DNA of 64,000 nucleotides from Marsupella aquatica (taxonomy: Eukaryota > Plantae > Marchantiophyta). How positions within the stretch are numbered: position 1 is the first letter of the stretch; each line of letters begins with the position of its first letter. The translations under genes were made by a program, and so were the position numbers. Location of the stretch: assembly GCA_973895155.1 (NCBI GenBank), contig OZ316895.1, forward strand, positions 13,884,225 through 13,948,224, given 5' to 3'. This document shows positions 1 to 64,000 of the stretch, piece by piece. The notes beneath the pieces were generated by a model. It searched no databases. It saw only the letters and a list, made by a program, of their open reading frames with translations, and was not told where the DNA came from.

Positions 1-346
1 GAAACAAACCAAATTAAATCCTCAATTGCACCTCTAAATGCTCCAAGCAATCAGAATTGCTTCTCGAAGAAAAGCTCTAAAACTACTGCTGAGAGAGACC
101 ACCGCCTGAATGTACCACCACAAAAGGTCGTAACTTCCTAACAAGAAAATGATTATGATTTTTTGCCTTTGGCACCAACGTGTAACTGGCAATTTCACCA
201 GTTTTGAAGTAGATTTATATTAAAGAAAAATCTTGGAATCCAAGACAAAACGACACAAATAAAAAGTACTCGACATACTTCGAATATAAATGATCAAGGC
301 CTGCCAAAACGTGTAAATTCAGGACTACTGATTATTATGAGCTTAC

Positions 347-3300
347 CCGCATACTTGAAAAAGAACGAAGACAAGATTCCCTGTGCTGCATTGTTTAAAA
401 TAAGAAGCGCCGTGGCTTTTGAATGCCCTTCCACGAGATTGAAGTTGGTCGTGCCTAGATTCCCACAAAACAGTCAACTTTGAGAGCCATAACGATCAGG
501 GACACATAGATTTTCAGCCCAAATGCATTACAAGGTTACGCTGGTAGATCTCGAGTTGGCTTTTTAACATACCATTGTATATAATCCTGATCATTATCCC
601 GCACAGATTGAAAAATGCACCATATCCGTAGAGGAACAGGTTCTGTGGTACAGAGCAAAGTGCCACTCTTCAATATCACAAAGGTGGGATATTTTAGCTT
701 AGAAAAGTAGCGTCACAAGAAAATCCAGCCACAGTCATGCGCCCCATCAAGTCAAATAAATGAAACATCCATATATGTAGACCTGGAGATGGACGCTCGT
801 ATCGAACTGACTCTTGAGTGCATACTCATTAAACACAGATGCCAGGGAGGGCACTGTGACCTGCCAACACAATCCCGAATAAACTCAATATTACTAAAAA
901 TCAGAATTGAATTAAATAAAAACCAAAGAAGAACAGAAACGAGCAAAAGGCTACTTCATAGCTTGATGGCGTATACTTATCTAGTTCCGGTGACAAACGT
1001 GAAAGTCAAGTTAACGAAAGTGCACAAACTCATTACATGACTCATAGTATGCTTTCACTGCTCAATTTGATCTAATATATGAACCATATTAGTCTGAGTA
1101 GAAGCAACAAATAATACACATTCCTCTCATATCTGGTTCCCAGAGATGGCCCACAGAATAGTCAACTTACAAAGATTAACGTGTATACATAAGCAACTCC
1201 TGCGATGGGTACAGCTAGGGAAGTTGTCCCTGTAGCTGTTGTGTGTAGCTGATTTACACTAATTCCAATAAGTAGCAACCCCAGTGCTTCCCACTGAACG
1301 TGTACAAAACCAAAAAACTTATGTCAATGTACCGTAGAAACTATTTATCTGCCCATGCTTACAGGAAAACGTTCTTTTCATATAGAGGTAGTTCATTTGT
1401 CCGCATAACTGGCCAACATCCAATACGACCCATGAGCCTAATTGTCTCCTGGTTGGCCACATGTCGGAGAGAACATTATCCTACTCGGTGAAGGGTAAAA
1501 GCAATTTCCACCAATTTCCAGTCCTTAAGAATGCCGACGGTGTACGCGAGACTCCTTCCAACTTTATTCTTTTTCGCACCCAATAAAACCAAGCAGATGT
1601 TCGAGAGCCTCAAAATACAATGAACTGAGATACACTCATAAACCTTTCTTACCTGGTTGGAAAAAAAGCCCCTTCGAAGCCAGTACAAGAGGTTGCTGCC
1701 ATCTAGATGAACGCTTTCTACAACATTGGTGTTTACTGGTTGTCTGGATCGAGCAGTGGTATCTACAATGCTACAAAAGGAGGGCTCTATGACAAGGAAC
1801 GATTTCTTGTAGATTCTTGTTTAAGTCCCACTATATGTAAAGGTATTACTGAATCATGTATTGGGTCATCTCACTCGTAACAACGGACCTGCATGATGGT
1901 GAAACGCCTCCTCATCACCACTTTCAGGAGCAAAGCAATCATCAGCACCTGAAAACAATGGGAGGCCTTTCAGCGAAGCAGATGAATAGGAGAAACTCTC
2001 TTGAGGTGGCGTCATTTTTGGAAATAACAACTTCACTAGGATATACATCAAGCGTAGATGAATGTACCTTCAAATTACTGAGCATCTTCACAGTTGCTGG
2101 ATTAAAGTAGAGCTGCAAGAGGATCATCGAATGGTCGAAACTTTTAGGCAAAGTACTCACAATCTCTTCACAGTGCATCTGTAATTAAGTAGTCTACAAC
2201 TTGGTAGTTTGAGTCCATAGTCCAAAACATCACATCTGCTTGTATTTCTGTCATCATATTAACCTTACAAGGTCCTTGGAACTGTGGATTACAGTTGGGC
2301 ACACTACTCGCTTACCGCTTCAAGAATCCAAGATGGAAAGTGCCAACAGGCTATAAGCTACGTAATCCTCTAGTCACACCTAAAACGCAGAAATAGACAA
2401 TATAGGAAGAAAATAAATTGTACCTGCATGATAAACTTCAGGTAATTATTTATTGCATACAACAGCGCCGGAACAGCCAGCAAATAGTTGGCTCTTGCAG
2501 CCTGCAAACAGAGCAAACAGATCAACTTCAAAAGCTTGCAGGGCAAAACTCTCTGAAAGAACCATTAGCTTCTAAGAGCTATGAAAGTACTGTGCTTTGC
2601 CGCGGCCGGAAATAGCACCTTCAGATATCAAACTTTAAAACACTGTTATGAGATCATGCTGAGACACCAGATTAGGTGAGACACGTGCTAAAATATATAT
2701 GCAACCGACGCAAACGGGATTGGTGACCAAATTCTGTAGATTTTCCTTGCCCTCGCTTGCATCTGAACTTCTATAAAAGGCATCCTGGATTGATCAGTTT
2801 AGAACACTGGAAAAAGTAAGCCATTGCACCAGACGAAACCCTAGAAAAGTAGAGATATTATTTGACAAGAAGAAGGCTCAAGAAGGGAGAACATTGGACC
2901 TGGAGGATCACCACCGGTGAAAGAAGCGATTTTTCTCCTGGATGCTGCTTACGCACCTGTCGGGACATGAACAAAAGGACCATCAAGGCTCGCTTGCATA
3001 TTCAATAAACAACCTCAATGAGTCCGGAACTATCGGGTAATTTTTTCTCTAAGTGGGACCATATTCCATCACTTCACAAAGACAGGTGTGAAAGAATCTT
3101 ACATCCAAAGAGCTGAGAGCCACATCGTCAAGTTCCGCACAGGATTTTAAATGAAGGTGCAAAACATGTTACCCAAATGCAAACTGACGAACAAGACAAA
3201 GGACTGGGCAACGCAGGTAGTGCACAGAAACTCACAGCGAATAGGAGCATGCATAGTGCAAATGCAACTTTCGCCAGCTCTGTCAAAAAATTCACGCTTA

Positions 3301-4673
3301 CTGGGTCGAAAAGGAACTTGCCATCGACTTTTGACATATAGACCAGAATTGGCTGCAAAAAAGCAAATAATGTCGGATGAGTAAACCATCACACCACCAC
3401 TCCTGAAATCTAAGATATTGATTCTACAATTCTGGAGGCAGCAGTGAAACGGAGGATCATGACGACAAGACATCAGGTGGCCTTAGATTTGCTCCAAGCC
3501 TAATTCATTTTTGCATACAATAAGAAAGAGGTAAGCTACTTGTCGTGACTGTTTTATCGACAAGTCTATTGCTAGGTGCTCTTACCCACCCAGATCGCTC
3601 TAACACAGCAAATCGTTTCCTAGACTGCCACGGGTCAATTGGAACAACTGGCTGGACCATGCCTCGGCAACAGAACCACTGTCACTGTTCGGAATCATCA
3701 TCCAAAACCTACTCTAGCAATCCTCGAGGACAGATGCATTCAACATCAATTACGAATGTCCACGCAACGGTGCAAAGAGATCTTCCATGCACCATCATCG
3801 ATCCGTTACGGCATTACCGGATTGCTAAGTCGCCTGAGCAAACTGAATGTCGCAATGTCTGCAACGGCACAGAGTAGATACTCTTGCAGGCTAATGCTCT
3901 AAACGAATTCGGAATATCCAATGTACTAGAGGAAAATCTTGGCCACGTCACTACTGATAAACAGAGATCGAAGAACTTGTACATTTGAATGTGGAAATTC
4001 CGAGAAAAGACCTTGGCCAAGTCACTAATGATAAACAGAGATCGAAGAAATTGTCTATGTGCATGTGCAATTTCCACATCTTGAACTGCGAAGTAAAAGC
4101 AGAACCGACCAAGGATTGTGCAGTGATTGGCTTCTGACCCCAAGGGGTATCAAGGTTGAGAAAGGCTTCATTTACAGCTAAATCTTCTGTAACATATTTC
4201 CTTCAGGTCACTTCCATTAAATCCGAATTAATCCTTAATTTCAGGAGATGGTCCTTCAAGCCTCAACTATGCTTACTCGCTCGCATTAATGATATAGACG
4301 CCGTCAAAAGAAAATATTGACGCCCTACTCCTTGGACATGTGAGGCACTCCAGACCACTTCCCACGGAAAATAGAAGAAAATCAAATCGCCTGTCGCAGT
4401 AACTTCAGTGTCCTTCCACAGTCACACGATCGAGAACAGGTTCTGAGATCTCTCAATTCTGACATGCATTGCCAGCGTTGCAAACTTGCGCAGTCGACAT
4501 ACCTGAAGTCCAATCAATGTGCAATCCGAAACAACAAGTAGGACATTGAGGGCGCGAAAGCGTGAAGCCGGATTGCTGTGATGCCGATCGTATGCTCGAG
4601 ATACCTGACGTACTGAAGGTGATCCTGACGCCGTTTGCCCGCAATACTTACATTCTACCACACCGTTCTTCAT
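347..4673 (-). CDS. CMP-sialic acid transporter-like nucleotide-sugar transporter (SLC35A/UTR6-like); 3' exons lie beyond the left edge
   Basis: GT-AG exons 4673-4503, 3352-3236, 2956-2900, 2501-2424, 2112-2068, 1948-1889, 1293-1171, 860-783, 642-573, 454-347 splice in frame to [46 protein letters not shown]..[15 protein letters not shown]..[22 protein letters not shown]..[16 protein letters not shown], matching the plant CMP-sialic acid transporter-like family as I recall it. Confidence 0.92.
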
Positions 4674-6400
4674 GACGAGCCCTTGGCCCGACTCTGCCAG
4701 CATTCTGTACAGTGCAGATCGATCTGAAGAGAAAAACAACCGCAATTCTCGTCTCCGCTCTGTACCCCGATAAAAGACTTGTTCCCTCTTTCGCTCGCGG
4801 CTTCAGTCTTGCTACTTGTTTCGAAATGAGTACGTCTCGAGCAGAAGATTATATGATTGACCTCGCGAAAAGCCTAGAATCATGAATCCACGAGGAGCTG
4901 AGTCAGTTAGCCATTCTGAAGTATCTGAGCTGACCGAGCAGAAATGACGCCAGAGCAGCTCTCCACCGTGTACACAGCTTCGATAATCCTCACAGAAGGA
5001 TCTTCTCAGAGAGCATTTCTTTAAGAAAAGATCAATCTGGACCAGCTGATCAGACATGGCCCCGAGATCGAACCATTCAACGAAATTGACAATCTTCAGA
5101 TTCCGCATAAATCATGAGCAGGAGTTCGATGGATACCGCTTCAGCAATCAAACAATCTATGCTGACCACAGAGACCGTAGGGAGAGGAAACATTTCGCCA
5201 AACCCAACTCACAATGACAGCACCAGTGAGGAGCGAGGAGAACCGACCTAAAAGTAGATCTAGAGAAGCGAACGAGACCAGTGCGCAAATGTGCATCAAA
5301 TGTACAACTAATCACTTTCGACAGAGCTCACGCCGTACAGGTTCACAGACGCAGGCTTTTTGCTGTTGATCTCTGCTGTCAGACGACAGACACCACACCA
5401 CGTTTGCCGGGAGGAATTCGTGTTGTACCTAAAGCAGAGGTTCGTAACACAGGCAGAACAGGACAGGCTGCACCTAGCCAACGAGCGTCGTCCCCGTCGA
5501 GAGGTAACAACACGAAACGGTATCAGCATCCAACCGGCCGGTTCCGTATCGGGGATTGCAACTGGACTCCTCCATGCTGCTCTAAGCCCATTACTACGAC
5601 AACCAGTTCCCGCAATGCAATGTAGCTGCAGCCTATGCAGCTATGCAGATCTGCTACCACCGATCAATTAAACCCGCATCAAACCCACAATGCTGCTGCT
5701 TCTCAAGGCCCTCCAAAAACACCCGCCCCTGCCCCCCCCCCCCGCGACGTGAGAGAAACAAAAGAATACCGATCTGTGGACAGCTTCAAAGGCAAGACAG
5801 CCTGAATCACACTACTACTACACCTTAAAGAGCTCCGAAGAAAACTAAAAGTTCCTCGGACCTCGTGATCAGCAGTCAGTCACTCACTCAAGTCAGTCAG
5901 CAGTGGCGTACCGTAATGGCAGCCGTAGGCCACTCTCTTGTCACGCTTCACGAGACTATTTCAAGAGAAACACTACTTTATTTCCTCCTCACTCTCCTCT
6001 CGTCTACAATCCAGTACTCGCCCTCCCTAGTCTGGTCAGCTCTGGTGTCATCTGGCCCCAGCTAGGCATGCATCCGCACCAACCAGCAATCCCTTCAATC
6101 AGTACCTCCTCCGATTCCGCTTTCGTTCACTATTCATTCCTGAAGCGTTCTCTCTCTCTGCTGATCTGCTCGCTGTCTCTCATCATACACTCTCACAATT
6201 CCGATTATTCGATGATTTTGACAATCCGTCCACACCGACCCGCCACTGACCCGCATTGCCTTTTCCATTTGAACGCATTCCATTCCATTCCAGAGTCACT
6301 CGACGGATTCTTGCATTCTTTCAGACATTCCAAGCTCGACACGCAGCATCTTTCCTCCACATTTGTTCGTGCGAATTCGCTCACTCCATCGCATGAAAAC

Positions 6401-6540
6401 AATCCGCCCACCAAAACCCCCGCCATATGTAGCGGCGAGCTAACATCATAGCAAAGCCCCAATCCGCCCACCAAGAGCCGCGCCATATATAGAGGCGCAA
6501 GCTCGTACCTCCGCCATATGTACAGTAGCGGCGAGCTCAC
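6401..6540. repeat. Three degenerate GC-rich ~50-60 bp repeats
   Basis: AATCCGCCCACCAA..CCGCCATAT..AGCGGCGAGCT recurs at about 6401 and 6461, and partially at 6511. Confidence 0.55.
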
Positions 6541-9500
6541 GGTTCCCCAGACGGCCACGCCGCACGGCGGGCAACGCGGGTCTGGTCATCAGTCTGTTGT
6601 GTACTTAGTACTTGGCCCGGGTCCCCTTCACCGGTCTATTGTAGTCTGAGGGAGGGACATGTACTGTAAGTGTTTTTCTTGTAAGGGTATTTATTCTTGA
6701 TACTTATACTTATACTTATTTATAATTTTGTCCCTGTTCAGTGCACCCCCAAAGGTAAGTGAACTAAACAGAGTTAGTCTAGAGGTTTACTCTAAACCGA
6801 GGCCATAAAAGTCGGTTTCTGTAGCGAAATTCCAGTAGTATTTATCCTCGAGAACAGTCAGTGAAACTAGAGTTTGCCCTGGCGATCCATGCAAAGAAAA
6901 ACATTGGAAAATTTAATGGCAAATAGCCACAATTGCCTTGTCGATGGGAACATAATAGCCAGTTTTGCATTATGCTTGAAGCACTCAAGTTTGAAGTTGA
7001 CAGAGTTAGAATTTTTAAACACAACCCTCCTGTCCCACACCCTTCTTTTGGGGATAGCCTGGACTGGTGGTATCTTTGGCGTTGTCGGCCTGATTTACCT
7101 TTGTTGGTTTGAGTGGGCATAACCGTCCTTCAGGTCCCTTCAAGGGCCTCTTACTTTCTTTGCTTGGGTGGTTCTGCCCCTTGGCCTGTTATGATGTTTG
7201 CTATTTTTAGAAAAGAAACTCAAATTTTAAAGTTGCTTGTTGCACCATCAAGGGCTCGTCCTATGGTGGAAGTTGGCTTGTTGGGTGACTTGTCAGCTAT
7301 CCTCTTGTTGGCTGTGCCCTGATCGCTATGTCTGCCTTCTGGGTCTCCAATCTTCCTTGCTTTTTTATCAGTTTCCTTACCTTTTTGTTACATATATCAC
7401 ACACTGCCAAAGAATAAAAGCCTCCAATTTTCTAGCTTTTTTCCAGTGTCCTGGCTTATTGTTTGGGTTGTCATATATATCACACAGACAAAAAGAACAA
7501 AAAAGCTCCAAACAGAGAGACAAGAACCCAAAGGTGAAGGGACTCAGTAAAGGAGAGAAAATAAGGGAAACCCCCACTAAGGGCATAGAGCCAAACAACT
7601 TCCAAATGAACTAAACCACTAAAACCCTACTGGGCAGCAAACTGAAAAGTCTGGTAAAAACTTTAAACTAAAGCACACATGGAGGTGAAGAAGAGAAATA
7701 TGTTTAGAGGCCCTAACTTGCTCACACTTGTCCAGGGAATGCAAATTTGCCAAGGGGCAGGACAGTTGGGGTAGCCAAACTGGTTGCAATTCAGATTCCT
7801 TACAGCCAACTTTGCATGTGGCTCTTAGTTAGGAAAGACAGGCAAGTGACCAGACCAAGTCTAGAGGTCACACAGCTGGGTGTGGCTTTCCCATCCATAC
7901 TTGTCTAAGCTCAGCTTTGTTTTGCCCCTTTTGTAGTTTCTATACGGAACAAAGGTCATCAGTGTGTAACCATTTTTGGAGGTCACTAATATTGTCATAA
8001 TTTACCCGGGAATGTGATTTTCATTATCTTTAATCCTTACTGAATTTGCATACTATAATGACCGTCTGGGTTAAGGTTCTGGTGTCAAATGTACTCCCCA
8101 AATGCTAAAATACCACTACCAGTCAGCATTTTTTCCATCTTCTGGTTAGAGTATTACTAGTAACCCTGGGCCCATATCTTCATCATCCTATACCTTACTT
8201 TGGGCTTTTTGTGCTCTTTGGTGACCTCCCTTGATGGGGTCTTTGGTCTCTTAGATCCTGTCTCCCCTTTAGGTGCCCCTTGTTCTTTTGCAGTTTGATA
8301 TAATTATACACCTCCCCAAGTTACTGAAGACCCATATTACGTAATAACTATTATACCGTGATGATACGGGCGGAGTACCGACGAGATCCAGAAGACCGCG
8401 CAATTGAGCGTGCATGAGCACAGTCGCCAGCTGACCGCGCGTAATAACTCAGTACACCTGCAGACACCAATGATACTGTCCAGCAAACCGAGCAAGCAAA
8501 TAAGCAATCGTGCGTACAGCACTACAGCGGACTGCACCAGGAGTGGTCCCCAAGTTACTGGAGCGTGTAGCTGAGAGCATCTACGCACTGCGTCCGTTGG
8601 ATTGAGAAAAAGCTGCTCACCGGAATCTGATGGCAAATTCTGGTGGCTCCATTATTGCAATGGGTTGACGATACATAATTTCTTTCACACCTACAGTACT
8701 GAGGGACTGAGGGCCCATCGCATTTCGCCATGTCCTTCCCAACACATTCTTGACATCTAAATAAAGTGAACAAATTGTTGCAACAAAAACAATCAAAGAA
8801 AGAAATGAGATCCACCAAAGAATTAAAGAAAAGTTTTTTTTTAGAAAACTCCCCCAAAAGTGCACAATTTTCTTAACTTACCCGCTTTGATTGTTTAGCC
8901 GCCCCCATGGATTAAGCCTAGCCACACATTCCAGTTATTTGAGTTATTTCTGGCCGCCTGATTCCTTGCAAGTTGCGAGGGGGCAACAGACTGATAACAT
9001 TTATTTTAGGGGCAGCTTATTGTTTCTGTTCAATTTTGGGGACAAGTGATTAGAAATAATTAAAGAAAATGAATATGCAAATGTTAAGAAATCACTGGTA
9101 ACCTTTCTAAGAAAAAGAAGCATGGATGAATCACATTGTTTGACAAACAACTACAATGCAGAAACAAAAGCTCAGATGAACCGAGACATTGTCCATTTGC
9201 TTTTACACCAAAGATAAAATGGAGAAAGTATTCGAGACGTCATGGTAATCTTGAGTAATGTTATGATATCTTGACATCTTTCAGGTTCAAGGTCATCAAG
9301 TAGTCAAGTTACCAAGGAACCCGATTCAGTAATGTAATTAAAATCGGCGCAAACAGTAAGGAGACCGTTCACAGGTCTGCAACAACTGCTGCTGTTTTAT
9401 AAAACAAATTATAATCTTGGGTAGCTCCGCAATAGCCAAACTAGTCAAAGCCATACTTTTAACATGAGCAACGCTCTCTTGAAAACAAGATTTAATCAAA

Positions 9501-10384
9501 TCTTTGGTAGCTGTGCAATGGCAAAATTAGTCAAAGTTCTTCCTTATAACAAGAACTGAAGAATAGAGTTCTACAACAACGCTCCTCTCGACTCTCCTGC
9601 AAATTAAAATTATTGGTAGCTCCGTAACGAAAAAAATTATAACAAGAGCACTGCTCTCTATGGGGCTCTCTAAAAATAGGAGTCTACAATAGCTTTCTCA
9701 CAAGTTGTATAATCACTTGGCAGAATATCAATGTCCTAGAATCTCAAGATAGTCTCTAGAAAATTGCAATGCCTTTGTGAAACTTTTTACCATTTGAGCA
9801 AACTATTCTATTAGTGAAGCACTCACTCTACCCACAACCCCATTTACCATGCAAGTGCCTGACAAGGTCCTTATAGACCTAAATGTCATAAACAAACTTT
9901 GAAGGATGGAGTAACCAGCTCATGGAGGGAAGAGCTTATTGGGGGAATGCACACAAACCTGCAATCATATACTGGTGATTGGGCAAGACTTGACAACGTA
10001 CTTTTTGGACATTACTAAAACAACAGTAGCTAGGCATATTCCTATGTTTCAGTCCAGGAAAATCTTGATTAGCAAAATAAGTGTCCTGTAAATTGCACAT
10101 CAAAATGTGACAATAATTATAGACTATACTATGTCCCTCCACACAGTGATAGACCCAATTATTCTCCTTAAATCACTGAGGATTCTAAATATCTATCTAC
10201 CTAAGGGTTTTACTGTGCAATTACCAGGATGCATAAAATAATATTTCCAAAAGGCATCCCATTAATTGTACATCAAAATCTTATAATCTATATTGTGTTT
10301 TGTGTCACTCCACACCATGATAACCCCATTCATTCTCTTCAAATCACTCAATGTTATTCTAAAATAGCTCAATACCAGTGAGTT

Positions 10385-10960
10385 GCACAAAAGATCTTGT
10401 CCCATAAAGATATCCTTAAGTGAAAGATGTCATTACGTTAGAGATGTCATGACGCCAAACATCGATATTATTATGTCAAAGATGTCGTGGCATCAGAGAT
10501 GTCGTTAGGTAAGGGGATGTTGTTAGTAAAAGATGTTTTTAAGAACACGGGTAAGAACAAAATGATGTTGGTAGAAGATGTCGTTGACGTAACATCTGTT
10601 GTTAACCAAAAGAGATGTTGCTTGGTAAAAGATGCTGTCAAGGTGAAATAAGTCGTTAAGCTGGGCTGAGCCATGCTGCTCCAAGGGGCTCAGAATTGGG
10701 TCAAGGCGGCAAGGGGGTTTGAGGCAAGGCCAAGGCTCAAGGCAAGCCTTGCGCTGGACGCCCCAGCGAGCAAGGGTGCTCAAGGGAGGGAGGCATGTTA
10801 GGGGAGGGAGGCCCGGCCAAGGAGGGAGGGAGGCAAGGTGGGAGGGCCAAGGCAACTGAGGGCGCAGAGCGCGGTGCAGGATGGCCTGGCCCAAGGATGG
10901 GGCAAGGCAACATGGTTGCAGAGCGGGCAGCCAAGGAAGTCACAGGGAAGGGTTGGGTAG
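10385..10960. repeat. Degenerate short-motif repeat region, probable TE remnant
   Basis: About ten AGATGTY motifs at 10385-10640, followed by a G-rich tract with many CAAGG(C) motifs at 10680-10960; no recognisable protein. Confidence 0.4.
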
Positions 10961-12070
10961 CAATTTTTTATTGGTTTCACTTCTTTCCCTTTTAATTTTC
11001 TTGATGTCTAAAACCCCCTTGTATATGTGAATGACTACCACTGTATAAATTGGCGCACGCAACGTTGGATCACAAGTGTTAATTTGGATCTAATTGTCCG
11101 TTTTTGATGTGCAATTGTGATGTACAAATACAGGGACGCGTAAACTAATACTCCAAAAAGAGGGAAGACAGGGAAGGTTGGTCAATCCGGTACAGTACCG
11201 TCACGAAGAGGTCCAAAGTTGGAGGCAGAATCAGACCCCAAAGTCAGATGCGTGCTGTACAGAAACACAATGTTTTTCTCTGATTAGAAAAGCAAACACC
11301 ATCGTTGCAGACAGAGAAGAGCATGATATCACTCGACCAGTCAATCTCCCGATGATTGTCATGTGATTGGTCAGCAATTGCGTTCTTTCCTTGAAATTCA
11401 GAGAGAGAAGTGTATTGCAAAAGTGATACGCAGGGTAATTATGAGGTACATCCTTGAAGGCATTACGTGAATCACCCTGTTTTCCAAAACTCAGCCATGT
11501 CCTGCAGCAACAGCAACGTCGCTAGCTCAATGACAGGCTTGATTGGGATAGCTGCACTCATCCATAGCCCAAAAATTGAGATCACTCAGCTCAATTGGCT
11601 CGAAGGTACCTCCAATGTGGTCAATTCCAGAACCCACATTGGAAACTATCGGGAGATCTGCCTTAGCAGACCCATACTGGAGACTATTATGTCGTCGATT
11701 ACAACTCTCAGTGGAGTGCTGCGATGACGCTGCTCCAGTACCGTAGTAGTCTAAGACTTTGAAGTTTGTGTTTGATATCTGAAACCGGGCAACCCTGATT
11801 GACAGAGTCGAGCTCTGAAGTGGGAGAGTATGTGTTTGTGTAGGGCAAGCCTGATGAACAGAGTTGAGCTCTGAGGTGAGAGAAATCTCAGTAGACGATG
11901 ATGATATGGGTCCACACTCACGAAACCGAACTCGTTGTCTGCTGGTGTGCAAAATCCAAGACAATGCATGCAAAGAGTGTTGCATAGATTTAGTGAGATC
12001 TGACCGAAAGAGATAACGGACTTTTTTTCGATTCCAATTGGTCCAATGCGATGGAATGACATTGCAAAGC

Positions 12071-12825
12071 GAGACAGGTGGAGGCTGGGATATGGAAGAT
12101 GAGACACAAGTCTTTCTCTTCACAAAAGCAAGGCAAAAGCCAAAAGTAAGAATAATTTAATGACTACATTCCGTCTGTGAAGTCAAAGCAAACGTAATCG
12201 CATCAGTACCGTGTTGGGCATCAGAGTCGTACCCTGTGGAGCAATGTGGATCATCGTCGGATAACGAGATGGCATCACAGAAAGGGGACAAAGAGTCACC
12301 GCTAATGAGTTGTATAACAACTTACTTTTCGCCAGAAATCACAAAATACACAGAGTTTGGGCCTGTTCTCACTTGTGGCTAGTAGTGCTTCGATTTCAAA
12401 AACTATAATGTTGTAAAGCTTTCCGAACGAAAGGATAAAGTTTGATATAAAAGTGCCACTGAGTACGGCTTCTCTTCTGTCTTGTGGCATTGACTTGGTG
12501 CCTTGGAACTGATGACAATCAGAGAGGTCAAACAGGGGAGAGAGAGAAGTCTACCCTGGCCAACATCCGGCCTGATGCGTGAATTGATTTCAAGCAGCAC
12601 GGGACAGAAAGCAGGACGAGAGACACAGCTCAGATGAGACTACTGTAGTTTCCGATAGGAGGGGCTGACTTCCAACAGGTTGGGAGTTGTAAATTAGTGT
12701 CGTTTATCCTCTCTCCTCGATCTTAAGTTTGGAGTGACGCCTGTTTTAAACTTTCAGTGGCCGACACTGAAGCGCGTCTCGACCTTTCTTGCAGTTAGCT
12801 TTTACTTACCTCTGACTTGTGTCGG
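12071..12825. promoter_or_regulatory. Cluster of candidate auxin-response elements upstream of the AUX1/LAX gene
   Basis: GAGACA at 12071, 12101 and 12620, CCGACA at 12761 and TGTCGG at 12820 (ARF sites TGTCTC/TGTCGG). Confidence 0.3.
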
Positions 12826-13093
12826 GGATTAAATTCTGTTGTGTTTCTCACATCTACTTGTCTTGCCGTTTCAATGAAACTGGAAGGCATTATCATTTCT
12901 CACTTTTCATACAAGAGTTCTTTCATGTTCTCAATCACAATAGATTGGAGAAGGCAGGCGGAGAAGAAGAGAGACGAGTTGACAAAGAAGACGCCAGAAA
13001 CGCTGCTTTTGCCTGTGTGGTTGAGCTGCTAGATTGCACCTGCGCCCTGCTTGCAATTGGGGTTGCCCACAGGAAGGAAACGAAGAAGAAGAG

Positions 13094-16000
13094 ATGGGAT
13101 CGGTGATGGATTCAGGCGGCGCAGTAGGAGAAGGAGAAGGAAGAGCAGCAGTGGATGGACGTGGAGAAGCTCTGGGGCCAGACGGGAAATCATGGGAGCC
13201 GAGCACCCCTGCAGCCACAGAAGAAGGAGGAGGAATGCGAAGGCGGGTGAGAGTGGAGCACAAGAACATACAAGGGTGGAAGGGAAAGCTGAAGGATAGC
13301 ATGTGGCATGGCGGGACATGGTTTGACGCTTGGCTCAGTGCTGTTGCTGGCCAGGTAGCAATCCTCCCTCCTTCCTGATCCATTACAGTCCTTGCCATGT
13401 TCCATCTATTCAATTCAATCGGTTCCAGTAGGCCATCATTTGTAGACATTTTAAGCCTTCCCATCGTTGTCATTGCCATTGCTATGAGCTCCAATACCTG
13501 ACTTTCTGGTGCCTCAACATTTCGGATGGCCCAACCTGTGAGTTATTATAGATATATCTAGACATTGTAAGACGTCAAAGTGAATTTCATCATCTATCCG
13601 CCAGTATGGACAATTTTGTGCAGATAGGTTCGGTACTTCTGGTTTTTCCATACACCTTGGCACAAATGGGATACGGGTGGGGACTAAGTCTGCAAGTTCT
13701 ATATGCACTATACGGCTGCTGGACTGTGTACCTCCTCTCCTGGATGTACAATGAGATGAGCACACGCAAAACAACGCGAGAGAAGCTTGATGATCGTCAC
13801 ATACTGCAGGTAAATCAGTTTGATTCATTGGAGTCCAGTGGATTCGAGCAATTCTGCCATGACATGCTCTCCACGAATGCTTAAAAGTATCTGAGCTGAT
13901 GTCCAGGAGTACATTCAACTTTTATTTTATTTAAAAATTCAGAATGAGTTTGGAAAACTGACATATGTTGTTGTACTCGTTTCTGATTAATATGCAGTAC
14001 CATGAAGTCATTGGTGGCCTCGCAGGTAAATGGGCTGGACGAATCACGAAGGTTTTCAATATCACAGGGTTGACCTTTGGATGTGTTTTGCAAGTTATTG
14101 CAAATGGCAGGTACCACCTTCCCTCACTCCCTTTCCCCTGACAAGCAGTGCTGGAAACGTTCCAAGATAATGCATTGATTGGACCCTCAAAACATCCCTG
14201 AGGGAAGCAGGAAATATATGGAACCTGAATTAGACGAGAAGCTCGGGGGAGGGGTCTGGAGGACAGTAGTCTGTTGAGTGAACCAGATGTCCCATAGGAT
14301 CGTCCCCAATTGTCTAGGGGATTGATTTGAATCCCATATTTCTGGTGTTGCAATCTGTGAGCTTCATGTATTAATTGACACAGAATGCCTCGACTTAGAA
14401 CGTGATTAACGCCTTGACAGTGTTGCCTGTGAATTAAGGATTGTCGTGTCCCCCTGCAGTGATGTTTACTACCTGGATACCAGCTGGAGCAAGAGGACGT
14501 GGACATATGTGTTCGGAGCGCTAACATTGCTCACTGTTTTGATCCCATCTATGCACAACCTCCGAATCATTTCCTTCACTGGTGTTGTTGCGATTTCCTT
14601 CACTGCATGGTACCTGACAGGTGCAGCTTTACAGCACGGACAGGTATCTTATTTCTTCCACCTGTCTACAAAACATATGGTTTCAAATTGCAGATTCAAA
14701 ATCAAACCTGTTGGTTACTCACGAGAAGTTTCTCACTAAAGAATCATTCCTTCCATCATCTTTTATTTTGATATTTTTCTAAGTTTGTTTCCTTCCTTGC
14801 ATTTTATCTGCTGTGGTCCTCCATAATTCGACAATTCTTGCCTGCCCATGGGGACTAGTTTATCCGTCAAATTATTGTGACTTAAAGCAAGCATGTGCGA
14901 TCAGTAACTCGTTGTCATTGTTGGTGTCAAGACTGCCATATCTACATTTTCTTTGTGTCTTTCAGTGAAGTTTGTCTAGCGTTGGATGTGCAGGTTGCCA
15001 ATGTTCAGCACTCTGGGGCGAAGGACAAGGTCCAATTTTTTTCTGGAGCCACCAATATCCTGTTTAGCTTTGGCGCCCATGGGATTTGTATGTGAGTTTC
15101 CACTCAAGTCCGAGAGGCTCCAATTTCTTTTATGGCTAAGGCGTCCAAATGAGACAGAATATGGTGATAGATCGAGTATTGCTCTTGGTTACTCTTGAGA
15201 GGTGATTTCCAAAACTAGAGCGATCTGTGCTGCGAGTTGAGGGGAGGAGGAATCTATCAATAGCTAGTGATGTGATGTCCTACATTTTGCAGGGAGATTA
15301 TGGAGGCGATGTACCAGCCGAGGGCCTATAGCTATATCTATATTCTGGCAGTTATATGGACTTTGTGTCTGTCAATACCAGACTCGGTTTCTGTGTACTG
15401 GGCTTTCGGAGACATTCTGCTAAAAAACGCGAACGCATACGGAGTTCTGCCCCCTTCCCGAACTCGAACGACGTCCATTGTGCTCATGATTCTACATCAG
15501 GTTCGCTCAGAATTTCTGTTTATATATACATCTCCCCGCCTACCATCCTCACAGAAACTCCAGCAGACTCGCATCATTTTCGTGTGATGTGTTCTGTTTG
15601 GTCCTTCCTTTGCTGACTTGCAAGTTGACGCTTGGTTGGCTCAAAGTTCATCAAATTGAATGCAGCTTACTGTGTCACAAGATAAACTTGACCTGGCTAG
15701 ATCGTTCGTTTGCTGGATTTTCGCACTGCTAGATCAAGGTTAGCAGAGCTTATAAGTGTTGATGTGGATGCAGTATGTCGCCATAGTACTTAATATCAAC
15801 CCAGTGTTTCTGGTCGCGGAGAAGGCCGTTGGGTTGCACACCAGCTCAAACTTCCTCCTCAGGTGTCTCGTCAGAGTTCCCGTGGTATTAGTCGTCTGGT
15901 TTCTGGCGTTGGCCATTCCATTTTTTGGGCCGATCAACTCCGTGTTTGGAGCCTTTTTAATTGCATTTTCGGTCTACATTATTCCCTGCGTGGCTTTCAT

Positions 16001-16651
16001 CATTGCTTATCGCACCAAAGAAGCTCGCCAGGTAATATTCTGAGCTCAACTCCTCTTAGCTGTCCCTTAGGTTTGTGAGGAGCCCAAGAATTCTCAGTCT
16101 GTGCCCCAATGCAATCCATCTCAGGGCTTTCTTTTGACTCGAGTGTCTGAGGGACTTGAGAGTATCCATGAGTTGGAGTAGTCTTCGATTCAGTGGAAAT
16201 TCCAGCAAGTGCATGGGAGTACATAATTGCAGGTTAATTGTAGGCAGGTTGGATCTGGATTGCAGAAGTCATACAGTATTTCAGGAGGATGCAAGCAGGC
16301 TTCCGAAGGCAATTGTCTTGCTCATGTGTTCATTACGCTAACACTATGGAATAATGTGATTTTGAATCTCAGAGATTTCTTTGAACTTTCCTTGCTCTGT
16401 TTGTTCCTAAAAGCTGTCTCCGTTGGACTGATACCTTGCATGTTTTGTGAATCTTCTAGAACTCGGTGTGGAAGCCATCTCCATTGATTTATGGGTGGAG
16501 AGGGACATTTGCTATCAGCGCCTTTATTGCTGTCTGGGTGTTCGTTTTGGGGTTCGGGTTTGGGGGTTGGGCGAGTGTCACGAACTTGGTGCATCAGATC
16601 CACCAGTTTGGATTTTTTGCCAAATGCTATCAATGCCCACCTAAGAAATAG
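13094..16651 (+). CDS. LAX: AUX1/LAX-family auxin influx carrier-like protein (amino acid/auxin permease superfamily), divergent
   Basis: Exons 13094-13354, 13624-13809, 13998-14110, 14460-14643, 14994-15091, 15293-15500, 15774-16031, 16460-16651, all GT-AG and in frame. Motifs WHGG..DAW, KRTWTYVFGA, IPSMHN.RI, GATNILFSFG.H, EIMEAM..P, PFFGPINS and the C-terminal GFGFGGWAS..FAKCYQCP are AUX1/LAX hallmarks. Confidence 0.93.
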
Positions 16652-18944
16652 CAGCAATTTCGAGTGCAAGATGAAGACAATGTACAGGACGCTGGTGTAT
16701 AAGATTTTAATGGATAAAAAACAGGTTTGCACTCCTTCCCATTTCAACCTGGGAATTATAAGGAAAGTTCTTATAGCACGGGATCGAAGCCACGGCACAG
16801 TAGAAACATGAACCGTGATCATACATAACAAAAAACAATATGTTTTTCATGTAACGTCCACTCTGAAAAGCGTCTGGTCTTGTATTTTTAAGTGTGATGT
16901 CGCGCTTCAACGACAGTACTTTACGTGCCACGTGCTGTTATATTGATTCTGCCTAATTAGCCCACAAAATTGAGAAGTGTGCAGAGCTATGTGGATTTCC
17001 TTGTTCTTTCAGCGCTTCTACTTGATTAAGATGTAGATAATATTCTATATATTCACAGAAAGGAAAGGTTGATTCATTTATATTGATGTGGATGACAAGT
17101 GGATCTAACTTGAATTGACGGGTCTCATAAGTTACCAGATTTTACTTGCGAAATTTCTTTCAAGATATTATCGAGATGAGGCTCAGGATATTTTGGTTGA
17201 TTGAATTTCCTCAGTTTTCTGACGTTTACTGGAATGTACCGCAGTTGTCCTCCTGCAGGTCGAATACCCTATTGAGTAGAGTAAATGTGTCGCCACCACT
17301 CGCATTCTATGCCTTGAAGCTGTCTTCGAGTTCTCACATGGACAGAAGCAACAGTCTGATATCTAGTCTGATATCTAGTCTGAATTGATGTTTACCTTCA
17401 TTTTAGCGAAGTGATGGAGAGTTTTCCAGTCAGTATGCATTTGAGGCAGTCAACAACTTTGTTTAAAATTTCGACCAATACGATGATCGAGATCATTGTT
17501 ACAATTTGCAAGTAATTTCCAGCCCAGTGATTTCATTTCTCTTCTTTGAGTCCAGACTTCAAGTGCTGCTTTCTGCGATGCTCGAAGATGTGTTCAAAGG
17601 TCGTCCCCTTCACACTGTTTGTGTAACCTGGTCGAATCCGAAAGGCAGCAGGAAATCATACTGACTCTCATTGAGACTTTTGGACCTACGTCGCCATCCA
17701 CAGCCGAAAATGTTTTCAGAGAGGACCTTAACGACAAGGAGCCATTGGTCTCCTCAATTGGATTTTGGTAATTTTTCGTCTTTATGGTCGAGTGGTCATC
17801 CAATACAGGGGTGTCAAGTACAATAGAGAACTCAACGTCACACTTGTGCATGGGGGAGGCATATTGAAGCTGGGTGAATACAAGTCATGGGGCCGCTTGA
17901 CGTCAAGTACACTGTGAGCCTTGCGTGTTGGATAAATCCATGGTCTAAATCAGGAGCATTGGCTGATGGGTAAATCGGACAGCCTTGCCCGAGCCTTGCA
18001 CACAGACACACATGGGTATGAAATTGGAAAACCGGATAACCTTACCCGAGATTGCACAGACCGTGCAAAATCTTGTAATGAGAAAATAACCACTAATGAC
18101 AAGCACTGATTGCCAGAACCCGTTTTGCATTAAGCCAGACGTTGAGGATAGTAGGCGCTTGGGGTTAATTACTTGCAAAGGCAATAGTGGGCTCTCAATC
18201 TGGGCCCAAGGGGCAAACGGGTTGTCCAAAATTCTGACGTCAGAGTTGTGGCCTGCAAGTATTCGGTATTAGCTACAGTTGTTGATTGACCTCAAGTGCC
18301 TCCTGGGATAAGAATTAAAGTTCGTCCAAAAACTCTTCAGGTTGTACCTCGTTGTCACTGGCAAACAGTCTTGAATTGTCGAACTCTTGGTCGAGACATT
18401 GAGAGCTTTATCTAGTAAAATGGCAGTCAGGTATATAAAATATTGCAAAGGACAAAAGGCGCCATACCGAGGGACAAGATACAATAGTCAGGTCCAGGCT
18501 GTTGGTGTGATCTCGTCGATCTCTGGAGAGGTATAAAACAAAACTGGACAGTCAAATCTGTCAAAGAGGCCCACCTGCACCTTTCCCAGCTGACCAATCT
18601 CTGACTTCATTCGTTATTCAGACAAAAACCTCGCTCACGAAATTCACGTTCACACCCACGAGTTTGCCCTCTCTACCCAAAGGGCTGCTGACGAGCATCA
18701 CGACATCGTCACAGTAAACGACTTTCAGTCTGTCCCTGCCCAGTTGTTCGATTGCGACTCGCTGGACGTCTCACTTTACAAGTGCGAATCTCATTCCCGG
18801 CTGACGTGCAGACGGAGAACCTAAAGGATTTTCATCACTTTTGTACCCAAAGTTCGATTCTAATCCTGCCTGCTACGAAGAAAACACAAGTCGAAACATG
18901 AATGAGGATCCTGCCCCGGTATTTCGTCTTCGAAACTCAGGTAT

Positions 18945-19052
18945 GTTCGCTCGGATTGTGTGGGAGCTTCCAGTCCGCTGAGCTCGCTCGGACGGTGTCG
19001 GAGCTCCCAGTCCGCTGAGTTCGCTCGGACGGTGTGGGAGCTCCCAGTCCGC
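18945..19052. repeat. Three-copy 37-bp tandem repeat
   Basis: GTTCGCTCGGACGGTGTGGGAGCTCCCAGTCCGCTGA-like unit repeated three times between the LAX and KARI 3' ends. Confidence 0.8.
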
Positions 19053-19645
19053 TTAGTTTCATTCCACTCGGCTATCATGACAAATCCACGAAGCCTGTTC
19101 TTGTCCTAGGTGTCTTGCTCCTTGTAAACCAGGTCCCGAAGTTGGTCATTCAGTAATCCAGATCGAATTTTAGACACGGCACCTACTCTTTCACGAGTTT
19201 TGAGTCCCGGTCAATTTGCGCAAGAATCCCAAAAGTCTCTTCTTGACTCAAAACAAGTGCAATCACAGATTGCTGCAGTGTTCTCAACGCCTTGGAATTC
19301 AAAAAACGCAGAGAAAGATCCTCCGTACCATAAAAAAGCTCGTCCGGCTTACATTTCCTCGTCTACCTTAATGACGAAGAGATATGAAAATGAAATACAC
19401 GGCACCGGTAGAGTTATACATAATTTACTATACTAACACGAGAGCTCAAAAGTAGAGAGTTTCTAGAGACCTCACTGATGGCCTGCGGATTCTACCCTTG
19501 TGGTCATACCGCTGCTTCTCAGGCTAGTGCTCTTTCTGACAAAACTGTCCGCCTAATCGTCACAGAATAATCGCCGCTCTGATCTATTTAACAAAAAACC
19601 CTGACAAACCCCGCATTACTAATAGCAAGATTTTCTCCCTTGATT

Positions 19646-23422
<3,777 letters not shown>

Positions 23423-23857
23423 TTCTTCCCTGTTTTTCTCGAAGTTCCGTCCTACAAGAGATCACAGGTAAAAACCTGGGTCACAGCACTTAGCTGCGCA
23501 GCAACGGATCCTAGAACAGCACCAACGATTGTACCCCAAACCCTTAGACCCAACTCGCACGCAGTCGGCCCTTCAGAATGCGGCCTCACTTAACACTTGC
23601 GCAACCTTCGCAAAAAGCACAATCTTCCTGAAGCAGGCGATTCCTACCCACTACAACATGCAGTGTCTTGATCTTAGTTTGTGATCATTTCCTCCAGTGG
23701 CTCTCCGCAACCTAATCTCACGAACAAAGTGGAGCGCAGTCTCGGTCGCGTGGGTGAGGCGATGGTGAGGCGATGGCGAGGCAAGCAAATGTGAGGGTTA
23801 TTACACAGCGCCAACCCCTTGGCGAGGAGCAAGGAGAGGAAGGGAATAATTCCTGTC

Positions 23858-24270
23858 GTTACCTGTGTCTAATCTTTTTTCCTAGGTGCCACCATTTCCA
23901 TAACACATAAGATGAGCAAGGTTAAGTGTGTCTAACCTTTTCTCCTAGGTGCCACCATTTCCATAACAGTGTGCCTAAACCCAGAAAATGTTCCCTATAA
24001 TTTTTTACCCAGTTTGGATTGGGTTATTGTCTAAAATCTGTTCTCACAAAGCTCAGAAAAACTTCCTTATTGCAGTGGTAAGCTAACACATAAGATGAGC
24101 AAGGCAAGGTTACCTGTGTCTAACCTTTTCTCCTAGGTGCCACCATTTCCATAACCCTATGCCTAAACCCAGAAAATGTTCCCTATAATCTTTTCCCCCA
24201 GTTTGGATTGGGTTATTGTCTAAAATCTGTTCTCACAAAGCTCAGAAAAACTTCCTTATTGCATTGGTGA
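23858..24270. repeat. Tandem duplications upstream of KARI
   Basis: TGTGTCTAA(C/T)CTTTT(C)TCCTAGGTGCCACCATTTCCATAAC occurs three times (about 23865, 23927, 24115); a longer block at about 23927-24080 is repeated at about 24115-24268. Confidence 0.85.
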
Positions 24271-25000
24271 GCATTTTCTCACTTCCTGGTCACATGATTA
24301 GAGACTAGAAACCCTAGACCAAATCTTCATTACCCTGTATGTAATGAGCCTTCCCCCTCCTGGGAGGGGAGGTCAACTGCCAGGGTTACGTTGACTCCCC
24401 TGGCGCTGCCACTTCTCCAGGGCAGGGCGGGAGGTGCGGCCTTACCCCAATTTTTGGCGCCCGTTTTTCAGCAGCTGCTTTTTCGGGCTTGGCTATGCAT
24501 GGCGTTTTGTTTTTGGGCTCGGCTGTTTGTCGCGACCTTTTTAGCTGTTTGGGCTTCTGTTTCGGGTTTGGTATCCAGTTTTGGACTGCAGCTTCGGCCT
24601 GCTGGGCATATCGTTCTGTCTTTTGATACCGGCGGGGGTTTTTTGTTGGGGCTTGCCGCTTGACTTTTGTGCCTTCTGTCAGGGTCTTGCGATTTTGGGG
24701 ACCCCTTCCTGGCTTCCCTCGGGCTCCCCTTCCGAGGGGCCCTTGAGGACAGGGCTCTCCTTTCTTGCCCCTTAGGGCTGTCTTGCATGTGCAAGAGTCC
24801 TGAGCAAAGCGACCCTTACGGCCCACAGATGTCGGGGAAAAGTGGGAGTGTGAATCTAAACACAATCTTTGGAAGTTTACGTGTGACGTGCTCACTCCGT
24901 CGCATCTACTTCTTTGTCATTCACACCACAAATTCTACAGGGCAGGATGCAGGAGCTTCTGCACTAAAACTTGCCCCTGCAAAGTCGATGCCTGCATATT

Positions 25001-25405
25001 TCCACATTACATGCGGCAATGCGAAGCAGAGTTCCGCATTACATGCGGCAATGGGAAGCAAAGTTCCGCATTATATGCGGCAATGCGAAAACAACATAAC
25101 GTGAAAGTGCCTTGCGCAACCTCACTCGTTTCTACTTGCTTCCTACTGTTTGGTCACTGCCGTTGCTCCTTGCCTCTGCAAAGTTCCGTTGCGCTGCTGC
25201 CTTGAATCACAACATGCGCTCATGCCTTGATAGCTGCCTCGATACTTCACCCGGAATTGTTGATGTTTGCTCACTGCCGCTGCTTTGTTCCTTCGCTTTG
25301 CTCACTGCCGCTGCTTCGTTCCTTTGCTTTGCTCACTGTCGCGCGCTGCTTCATTCCTTTGCTTTGCTCACTGCCGCACGCTGCTTCATTCCTTTGCACT
25401 GCTGC
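25001..25405. repeat. Harbinger subterminal repeats
   Basis: Three 32-bp units containing CC(G/A)CATTA(C/T)ATGCGG at about 25001-25090, and about five ~29-bp TTTGCTCACTGCCGCTGCTTC.TTCC units at 25266-25405. Confidence 0.8.
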
Positions 25406-26087
25406 TCAGTTGTACATGGGCTGAGAAACCTGAATTGGACTTGCACTCATGCTCACAGAGCACTGCTCGATACCGGACTGCTGCCTTCAATGGAAATCGT
25501 CAAGAACTCACTAGGATTGCTCCTTGCTGACTTCGTGTCCTTCGTCTTTCCTTAACGGTTGGTGCCAACATTTGATTCCAGCCACAAAATTTCTGGGAGG
25601 AGACTACTAGCCGTTCACACCTGATCTAAGCAAAGCTAATGTCAATGTTGCGACCTCTGTGAAGCAGCAAGTAATGTAAAGCAAGGACTTACAAAGAATT
25701 CCTCACAATCCTTGCTTATAGTGTTTCGAGTGTCACCTAACAATTCCTAACAGAATCTATGTGTACACTTGTCAGGTACTATTTTTCTTTCGAACCCGTA
25801 TATAGTAGAGTGTAGGTATTTTACAGACATACAAAGGATGAGTATATGTCCTAAGCTTTCCTTACTTTGATATGTACTTTACAGAAATTCAGTGGTTACT
25901 TTGTATGCATGCACATCGATGCTCACAAAAATTAACTTCACTCTTTGCTACTACTTGGTTCACTTGTGTATGTCTAATTAATTGGTTCACTCATTCATTA
26001 CCCTCAATTTCTCTCTTGACTTTTGAGATGTTCTTTCCATTAAATCACTATTGTGCAGGGCTTTTGAGTTCGGACTGTTTTGAAGCA

Positions 26088-27445
26088 ATGGTGCTCTCAA
26101 ATGAGGAATGGGAAATAATATTGTCCATTATTGTTGCTCTCCAGCAACTGCTCTTGCTACAACTGCAATTGGCCACTCTGGTTGTTACCGATTCTTTACC
26201 ACATAGACTGGTGCAGGATGACAATGGTACACAATTTGCAAATTTACTTCGACTCTTTCAAACTATTCAACATGCATTTTACAGAGATTATCATCATATC
26301 TCTGGGAATTACATTGAACCTAGGTCAAGAGAGTGGAGCGACTGGTATTTGATGCATGTCATCGAGCATGATCCCGTTCGTTTCAAATATTTGTTTCGAG
26401 TGTCACCGGCAATATTCATGTACATTTGTGACCTGGTTAGAGAAGACATGATAACGAATCCACCACCCGGCCTCCGCAATTTGACGAACAGAACATTGTC
26501 CGTTGAGCGTTAGGTTGCCATAGCCCTACGACAGTTTTCCAGTGGGTGTTTGCTACTAACACTTTCAGAGATGTTTGGCGTTTCCGTCCCATGCATATCA
26601 GATGTTGTTTGGCGATTTGTTAGGGCTTTAATTGTGCGAGGCAGAGGGCAACATTTGAGTTGGCCGCAAGGAGAGGCCATGGCAAGGGTAAAATAAGAAT
26701 TTTGCCAATTGCAAGGATTCCCAAATTGTTGTGGTGCCATTGATGCCACTCATTTTCAAGTGGAGTTACCTCCTGGAACAAATTCTGTTGATTATCGTGA
26801 TTAAGAACATGGTCAAAGCACTTCCATGCAAGCTGTCTGTGATATTCGTCTTCAATTTTTGGATGTTTTTTCAGGATGGCCTAGCAGCATTCAAGACTCT
26901 CGCCTTCTACGGGTGTCTGGTTTTTTAGTGATGTTATGGAATATCACACAAAACTCTCCGGTCCGGTATTTACTTCTCCAACCGGATTCAGTACAAGGGA
27001 GTACATTATTGGAGATTCTGGTTACCCTGCTTATCCCTGGTTGCTTAACCCTTTTCCTTCTACAACAGAGCATAGTCGCAAAAGACACTTTAATTATATG
27101 TTGAGCTCGACTAGGATGTGCGTGGAACGAGCTTTTGGGCAATTGAAGAATAGTTGGAGATTTATTTCATGCAAAATGTATAGGCCATCTCCTTATCGAT
27201 TAGCGCACTATATTACTTGTGCATGTATTCTTCATAATATTCGTATTGACCATGGAGATGTGTACGATCCAGCTTGGGGGATAGATCCAGACCCTCCTTA
27301 TGAACCCAGAGGGCCCCCTGCTACCCATCATAATTACGATAATGGGCGTAGATATCGCATTGCAATGATGGATCATTTGTTGCCAGAGATAGAGTGGGAG
27401 GAACAACAAAGGCGTAATGCTGCCCCTAGGGATCATAGATTGTGA
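26088..27445 (+). pseudogene. Harbinger (HARBI1-like) DDE transposase, disrupted
   Basis: FKYLFRVS..F..IC, LSVER*VAIALR, GFPNCCGAIDATH, QAVCD..QFLDVFSGWPSSIQDSR, IIGDSGY..PWLLNPF, FNYMLSSTRMCVERAFGQLKNSWR, CACILHN; in-frame stops near 26511, 26695 and 26801 and a frameshift near 26920. Confidence 0.92.
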
Positions 27446-27589
27446 TCACTTATGTTTTCACACATGTTTACGGAAAATTTGAATAAAATTTGTGATTGAA
27501 ATGTGCATCAAAGTGTCATCAAAGATTGTACATAGTTTCATGTCACTCTCAATTCAAGCACTATCTACACAAACCAAACAAATGCTACT

Positions 27590-28702
27590 TTAGTGTGAAG
27601 GCCGTGAAGAACTTGCAAGCTTCTCCATCAGGACCTCAGTCAAACGTGTTATCTGCTCGGGTGTTGTCGTCATTGCTCTAGCCAAAGTCCTCTCTTGTCG
27701 CTCTTGGACCTGACACTCACGTTCTCGGATTTCACACTCACGTTCTCGGATGTGAGAATCGTGTTCACGAATTTCACAGTCACGCTTGGCCGAGGAAGCC
27801 ATGTCAACACAACTGTTGGCCATGGTTTTGAACTGCGCTTGCCTATCATTGCCAGACTTGAATGCCTTTTGCTTCACACCTCTCTTTCTTGGGCCAAAAA
27901 AGTCCTGAGGGGATGATGGTTGTCTCACTCCATCAGTATTGTTGGTGTTCCCTTGTGCACTTTGTTGCGTTGGCCTTGCACAATCAGCCTGGCTAGCAGG
28001 TACAGACCTATCTTCATCAACGTCATCTTCATGATCGCCTGCAAAACACAAAACTTGCTGCATTCAATAAATGAAGACGATAGTAAAGAAATTTAACTCA
28101 TAAACTAAAGATAGATACATTGTCTTGGGTAGCAAAGCACTTGTAGAGGTGAGAGTAAAAACTATCTTACTTTCTGACAACAAAATTAATGGATCCTCCT
28201 GGGGGTTTCGGTCCATCGAAGAAATGTCAGATAAGAATTGTTTAGGTGGAGTGATGCGCGGAATATCTGCATACCACTCCATCATTGTCTCATACAAATC
28301 AATAGAGAAATTAGTGGGAAATCTCTTTTCGCATCGCAACTTGTCATCCATGTTGAAGTAGGAAATCTGCCCAGTTTTCTGCAAATTCTCATAGTCATAA
28401 ATCATTTTGAACTTGCTGTCAATGAGCTGCCACTTCTTCTTACAACTGTTGTGATCTCGAATAGGATTAGTGAACCCCTCATCCTCCATAAATTTTGCCA
28501 CTACTTTCCATTTCAACTTAGTGTTGGTCATCTTCTGCTGAGTGGAGCCTCCCAGTACAACAGTATGGTACTCATTTTGTTTTGTTGCAATAAGAGCCTT
28601 CATCTCTATGTCAGTCCAATCTGGCAACTTACTCTTTCCTTGAGGTTGTGATGCACCTTGCCATGAAGTTGTGCCTTGACCACTCTGGTTTTGGCTTGTC
28701 AT
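27590..28702 (-). CDS. Harbinger Myb/SANT (trihelix-like) DNA-binding protein, two exons, about 326 aa, open frame
   Basis: Exons 28702-28171 and 28038-27590 (GT-AG). WTDIEMKALI..KWKVVAKFM..RDHNSCKKKWQLI..FKMIYDYE is a Myb/SANT signature; the C-terminus is an acidic/basic coiled coil. Confidence 0.88.
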
Positions 28703-29146
28703 CTGAAAGCCAAAAAACAATATGCAAATTACTTTGTCAAAAAGTTACAAAACTAATGAATACAAAAAACAAATTGAGTCTCTGAAACATATGTAGAAGC
28801 AAACATACAAATTCCCAAACCACAAGAGTGCTTGAAAAAAACATCATTGCAAATTAAAACCATGGACTTTACTACTCATTCAAATTTTGCCAAAAGTTGT
28901 CGAAGCAAAGTTATCCCCAAAGTTAAAATTATCAAAATAATCCAAAATGGTACATAGAAAGAACATTGTAAATACTAGGTCTTATGAGTATAACCCTCTA
29001 TGTATCTAACTTTGAGGTTCTTTTTAGCAAGGTAGTGCTTCTCGAATCAAGGCCCAAGATCTAGAGAATCATTATCCAAGCAAACTTTTTTTCTACATCT
29101 CACAGGAATAGCATCTCGGTCATGAGTTGATGGTCCTGTACTATTT

Positions 29147-32100
29147 TTTTTTCTGCAAATTTTTAAGAAATTAATATATATTCCGCGAAAACCCCACGGA
29201 TGAGGGGGAGCCAGGCAGGCCAGAAACACAAAGAGGGGGCAACAAGCCCCGCATTTGACAGACATAACAGCCTTCTGGGCCCCGAGCCGGACCAGAAAGA
29301 CCACCTAAGTCAGAGCAGCCTAATACACATAAGTCAAGTACCAAAAGGGGCAAATTAATCTCTCCCTCCCACCACCGCCACAAAGGAAAGCCCAAAGGGC
29401 TCACAACCACCTCACAGCCAAGGGGACAAACAATACACCGTCCCTCTCTACCACCACCACAACCACAAAGGAAAGCCCAAAGGGCTCACAGCAACTTACC
29501 ACATCTCCTATGGGCTCACAATAGAGCAGGGGTTACCCTTGCTAATCCACTCTAATCGTTCAGTCTTTATGTTCTCCAGGGCACCAAGAAGCCGAGTGAG
29601 ACGCCTACCAGCCTTAAGGCTGTCACAAACACCACGGATGTGATCTGCTACCTCTGACAACACAGAAATCATGTCCAGTTTCCGGCAACCTCCAATACCA
29701 AACATGTGTTCATTTCTCCCAACCCAAAGGGTCCAGAGAACCTGAAAAATGAGGAACCACCTGAGAGAGTGTATCACTTCCCTGCCAGCTGCCGCCTCTA
29801 GGAGTCCACACAGCCCACCATTCAAACAAAGCAGCGAACCTTGGAAACACTGTTGGACAAGTGTCCATCCTCTACCAGCATGAATGCACTCCCAGAAGAG
29901 ATGAGGGATAGATTCGATCACTCCCACACAGAGCTTGCAATCCCAAATGTCTTGGTCAATTTTAAGAGCACGTTCCCCAGTGAACAGACCCCGAGCAATC
30001 ACCCTCCAGATGAAGGTTTTTCCTCGCATTGATAAGTCAGATTCCCACAGTTGAGTCCACCTGCTCGACCATTCTTCCACAGTCCTCATCACTCCCCAGC
30101 GTCGATTGAGCGCCATTACATCCAGCACTGTTGGTCTAAGGAATTGGTACGATCTATAATTCTCCAATTTAAATGCCTTCAGAGGCTCCAATTTGTCTTC
30201 CCAACGCCATTGATCCGCACAGAGGTCCATATCTGAGTAGCAACCTTGTGCCCTGGAAATCAGGGCAAGAAACTCAGCGCCCCGGGCTAGAGCCGGAGCG
30301 TCAAGGCCTCTGATCAGCAAGAGACGCCCAGAAAGATCACGCCAACAATTCCTCTCAGCATCCCAGAGATCTCCTATGGCTCTAACACCCAATCTGCCAC
30401 AGAGATTGGCAACTTCCAAGATGCTCCCATTAGGAAGGGAGTGAAATCCTCTCACACAGCGAAGCGAGTCCTCCACTGACCACCGTCTCGGGAACCCCCT
30501 CATCCCGGGGACAAAGGATAAAAAAGCTCTGAGGCGTATCCAAGCCCTCCACAGTCCCCCAGTGTAAGGTACTCCACCCAAGGATCTAGGAGAACAGAGC
30601 AGTATCTTGTCTTGAAAGGAGTATTGATTCCTTCTCAGCACCTTGTAATTCATCCAGCCAGCGAGCTTTAGGTTAGCATCCAGTAGTTTAGCCCATTCTG
30701 ATTTGGGGTCATCCAAGGCTTTCGTAAACCACTGGCATAGGAGCGCATCTGAGTGACTGCGAAAATCTTTGAATCCAAGGCCTCCCTCAGCTCGAGGTTT
30801 AGCCATCCGCTTCCAGGCTACCAATGGAATCTTCTTCCCACCCTCAGCATTATAGCCCCACAGAAAATCACGACATAATGCAATCATCTTCTTAGCAAGT
30901 CCCTCTGAAGATCTCAGGAACATCATGTGGTAGATGGGGATCGCCTGCAGTACATGGCGGACCAAAATAGTTCGACCTGTAAAGGACAGAAACTTCGACG
31001 CCCAAGACGATAGCGGTGCTCCAATCTTGTCCAGACAGAATGAGTGAAGTTGATTCGGTTTTAGCCCCCATCCCATTGGAGCCCCCAAGTACTTCTGGAC
31101 CTCACCTTTGCAACTGATCCTGCACCCAGTCGTCGTCAACCAAGCAGGGGTCTCCTCCATCGCAAAGGGGATCACCGTTGACTTCTGTAGATTCAGTCTT
31201 GCACCTGTAGCAGATTCATAACAAGCAAGCAGATTCCTAACCTGTTGAAAAGTTGTGGAATGGTTCAAGGGAGGCTTGAGTAGGAAATGCGTCAGTTTTT
31301 TGCTTTCAAGGAGTAGTAATTACATAGTTTAGTGATTAGCGGAGTTGTTAGGTTTAAGGTAACTTAATAACTAGGGAAGTAGAGTAGGGAAATAAATTGA
31401 GGGAGAGGACATGTTTCTCTAAGAAGTATCAAGAGTTGAGTAAGTTATTTGGTAAGGGCGGAAAAAAGTTACGGTAGTCGGCAAGTCGGGCCGAAGGCAT
31501 GACCGATACTTTTGAGTGATAAGTTTTGCTAAGACTCACCCTATAGGTGCTAGGTAGTCCCTAGACCACACATGAAAGTCACAAAGTCAAGTGGGGTCTT
31601 AACCTAGGAGTTGTAAGTATTTTGGCAAAACTTAAAGTTACCAAATAGCGGGTCTCGGGAAAAATAGCTCATGGGAAAAGATAGGGGTTCCATGTTGCAA
31701 AATAGGTTAAATATGGTCCACTCTATCCCTGGAAACTTGTGGGAGAACTTGGTTACCTTTGGTTACTTTTTGGGAGCATCTCAAAGTTGAGAAGAATTTT
31801 GGAAAACATAAGAATTAACCCTCTTTACCTAATTTTAGAAAATTGGTTATAGGGTTTTGTTTAGATCTTAGTAAACCAGGACATAGCCCTATGTCAAGAA
31901 AATCTATGGATCTACTCAAAAGTCCTTTTGGCCTTATGGGTGATTTTTGGCGGTGGGTACAATATGGGCCGGGGAATTATAGTTTTTCCCAAATAACGAA
32001 ATCCGACTAAGTGTAAAAATGCTTCGACGAGGCTACTACAAGGCAGGAATAAGTCAAGCACAAGGTCGGCTAGGAGATGGTTGAATAGACCAGGCAATCA

Positions 32101-34208
32101 CAAGGTGAAGGAGCTTGAGTGGGAGTGGTAGTTAGTTGGACTTTTGTTGTAGTGTGACTTTGGTAGTTAGTAGGACTTTGGTCCTTGGTCCTTGGTGGGC
32201 TACTTTGGTCCTTGGTCCTTGGTGGGCTACTTTGGTCCTCTACCTTGGTCCTTGGTCCTTGGTGGGCTACTTTGGTCCTTGGTCCTTGGTCCTTGGTGGG
32301 CTACCTTGGTGTGGTGTGGAAGGAGAATAGTATATAAGGAAGAAATTTTCATTTGTTAGGGACCGAGAGTCTCATCTCTTAAGTGGAATCTCTACCTTGC
32401 CAAGGTAGGGCTAAGCTTGAGAAAGGAGGGGTGGTCCATGCTTAGTGTGGAGAATGTGTAGTGAACTTTTATTGTAAAGGTGATACAATAAAAGGAGACT
32501 TGTCAATCTTCATGTGACCATTAAGTGTGAGTGCATTTGAAGTGTATGAGAGCAAGAGAAGAGTCCATGCTATGGTGTAATCTTGGTCTAAGCTCAAAGG
32601 GGATGTGCTAGAACAAAACCAAGGCCAAGGAGGCAAGGTTAAGGTAGAGCACTACTTTGAGACTTAGAAAGGATTATAGCTTGAGGGTGGAAAGTACTTT
32701 GCTTGGTGTGTGGTGTTAACAAGAAGTAAGAACAAGAGGAAGAGTCCTTAGATAGAGGAGCCTTCTCTAGAGCTCAAAGGGGATGTGTGGACCCAAACCA
32801 AGGCCAGGGGGCAAGGTTGAGGGGTAACACTACTTTGAGGGTCTTGAGGAGACTTAAGCTTGAAGAGGAAAGTACTTTGGTTCTTGGGTGTTTGTGTGAG
32901 ACTCTTCTCTAAGGTGACAGCTTGGAGCGGAGATCCCCCTTGCTGATCCTTGGAGTAGAGGAGAGAGGAAGGGTGTGAGTACCAAAGTAGTCAAGGGGAC
33001 TACCTCTCTAGAAGTGGAGAGTTGAAACTACTTATGTATGGAGTGATTAGTTATTGTAGGCACATTTCAGAAGTTTTGTCAATCCTTTGTGACCCTGGTA
33101 TGATATGGAGCAGGTATTAGGTAGTCTTTTGGGGAGAAAAGCCGCTTAAGCTCCTTGACAAGTGTTTGACAAAAGCCCTCTCATTTGCAAGGATGAAAAT
33201 CCCCAAATCATCCGCAAACAACCTATAACATATGGTAAGATTCTCAGATATTCTAATACCACATAGACGTCCAGCAGATAATTCAGCATCCATAAAGTCC
33301 ATCAAGGGTTGTGTAGAGATCACAAAAAGGAGAGGAGACAGAGGGCATCCTTGCCTCACCCCCCTGCTCAGTCCAATAGATCTAGATAGTAAACCATTTA
33401 CTTGTATCTTAGAGGTCGCACCCCTAAGAAGAGCCTTCACTAACCTAATAAAATGGCTCCCAATCCCTAATAAGTGCATCGAATCCCAAATATAATCACG
33501 ACTTACTCTATCAAAGGCTTTTTCAAAATCCAATTTTAGAAACAACGTGCCTTTTCTTCTCTTACTAACCCAGTCGCCAGTTAGCCAGGCCACCGAGATA
33601 TTCTCCAGGATGTGTGGGCCAGGAATGAATCCAGTCTGTTGTGCGCTAATTAACTGAGGAAGCAGTATCTTCAGTCTGAGGGCTAGAAGCTTGGCAATGA
33701 TCTTGTATATCGTGTTTAACATTGTTAGGGGCCTCCAGTCCTTCAAAAAACGTTTATCAAACTTCTTTGGAATGAATTTGATCAGACCGTCACGAATTCC
33801 AGACGCAAGCTCCCCAGAAAGCCAAAAGGCCTGGATCATTGCAGTTGTATCGTTATGCAAAAAAGCCCAACAAGCTCTAAAGACCTCCACTGTCAAACCA
33901 TCTGGGCCAGGCGTCTTGTCAAATGGGAGAAGCCAGACTACATCTTGGATTTCTTTTCTTGATGGCAAATCTTCTAGCATCTTTACCTTTGCAACTGTCA
34001 GTGCAAAGTGTGTATGCTCCAGTAATTTCCTTCTCTGTGTCACCTGAGAGCTCATCTCTTCTCTATCAGGGGCAGCCGGCGAGTAAAGCCGCTCACAGTG
34101 TCGCTCTACTTCTCGCAAAATCTCTACTGGATCCGTAACCTTCTTTCCATCTTCCTTCACCAGAATCTTCATAGCTTCTCGTGCCCTTTTATCTCTCACA
34201 GTAGCAAA
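29147..34208 (-). mobile_element. 5'-truncated L1-clade LINE (RT + zf-RVT), split by a solo LTR
   Basis: 17-bp TSD ATGGTCCTGTACTATTT at 29130-29146 and 34209-34225; short A tail at the 3' end. KTPGPDG, WRPLTMLN..YKIIAK, LKLDFEKAFDRV, RGVRQGCPLSPLLF, LFADD (34199-33172) continue after the LTR as KYLGAP..GGLGF..CKLC..ESIPHLFWEC (31253-29508); the reconstituted junction ERAF-QQV is in frame. Confidence 0.94.
31254..33171. mobile_element. Solo LTR (about 1.9 kb) inserted in the LINE RT
   Basis: TGT...ACA termini; 5-bp TSD AAAGT/AAAGC (31249-31253, 33172-33176); removal restores the LINE frame. Internal TATATAAG at 32331, CTTGGTC(C) tandem array at 32176-32310 and a duplicated block at about 32590 and 32770. 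Confidence 0.85.
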
Positions 34209-36317
34209 ATGGTCCTGTACTATTTGACACGTATGATGTATCTATTGCGTTAAATGGAATTTTTCCATCCACCACATGTGTTTGTCCTGAATCTATCCTC
34301 CGGGAAATAAACCTTGAAAGGTTAGGAGAAATAGGAACTAAAGGTTCTCGTGCTACTTTCACAACTTTTCTCTCTCGTACATTCTCAAAAAAGTCTGGTT
34401 TGTGCTTCTGTCCTCTCCTCTGTAGGATCTGAATAGCCTCAAATTGCAAGCCTTCCAAGGTCTTGTTGTCTCTATGAACCTGCTCATTTTCCGCTTTCAA
34501 CCTCTCAATCTCGTGCTTCAATTGTTGGGTCTCTGTACCCAGGGTTTTGGAGTTTGACACCTCCTTCAACAAGGCAGGCCATAGCTCCTCACAAAACATG
34601 GACTCCATGTGAGTGAAGTATTCTTTCACCTCTTTACACGTTTCCAAATATGTCTTAGCAAGATCCTTCAAGTTATCTCTGCTAGCCATTGTGTCCAACC
34701 TAACTCTGAAAGGAAAAACCAAATTTGACACTAAAGTTTGCATGAATAGTTTAATATGTGGCCTGATCGGTATGTACAAGGTTGGTGCATACAAGTACTA
34801 ATAATTCGTGCACAAGTCTGTCTACTCGCTCTTCATGGCCTCCTCTTCATGGCCTCCTTGTCAGTTTTGAACTAAATTGTTTGCCTTCTAGTACATGGCC
34901 AATTTTACAAGTATTGTTACAGTTTGGATTATTTACTCTCTCCTAGTGAAACTTGTCTATGAACGCGAGTAGAGAGTATAGTCGGGGTTCTGGTCTCTGC
35001 AGTACTAATCGGGGCCCAAAGTAGTTCACGGAATGAAAGGCATTGAAGTCTATGACTTCATAGACTCTCCACATAAATGATCGAGTTCCAGTCGAAAGCA
35101 AGGAAGTGAGATGAAGTGAAGTGAGGACAGGAAGTGAACGGAAAGGAAAGGAAAGGGAAGGAAGAAAGGAAGGAACACCAACGACGCAGCGCAACTAGGT
35201 CTGTTGCTGCTGTTGCCTCAAGGCTTTACTGAGAGAGCTGAAATTTTTCAACCATATGTGCGATGCAAGAGCCTAACAATTCTACAGCGCTATCAAATAG
35301 AAATCAGGATCGAATTGAATGTCGCTGCAAACATTCAATGTGATGGCGAAATTCAATACTTCACATGCGGAGCTTCGTATATGACAGAAACACAGGAATC
35401 TCCAAACCTTGGTTCTTAGATCGAGTCCACAGCAAATCGTTGGCTCCTGGATGATTGACAATTAATGTTCTCCACAGACTATCCTGCACCGGGTGCTAGA
35501 ATGACGTACAACGCTCTTCTTGCCAATCGCAAATTGTTGATGCAATAATGCTGACAGCCTTCCCAAGATTCAATTTGCATGAGAACTCAATTCGCAGCCT
35601 TCAATCGTTTGCATTTTTCACCTTCAATTTGCAACATGTCTGTGTATTTCTATTTCCGTGAAGGTGAGCGATCATGTCTCGACAACCATATGCAGGGGCT
35701 CCTGGTGTTTGCAGGGCGAACACCAGGGGTGGGGAGCAGGTGCACAGTAAACTTGTCGAGAAGTCAGTGTGCAACACGTGTATCCTGTGCCATTTTGTTT
35801 TATTATCAGTTTAAAGTTCGGGACCTCAAGGGCCGCAAAATTTCCGACCCTTGCCCTTGCAAATCCAGCAAACAAGCCGTCACGACTGTCGGTCTGTTGC
35901 TTCATGTACAAATGCCACGGGTTCATTTAAGGGTCGGAACATTCAGGACCTTGCACATGCAAGATGGCCCTTAGTTGTGTGCCTTTGGGGACCTTTTTGA
36001 GGGTCTGTTTGTTGCCCACCCCCCTCTTGGGACGTGTCACTTATGTGGGGCCCGTTCCAGGGGGTGCACTTGCTAGGGCATGCGGCGCCTCTCATCGGGC
36101 GGCTTTTGCGGAGTGTTGATTGGCCGCACTGGAGGGTTTTGTGGGGTCGACACAGTGGGTCATTTCCGGATTCAGGTTCTTTGCTATGAACATCCACCGT
36201 TTGTTTTGACCTTTGTTTTGTTTTTGTCATTCTTCCTTTCTTTCGTTCCATTCCATATCTTTGTTTTCTTTTTCTTTTTCTTTCTTTCCTAATGAACATT
36301 ATGCTATGGAGCCCTCT

Positions 36318-37790
36318 AGTGGTGGACCTTGCCACCCAGCACCCTCACCAATCCCAACACTCACCCCTAAGTGCCCCTAGTGCCCAAACGCCTCCATGGA
36401 ATACCTTGAGCAAGTATCCTAGTGCCCCTTGCACTACCGATGGCCCCTCCCATACGAAGCCGCACTTGCTCTCCTACACGACCATTACTCAACGGTCCTC
36501 ACTGTCTGCACAAGCAACCAAGCACCTTGGTAAGTAACCCTTCAGGATCTAGAACTCGCCAAGTCTAGCATCCTAACTCAGCTCAACAGACGTTGGTAAA
36601 TAGGTCAGTGATAGGTCCTCCCGATGCCATAAGCCGGAACCAGAACCCACGCCCACTGTTCATCCAGAACAGCTCCTTCCTTGGGCGCGGCCCGGGTTCC
36701 CCCTTGTACCTATCCATCACCAACTGACGGCCCTGACCTCAGGACATGCTCATGCCCAAAATAGCGTAGCTTGTCCTAAAGCTTGTCCTAAGACGCCAGG
36801 ACCAGAATGGCCCCGCCTCTAGCAACCAACACCCGCTTCGCCTCATTGACGGTCTAAGGACCGAGCACTCTTAGAACTCAACCTCCATACCTACTTGGCC
36901 TTGCGTCCCCAACGCAAGCTCCCTTGGGAGACTGAACGCGGTTTGGCTGCTGTTCGGCAGGATATGGCAAGCAGGCGAGTTAACACCCTCAAACCCCAAG
37001 AACCCAAGGTGCCCCCAGACCCAGTTGAGCTCCTCCTGAGAGCTTTCCAACGCACCCAAGAAGTCCTCCAACGGACTTCCCATTGGGAAGATATTGTCGT
37101 TTCCGTTTGGCGGTTTTCCTTAGTGTCGCGACCGCCGCGGCTCACGACTTTGGCTCGCCCTTAGCCCCCAGGGAGACACCACTCCCCTCATATATGTTTT
37201 TGGAGACCTGCCACCCTTGGACCATCTTTGGTCCCTAAACATTTGGCCTCCAACGCGGATCCTATTGCGCATAATGGGCGCGCCACCAACTAGCAACGCC
37301 CATAACTTTCTCGTTAGGCATCCTCAAGCAGAGTGCCTTAGCCCGTTGTGATTGGGCCGACCCAGTGCTCATGCCTAGGCCCTCAGGTCTCATCTCCGCT
37401 TGGGGGCCCCAATCGGCCCAACCCGGATCGGGCCATAACTTGCGCCCCAAGCGTCCGTTGCCCATGGCGTCAACTTCATGGGCCTTAGGCCCAAGAGGAG
37501 CTCACACTCAAGCCCTCAGAACTCAAAGTCCATCCAGAGGCCCGGACGACCGTCCTTGAGCTTGACTTATTTCCCCTTGACCCAACCAGCTCTCAGCTAG
37601 CCCAAGTCCTTAGTGTGTGTCACCAGCTTGGCTCCTTGCCTTCGCTAGCGCCACGTCTCGTCGCTCACAAGTCTCCCCATGCTAAGTCCTCCCCGGATGG
37701 CCTATCCAGGCCTGGACCATAAGGGAGCTCGGCGTCGGAGTCAACGACGTCGGAGCTAAGTGTTAAGGTAGTCGAGTTCCGCGACTCCTC
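36318..37790. repeat. Left arm of a ~1.47-kb inverted repeat
   Basis: Reverse complement of 41622-43105 along its length (AGTGGTGGACCTTGCCACCCAGC.. to ..GAGTTCCGCGACTCC); roughly 80-85% identity by eye over the segments compared. Confidence 0.85.
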
Positions 37791-37799
37791 TCCTCTTTT

Positions 37800-39350
37800 G
37801 AGTTCCCCCCTCGCACCCTTGTTCCATCGGCTTCCCCTTACTCCACCACTCGTTCTGCTCGTCGGCATCGTCCCTCCTTCCCCGCCCCCCCCCACATCCC
37901 CCTCCGATTCCCATCTCCAGTGTGATGCTTGTCACAGTTGGTACCAGTCATCTGGTTGGACTCACCATCGACGCCCTTGTCCCGCCTTTCGTGCATCCTC
38001 CTCCACTTTGCCTCCACCTCCCACCCTCCCAATCCCTCCGTCTGGCCCTCCATCCTTCATCCAAGCCAGGATTATGTATCCGGCCACACCGGGTGGGTGT
38101 GAGAGTGTGGTGCATGGCCTGCGTGCCACCTTGGACATTCACCCCGATTGGGCAGTCATTCAGGTTGATGTGACTAATGCCTTCAACTCTATATCTCGTC
38201 GTGTCATTTTTGAGGAGCTTAGGGATGTCGGGGTGAGATTGCTTCACTCATCCCCTTTGCCCCTTTGGTCTACCATCTTGGTTCCGGGTCCTATGTGACC
38301 ATTATGTTGGAGGCTGGTACTCTACAGGGTGATCCCCTTGGAGGGGCATTGTTTGCACTAGCTCATCTCAGGGCTTTGCATGCCTCATTTGTCACTTTCC
38401 CTAGATGTTTTTTCCCTTCCGTTGCTGATGATACACATATTGTGGGCCCAGTTTCATTTGTAGGGGATGCTTATGTCCACTTTGTGGCTCAGCTTTTTGT
38501 CCTTGGTCTATTAGTGCAGCCGAAGAAATGTGGTGTTTGGTCTTGTCTCCCTCTCCCAGACTCTTTCACTCCCCCTCTTGGTATCCCCATTCATCCAGGC
38601 TGTATTAGGGTCCTTGGGGTGCCCTTTGGGGGGCGGTCTTTGAGCAAAACAAATTGCGGGCGGCCTTGTCCCATGATGTTTTGCACCTTGACCAGTTTGG
38701 GGCCTTGGGGGACGTTCACATTACCTTCTTGATTATAGTGTTGTGCTTTTTTTGCCGTCCTTCCTATATTCTCCGTACGGTCCCTCCTATGGCGATGTTT
38801 TTGTACTTGCTCTCTTCATTTGATATTATGATGATCAGAGTCTTTGGTCACCTCATCGGTCTAGGAGCCCTTGATGGAGGGGACGGATCTTTTGCGACTA
38901 CGCAGGTGGCCTTGCCCCCATCGGGAGGTGGGATGGGGGTATCTTAGTTGTGGCCACTGCTCCTTGTGCTTGTTTAGGTAGTTGGGCACAAGTGGCTCCT
39001 GGCTTGGCATCGCGTTTCATTGTGGATCTTTGGCCTATCCTCTTTGACTCAGTCATGGGAATGGAGAACGGAGCTCTCCCTTTTCAGGTCCAGCTTTGTC
39101 ATGCCTGGTTGTTGTTGCCGACAGATGTGCAGAGTGTGGTCCCTACTTTCGAGGAAGTGGTTTGGACAATCCGGATCGGGTTCGACACATGATTTCTGAT
39201 TGCATGCATCGACAGACCCTTTCTAGCATGTTGTCCAAAGCACCTTTTGACTTGGTCCAGACTCGTCTCTTATCCGGTTCAAGCGTTGGTTTGGGGGCTT
39301 GGCTATCGGCTAGCCCATTGTGGGCCCCCTTTTGTATGACTTCTTTTTGT
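37800..39350 (+). mobile_element. Degenerate CRE-clade (restriction-like-endonuclease type) non-LTR retrotransposon fragment
   Basis: N-terminal C-x2-C..HH..C zinc-finger-like LQCDACHSWYQSSGWTHHRRPC; RT motifs TPGGCESVVH, QVDVTNAFNSISR, GTLQGDPLGGALF, SVADDTHIVG, RVLGVPFG; downstream LPPSGGGMG, APCACLGSW and RLLS..GAWLSA resemble CRE elements. Several frameshifts. Confidence 0.75.
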
Positions 39351-41621
39351 CATCGTAGTGGAGCACAAGGAAGCAGCAAACCCAAGCCAGGATTATGTAT
39401 CCGGACCAGTCTTCTCCCTTGATGAGTGTTGTGTTTAGCTTAAGAGGGGTGACTTACACCATAGAACTTATTTACTAACCTATTTCAAGGAACCTTTTTT
39501 CTAGCCCTAGGTTACAAGGCTTTACACAAAGAAAACACACACCTACTAATACTACTTACAACTCCTATAATGCCACCTTATAGAACACCTTTTGGAAATT
39601 CAAAGGTCTTATCCACAATAGATCAAAAAGGGGTACCAAGGCACAAATTAATTGGCAAAAGGCATGGTTGTGCATAGTTCTCGTTATTCTAACCCTCGCC
39701 TTCAAAGTCCTTTTTACACGTTCCCAAATCCAATGTCCTATAATGATGGTATCTGGACCAAGAATAGGGCTTTGAGTTTGGCCTAGGTTTATCCTGGACG
39801 TCCACTCAAGGTCCTCTGCTCCGTCCAAACCTCCTCTAGGTACCTCCTCCTCTAGTCTGACCACGAGGTCACGAGACAGTACACAATGGTGGGGTGACCT
39901 TTTTAGCAGTGTCCAAACCACCTGGGGATAGAAAAAAGGGGAGACTACCTCTTTTCCCTAGACTACCCCCAAGACGCACGCATTATGTTAAGGCAACACA
40001 TAAAGGGCCCTAGTCCAATGAGTAATTTCACTAAATGCAGGCATGAGGTACAACCTGGAAGCTTAGTTCCTGCTAGACTTCCATGCCCACCTCGTCATTG
40101 TAGCTCTTCATCCTTACTCCTATTGTAGGCAAGACACACAACCAAGAAATAATCTAGCTCATTTGACCTTGACACTGGTTCGGACAACCTGAATCCACAG
40201 GAAGATAGCCTCCTATTGTCACTAATATTGTTAGTGTTCGAACCTCATTTCCTTGACAACAATCTCTACTAGGTATTCAACAAAGCCTAACGTCTAAGAG
40301 CAGAGAAAGAATATTTGTACACCAATGCAACTTTGCTTGCAAGAACGCACGCCATGTAACTGAATAATATTTCTCCCTGTTACTTCTGGCCAGGGGTTTA
40401 ATTAAATACTTACAGATTGCCCTAAGAATGGGGCAGTGGCTACCTAATCCTAACTACCCATCATCCTCCTAACTTACTCCTGCTCATCTAATTCTTCCTC
40501 CCCATGTATGACAAGTGGCAACCCTAATTCTCTCTCATGCCTGGCTTCCCACTCGACTGCCTCTACGTTCCTAGCCTCTATTGCTTGAATGTGATGGCGA
40601 GCCCAGTGCTATCGACGCAGCTCATTCCAATGTCTTAATTGATGCTCGTCCCTCTTTCCCAACATCTCGCCCGCTATCACCCACCAATTGTGGTATTCCT
40701 CATAAGAATCAAGACCCCATTCATCCTCAATTTCAATCTCTTCATCAATGGTGTCTGGGTTAGGTTGATACACTATAAGGTATGCCCAATTTGGCGTTGG
40801 CAGTCTCCACATCTAAGTATGGGGTCCTCCCCCATCAAGAATTTGGCGGAGATGAATAAATTATATATTCAAGCAGTTGTTGGTCCCACCTAGCTAAACA
40901 ACTTCCACATAATCATACCTTTACACTGCATCTCCCCATTAAGGCCCACGCTAATCTCGCTTGCCCTCCTGGATTGGTCCACTGCTTCAATCAAAGAATG
41001 CTCAAAACAATACCATCAAAAATAGCAGTGGTCCTTTAGTGCTTGTGCATATGGATATTGACTCGTAATGGCATCTATCCATAGCGTGATTTGTTTTAGA
41101 AGGCTTACAGGTGGATGTGCATCATGCTTGGGTAGCCACACTCTAATCTTGGGATCATGATGCTATCATATTGAGTGGTATGCCGCTATGGAGTTTGTCT
41201 CCAATTGTAGACCAAACTTGTCTTCACCTGTCTAGGGACTTCCATTCATGAACCCCTTGGTAAACTGATGTGGCATCTAGAAGATTGCAGGACCAAAGTA
41301 ATTCCCCAATCTGTAATTATGTACACTCTCTTCTAATCATTTAACTACATTATCCGTAGGGGTTATCCTTTCCCAAAATTATGTCTTCTCCCAAATGCCC
41401 ATATCTAAGTCAGTCTGATCAAAAGGGAATTAACTTGTCAATCCGGATGGTATCTCCAACGTAGGCCACTATGGCCGGATCTCTACCTAACCAATAAAAG
41501 TGAGTCATGGCAAGGTGGGTGAATTGGGGTAAGACAGGAAGATCTACAAAACTCATCCACTCATTGGATACTACGGTGTGGGAAGTGAAATAAGGATTGA
41601 AGATCATAAGTATCTCATTCC

Positions 41622-43105
41622 TCGGAGTCGCGAGCGGAACTCAACTACCGTAACACTTAGCTGACTCCAACGCCAAGCTCCCTTATGGTCCAAGCCCGGA
41701 TAGGCCATCCGGGGAGGCCTTAGCATGGGGAGACTTATGGGCAATGGGACGTGGCACTGGCGAAGGCAAGGCGCCAAGCTAGTGACACACACTAAGGACT
41801 TAGACTAGCTGAGGGCTGGTCGGGTCAAGGGGAAAAGGGCCGGGCTCAAGGTCGACGGTCCAGACCTTTAGATGGGCTTTGAGTTCTGAGAGCTTGAGTG
41901 AGAGCTCCTCTTGGGCCCAAGGCCAATGAAGTTGACTCCATGGGCAACGGACGCTTGGGGTGCGAGTTATGGCCCCATCCGGGTTTGGCCGATTAAGGGT
42001 CCTGAGTGACGATGGGATTTGAGGGCCTAGGCATGAGCACTGGATCAGCCTGATCACAACAAGCTAAGGCACTCCGCTTGCAGATGCCTAACTAGAAAGT
42101 TATGGACATTGCCAATTGGTGGCACGCCCGGACATGCGGTTTGGGGTCCAGATGGGGGGCCAAAATTTGGGGACCAAAGTTGGTCCGGGGGTGGTAGGTC
42201 TCCAAAAGTATATATGAGGGGAGTGGTGTCTCCCTGGGGGCTAAGGGCGAGCCGAAGTCATGAGCTGCGGTGATCGCGACACTAAGGAAAAATGTTAAAC
42301 AGAAACGACGATAACTTCCCAATGAGAAGTCCGTTGGAGGACTTCTTGGATGCGTTAGAAATCTCTCAAGGAGGGCTACGTCTTTCTAAGCTCAGCTAGG
42401 TCTGGGGATGCCATAGATTCTTGGGGTTTGAGGGGGCTATATCACCTGTTTGCCAAATCCTCTCGAAACAGTAGCCAAGCCGCGTTCAATCTCTCACGAG
42501 AGCTTGTGTTGGGGAGGCAAGGCTAAGTAGGTATGGAGGTTGAGTTCCAAGGGCATTGGGCCCCTAGACCATAAATTGAAAGAGAACTGGGAGTTGGTTG
42601 CTAGAATCGGGGCCATTCTGGTCCCGACGTGTTGGGACAAGCTTTAGGACAAGCTACGCTATTTGGGCCATGAGCATGTCCGGGGGGCAGGACGGTCAGT
42701 TGGTGATGGATAGGTACAAGGGGGAACCTGGGCCGCGCCCAAGGCAGGAGCTGTTCTGGACGAATAGTGGGTGTTGGTTCTGGTTCTGGCTTATGGCGTC
42801 GGGAGGACCTATTGCTGACCTACTTACCAATGTTTGTTAAGCTTGAGTTGGGATGCTAGACTTGGGAGATCTAGATCCTAAGGGGTTACTTACCAAGATG
42901 TTTGGTTGCTTGTGCAGACAATGAGGACTGTTGAGTAGCGGTCGTGTTAGAGAGCAAGTGCGGCTTTGTATGGGAGGGTCCGTAGGCGGTGCAAAGGATG
43001 TCAAGTTGCTTGCTTGAGGTCTTTTGTGGAGGCATTCGGGCACCAGGGGCACTTAGGCATGGGTGTTGGGATTGATGAGGGCGCTGGGTGGCAAGGTCCA
43101 CCACT
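41622..43105. repeat. Right arm of the ~1.47-kb inverted repeat
   Basis: Inverted copy of 36318-37790; ORFs 36292-36537(+) and 42886-43200(-) share VVDLATQ.PHQSQH..SAQATKHLGK. Confidence 0.85.
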
Positions 43106-43399
43106 TTGCCATATCGTGTCATCCTGCTTTTTGGAGAAATGTGACTAGGCGAGGAAATATATACTAACCATAGTTGACTTGGATTTCTCTCGTCGCCCAA
43201 GTCTCCATGACAACTTCTACTAAATCAAAGACTTTCCTATGTACTCCTAAACTATGATACCAATGAATTTTCCTCATAGGGCAGTCGGGAGACATAGTAT
43301 TTGCATCCACTGTCAACGCTATGTGACAAGGATGGCGAACCTTCCCTCTTTCCAATTTGGACAGCAGAATTTGCGTGACTCTGCTATTGGCCCTCCCTC

Positions 43400-44055
43400 A
43401 TAATATAAAGTGTAAGTATGAACTAATACAATCTTCACTTTGATTTAAGATAAAAAAATTCAAGATTTACGTTTGGAATAGATACAAATTTCAAATATTT
43501 ATTTTTCCTCCAAAAATAAAATCACTTGGTAAATTAAAAAAATTATTAGGGATAGTTTATACAAATAATAAAGATTTGTATAGAATAAAAAAATTTATAT
43601 ATTAAAATTCTCCTCATAATCTAGTATCTATTCTTCATGACAAAGAGTGGTATGGGAATATTGGTTGATGAACCTAATCCTAAAATAAAAAAATTATTAT
43701 AATTGTTGGGTATGGAAAAATAGATGATTGAAAATATTTGTATCAAAATTATTTGAAAAGGATTCCTTGAAAAGTTTAAAATTAAAAAAACATTCTATAT
43801 TTATAATACATACACGAGGAGGATGATAAGTTATGATAGAAAGAACAATGAAATCTTTTGTTACCTATTAATTATTTAAAAACCGTGTGAAATTAAAATT
43901 GCATGGACGGTTTTGAAGGAGAGGATACTAATTTCCGACTTTAACTCACCAACTTCAGTAGTTGCTTTCCTTTCAATTACTTCTAAACTAGCAGCTATAG
44001 CTTTACTTGAATTTTTAATATTGTTTTTGTCTTTCCACCAAATGAATGGAAAAAT
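43400..44055 (+). pseudogene. ndhB: NUPT: plastid ndhB group II intron (3' part) plus the start of exon 2
   Basis: Very AT-rich tract ending in a group II domain V-like AACCGTGTGAAATTAAAATTGCATGGACGGTT and ..CGACTTTAAC, then SPTSVVAFLSITSKLAAIAL..PNEWK from 43946 (ndhB exon 2 begins SPTPVVAFLSVTSK); frameshifted. The left boundary is approximate. Confidence 0.78.
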
Positions 44056-44264
44056 AAATCTACACACACAGTTGTTGTCCAAACCCAGAAAAAAATACAC
44101 ACAGGGATCTCTCCATCTACCTTTTTTTTTTCTTCTGATGCAAAGGTATGGATGTGACCAGTAATCCTGTCCCTTTCAGACAAAAACAAGTATACTTTAG
44201 TGACTCGAATTATCTTAGAGGAACATGTAGCACAATTGTAGGTATCAATTAATCATCAATCAAA

Positions 44265-44700
44265 CACTATAATATCCTCCTACAAAAAAATATTTTGTTT
44301 ATTTATAAAGTAAGAAAAGAGTGGGGGTTCATGAATCAATAAATAGTTTTTGAATTGATGAAGTAAAGCTTTAAATACATAAAAAGTAAAAACTATTAAT
44401 TTGCTTATGAAAAATGAAAAATAAAATTGAACTAAAACACAAATATTATTTACTAACACGCAACCATGCTTGGACTATTTCAAGCAGTGGACTATAATAT
44501 CCTATCCTACAAAACATATTTTGTCTCTCTATTAAATAAGAAAATAGTGAGAGTTCATGAATAAAGAAATGCTTTTAGAATTGATGAATTAAAGCTTTAA
44601 ATATATAGAAAAAAACTATTTAATTATTCATGAAAAACAAAAATAAAACAGAACGAAAAAAAAATATTCTTTCCTATTGTGCAACCATGCTTGGAGTATA
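44265..44700. repeat. Two-copy ~225-bp AT-rich tandem duplication
   Basis: ACTATAATATCCT..GAATTGATGAA.TAAAGCTTTAAATA..GCAACCATGCTTGGA at about 44266-44475 and 44491-44695. Confidence 0.75.
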
Positions 44701-45151
44701 TGACACAAGGTTGTAGTATCCATCTACTTTGTGCTCTAACCTTTGCCCTCCCAGACTACTACACTTTTGTAAAAAATAGCACGACCAAAATAACATTCTA
44801 CAACCACAACAACCAGTTGAAACAATAACACTTTTGCACCCACAAACTATGATCATTATTCCAGTGGATACCATGGTCCTCTTATCAAGTTTGACATTTA
44901 TCATGCCAAGGAAAACCTGGGAACCAAAACCGGGAGGGGGAGGCTCGAGCCTACACCCTTCCCTCATGTGCATGGAAGGGAGAAGGGGGGGGGGGGGCAA
45001 GGATCCAAGAGGACAAAAATCCTCCTTGATCCTTGCCCCTCCCACTTCTCGCGAGAGTACTCCTTTTTCCCCCCTTCCACATGAGTATGGTAGTTCTCTA
45101 TTGAAATAAATAAAGGCTTCACCACGTGCAGTCTCTTAATTTGCATAATCT

Positions 45152-48100
45152 GAGATTTATTGTTTTGCCACCGTTTTTTTGCAAAATTACTACCTTGCCA
45201 TGGTTTTTAGATTATTTACTAGAATGCCACCTTTGTGCAGCAATGGTTAAGTTAACCATCTATGGTTAACTCATACTCATCCGACGACCAAAATCATGCC
45301 ACATGTCTGCATCCAATGGCGGGGATTTCCCTCAAAAATCCCTACCCACCTTGTTCTGCCCCAGCTGAAGGGGTTCGTTGCCTAGTGTGAGCTCACCCTT
45401 GCCTGCCCTCTCCCACTGTCAAAAACCTCTCCCTGGTATTCTTGGTTTGTTCCTATCAATCCCATCGCCTCCTAATCTTTGCTTTTAGGGTAGGAGCAAA
45501 ACACAAACATTGCACTCATGTTTTTCTCAAAGAAAATGTGATTTGAATACAGGACTTGCAATTTCGCCAAAGGAAACGGGAGTTGACAGTGACAGTAGAC
45601 CTTCCACTTCCGTGTCATATATCTTTGCATCGGGTAGGTCAAAATGAGCGTGGAGTAGCTTGTTAGAGTCATGACTTCCCCCTCCATATTCTCCCCTCCC
45701 CTCCACTCTTTCTCTTGCCTCCATAGCCACTACATTCAAGTCTTGTTTTCCCCAAAGAAAATGCAATTTTTCTGTCAAAAAATCAATTTTTTTGCAGCAC
45801 AATCCACCTGAACTTCGATTAGCATAACTTTGGATTGGATTGACAAAAACGAGCATGGAGTCGCTCGTTGGAACCACAATTCTCCCCTCCATAGTCTCCC
45901 CTCCACTCCCCTCCCTCTCCTACCTCCATAGCCACTACATTCAAATCGTGTTTTCCCCAAAGAAACACAACTTTTCTGTCGAAAAATCAATTTTCTGGCA
46001 GCACAGTCCACCTGAACTTCGATTAGCATATCTTTGGACTTGATAGACAAAAACGAGCGTGGAGTAGCTCGTTGGAACCACAATTCCACCCTCCATAGTC
46101 TCCCCTCCACTCCCTCCCTGTCGTGCCTCCATAGCCACTACATTCAGATCGCAAATTCCCCTGCAAAAATTAGTTTTTTTCAGCAGCATAGTTTGTTCAA
46201 CTTTGATTTGACATATCTTTGGGTTGGGCAGGCAAAAATGAGCGTGGAGTAGCTTGTTGGGATCGTGGTTTCCCCCTCCATAAAGTCCTCTCCTCTCCCA
46301 TCCCTTTACTACCTCCACATTAGACCATTTTACCCCTAGATTGCTGCCCTAATTGAGTTGTGATTTCTGTCGATTTTCATTGAAATCTCAGAAGTTGTTG
46401 ACTTTGCGATTCTGATTTGTCTTGGAGATTTTGTAAGTAGGCAACATTGCAAGAGAGGGCAAGCTTGGGGAAGAATGGATTGTCTACAATCAACTTCTTG
46501 GAGGAGTTTTGTGGCCTGGTCTTGGCTTGAGATTCAACCCAAATTTCAAGCTTGTAGCTGGACTTATGAGCAATTGTTTCTGGTTTTCAAATGAATGACT
46601 AGAATGCATCATTGCTCTAGGGTATGCTCAGCCTGCTTCAATTGACTTTGCCCATGGAAATTTTAGATTCCGTTGGCTACAATTCACCAGGTTGAGCATA
46701 GAGAGCTAAGTCAAGAGCTACTGATCAATCTAGTTCCTAGGAACTTCCACAATGTAATAATGTTTAACGCAATATATGTTTTGAAGACTATTTTGAATGT
46801 GTTTCAATTGTCCAATTACATTTTACATTGTGCACAATCCACAAGTGTTTGCTTTCAATTTGTTATTGGAACTACATACTGGAGCCAAGAACAAGTAATA
46901 TTGATTATCTCCTTCGTCCTCAAAAAATTGTCATGAATTTCTACTGGATGTTGAATTTGAACCCAAGACACATTGCCCAGGTTGTCATTCAATCTCTACT
47001 TATCCTGTAACACACTAGCTAATAAGTGAGAGTAAAATCCATGTTCACTGTCTCGCTGAGAATTAACAAATTTGTGACTGATTGAGACATCACTGATATA
47101 TCTAGAACTTCTTGACTAAGTTCTCCTCCTTCATTATCAGAGATGTAAGCATCCTTTCTGCTTGCCACTGCATCAACAGCAAACTCTAGATCATCATCAT
47201 ATTCACAATCTGACAAATCATCTTCTGACAACTCATCTTTTGCCTGTGCATGAGCATCTGCCAACTCCTCAAGGTCCACATTGTTCTCCTGGTCTGAGAC
47301 TTCTTCTTCACTGTCCTCTGTTGGCCCTCTACCTCTTGCTTGGGACAACATTGCATCACGAGCTGGGCACTTTCTCCTATCATGCCCAAGTTCCTTACAA
47401 TGGCATGTTGTCTAGGTCTTCGAGCTGGATCCTCTGGTGCAAATCTTGGTCGTGCCTTTTCTGATGGGCGGCCCCTCTTCCACTTGACCAATGGCTCTCC
47501 ACAAGCATTGTTTGGCACAAGGCCATCCTGCAAAATTGCTGGCACACCTGCTGAATATGTCTGCTGAAATGTGACAGTAGAATAAAATTTAGAAACATAG
47601 TCATATTGACGCTTGTGCAACCTGGTGCAAGCCCTCCATGCATGGACGCAAGGCAGCAAAATGTCCTGCCAATCTCCACAACTGCATTTCCATTCAGGTT
47701 CAAATTCGACCAAAAATTGTTTGCGTAAAAAGTCAGTAGCTCTACACTCAGTAGGAGATGAAGCATCAGCAATGAGAAGGGAGGCCTTCTCCTCAGTATG
47801 CCTCAATAGAGTCATAATGTTGGGAGGAAAGGGTGTAGTGATTGATTCAGCAAGTTGTCGCTTCTCAAAATACTTCGTCATCATGTAGTCCCATAACATA
47901 TTGGACTGCTTGAAAGCCACTTCTTGTTGTTGTGGCTTCAAAGCCCTATTCAAGCTTTCAGCTTGCTGACTGGTTTCATGGCCCCATCTGCCAACCAAAA
48001 TTGTTGGTGAGAATAGTCACAAGCAACAGTACAACTGACATATGATATTCAGACAAACTTGTCATATACCTTTTAACTGGACATAAAGCTCAAGAATAGT

Positions 48101-49030
48101 GTTTTGGGTCTGCTGTCCTTTCAATGTACTTCGCAAGCCTTGTATTCTTGGCTTTAATTCGATCGAGCCTCCTCTTGAATTGTTCTGGAGAGGTAGCGTA
48201 CACCAAAGGCTCAAAATCTTTTTGTGCTTGCTTGTTGAAGTGCGTCCTACAGAAAAACCAATGAGTGAGTGATGCAATGATATTTATGCAAGTTACTATC
48301 AACAAGAAACATTTACACAATAAGTGAGGATGTAAAAAGTGGTGTACCTGCAATTATCTCCAAGATGCCAGGAGCAGAAGGCATGAAATCCCCTTGGGAA
48401 AATTTCTACCACACCATTCAACAAACCCTTTTCTCTGTCTGAAATGAAGACAGTTCCTGGTAGGGCCAACTCAGGTATAGCATCTCTAATTAATTGTAAA
48501 AATCTTAACCATTGTGTGGGGTTTTCAGTGGGAACCATACAATAGGCAAGCATGAGCACATAATTGTTTGCATCCATTGCGGTGGCTATAAGCAAAATCT
48601 GCGGGTAAGAAGATCTTGTGTGAGTCCCATCAAATGCTACAAAGGGTCTGCAATGCTTGAAGGCCTCTCGAGCTGCCCCGGGGCTAACAAACAACATCTC
48701 AAACCTACCATCTGGTGCAGAATACTTTGCTGTAGCCATGGGATCCCGCTGCATAATGTGGTGACAGTGCCCTGGAATTAAGAAAAATGAGTCTTTTTCT
48801 TTTCCATCCAATCTGTCCAAAGCTCTTTTCTTTGCTGCATATGCAGTGTGATATTGTATGTTTGGGTGAATAAGAGCTTGAGCTGTATCTCGCAATGATG
48901 AGGCCCTGGTCTGCCTATTTCTCATGATGATATCAATGATTTTCTGTGCAAGACAGTCTGAGTTTGTATGCATGCGTTTCTTCCAATGGTCTGCTGCCTC
49001 ACAACTATGATCTGTGTGTGCCTTGGTGAT
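45152..49030 (-). mobile_element. Mutator-like element (MULE), 3' part; the 5' part lies beyond the Gypsy insertion, outside the window
   Basis: Mutator-like terminus GAGATTTATTGTTTTGCCAC.. at 45152; subterminal ~190-bp repeats at 45560-46320; MuDR-type transposase downstream of the Gypsy junction. Confidence 0.82.
47019..49030 (-). pseudogene. MuDR-type transposase (DDE + SWIM + Zn knuckle), interrupted at 49030
   Basis: ITKAHTDHSC, AFKHCRPFVAFDGTH, AMDANN..LAY..VPTEN..W..FL, FISDREKGL, HAFCSWHL, TSQQAESLN, SWIM CSCGDWQDILLPCVH, knuckle CHCKELGHDRRKC, acidic tail; introns at about 48347-48247 and near 48060-47995. Confidence 0.9.
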
Positions 49031-49635
49031 TGTCGTGCGCATACACATCGCTACACAACATACATCGCTTGTCACACATATCCAAACATAGTCACAATCT
49101 AACGACACAAACCTAAGAGAATGATCTACAAATGGAACCCATGTCCATACATGCCCAAAATCCACAATAATCTTCTTCAATAGTGCAAATTGAACAACGA
49201 TCGATGCTAATCCAACAACGATCCCATCCGACGCGATCACACATGTATGTCAAGCCCAATGCACCTTATGCTTCAAGGAATCCACGTTATATGCACACAA
49301 CCTAGTCAGCCACACCATAGCCACCAAGCTCATGCTCAAAGGCTCAACATTGAAAGATGAGGCCTTTGAGCCAACACAAGGGGATAACTATCCCTCACAC
49401 CAACTCAAACTAAACATAGTGCTCATATAGCACACATACAAAACCTCTATACCTAGATAGTACGATATACTTTACTACCACTCTAAATGGTGTGACAGCT
49501 GTCGTGCGCATACACATCGCTACACAACATACATCGCTTGTCACACATATCCAAGCATAGTCACAATCTAACGACACAAACCTAAGAGAATGATCTACAA
49601 ATGGAACCCATGTCCATACATGCCCAAAACCCACA
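49031..49635 (-). repeat. Gypsy 3' terminal repeat block, A'-GC-B-A in element orientation
   Basis: 49031-49166 and 49500-49635 are 136-bp direct repeats with 2 mismatches; B (49168 onward) matches 57586-57687 plus 63990-64000. Confidence 0.9.
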
Positions 49636-49812
49636 ATCGCCCCCTTAGCTGGGAGTGAGGTCCCCTAACTCTAGCTAGCCATGAGTTCTACAAGGTTGAT
49701 ATACACCTTTTTTTAGGTGTGAAGATCAGGAGGCCGGGTGCAAGTGAGCCCCATCGATCACCTACCTGCAATCTATATCTTCCACAAGAACACAAATGAT
49801 AACTAGTCGGCA

Positions 49813-49960
49813 TCACTGATATTGAGGACACAACCATGATCCACTAGGAATCATGTGCAAGGGTGGTGTCAAACACGACATGTGCCATCCTCTAGAACAT
49901 CGATCACAAATCAACATAGTAGTTGCTCCCTCAGCAGACCCACACAACATACACTTCAGG
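49813..49960 (-). pseudogene. PHD finger at the integrase C-terminus
   Basis: CMLCGSAEGATTMLICDRCSRGWHMSCLTPPLHMIPSGSWLCPQY fits the C4HC3 PHD pattern (last Cys decayed to Tyr). Confidence 0.9.
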
Positions 49961-52805
49961 CCAGCACGAACATGTGCCAAGCTTGGATCCACAGTACCAT
50001 CAATGTTTGGAAGATGACATGACACACAATTACGCACATGATCCTTCCAAACCATACCATCACGTCCTTCCAACATAAGGACTCCAGAAGGCAACACTTC
50101 ATGCACACGTAAGATTGTCCACCTTGCGGTCACATCAAGCGTCGTTGGTGCTGTCTGCTACAAATAAACATAATCGCCAGGATGAAATCTTCTAATCCTC
50201 GTGCGATAACCTCCTCCACGAATAGTAGTATACCGCAAAGTATCACAATGTTGGGCAATAGCAAGGTTGTCAAAGGCCATGGCATGACTCTCTCAAAAAC
50301 TCATGCCCTCTCTAAACAAACCTTGACCCAAATATCTGGATCATCCAAATCTACAACAGTTGCAACATCACGACGAATAGCTGCCGGCAAATCTGGTTTT
50401 CTACCATAGAGCAAGAAATAAGGTGAGAAGGATGCAAGTGATGCTTGTTGACTGAAACGGTAGCCCATAGCTAACCAAGGTAGTTGGAGATCCCAGTCTC
50501 CCAAATGACCAACCTGCAAGCCATACTTACGTAATCCTCTCTTCATAGTTTGTACAACTCTCTCTGCCAATCCATCTGCCTCAAGATGATCGCGAGAAGT
50601 AGTACGATGATCAATCAGAGCTTGCTCACACAAACCCTCAAAATCTCCATGGAATTCCGTGACCTGATCAGTCAACACCTCAACTGGTGCTCCAAAGTGA
50701 CTGAGTACTCGATCCAAAAATGTGGTAGCCACTCCTCCACTAGCTTTGTCTGGCAATGCCACTAGTTCAATCCACTTGGAGAAGTGCTCCACCATAACCA
50801 AAACATACCGATTATGACGTTGGGTAAAAGGCAATGGACCAGCAAAGTCCAAACTCCATGGATATCCCAAACCCATGATCGGCAACGGATGCAACTGGGG
50901 AGTGGGAGCATTGAACGATGCCCGAACTCGATCACAAACCACACACTTAGCTATCAATTGCTGGACATCAGTGTGCATACCACGCCACCAATACTACGTC
51001 TGCAACAAGCTATAAGTGCGCTTCACACCGAAGTGCCCTAAATCTTTGTGCGCATGTCGCACCAAATGTACTTGTTGTGACGGTTTTGGTACAACCAACA
51101 CCTTCCCATCATGTAGTACCCTCAAAAGATGGTTTCCTTCCCATCAAAATCTCTTGGCTCGTTGTAGAACCCTATCACGATCCTTAGCATCAACATTGCC
51201 ACCAATGGAGCCACCATGCAAATATTCCAACACTCTCACATCGTTGTGAATATCTTGCTGTTCAAAAACTACATCACCAACATCCATATCTGAAGACTCA
51301 TCATCTACTCCATCCAATGAAGTAGAGTCTATAGATCCACTGCATGCTGGCACCCAACAAAGGAAAGCAGATGCATGCCATCCTGGCACCATCTCCTTAT
51401 CTGTCTCATCATGCCATCGGGCTCCAGTCTCATCCTCTTGACTGGTACATGGATTGCGGCTCAACCCATCTGCATCCAAATTTACTTTTCCAGGTCTATG
51501 CACAACCTGAAAATCATACTCCTGCAAAAACAATGCCCATCGTGCAAGCTTCCCTCTAAGCTTATCAGACTCCATTAACCACTTGAGAGGTTGATGATCA
51601 GTGATCAAGGTGAACAAATTACCAAACAAATAGCAACAAAAATGTGCCACAGCCCACACTGCTGCCAAATACTCTCCCTCATAAGAGCTATACTTAGCCT
51701 CTGCTAAATTGTTGGATCTACTGGCATACGCCACAACAAACTCATTCCCCTCATTATCCTTCTGAGTCAACACTGCTCCAAGCCCTACTCCACTCCAATC
51801 AGTGTGAAGCTGAAATGGTCGCCCTGAAATGGGTCTTCTCAAAATAGGTGTTGACGCCAGTCTTTCCTTCAACTCTTGGAAAGCATGCTCCTGGTTGTCT
51901 CCCCAAATCCACTCCTGATCCAACTTAGTGAGGATAGTTAAAGGTTCAGCAAGCTGGCTAAATCCTTTAACATACCTCCTATAGTAGCTCGCCAATCCTA
52001 AGAATGCACGAACTCTGCTCACATTAGTAGGATGAAGAATCTGTGTAATGGCCTCCATTTTAGTCTGTTGCACACCCAATCCTCTTGGGTAGATAGTGTG
52101 GCCCAAATACTCAATCTTCTCTTGAAAGAACTTACACTTGCCGGGATGGAGCTTCAATCCATGTTCCCTCAATCTCTCAAACACAATCTGCAAGTGTCTC
52201 TGATGTTCTTCCATAGTAGAAGAATAAACCAAAATATCATCAATATAACAGCTGACAAAATCCAAACCTGCAAGGATTCGATCCATGACTCTCTGGAACT
52301 CAACTGGTGCATTCTTCAACCCAAATGGTAAGAACAACCACTGATACAAATGATCTTTGCCATAAAAATCAATCTCCCAGAATGTTGTCTTGGACCTGTC
52401 AGAATGCCTAATTGGCAACTGATGGTACCCCGCCTTGAGGGTCCAACGAACTAAAAATCCTTGCATGCCCCACTGCATCAAAGATCTCCTCCGGTGTGGG
52501 CATGGCATATCGATCAGATTTTATCTGACAATTAATAGGCCGGTAATCACCGCACATTCGCCTATCTGTGTAATTGTCATCAGCACATCCTTCTTGGCTG
52601 GCATCACTGTGGCAGATGCATACTCTCTATATGAAATCTCCACCAAACCAGCTTCCAACAAATCCTGAGTTCTACTCTGGATCAATGCCCTCTCCATATC
52701 ACTATATCGGTATGGTCGTCGAAAGATTGGCGCATCACTAGCCAATTCAATCTGAATACCAGGGCCCTTCAATGTTCCCAAATCTTTCATGCTAAATGCA
52801 AACAA
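49961..52805 (-). pseudogene. Gypsy pol: reverse transcriptase, RNase H and DDE integrase
   Basis: PIFRRPYRYS, LKAGYHQL, LPFGLKNAP..FQRVMD, YIDDILVYS, LHTDWS, ITDHQPL, NLDADGLSR; integrase HHCC (HAHKDLGH..CVVC), WSLDFAGP, LTDQ.TEF, DGLAERVV; several stops and frameshifts. Confidence 0.95.
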
Positions 52806-53129
52806 TTCCAGTAACTCTTCAAGAATTGATGCATTCGACGTCTCTCACCCCCTGTCAACTTAGGGCCAATTTGTGGCTCCCAACTCTACATCAAAGCTGT
52901 GATGTCTTCCTTTGGGGTTGAAGAGATAGTAGGTGGTTGCTATTTAGCAACAATTTGAGCAGTCCCAACCTGCTCAACAATCTGTCCTGCATTGGCCAAT
53001 CCTGCCATAGGTCCATGGACTGTCTGCTCGCCCCCAGCTATGGTCGCTACTGTCTAAGTAGACCGCAAGCTCACCAATGGACGATCAGTAACACCAAAAG
53101 AGCGCATCCGCAATTGTTCAGCTAATCCC

Positions 53130-54060
53130 AAGCTGATAATCCAAGTCAAGCAATTCAAATCCATGGCTTGACCAAGGACTTGGCGGCCTGAACTCTCTGA
53201 CACAGAGGCAACCGTAGTAGTGCCAGTCAAAAATCCCATAACACGCTCTCTTTCATCAGCAGTAGGTTCCACTAACTACTGTAGAGTTGTATCCTAGACA
53301 AGTCCAGGCCCACCTGCTCTGAATGCATATGAAGTAGAATGACTCACAAAAGTAGGTAATGCACAACGTGGGCGACCAACTACATTGACCACTGCCAATG
53401 GAGGTCTGTCAGGCTGGGTCACACCTTGTGCACGACGCCCTGGATCCAAAATATCATCCACCACCAAGGCTGCTGAGCAAGGAATGCTATCAAATGCTCG
53501 CTTCAACACCTCACAAGGTAACAAATTAGTCCACCACAAGCGTGGACGATGTGCACGAGAACCCACATGTGCAGCATTCAATAACACAGCAGGTCCAATC
53601 CAAAACTTAACCTGATGAACGCTGGCAACAAGTCGATGTCGATCATCACCCAATAATGACACATTCTCCAAAATGACGCAACACCCGTAACATCTCCCAA
53701 AACAATGCAGATCTTGGATCATGAAGTCCATGTCCAACTCTAGCTCTAGATTGACCCTGACATGGCCAACCTGCAATCACCAAATCAATGAGGCCAACGC
53801 GATCCAAGTGATCCGCCCCCAACAATGAAATATCAGCTAGCAATGCATGCTGATAACCACGAACGGCATCCACTGGCAACAACTGTGGGTAATGTTTGAC
53901 CAACGTACAATGCCACATGACGTAATGAGACTCTACGTGTTGTCTCATCAGTCTCCACATACAAATAACAACACATAGGAATGTCGGCTTGAAGAACGAC
54001 AGCCAATCTAGTGCTAATTCCACCAAATAAATCCAACAAACAAATATCCTCATGTGGATA
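53130..54060 (-). pseudogene. C5-cytosine DNA methyltransferase domain (DNMT3-like) embedded in Gypsy pol
   Basis: Motifs in canonical order across three frames: I LLDLFGGIS, II YVE, III ADI, IV IAGWPCQGQS, V LHDPRSALF, VI ILENV, VIII AHRPRLWWTNL, IX ERERVMGF, X RQVLGQAM. Confidence 0.9.
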
Positions 54061-54419
54061 TTGCCATGCAATAGGAGTAGTATCCAGTGATGAAAGAGTC
54101 ACTGGTCCATTTGCAGTTGACTGCTCTGCTCTTGATTGCGGTGTAAAAGCATGACGCCATGCATCATGTATCAATCGGGCCGCACTTTGTGGCAAGGCCT
54201 ATCCAGTCCCCCATACTGGTGTCACAACACTATCAATGGGCAATCCATGCATCAAGTGTTCCTCATGTGTCTCCTCCACCATAACAACATATGTTGCATG
54301 TGCGTTACCCTCAATCAAATCATCAGCTCCAGTAATCAAACTACTGAATGCTACCAAAGATAATGGTGCAGATTTGGGGCCTCCAATAGGTCCACTAAAT
54401 TGCACTAGCAATTGGCTCA

Positions 54420-56460
54420 ATCGAGAATCTTCAGATTGCCAATCGGGTCAATACGACACCGATTCATTCCAAAAATCAAGAACAAATCCCATAGGATAGA
54501 GAACTATACATCCCACCAAGACATCATATGACTCAGCCTTAGTCAAAATAGCTCAAGCCTGGATCCGTGAGTTATCCTTTGAATGATCCTCCTGAATCCT
54601 AAGTTCAAGTGCTCGTCGATTGATATGCTGTGTGGGTGTAGGTCCTCCCAATGAAGTCTGAATGAAAAAGGGACACTCCTCCAAATCATCAGGACGCAAT
54701 CCCAATCCTCTTATCGCTGACTTACCCAAAATCAAAGGCTGAGCACCAGTATCCAGTAACACTTGCTCTGGCTGGTATATTGCTCCAGAAGGCCCAACTA
54801 ATCGGAAGATACCACTCCAATTATCCAATGATATGACGCTAGGTTTAAACCTAGTCCTCTCATAAGCAAGGCGCGCTGGTAAATCTATCAACCTTGCCGC
54901 TGTTGCATGCCATGTGTCATTACTGGCAATAGGTGAATTCAACTCCACTGCTTAAAAATTGGGCGTTGCTTCTGCACGCAAAGCAACAGCTGGAGTGTCC
55001 TCGCATAATGTGGCCGCCAATCTGAACACCTCTGCTGGACTAACTCCCAATGTCAACGTATCCGTAGCTGAAAATAATGGTGTGTGCACTATAGTAGTGG
55101 CCGCCCCAACAAGGTACTTGTCATCCCTGTCACAACATCACTTGATTCTGCCAACTTACCCCCACCTGGGTTAGTCCGAATCGGGTTCTTAGAGGTAGTT
55201 TGAACTGCCTCTAACAATGTAAACGACTGAGGGAGCTTTGTTTGACGACGAGCATCCCCTCTTTGAGGATCTAACTCTACTACTGCTCCTTGGGGCTCAA
55301 GGGCTTTTGCTGCTCCTCGAGTCAAAGTTGTTGATGCTTCGACATGGGCAATGCCACACATAAATCCCATGGTGGCAAGATCTCCATCAGCTCCATAAGA
55401 GGTTGAAGCTCCATAGGATGTAGAAGCTCCATCACTAGCAGTAGGTCTAACTTGAGAACTAGCCATTGCCGCTAGTTGTTGCTCCAATTGAGCAATCTTT
55501 GCATCCTTAGGATCTGTGGTAACGGTAGGAGCAACATCACCTCCCTATCTTCCTGCATGTGGCATGCCTCGACCACGTCCACCACCTCAATCTACCTCCT
55601 CTTCCCTGATCATACGCACGTGGTCCTTCCCGTCGTAGTTCATGATGAAGTACAAAACACCTATCTTTGGTGTGTCCAGCAACTCCACAATGATCACATT
55701 GTCGTTATTCAAACGTAGATGCCCCTCCTTGCCCCCTATTATCTGGGCAATATCTTTGTGCATGATCCCCACCACAAGTCCAACATCTTGACTGTTGTCC
55801 AGCATAAGAAGGCACAGGTCTCTGACTAGTAGATTCCCGTATTGTAGGCTTCTCCCTCTAGCTCTTACGTGCAGTACGTTGCGGTGTGGGCGTCGATGCA
55901 ACCTTTGGTGCTTCCTTGGAAAATCCGGAAGTCACCACCTTCTCATTCACCATATTGAGCTCAATGCGCTCAGCAAGTGCAACAACTATAGCCAATGTGG
56001 GATTTGAATCCCTCAATAGAGTGACATCTCTCACTCTACGATGCAACTCCCTATCCAGAATTGCATACCAAAATTGGACCGCTTGGGCCTCTGTCACTCC
56101 TTGTGTGATCGTAATCAACCTTCGCATACGAGTGTATGCCTCACGTAGGCTCTCTCCAGTTTTGCGTTGGAACTCTTGAAGACCCTTCAACTTATCGATT
56201 CTCACACCCTGATAGTTCTGCTTCAATACTTCTAAGAACTTCATCACAGGGTTAAATATTGGTGCAGCTCCACTCCCAGCCACAATCACACCGGTAGGAA
56301 TAGCGGTGGATGTTGATGGAGTGCCACTCTGGCTAGTGCTGCTAGAAGAAGCCGTAGCTATAGCAATTGGTTGGGCAACCGCACTTGTGCCATAAGTGAT
56401 GGACACATAGTTTGGTGACCAATGCTGTCTCCATGCCTCAATATCCACTAAATGAGCCTT
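54420..56460 (-). pseudogene. Gypsy gag (capsid-like region and two CCHC knuckles) plus aspartic protease
   Basis: LQEFQRKTGESLREAYTRMRRL..A.AERIE (gag); CWTCGGDHAQRYC and CDHCGVAGHTKDRC at about 55780-55645; VLLDTGAQ protease motif at about 54750. Confidence 0.88.
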
Positions 56461-56500
56461 TCAAAACTCATGGGTTCCGTGGATACCCATCACTCAATCG

Positions 56501-56941
56501 CGGAACGGTGTTCCGTAATGCACCACCACCAATCTCCAAGATAATTGATGGAACGGTGTTCCGTAAACTGCTTAGTTGTAGGAGAGTGTTCCGCAACCCT
56601 CCATCACCAATAGCCAAGCTAATTGGCGGAACAGTGTTCCGTGAGTTGCCTAGTTGCGGGATAGTGTTCCACAACCAACCCTTGTTCACAACGCAGACGA
56701 GACGTGTGCTGGGGCAGACCAATCTTCAATATGCACCCACAACAGAACAGTGTTCCGTGGAAGACCAATCTTCCCAAAATTGTCACAACAAAATGGTAAT
56801 CTGTACCCGATCATTCTCCAATATGCACTCACGACGGAACAGTGTTCCGAGGAAGACCAATCTTCCCAAAACTACCATGACGGAACGGTGTTCCGCAATC
56901 AACCAATCTCCAATATGCCCTCTCAACGGAACAGTGTTCCG
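56501..56941. repeat. Array of nine palindromic CGGAAC(A/G)GTGTTCCG-type motifs in the Gypsy leader/gag 5' region
   Basis: Copies start at 56501, 56549, 56579, 56627, 56657, 56743, 56835, 56881 and 56927 (spacings 48, 30, 48, 30, 86, 92, 46, 46); those at 56579 and 56657 are degenerate. Confidence 0.85.
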
Positions 56942-57687
56942 TGGAAGACCTTCACAACCTTATTGCTGCGAAAACCCCACCGCAATTCTCGGACAAAGCA
57001 CTGTTCACTAACTTTGTCATTTTCCTTGTGCCCTAGGTCGTCGCCACACCTTGCCTCTCCGCGGTGCGCTACGTCGCTGCAGGCAATGCAATTCGCCAAC
57101 ATTCAACGTCACTTTCTTCGAAGGAATGCACTGTCCGTCAATTCAACATCAAACTTGATGAATCTCAAATCTGCAAAATACAACTTCAACGATCAACTCC
57201 CGATTGGGACCATCCCCGAACCAGAATCACAAACAATCACAAGTCTGATCAACTTGCCTTCACATAACCGCAGCAAATACTCTCAGCAATCCGCGCACAA
57301 TAGTCAATGGCAACTTCCAATCATCGACCGCACACTCAGTCTTCCAAAATGGTGCAATGTCGATCGATGCAAACCGCAACTCCAAATGCGCAACTCAACA
57401 ACTCAAAGCTCCGCATTCACTCAAGCTTTCTCAACACCAACTTGTAACAGATCGAGATACCAGCGATCCGTTCAACAACAAAACCCGATCCGAGATACCA
57501 CGAATCGTCAACAACAAAACCACAACAAAATCAAACTTTTGTTTGTACAATCCGTACATCAGAATTTGAAGCTGATCTTTCAATGTAATCTTCTTCAATA
57601 GTGCAAATCGAACAATGATCGGTGCTAATCCAACAATGATCCCATCCGATGCGATCACACATTTATGTCAAAGCCCAACGCACCTTG

Positions 57688-60600
57688 TGTTAGGAATTGA
57701 CTCCAGTTCCCGACATAGTTAGCTTGGTCTTACTAGGGTTAGTTAACCCTAGATTACATTTGGATAAGATCGGCTTAGTTTAGGCCCACTCATCTTGGCC
57801 CCCTTGGGGGGGTATAGGCTGGAGGGAGAGCACTCTCTCCCTCATTCTTCACATGTACTCTCATTTGCTATGGAGCCTTCAGGAGTTTCTCCACTCGGGG
57901 TGTCTTGTTGGTGTAGCGTCTGATTGAGTGAGTCTCTCTCATGTTTCTGCATTGCTGTCTAGTCCGGAGCTGACGGTTCTTACAAGTGGTATCAGAGCCT
58001 CGTGTTTGTGGTTCGGTGGCCTGGGGAGTGGTGAGAGCGTTTGTTGTGTTGGATTGTGGTGGAAGATTGAATTGTCGTCGACGGTTGCATGATCGTTTCA
58101 CTGGTTGTTTCGCGTTGAAGGTTTCGTGCTTGAATACGGTGACGGTTTCCCGATTGAAACTTCAGCTGGGAGTGTCGGATGTGTCTCTGTTCTTTGAAGT
58201 ACTGTCAAGAGGACAGTCTAGCGATCTCTTATGCGCGTCGGCGGGCACTACGTTTTGGTGAAGCTGTCACTGCTTTTCATCATTGGTGTCCTGAGTAATC
58301 TTGTAGATTGAGGTTGTTGTTTAGAGCTTGATGCTCTAGGTTATGGCTTGTATATGTTTCGACTTAATCTTGTGTGGGGCCGAAAAGTGCGTTGAGGGAC
58401 CGGTGTTGCAATTTATTTTTCTTTTCGTATATTTTTTGTTTGTGCCGCATCGCAACAAAATACGGCGGTGCGGACGGGTTTCTTTGCGTATGTGCGGAGA
58501 GAGGGGTGAAAGAGAGATTTTATTGCCCGGGCACGTTGCCCTATGCGCGCGAGTGAGCGAGGAGGGCTCGAAATACAAAGGACTGAAGGAGGAGCGAAGG
58601 AGAAAGTCGAGCCCCTAGACCGAGGCCCTATGAGGTACTAGAGCAGGGCCTTAGGTCTGTGCAGGTACAATCATACCTGTAAGTACAGTTTTAAAGTGAG
58701 GGGAGGGGGAGTTCAAAGCTCCCTTCTCTTGGGAGCTTTAAGGGGGCCATTGCCCTATGCAGAAGCAATAGGAGGGGAAAGGGGAAGCGAGCATACTCCT
58801 TTCCTTAGGGAGCACTTATTAACATGGGCACGAGGCCCTATGCTTGTACTTTAAGTGAGGAGGGGGAGCATACGAGGCTCCTTTCACTTTGGAGCCTTTA
58901 ATTAAGGCTTGCGTCAGGTGGATGGCCAAGGACACAAAAGGTACTATTGTACCTACACAGTACAGATTTGGGAGGGGGTATGAGGAGGTATTATATATCC
59001 CTGTACTCTGCCAGATTTTTTTTGAAAAGAAATTGAAGGTCGGGAGGACGATTGTAGTCTTTTCGTTCTTAATTTTTTTTGTAAGGGTTTTTACTTGTTT
59101 TCTTTTCTTTTCCTTCCGTGTTTGGATCTTTTCTTTTCCAATCGGACAGGTGTCGGCTCCACGTTCTTTCTGCTGTACATTTTGACTATACTTTGATTCC
59201 CTGAAAAAGATACTTTTCCAGAGAGCTGATTTTTGACTGAAATTTTCAATTTCAGCGGTCGTCGAGGCAGAATTTTTTGGCGACACTTTGCAAGGGGATA
59301 CTCAAGGGAGTTGAGCACGGGCTAGTGAAATTGATTCATGCGTTGCTGTTGCGAAATTTTTTCGGGACCTAAGATACCTGACGGGGGTCAAAACAACCAT
59401 TTTGACCCCCCTCTGGTCCGGGTTGAATAAGTTTTTGCTGAAGAAGTTTTTCGCCGAATTATTTTCAGATCTTGGCAGTGTACCTTGCAGGCTACGCGGC
59501 GGTGCATTCCATTTCCACTTTCGCCAACTTTCAATTTTTGGTGAATTTTTGGGTGGAGGTATTTTGGTTGTGTATTTCTTGTGTGTTTGTGGCAGCATCA
59601 ATGACTTCAAGAAAGCTTGCGGCGCCAAAGTTTGAGATGGAGAAGTTTGACGGGAAGGTTAGCTTCAGCCCCTGGACTCGGAAGGTGACCAATGTGTTGA
59701 TCCAGCAGGGTCTTGAGAAGACCCTCATTGGAGTGAAACCCTTGAATCTAACAGATGAGGAGTGGGAGGACATGTCGGTGCCGGCGTGTAGCACAATTGA
59801 GTTGTTCTTGGCAAACAACATTCTCAAGAACGTGTTGGGGATGGATCGGAATGCCAAGAAGATCTGGGATATGCTTACTCAGCTATACCAGAGTACTTTG
59901 TTGACTACTCGTATTTATCACTTGGAGTGGCTGTTCAGGGTGAAGTTGAAGGATGGTGGCAACATGCGTGATCACCTCAGTCTCTTCAATGAGATTGTGC
60001 ACGAGGTGACCACGGCGGGAGACAAGTTGACCGATGAGTATCTTGCGATGCATTTGTTGATGTTGCTTCCTCAGACCTATTCGACATTGGTGACGGTCAT
60101 CACACATGATAAGTCTACGTTGAAGTTGGATGAGGTGAAGGCTACCATTCTTGCAGAATGGGGCAAGCGACAACTTTCTGGCCGTGACAATGAGTCTGCT
60201 GCCTTAGTGGTTAGAGGCAGATCGACGGAGCGTACTATGGATCAGTCTAGATCTAAATCACATAGTAGATCTAAATCTAAGTCCCGTAGTAAGAAAGTTC
60301 AGTGTTGGCATTGCCATGAGAAGGGCCATACCAAGTGGAATTGTCCTTCTCTATCGAAGCAAAAGCGTCCTGCTTCCAATAGTGCGTCCTCATCGTTAGC
60401 TGGTATTGTGATTGCTGATAATGAGGATGCTGCTGAAGTGCTATGTATTGGTGCTATGAATTCTTTGTATGACAAGAAATGGATGTTGGATTCGGGTTCC
60501 TCTTATCACGTGTGTCCAATGCAATCGTATTTCTCCACTTACCAACCTTGTACCGGTACGGTGGAAATCAGAAATGGTGTCCGATGTGCGATTGTTGGCA

Positions 60601-63600
60601 TGGGGACTATCAAATTCCGGATGTTTGATGGTGTTGTGCGAGCATTGACGGGAGTCAGGCACATACCAGACATCTCTAAGAACTTGATTTCTCTTCGTGC
60701 TTTGGAAGCTGGTGGATCTCATTTTACTACACATGATGGTGCGCTCTTTGTTGTCAAAGATGATGTATCTTTGATTAAGGCGCTACGGCAGAATAATTTG
60801 TACATCTTGGAAGGAGATGTCATTGCTCCTAGAGTGGAGCATGTACGTGGATTCTGTGGTGGAACGTTTGGATGCCACGACAACATCTGCCGCAAAATCA
60901 TCTTCGGTTGCTTCAATTGAAGCACCCTCAATATCTGGTCGCACACAAGCCATAGATTTGTGGCATGCACGGTTGGGGCACTTGAGTGGTAAAGGATTGG
61001 CAGCCTTGGCAAACAGAGCTTTGTTGCAAGGCGCTCAATCTGGTAAAATCTCTTTCTGTGAAGATTGCATCTTCGGCAAGCAGAGGAGAGTGAGTTTCAG
61101 TTCTAGTTCATACCATTCTCATGAGATTCTAGAGTATGTACATTTAGATGTTTGGGGTCCAGCGCTGGAGCCGTCATTGGGTGGAGCCAGATATTTTGTG
61201 ACGTTTGTAGATGATTACTCTCGAATGTGTTGGCTGTACTACATGAAAGAGAAGTCTCAAGTCTTTGAGATCTTCAAGGAGTGGAAAACCATGGTAGAGC
61301 TACAAACTGGGAAGGAGTTGAAGTGTGTTCGGTCTGATAACGGTGGCGAGTATAAGTCCAATGAGTGTGATCAATTTGGTCGGGACCTTGGCCTCAAGCG
61401 TCATTACACTGTACCGGAGACCCCGTAGCAGAATGGAGTTGTAGAACAGTTGAATTGGACATTACTGGAGAAAGCACGCAGCATGCTATGTAAGTCCAAG
61501 TTGCCCAACAACTTTTGGGCTGAAGTTGTCAACCAAGCTGCATACGTCTACAATCTGTCACCGCATAGTAGTAAGTTGATGCAGACTCCATTTGAGTTGT
61601 GGTATAAGAGACCTGCTGATTACTCTAGACTTTGAGTTTTTGGTTGTGCTGCCTATGTTCACATTGAGCAGATACACAGGTCTAAGTTGGATCCCAAGTC
61701 TAAGAAATGTATTTTTCTAGGCTTTAGTCCTGGGCAGAAGGGCTATAAATTGTGGGATCCTGTCGATTGCAAGGCAGTTGTGAGCATAAATGTTGTTTTT
61801 GACGAAGAGTGGTTGTCAAGACCCCGGGATATTCAGGAGGAACAGGTGGAGGAACCCACTACGGTGGAGCTTGGTGGTGATGAGGAAGCTGCTGGTCCCT
61901 CTGGTAGAGGAGAAATTCCTCAACCAAGGCGCTCCACCAGGGCCAATTTTGGCCAACCCCCTGATAGATTTGGTTTTGCAGATCCTCGTGTTCACGTTGT
62001 TGAACATGACGTTGATCCCGATGTTGTTTTGCTTACTGAAGATGGAGACCCCTCTAGCTATGAAGAAGCTATGGCCTCTCCAGAGAAGGATAAGTGGTTG
62101 GAGGCGATGTTAAAGGAGATGAATTCTTTGAAGAAGAATTCAACTTGGCGCTTAACTGACATGTCTCGCGGAAAAACACTGGTTCCGTGTAGATGGTTGT
62201 ACAAGAGGAAGTAGGATGGCACTTACAAGGCACGCCTTGTGGCCAAAGGGTACACCCAAAAGGAGGGCTTGGACTACACGGAGATTTTCTCACCAGTTGT
62301 CAAACTCGCCACTATTCGTGTTTTACTTGCGATTGTGGCATTCTATGATCTTGAGTTAGATCAAATGGATGTAATTACTGCTTTCCTGCATGGATTGCTT
62401 GATGTAGAGATTTATATGACTCAGCCTCCAGGTTTTATTGACGAGAAGACCAGACACTTGGTGTGTAAGCTCTTGCGATCGTTATACGGATTGAAGCAAA
62501 GTCCCAGATAATGGAATAAGCATTTTGATTCCTTCATGTTATCTCAGTGGTTCACACGAAGTGAACATGATTGTTGTATTTACATGAAGGAGATGGAGAA
62601 TTACTCACGTTTTGGTTACATTGTGCTGGCATTGTACGTGGATGACATGCTTATCCTGGCTGAGAATAAGTCTGATGTTGCCCATCTGAAAGCAATGCTG
62701 AGTAAGGAGTTTTCAATGAAGGACTTGGGTTAGGCCAAGAAGATACTAGGGATGGAGATTCTTCGTGACAGGGAGCAAAGGCAATTATGGTTGTCTCAAA
62801 GGCAGTATTTGGAGAAGGTACTTGCCAAGTATGGAATGGAGAATGCAAAACCAGTTGGTACTCCATTGGCCTCCCACTTTAAACTCTCAAAGGATGATTG
62901 CCCTTCTAGTGAGAGTGATAGACTGGCGATGAAACATGTTCCCTATGACAGTGTTGTGGGTAGTTTTATGTATGCAATGACATGCACTAGACTTGACATT
63001 GCCCACGCTGTTAGCATTTTGAGCAGATTTATGGCAAATCCTGGTAAGCTTCACTGGGAAGCAGTGAAGTGGGTTTTGCGGTATCTGAAAGGTACCTTAG
63101 ATTGTGGGATCTTATTTGACGGTAAAGCAGACTCTACATTAGAGTTGGAAGGTTTTGTAGATTCAGATTATGCTGGTAACTTGGATAACAGGAAGTCTAC
63201 TACAGGCTATGTGTTTATGCTGGGTGGAGGTTGTATTAGCTGGAAGTCGGCAACTCAATCTTGTGTTGCGTTGTCTACTACTGAGGCTGAGTACATGGCT
63301 GCATGTGAGGCAACCAAGGAGCTGATCTGGCTAAGGAGATTGGTGAGTGATCTGGGTCTTTCACCTGAAAGACCGGTGCTACTGTGCGACAGTCAAAGTG
63401 CTTTGCATCTGGCTAAGAACCCTGTGTTCCATGCCAAGACAAAGCACATTGATATTCGTTATCACTTCATCCGTGAGGTGATTGAGACGAAGCAGATGTT
63501 TCTGGAGAAGGTGGCTTCAGAGGAGAATGCGGCAGACATGCTTACCAAAGTTTTACCTACCAGTAGCTTTAGTCATTGTGTGGATATTATTAATGTTAGG

Positions 63601-63984
63601 GCCAAACCGGAGACTATGTAAATATGTTACTTAGTTGCATATTGTATATCACCTGACTCATTGTGTGAACTTGAGTCAAGGTGGAGATTGTTAGGAATTG
63701 ACTCCAGTTCTCGACATAATTAGCTTGGTCTTAGTAGGGTTAGTTAACCCTAGATTACATTTGGATAAGATCCGCTTAGTTTAGGCACACTCATCTTGGC
63801 CCCCTTGGGGGGTAAAGGCTGGAGGGAGAGCACTCTCTCCCTCATTCTTCACATGTACTCTCATTTGCTATGGAGCCTTCAGGAGTTTTTCCACTCGGGG
63901 TGTCTTGCCGGTGTAGCGTCTGATTGAGTGAGTCTCTCTCATGTTTCCGCATTGCTGTCTAGTCCGGAGCTGACGGTTCTTACA
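57688..63984 (+). mobile_element. Full-length Ty1/Copia LTR retrotransposon (Tnt1/Tork-like), inserted in the Gypsy 5' repeat
   Basis: LTRs 57688-57984 and 63689-63984 (TG..CA; 10 substitutions and 1 indel by my count); CCTTG TSD at 57683-57687 and 63985-63989; PBS TGGTATCAGAGC (tRNA-iMet) at 57987; PPT AAGGTGGAGAT at 63678. Confidence 0.97.
59601..63621 (+). pseudogene. Copia gag-pol, disrupted
   Basis: KFEMEKFDGK, CWHCHEKGHTKWNC, WMLDSGSSYH, LWHARLGH, HLDVWGP, RSDNGGEY, ARLVAKGYTQKEGLDY.EIFSPV, LYVDDML, GFVDSDYAG, KHIDIRYHFIRE; frameshift near 60850 and stops at about 61426, 61633, 62212, 62509 and 62731. Confidence 0.96.
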
Positions 63985-64000
63985 CCTTGTGCTTCAAGGA

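Follow-up and report, generated by a model that had tools for sequence, protein, structure and literature searches.

Split terminal repeats in a Gypsy retrotransposon lineage of the green plants: possible integration from circular cDNA at a site inside the LTR

A 64,000-nucleotide stretch of DNA from Marsupella aquatica (Marchantiophyta; contig OZ316895.1, positions 13,884,225 to 13,948,224), referred to below as the window, raises the question of how a Gypsy retrotransposon with a DDE integrase can be bounded by ends that lie inside its LTR. The element is located on the minus strand of the window, and its repeats follow the order B–internal–A–GC–B–A (Table 1). This split layout had been described in the original prediction and was found again here: the two A copies (49031-49168 and 49500-49637) differed at 2 of 138 bases, whereas the visible B copies differed at 8 of 111 bases and by one indel. 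GACAGCTGTC at 49494-49503 was the sole copy of this 10-mer in the window, and the outer end of the element coincided with its left half. The palindrome at the A/B boundary and the placement of the outer terminus at that boundary were thus as predicted, with the outer ends falling on palindrome halves. The same was true of the PPT directly before the inner A and of the terminal A abutting a MULE transposase. The B repeat of the 3' LTR likely holds the promoter, R and U5.

By collinearity, the outer end of the 5' B is predicted at 64218, past the window end at 64000. A Copia LTR element (57688-63984, plus strand; TSD CCTTG) with frameshifts and stops is nested in the 5' B. Its LTRs differed at 10 of 296 bases, and it is younger than the Gypsy element that hosts it. 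The leader between PBS and gag contained tandem repeats of 46-92 nt (56508-56950). Elsewhere in the window, an inverted repeat with arms of ~1.5 kb, 83% identical and ~3.9 kb apart (36318-37782 / 41634-43105), is possibly a long-TIR DNA transposon. A Myb/SANT-like ORF (PF13837) was seen at 28064-28744, and LINE-like RT and zf-RVT frames were seen on the minus strand at 29508-34797.

Table 1. Coordinates of the features of the split-end Gypsy element and its target in the window
Feature	Position	Strand	Remarks
MULE transposase, interrupted host target (DDE and SWIM parts)	47186..49030	-	PF10551 E 1.9e-13, PF04434
Predicted 4-bp TSD TGAT (+ strand)	49027..49030	.	predicted partner ~64219-64222, beyond the window
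Terminal A repeat	49031..49168	-	element 3' end ..CGACA at 49031
B repeat of 3' LTR	49169..49497	-	begins TGTCAC
12 nt in B complementary to PBS	49347..49358	-	putative transcript 5' end and self-primer
Palindrome GACA-GC-TGTC	49494..49503	.	A/B boundary; putative integrase attachment site
GC spacer between inner A and B	49498-49499		
Inner A repeat	49500..49637	-	starts directly after PPT
Polypurine tract (PPT)	49638..49650	-	ends ..AAGGGGGCG; same position in relatives
PHD finger, integrase C-terminus	49813..50157	-	PF00628 E 6.1e-11
Integrase core D-x59-D-x34-E and end of H2C2 finger	50301..50993	-	PF00665 E 1.1e-11, PF17921
Reverse transcriptase and RNase H	51144..52520	-	PF00078, PF17917, PF17919
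C5 cytosine methyltransferase, frameshifted, three frames	53294..54198	-	PF00145 E 2.6e-7 on 53646-54098
Aspartic protease	54553..54951	-	PF13650 E 0.0029, short of curated cut-off
Likely gag fragment	55858..56460	-	no Pfam match; assigned by position
Self-priming primer-binding site (PBS)	57575..57586	-	first base marks end of B
5' B repeat, visible 3' part	57587..57687	-	interrupted by the Copia element
Copia TSD and resumed 5' B up to window end	63985..64000	-	matches 49264-49279

The Pfam matches within the element were arranged in the Gypsy order, i.e. PR, C5 DNA methylase, RT, RNase H, H2C2, integrase core and PHD. The frames flanking the PF00145 match of the methyltransferase were similar to relatives in tblastn, and the gag-candidate region (55858..56460) was kept at the equivalent place in L025, L049, L064 and L078. 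As the original prediction had noted, no recombinase was visible: Pfam gave no match to a tyrosine recombinase in 33 window frames of at least 75 aa and no recombinase match in 17 selected ORFs of five relatives. Nor was a chromodomain matched after the integrase in the ORFs scanned; the PHD finger is found there instead. The DDE integrase was intact within open polyproteins of L015, L017 and L020. D-x34-E was present in the window and in seven of eight intact relatives checked, while the eighth did not fit the search pattern. The usual spacing from the second D to the E is 35 residues, and the lineage has 34.

The closest named proteins were from Marchantia (64-73% identity), and those of Klebsormidium, Closterium and Tetraselmis were more distant. 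In a quick RT tree, from which L025 and L078 were left out and which contained no labeled KnitGypsy-Dnmt3 sequence, the window element was placed beside Marchantia proteins and family-2 loci, apart from flowering-plant elements. Two unlabeled K. nitens proteins fell into its group of 42 rows (SH-aLRT 92), in which the Marchantia rows were nearest. The most probable affiliation of the element is with the streptophyte Gypsy-DNMT3 lineage, which is also named in the available part of 10.64898/2026.05.21.726589. The DNMT lies before RT in the clade of the window element and between RNase H and integrase in L012, L014-L017, L020 and L050. An extra 794-aa ORF without Pfam match was observed between pol and palindrome in L020 (11450-13831).

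Relatives were taken as the best 80 of 565 loci from a metagenome scan. A and B probes matched 37 of these 80 (best of 565), in two families besides that of the window; the 43 of the 80 without a match were mostly short or of other clades. Duplicates (L004, L036, L048 and L041 of L005, L034, L047 and L033, respectively) were removed, and L015, in which the palindrome is followed by another gag-like frame and which may be an assembly chimera, did not enter the form counts. Most two-ended relatives belong to one family, and the 31 distinct 3' ends seen in the best 80 of 565 loci are therefore not counts of independent lineages: 14 read A-NN-B-A, 14 read A followed by host DNA, in 2 the contig ended within B, and 1 was rearranged. 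In the same best 80 of 565 loci, A was upstream of B at none of the 16 visible 5' ends, and no ordinary LTR terminus was found among the ends of relatives. Ordinary A+B LTR pairs in other copies, which the original prediction had named in advance as evidence against itself, were hence not encountered at these 5' ends. Among 47 listed A starts, 32 followed the PPT, 15 followed the end of B and none followed host DNA. The split layout is real and lineage-wide and is not a local duplication. L005 (13259-13843) was a nested insertion: its 3' flank consisted of the integrase-PHD region from a second copy lying in the opposite orientation.

The original prediction had left room for a later local duplication, and the extra A of the window could also have been introduced by the assembly into an element with two ordinary LTRs. 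The A copies of the window element were indeed more alike than its B copies (Fisher p = 0.026), and the far end of the element lies past base 64000. This explanation is nevertheless very hard to maintain, because the same layout recurred in two further families and in 14 independent insertions with different flanks (best 80 of 565 loci). A and B divergences were similar in six relatives, so that the difference in the window is likely due to chance or conversion. Moreover, the A copies of the window differ at two bases and thus do not represent one collapsed sequence.

The outer ends of the relatives were TGTCA…CA. Eleven two-ended elements and one solo B.A unit made up the set for TSD analysis, with ends assigned by eye to TGTCA and to the final ..CA of A (the first of two possible ends in the case of L056). 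L007, in which the terminal A is interrupted, and L025, L030, L044 and L052, which have no 3' end, were not part of the set. For a length of 4 bp, 36 of 48 positions matched; 4 of the 12 TSDs were perfect and 9 of 12 matched at three or more of four positions. This score was reached by none of 20000 mismatched pairings, and lengths of 2, 3 and 5-8 bp gave only 25-38% matches. Among the imperfect TSDs, L011 matched at 1/4 and L045 and L047 at 2/4. A 5-bp TSD was rejected (20/60 matches, 0/12 perfect). As the TSDs of the relatives are 4 bp long, TGAT (49027-49030) is expected in the window rather than the 5-bp GTGAT (49026-49030) of the original prediction. A solo B.A unit was seen in L066 (~6060-6526, minus strand; 467 bp, TGTCA..GACA ends, 3/4 TSD); it resembles an ordinary solo LTR, yet is permuted.

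The GC spacer was present after the 3' end in 0 of 12 related insertions and before the 5' end in 2 of 12. Insertion into unrelated targets with the spacer dropped argues against a recombinase. The idea that a tyrosine recombinase supplied in trans inserts the element agrees with the repeat layout, which fits recombinase elements. It is opposed by the 4-bp TSD on unrelated targets, by the spacer counts just given and by the polyproteins of L015, L017 and L020, which contain the intact DDE integrase and gave no recombinase match. We regard it as extremely improbable. Judging from their sequence, the termini are products of integrase.

The exact palindromic 10-mer was found in 8 copies in 788 kb of loci, as compared with 0.42 expected. 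Three of them marked A/B boundaries, and the remaining five were located behind pol in members of a distant RT clade in which the DNMT sits after RT. In L017 the palindrome is within the end of pol and was left uncounted as a site. The inner A was separated from B by 2 nt, either GC or a simple variant of it, in every junction listed. We infer that the palindrome GACA-GC-TGTC serves as the integrase attachment site. The 3' part of the family-1 A (e.g. L010 13190-13233) consists of tandem 15-nt units ending in CACGACA, the copy number of which varies; these are possibly repeated integrase-binding sites. An exact 24-nt pattern of the A end had 0 matches in metagenome contigs, and protein scans of viral contigs gave no useful match. 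A 16-nt junction pattern matched 8 viral loci, none of them similar to RT or integrase, and these matches were taken as chance.

The 12 nt after the 5' B proved to be the reverse complement of 49347-49358 (12/12, shuffle p = 0.001). The 3' B stood in for this comparison, the matching part of the 5' B being outside the window. In the relatives, no more than 3 of 150 shuffles equaled the self-priming match in 10 of 15 cases, and the other 5 were not significant. The complementarity was kept with three different sequence pairs. In family 1, the PBS-complementary match ended 44-46 nt after TATAA and so begins about where transcription should start.

At the join of B and terminal A, the last base before the PBS is fused to the first base after the PPT. 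The original prediction had taken this join for an LTR-end to LTR-start junction that lost its CA; instead, it corresponds in the window exactly to the base before the 12-nt PBS fused to the base after the PPT. The join was exact in 11 of 15 rows, and the other four deviated by +1, +1, -1 and -3 nt. The family-1 ends at the join were devoid of TG and CA altogether. The B/A join is predicted to mark the ends of the linear cDNA. One copy, L035 (7150-15028), contained an internal inversion, the breakpoints of which lay precisely at the end of B and ~15 nt inside A, as would be expected in this single case had the end of B and the start of A once been free.

The A copies were closer within elements (0.115) than between them (0.139-0.160; permutation p = 0.0002, 11 elements). 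Across the 11 elements, no difference consistently set inner A apart from terminal A, and the nearest neighbor was the element's own partner for only 8 of 22 A copies. Given that A copies pair up within elements, each cycle likely generates the terminal A anew. Gene conversion could add to the similarity within elements. These data also bear on a mode of copying as in PAT/Ngaro, in which the transcript would extend through the terminal A, the B/A join would be inherited via RNA and the inner A-GC-B would template the circle junction. The repeat order equals that of split-direct-repeat elements as described in the available text of PMC7192593, and such copying would account for the single form observed. 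However, the joins lie at the PBS/PPT boundaries in three families of different sequence and vary by a few bases, inner and terminal A lack fixed class differences, and the intact PPT and self-priming PBS point to standard reverse transcription. We therefore consider copying of the PAT/Ngaro type improbable.

With outer ends on palindrome halves inside the LTR, we lean towards integration from a 2-LTR circle that is opened there by the element's own DDE integrase. Transcription would begin in the 5' B, and the RNA would prime itself on the PBS. Given the positions of PBS and PPT, ordinary reverse transcription would yield a linear A-GC-B-internal-A-GC-B molecule. Its two free ends would be joined end to end, giving rise to the B/A join and a 2-LTR circle. 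At the GACA-GC-TGTC of the upstream LTR, integrase would then cleave each strand behind its CA, so that the resulting CA-3' ends would have 2-nt overhangs and the geometry of processed retroviral ends. Insertion of these ends would result in the TGTCA..CA termini, the loss of the spacer and the 4-bp TSD that are seen in relatives. Joining of the ends before or after integration would produce the same sequence, and we infer the circle step of the model.

A 2-LTR circle opened at an att site within the LTR was also the mechanism of the original prediction. The split ends and the att-like site speak for it, but a symmetric circle predicts about one-half mirror forms. Of 10 elements that showed both their 5' end and an A-NN-B at the 3' side, none had the mirror form B.A-GC-B-internal-A (binomial p = 0.002 if both sites were used equally). 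With two identical sites in a symmetric circle, some bias is required. The observed product alone keeps R at both ends and could be recopied, so that selection would favor the upstream site. Our best guess for how this site is chosen is that the plus strand would be unfinished over the downstream LTR. The B-internal-A copies would be dead ends, arising from 1-LTR circles, from double cuts or from later A-A recombination. In the available part of a report on a Drosophila element, 1-LTR circles were dominant (10.1101/2022.09.25.509424). 2-LTR circles were rare there, which counts against the circle model.

An identical final sequence would arise if no circle were formed and integrase cut the upstream palindrome in linear cDNA and inserted the halves, with host end-joining sealing B to A. 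Imprecise joins (4/15) and the rearrangement of L035 would be accounted for in this way, and a double cut would directly give the common B-internal-A form (14 of 31 3' ends, best 80 of 565 loci). On the other hand, a blunt-ended chromosome break would have to be repaired correctly each time, and 11 of 15 joins were exact; mirror forms are also predicted here unless there is a bias. Insertion from linear cDNA is thus rather unlikely in our view, though the least unlikely of the alternatives to the 2-LTR circle. For the clade as a whole, it appears on balance plausible that in Gypsy elements of the green lineage, from algae to land plants, the att site has moved into the LTR, that integration obligatorily uses circular cDNA and that the upstream site is chosen.

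The circular-DNA route is usually regarded as a dead end for LTR retrotransposons of the Gypsy kind. It has long been asked in retrovirology whether integration can proceed from 2-LTR circles, and the literature found, as far as available, treats them as a side route. The window lineage appears to depend on this route and offers a simple system with a 10-bp site, one integrase and relatives in the tractable plant Marchantia. If true, the model would mean convergence on a DIRS-style architecture with DDE chemistry and would make 2-LTR circles a natural, true integration precursor. If true, an integrase able to open closed circles at one short, defined site would also be of interest as a tool. 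Structure-based LTR finders need two matching LTRs with TG..CA ends, according to the available text of PMC6317226. They are thus likely to miss split-end elements or to misplace their boundaries, and counts of the DNMT-carrying lineage in plant genomes may be too low.

Among known elements, the window element is similar to KnitGypsy-Dnmt3 of Klebsormidium, for which the legend to Fig. 4c of de Mendoza et al. 2018 (PMC5890265) gives DIRS-like repeats together with Gypsy domains. Both combine a Gypsy pol that includes a C5 methyltransferase with a DIRS-like layout, and in the quick tree Klebsormidium, Closterium and Marchantia proteins were in the RT group of the window element. The available part of PMC5890265 describes KnitGypsy-Dnmt3 without termini, palindrome, TSD, priming mode or integration model. 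It was the only account of this layout in a Gypsy element found in a literature search that extended neither to Repbase and theses nor to most subscription papers. Within its incomplete coverage, that search brought up nothing on the palindrome, the TSD, self-priming or the route of integration. The repeat layout is therefore already on record for a Klebsormidium Gypsy element, and the mechanism for the window lineage was not found in print.

The order PR-RT-RH-IN, the DDE integrase with H2C2, the PBS after the 5' repeat and the PPT before the 3' repeat are those of Ty3/Gypsy elements. Short TSDs with TG..CA termini, likewise typical of Ty3/Gypsy, were present in the relatives (4 bp), the far end of the window element being outside the sequence. 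Two complete terminal LTRs, in contrast, are not what the lineage has, as its termini are inside the LTR and A begins 0 of 16 5' ends. A self-priming PBS complementary to the LTR and not to a tRNA is shared with Tf1/sushi and with plant Tcn1 chromoviruses (PMC6317226, available text). For the window element, this likeness is one of sequence complementarity only, and it differs from these elements by its PHD finger, DNMT and split ends and by yielding no chromodomain match.

PAT and Ngaro have split direct repeats in the same order as the window element, and a circular intermediate has been proposed for them in the available text of PMC7192593. Unlike PAT and Ngaro, the window element combines a DDE integrase with PPT, PBS and Gypsy-type RT and RNase H, and its relatives have 4-bp TSDs. 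PAT and Ngaro are tyrosine-recombinase retroelements that are not known to make an ordinary TSD, and TOC1 is grouped with these PAT-like and Ngaro elements.

Retroviral integrases can cut palindromic circle junctions. In the available parts of the reports on PFV (PMC1180852) and HIV-1 (PMC4372172), integrase cleaves a palindromic CA..TG junction to integration-ready ends, as is proposed here, and the palindrome is the join between the two LTRs and belongs to a side path. In the window lineage, in contrast, the palindrome is passed on within each LTR, the true join would not be the att site and the circle would apparently be the main route. The DDE transposases of bacterial IS3, IS30 and IS21 act on abutted ends with a short spacer, as would be the case for the window element. 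The junction of these insertion sequences is made by the transposase from the element ends, whereas that of the window element would be copied through RNA.

Follow-up and report, generated by a model that had tools for sequence, protein, structure and literature searches.

The window, the whole stretch of 64,000 nucleotides of Marsupella aquatica DNA analyzed here, contains a dead copy of a Ty3/Gypsy retrotransposon in which a DNMT3-like cytosine methyltransferase (DNMT) domain ends the gag-protease (gag-PR) frame. The features of the element, in its own 5' to 3' direction, and the two transposons adjoining it are as follows (RT, reverse transcriptase; RH, RNase H; INT, integrase).

49031 to beyond 64000, minus strand: Ty3/Gypsy element, decayed
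57584..57687, minus strand: 3' part of terminal repeat A1, 94/103 bases the same as A2
57575..57583, minus strand: predicted self-priming site immediately after A1, 9 Watson-Crick pairs with repeat A
55590..56560, minus strand: gag and zinc-knuckle region, broken (Retrotrans_gag E 0.043, weak; tblastn to Marchantia gene models)
54450..54950, minus strand: aspartic protease, broken, with LLDTGA at 54756 (Asp_protease_2 E 0.0029, under the curated cut-off)
53130..54045, minus strand: DNMT3-like C5 cytosine methyltransferase domain, broken, last in the gag-PR-DNMT frame (Pfam PF00145, motifs, tblastn)
52934..52942, minus strand: conserved in-frame stop between DNMT and RT with its context, TAG CAA CCA, fitting the CARYYA readthrough motif
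52095..52830, minus strand: RT, broken, with CGDYR and YIDD (RVT_1 E 1.6e-29)
51500..51900, minus strand: RNase H (RT_RNaseH E 1.2e-33)
50270..51275, minus strand: integrase interrupted by stops, comprising a zinc finger and the DDE core (rve E 1.1e-11; Integrase_H2C2 E 2e-05)
49816..49960, minus strand: PHD finger closing the integrase frame (PF00628 E 6.1e-11)
49636..49650, minus strand: polypurine tract, immediately ahead of repeat B1
49500..49635, minus strand: terminal repeat B1, TG start and CA end, with a 2-nt spacer between it and repeat A2
49168..49497, minus strand: terminal repeat A2, TG start, containing the partner of the predicted self-priming site (49350-49358)
49031..49166, minus strand: terminal repeat B2, closing the element at its 3' end with CA, 134/136 bases the same as B1
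57688..63984, plus strand: younger Copia element inside A1, not part of the Gypsy element (LTRs 286/296 identical; target duplication CCTTG)
47186..49030, minus strand: Mutator-like transposase, host of the Gypsy insertion, not part of the element (MULE E 2.9e-13, and SWIM)

The DNMT-carrying Gypsy element

Tblastn with database relatives showed that gag, protease, methyltransferase, RT, RNase H, integrase, and PHD finger follow one another without introns from 56560 to 49816, and the PR-RT-RH-INT order of Ty3/Gypsy elements was recovered from Pfam, motifs, and tblastn. An earlier reading, made from the letters alone (the sequence-only reading), had placed an intronless methyltransferase between protease and RT, which agreed with the colinear tblastn alignments. 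That reading had also put the domain inside the pol polyprotein; the domain does lie between PR and RT, but the stop at 52942-52940 divides gag-PR-DNMT from RT-RH-INT-PHD in the window. A host gene split by introns was rejected; the domain was intronless and aligned colinearly with database relatives from end to end. The copy was dead, as the same reading had stated: frame changes were found in the DNMT near 53903 and 53672, with about 10 codons missing at 53672, together with stops at 53296 and 53278, and gag, PR, RT, and integrase contained further stops. No tyrosine recombinase was matched in 16 scanned frames of the window, in which an rve integrase was found instead. A DIRS element was rejected on the basis of the DDE integrase, the missing recombinase match, and the target duplications present in relatives.

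Repeat A1 continues at 63985-64000 and then leaves the window. The Copia element nested in this 5' repeat was nearly full length, with scattered stops and LTRs 96.6% identical. Within the 5' UTR of the Gypsy element, tandem repeats of 46 nt were present at 56500-56950. Elsewhere in the window we observed a spliced chloroplast-type ketol-acid reductoisomerase gene (about 21700-23460, minus strand), close to the rice and spinach enzymes and, with the nearest named relatives of the Gypsy element, indicative of a probable bryophyte host, and frames resembling a Harbinger-type transposon pair (25840-28740) and a LINE (29508-34241), both labels being given from translations. Long inverted repeats, with arms of about 1.4 kb that were 78-88% complementary, occupied 36318-43105 around frames 37723-38732, which we take from their motifs to resemble a non-LTR reverse transcriptase.

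The methyltransferase domain

All the C5-MTase motifs that the sequence-only reading had named were found on the minus strand, spread over three frames: FGGIS at 54027, GWPCQG at 53771, LENV at 53671, AHRPRL at 53554, WWTNL at 53536, ERERVMGF at 53254, and QVLGQAM at 53182. Motif I was indeed in the frame of the protease (LDTGA at 54756), with three stops in between (54555, 54450, and 54201). The motif order was the canonical I-IV-VI-VIII-IX-X, with the motif I glycine loop, Cys, EN, RxR, and motif X all present, and a DRM-type enzyme was rejected because this order was not circularly permuted. PF00145, the profile proposed as a check, matched 53649-54098 with E 2.6e-07 and 30.8 bits against a cut-off of 22, and it was also matched by 25 of 32 scanned relatives; the other three window pieces overlapping the DNMT gave no Pfam match when taken singly.

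The claim that the enzyme is DNMT3-like held by both profile and fold. With a family profile the best match was DNMT3A (E 1.6e-20), followed by DNMT3B/C, DRM2 (1.9e-08), and M.HhaI (4e-05), and the match to DNMT2, the tRNA enzyme, was far weaker than that to DNMT3A. The single window piece 53297-53776 had no match in PDB by sequence, whereas the family profile did. DNMT3A/B structures were also the best fold matches (DNMT3A E 1.1e-15, TM 0.74 by target) of a predicted model of the relative P0009 (mean pLDDT 70.8). The residue after the catalytic Cys was Gln in 130/145 representatives, so that motif IV is PCQ or ECQ and not PCN, the form in DNMT3A. For this reason, and because our DNMT trees were built from element-borne domains only, the name DNMT3-like is used.

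Across 150 clusters at 50% identity, the catalytic Cys was kept in 143/145 covered representatives, the motif VI Glu in 147/149, and the motif VIII Arg in 145/148 at both positions, and the SAM-binding glycine was nearly invariant. The pattern of conserved residues makes the domain look maintained for catalysis. The DNMT is under purifying selection between families. The dN/dS ratio between the window and metagenome locus L064, a comparison of the kind that had been suggested as a check, was about 0.19 for DNMT, 0.12 for RT, 0.08 for integrase, and 0.15 for gag, with dS near saturation; RNase H was left out, its reference frame being broken. Within a young metagenome family, the ratio in six pairs was 0.62-1.0 for DNMT, 0.20-0.70 for RT, and 0.32-0.70 for integrase, and the higher DNMT ratio among these young copies may reflect relaxed selection, or decay alone. 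The observed/expected CpG ratio was 0.48 in the Gypsy element, 0.53 in the Copia, 0.37 in the LINE, and 0.25 in the MULE; because the CpG depletion of the element was no stronger than that of its neighbours, it gave no sequence trace of self-methylation.

Distribution of the family

Database searches with the window DNMT piece and with the Marchantia domain gave 58 and 59 relatives, respectively. The named ones were from Marchantia, Riccia, Calypogeia, and Sphagnum and from the chlorophytes Chromochloris, Monoraphidium, and Hariotina; cluster look-ups, which covered 30 of several hundred proteins, most of them without an organism name, added Closterium and Klebsormidium nitens. No vascular-plant or Physcomitrium names occurred among the named relatives listed, which is weak evidence of absence. 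The PR-DNMT layout was present in gene models of Marchantia, Calypogeia, Sphagnum, and Closterium, and fragments were present in Riccia and Klebsormidium. The window DNMT was 84% identical over 310 columns to its closest relative, P0001, and the window RT showed 69% identity with an RT protein from Calypogeia.

When 1.84 billion representatives were searched with a profile, 464 clusters (50% identity) scored at E<=1e-30. Another retroelement domain was found in 100 of the best 150 clusters, and the other 50 matched the DNMT profile only, among eight profiles tested. Two layouts were distinguished: gag-PR-DNMT followed by RT-RH-INT-PHD in all named streptophyte members, and RT-RH-DNMT-INT-PHD in all named chlorophyte members. 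Relatives P0084-P0106 and most of P0163-P0307 formed a large clade of intact-looking polyproteins of the latter layout, the named ones being from Hariotina, Chromochloris, and Monoraphidium; the searched literature held no match for this clade. Among the best 80 of 160 confirmed metagenome loci, those with room for the flanking domain had PR upstream in 45/57, RT downstream in 42/59, integrase in 28/36, and PHD in 21/30, all at fixed distances from the DNMT. In these 80 loci the open frame across the DNMT reached at most 467 codons, and no intact element from a land plant was seen. Scans of viral contigs (12 pattern matches) and prokaryotic genomes (17 pattern matches), both of limited sensitivity, gave no confirmed case.

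In a DNMT tree of 41 rows the window grouped with the Marchantia, Calypogeia, and Sphagnum domains (100/99), and a single branch (93/92) separated the rows of chlorophyte layout from the others; the deeper forks were unsupported and the tree had no outgroup. The RT tree likewise placed the window with bryophyte elements; only this placement was used, since the window RT row has an off-frame stretch and its long branch is an artefact. The sequence-only reading had described a land-plant element. Bryophyte relatives are indeed the nearest named ones, but the family also takes in chlorophytes and other algae, and it is likely, from these comparisons, to be an old green-plant lineage that includes the Klebsormidium elements and not a land-plant invention. 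The case that the same reading had set against itself, relatives without the domain and a one-off capture, failed: the domain is fixed in the Gypsy family, among database and metagenome relatives alike. A one-off host DNMT3 retrocopy was rejected on this family-wide presence.

Five Marchantia models annotated as host genes (Mp8g17980, Mp4g09160, Mp6g11220, Mp2g26090, and Mp8g15430) are parts of the DNMT-Gypsy family, and some of them are labelled DNA methyltransferases. The host MpDNMT3b is a separate gene, Mp5g09290 (bioRxiv 10.1101/2021.02.12.428880).

The stop between DNMT and RT

The conserved stop was missed by the sequence-only reading, as were the PHD finger, the split direct repeats, and the predicted self-priming site. 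The closest relative, P0001, terminates exactly at the position of the window TAG (52942). Unspliced proteins of the clade (Marchantia, Calypogeia, and metagenome) end 75-97 residues past motif X, and sister-clade proteins end 82-199 residues past it. Among the 53 loci having both anchors, 46 had TAG (34) or TAA (12) in one alignment column, and CAA stood directly after this column in 46/53; the exceptions at the stop column were one GAG, one deletion, and five divergent loci that were unaligned. The stop was in frame with RT wherever the locus frame was unbroken. It is not universal, since P0049, P0179, P0309, P0314, and P0196 read from DNMT to RT in one frame. Conservation of the stop within the young family was uninformative, because the whole linker is 93% conserved there.

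The window context, TAG CAA CCA, is a full CARYYA, whereas the loci have CAA-CCC, which is not. A stop in CARYYA context occurred once on the sense strand of the element and 4 times in the whole window on both strands. The stop lay 20 codons ahead of a common WEP motif in the window and 17 codons ahead of it in 13 loci checked, and both keep TAG-CAA-CC despite different flanking residues; the homology of the two stops rests on this comparison, the window row having fallen in another alignment column. Downstream of the stop, no stable structure was found (z -1.2 to -1.9). CARYYA drives readthrough in tobacco mosaic virus and other plant viruses (PMC4132726), and retroelements maintain a Gag:Pol ratio of about 20:1 (PMC2194720). 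It is likely, judging from the conserved codons, that RT-RH-INT-PHD is made by readthrough of TAG-CAA-CC, which would leave the DNMT at a Gag-like level, in excess over RT. Alternatively, RT could be made by reinitiation or from a second RNA; an in-frame ATG three codons past the stop in 46/53 loci would suit this explanation, but the window copy is without that ATG.

Terminal repeats, priming, and integration

At its ends the family carries direct repeats that are split, in the arrangement A-coding-B-A-B; the termini are TG..CA and the target duplications are 4 bp long. In the window, the polypurine tract, B1, A2, and B2 close the element on its 3' side, and a part of A1 stands on the 5' side. 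The B1|A2 joint reads CA, two bases, TG, and in the window it is the palindrome GACAGCTGTC. The ATCA next to B2 is a predicted target duplication, only the 3' end of the element being visible in the window. All 17 visible 5' ends had A without a preceding B. The 3' end was B-A-B in seven main-family loci and B alone in others; this recurrence led us to reject chance tandem duplication as the source of B2, and a lone 3' B may be due to recombination or to collapsed short-read assembly. The complete A-coding-B-A-B arrangement was present in L019, L060, L062, and L064, and 6 of the 7 loci holding both ends had a 4-bp target duplication (five insertions; the 5' end of L019 was damaged). The target duplications and TG..CA fit the action of a DDE integrase. 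Two complete identical LTRs were not seen among these loci, whose repeats are split instead. L016, L042, and L078 were of the form A-coding-B: they had one A on the 5' side, one B on the 3' side, and a 4-bp target duplication, and nothing in them was repeated. This form could stem from recombination of B1 with B2, from a circle product with one LTR, or from assembly collapse.

No tRNA-type primer site (TGG) was found after A1, where pairing with repeat A was found instead. The 9 Watson-Crick pairs of the window were equalled in 8/300 shuffles. Besides the window, the pairing beat shuffles (at most 9/300) in 8/18 loci, with 9-19 pairs, and failed against them in the other 10, all decayed. Compensating changes were observed in these pairs between the window and the loci. 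Self-priming is known in the Tf1 and Tcn1 elements (PMC6317226).

The polypurine tract is followed by B and A, as with an ordinary LTR, and the integrated form is therefore a circular permutation of B-A-coding-B-A. The simplest route to such a form would be end-joining of the cDNA and then integration at the B|A site beside the 5' end. At the A2|B2 joint, alterations were present in the window, L059, and L060, and five loci had a precise joint; this pattern fits fresh joining without proving it. The mirror product, A-B-A-coding-B, was absent, and the circle route leaves this absence unexplained. The family works as a Gypsy yet has non-canonical ends.

Proposed mechanism and alternatives

We propose, with a probability of roughly 0.55, that the DNMT is cut from Gag-PR-DNMT, kept in the particle, and methylates new cDNA, and that the pre-methylated copies integrate with the help of the PHD finger in site choice. 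In live copies, the stop before RT would set the methyltransferase at Gag-like levels, and readthrough of TAG-CAA-CC would yield RT-RH-INT-PHD, with many methyltransferases per RT. The Gag-PR-DNMT fusion would carry the enzyme into the particle, where cutting would release it. Before or at integration, it would methylate the new cDNA of the element itself, and new copies would arrive pre-methylated, likely at CG, with the cDNA protected or host responses tempered. Reverse transcription would start by self-priming, the bases after A1 annealing to the middle of A, and the B|A joint would be the attachment site of the integrase. The PHD finger would read histone tails and thereby choose integration sites. 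Animal DNMT3A couples its catalytic domain to a histone-reading ADD finger.

An active enzyme might instead act in trans, on host chromatin, rival elements, the flanks of insertions, or the element's own genomic copies as a copy-number brake, guided by the PHD finger. The catalytic residues are conserved, a Gag-level output would be far above the need of one cDNA, and a self-limiting, host-benefit role was raised by de Mendoza et al. (PMC5890265); we nevertheless consider trans action unlikely, since fusion behind Gag and protease would put the enzyme in the particle, and the chlorophyte relatives have the DNMT between RNase H and integrase, beside the cDNA-handling enzymes. Slightly less probable again is that the domain is a DNA- or RNA-binding module or an RNA methylase, for example one that holds the cDNA ends, or the B|A joint, while the split repeats are produced in replication. 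It would accord with the occurrence of split repeats and a palindromic joint in the same families, and with the inactivity in yeast of the Klebsormidium enzyme, KnitGypsy-Dnmt3, which gave no methylation there, a result its authors call inconclusive (PMC5890265). The SAM-binding glycine, Cys, Glu, and both Arg are nearly invariant, however, and would be needless for pure binding, and the DNMT2 match, far weaker than that of DNMT3A, argues against an RNA methylase.

That the domain is a captured host DNMT3 retrocopy, or a neutral passenger of a dead element, we regard as very improbable. Such a passenger could account for the decay of the window copy and for dN/dS near 1 among young decayed copies, but it is contradicted by the identical position of the domain in liverworts, Sphagnum, Closterium, and Klebsormidium, by RT and DNMT trees that both join the window to bryophyte elements, by purifying selection between families, and by the host MpDNMT3b being a different gene.

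A wider picture is put forward tentatively, as a doubtful extension of particle-borne methylation of new cDNA. An ancient Gypsy superlineage across green plants (chlorophytes, Klebsormidium, Closterium, liverworts, and peat moss) might combine a Gag-level DNMT3-like writer, made by way of a leaky stop, with a PHD reader on its integrase; it might prime itself and integrate from an end-joined circle cut at an internal palindromic B|A site, a step that would give the split direct repeats. If so, it would be a DDE-integrase retroelement with a circle as its normal substrate, delivering copies already methylated, and in bryophyte genomes the superlineage would have escaped standard LTR finders.

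A retrotransposon-borne DNMT3 that had been described as a local acquisition in Klebsormidium now extends to land plants, including Marchantia, and to Closterium, and chlorophytes carry the same domain in another domain order. The role of the enzyme thereby becomes testable in Marchantia, a plant with genetics and methylomes. Many bryophyte gene models called DNA methyltransferase are transposon parts. From the stop ahead of RT, methyltransferase is predicted to outnumber RT to an unusual degree, and split repeats that have integrase-type ends suggest that replication departs from the standard LTR scheme.

Comparison with known systems

The sequence-only reading knew of no well-characterised embryophyte example, and none was found in the literature, nor any report of a chlorophyte Gypsy-DNMT3, with thin coverage of subscription journals. 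The parts consulted of PMC11982613, PMC12885004, and PMC8557442 held nothing on Gypsy-DNMT3 in land plants or chlorophytes; Gypsy-DNMT3 in 'streptophytes' is cited, without land plants being named, in the corresponding parts of PMC12344493 and bioRxiv 10.64898/2026.05.21.726589. The 96-genome table of PMC5890265 is without Marchantia or Sphagnum. For integrase elements with split direct repeats, the literature searched gave nothing beyond the legend of Fig. 4 of that 2018 paper. REXdb was assembled from elements whose two LTRs agree by at least 95% (PMC6317226) and, being built in this way, would miss split-repeat elements.

Other cytosine methyltransferases are likewise borne by retrotransposons: SymbioDIRS-Dnmt3, which is DIRS-borne in Symbiodinium and methylates CG de novo in yeast, SymbioLINE-Dnmt, and the EpiLTRs of Cymbomonas and Euglena (PMC5890265; bioRxiv 10.64898/2026.05.21.726589). 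The Symbiodinium elements have a tyrosine recombinase or are LINEs, whereas the window family has a DDE integrase. EpiLTRs also join methyltransferases to a chromatin reader, but there the DNMTs form the sister group of DNMT4 and are accompanied by a chromodomain and an adenine methyltransferase (bioRxiv 10.64898/2026.05.21.726589), in contrast to the DNMT3-like domain and PHD finger of the window family. A PHD finger also occurs in the Gypsy polyprotein of Gypsy-7a_cRei of Chlamydomonas, for which no methyltransferase is listed in the relevant part of the source (bioRxiv 10.1101/2022.06.16.496473). SIRE1, MuLV, and Tca2 share an in-frame stop between frames, theirs being at gag/pol or pol/env (PMC2194720), unlike the stop after gag-PR-DNMT in the window family. 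With DNMT3A/B the family shares AHRxR and ER..GF at an identity of about 20-23%; it differs from DNMT3A/B, host DNMT3, and DRM2 in having PCQ for PCN and no PWWP/ADD, and it is unpermuted, unlike DRM2.

The closest known system is KnitGypsy-Dnmt3 of Klebsormidium nitens, which de Mendoza et al. (2018, PMC5890265) describe as acquired independently within the Klebsormidium lineage. The Klebsormidium protein GAQ93235.1 (P0241), of PR-DNMT order, was among our best 150 matches. In both families the Gypsy element bears, behind its protease, a Dnmt3-like domain that is intronless and non-permuted; also common to them are A-coding-B-A-B DIRS-like repeats with Gypsy domains (for KnitGypsy, Fig. 4 legend of PMC5890265) and purifying selection. 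In KnitGypsy-Dnmt3 the DNMT is in the Pol ORF (PMC5890265), whereas a conserved stop separates DNMT from RT in the window clade; the DNMT is in one frame with the rest of Pol in some other clades (P0049, P0179) and not in the window clade. The window family has a PHD finger, and 'PHD' is absent from the main text of PMC5890265; self-priming, TG..CA, and 4-bp duplications were likewise not met for KnitGypsy-Dnmt3 in the parts of that paper compared. The hosts also differ, the window copy being in a land plant and KnitGypsy-Dnmt3 in the alga Klebsormidium. Relative to those parts of PMC5890265, what is added here is the range of hosts, the stop ahead of RT, the PHD finger, and the structure of the ends.
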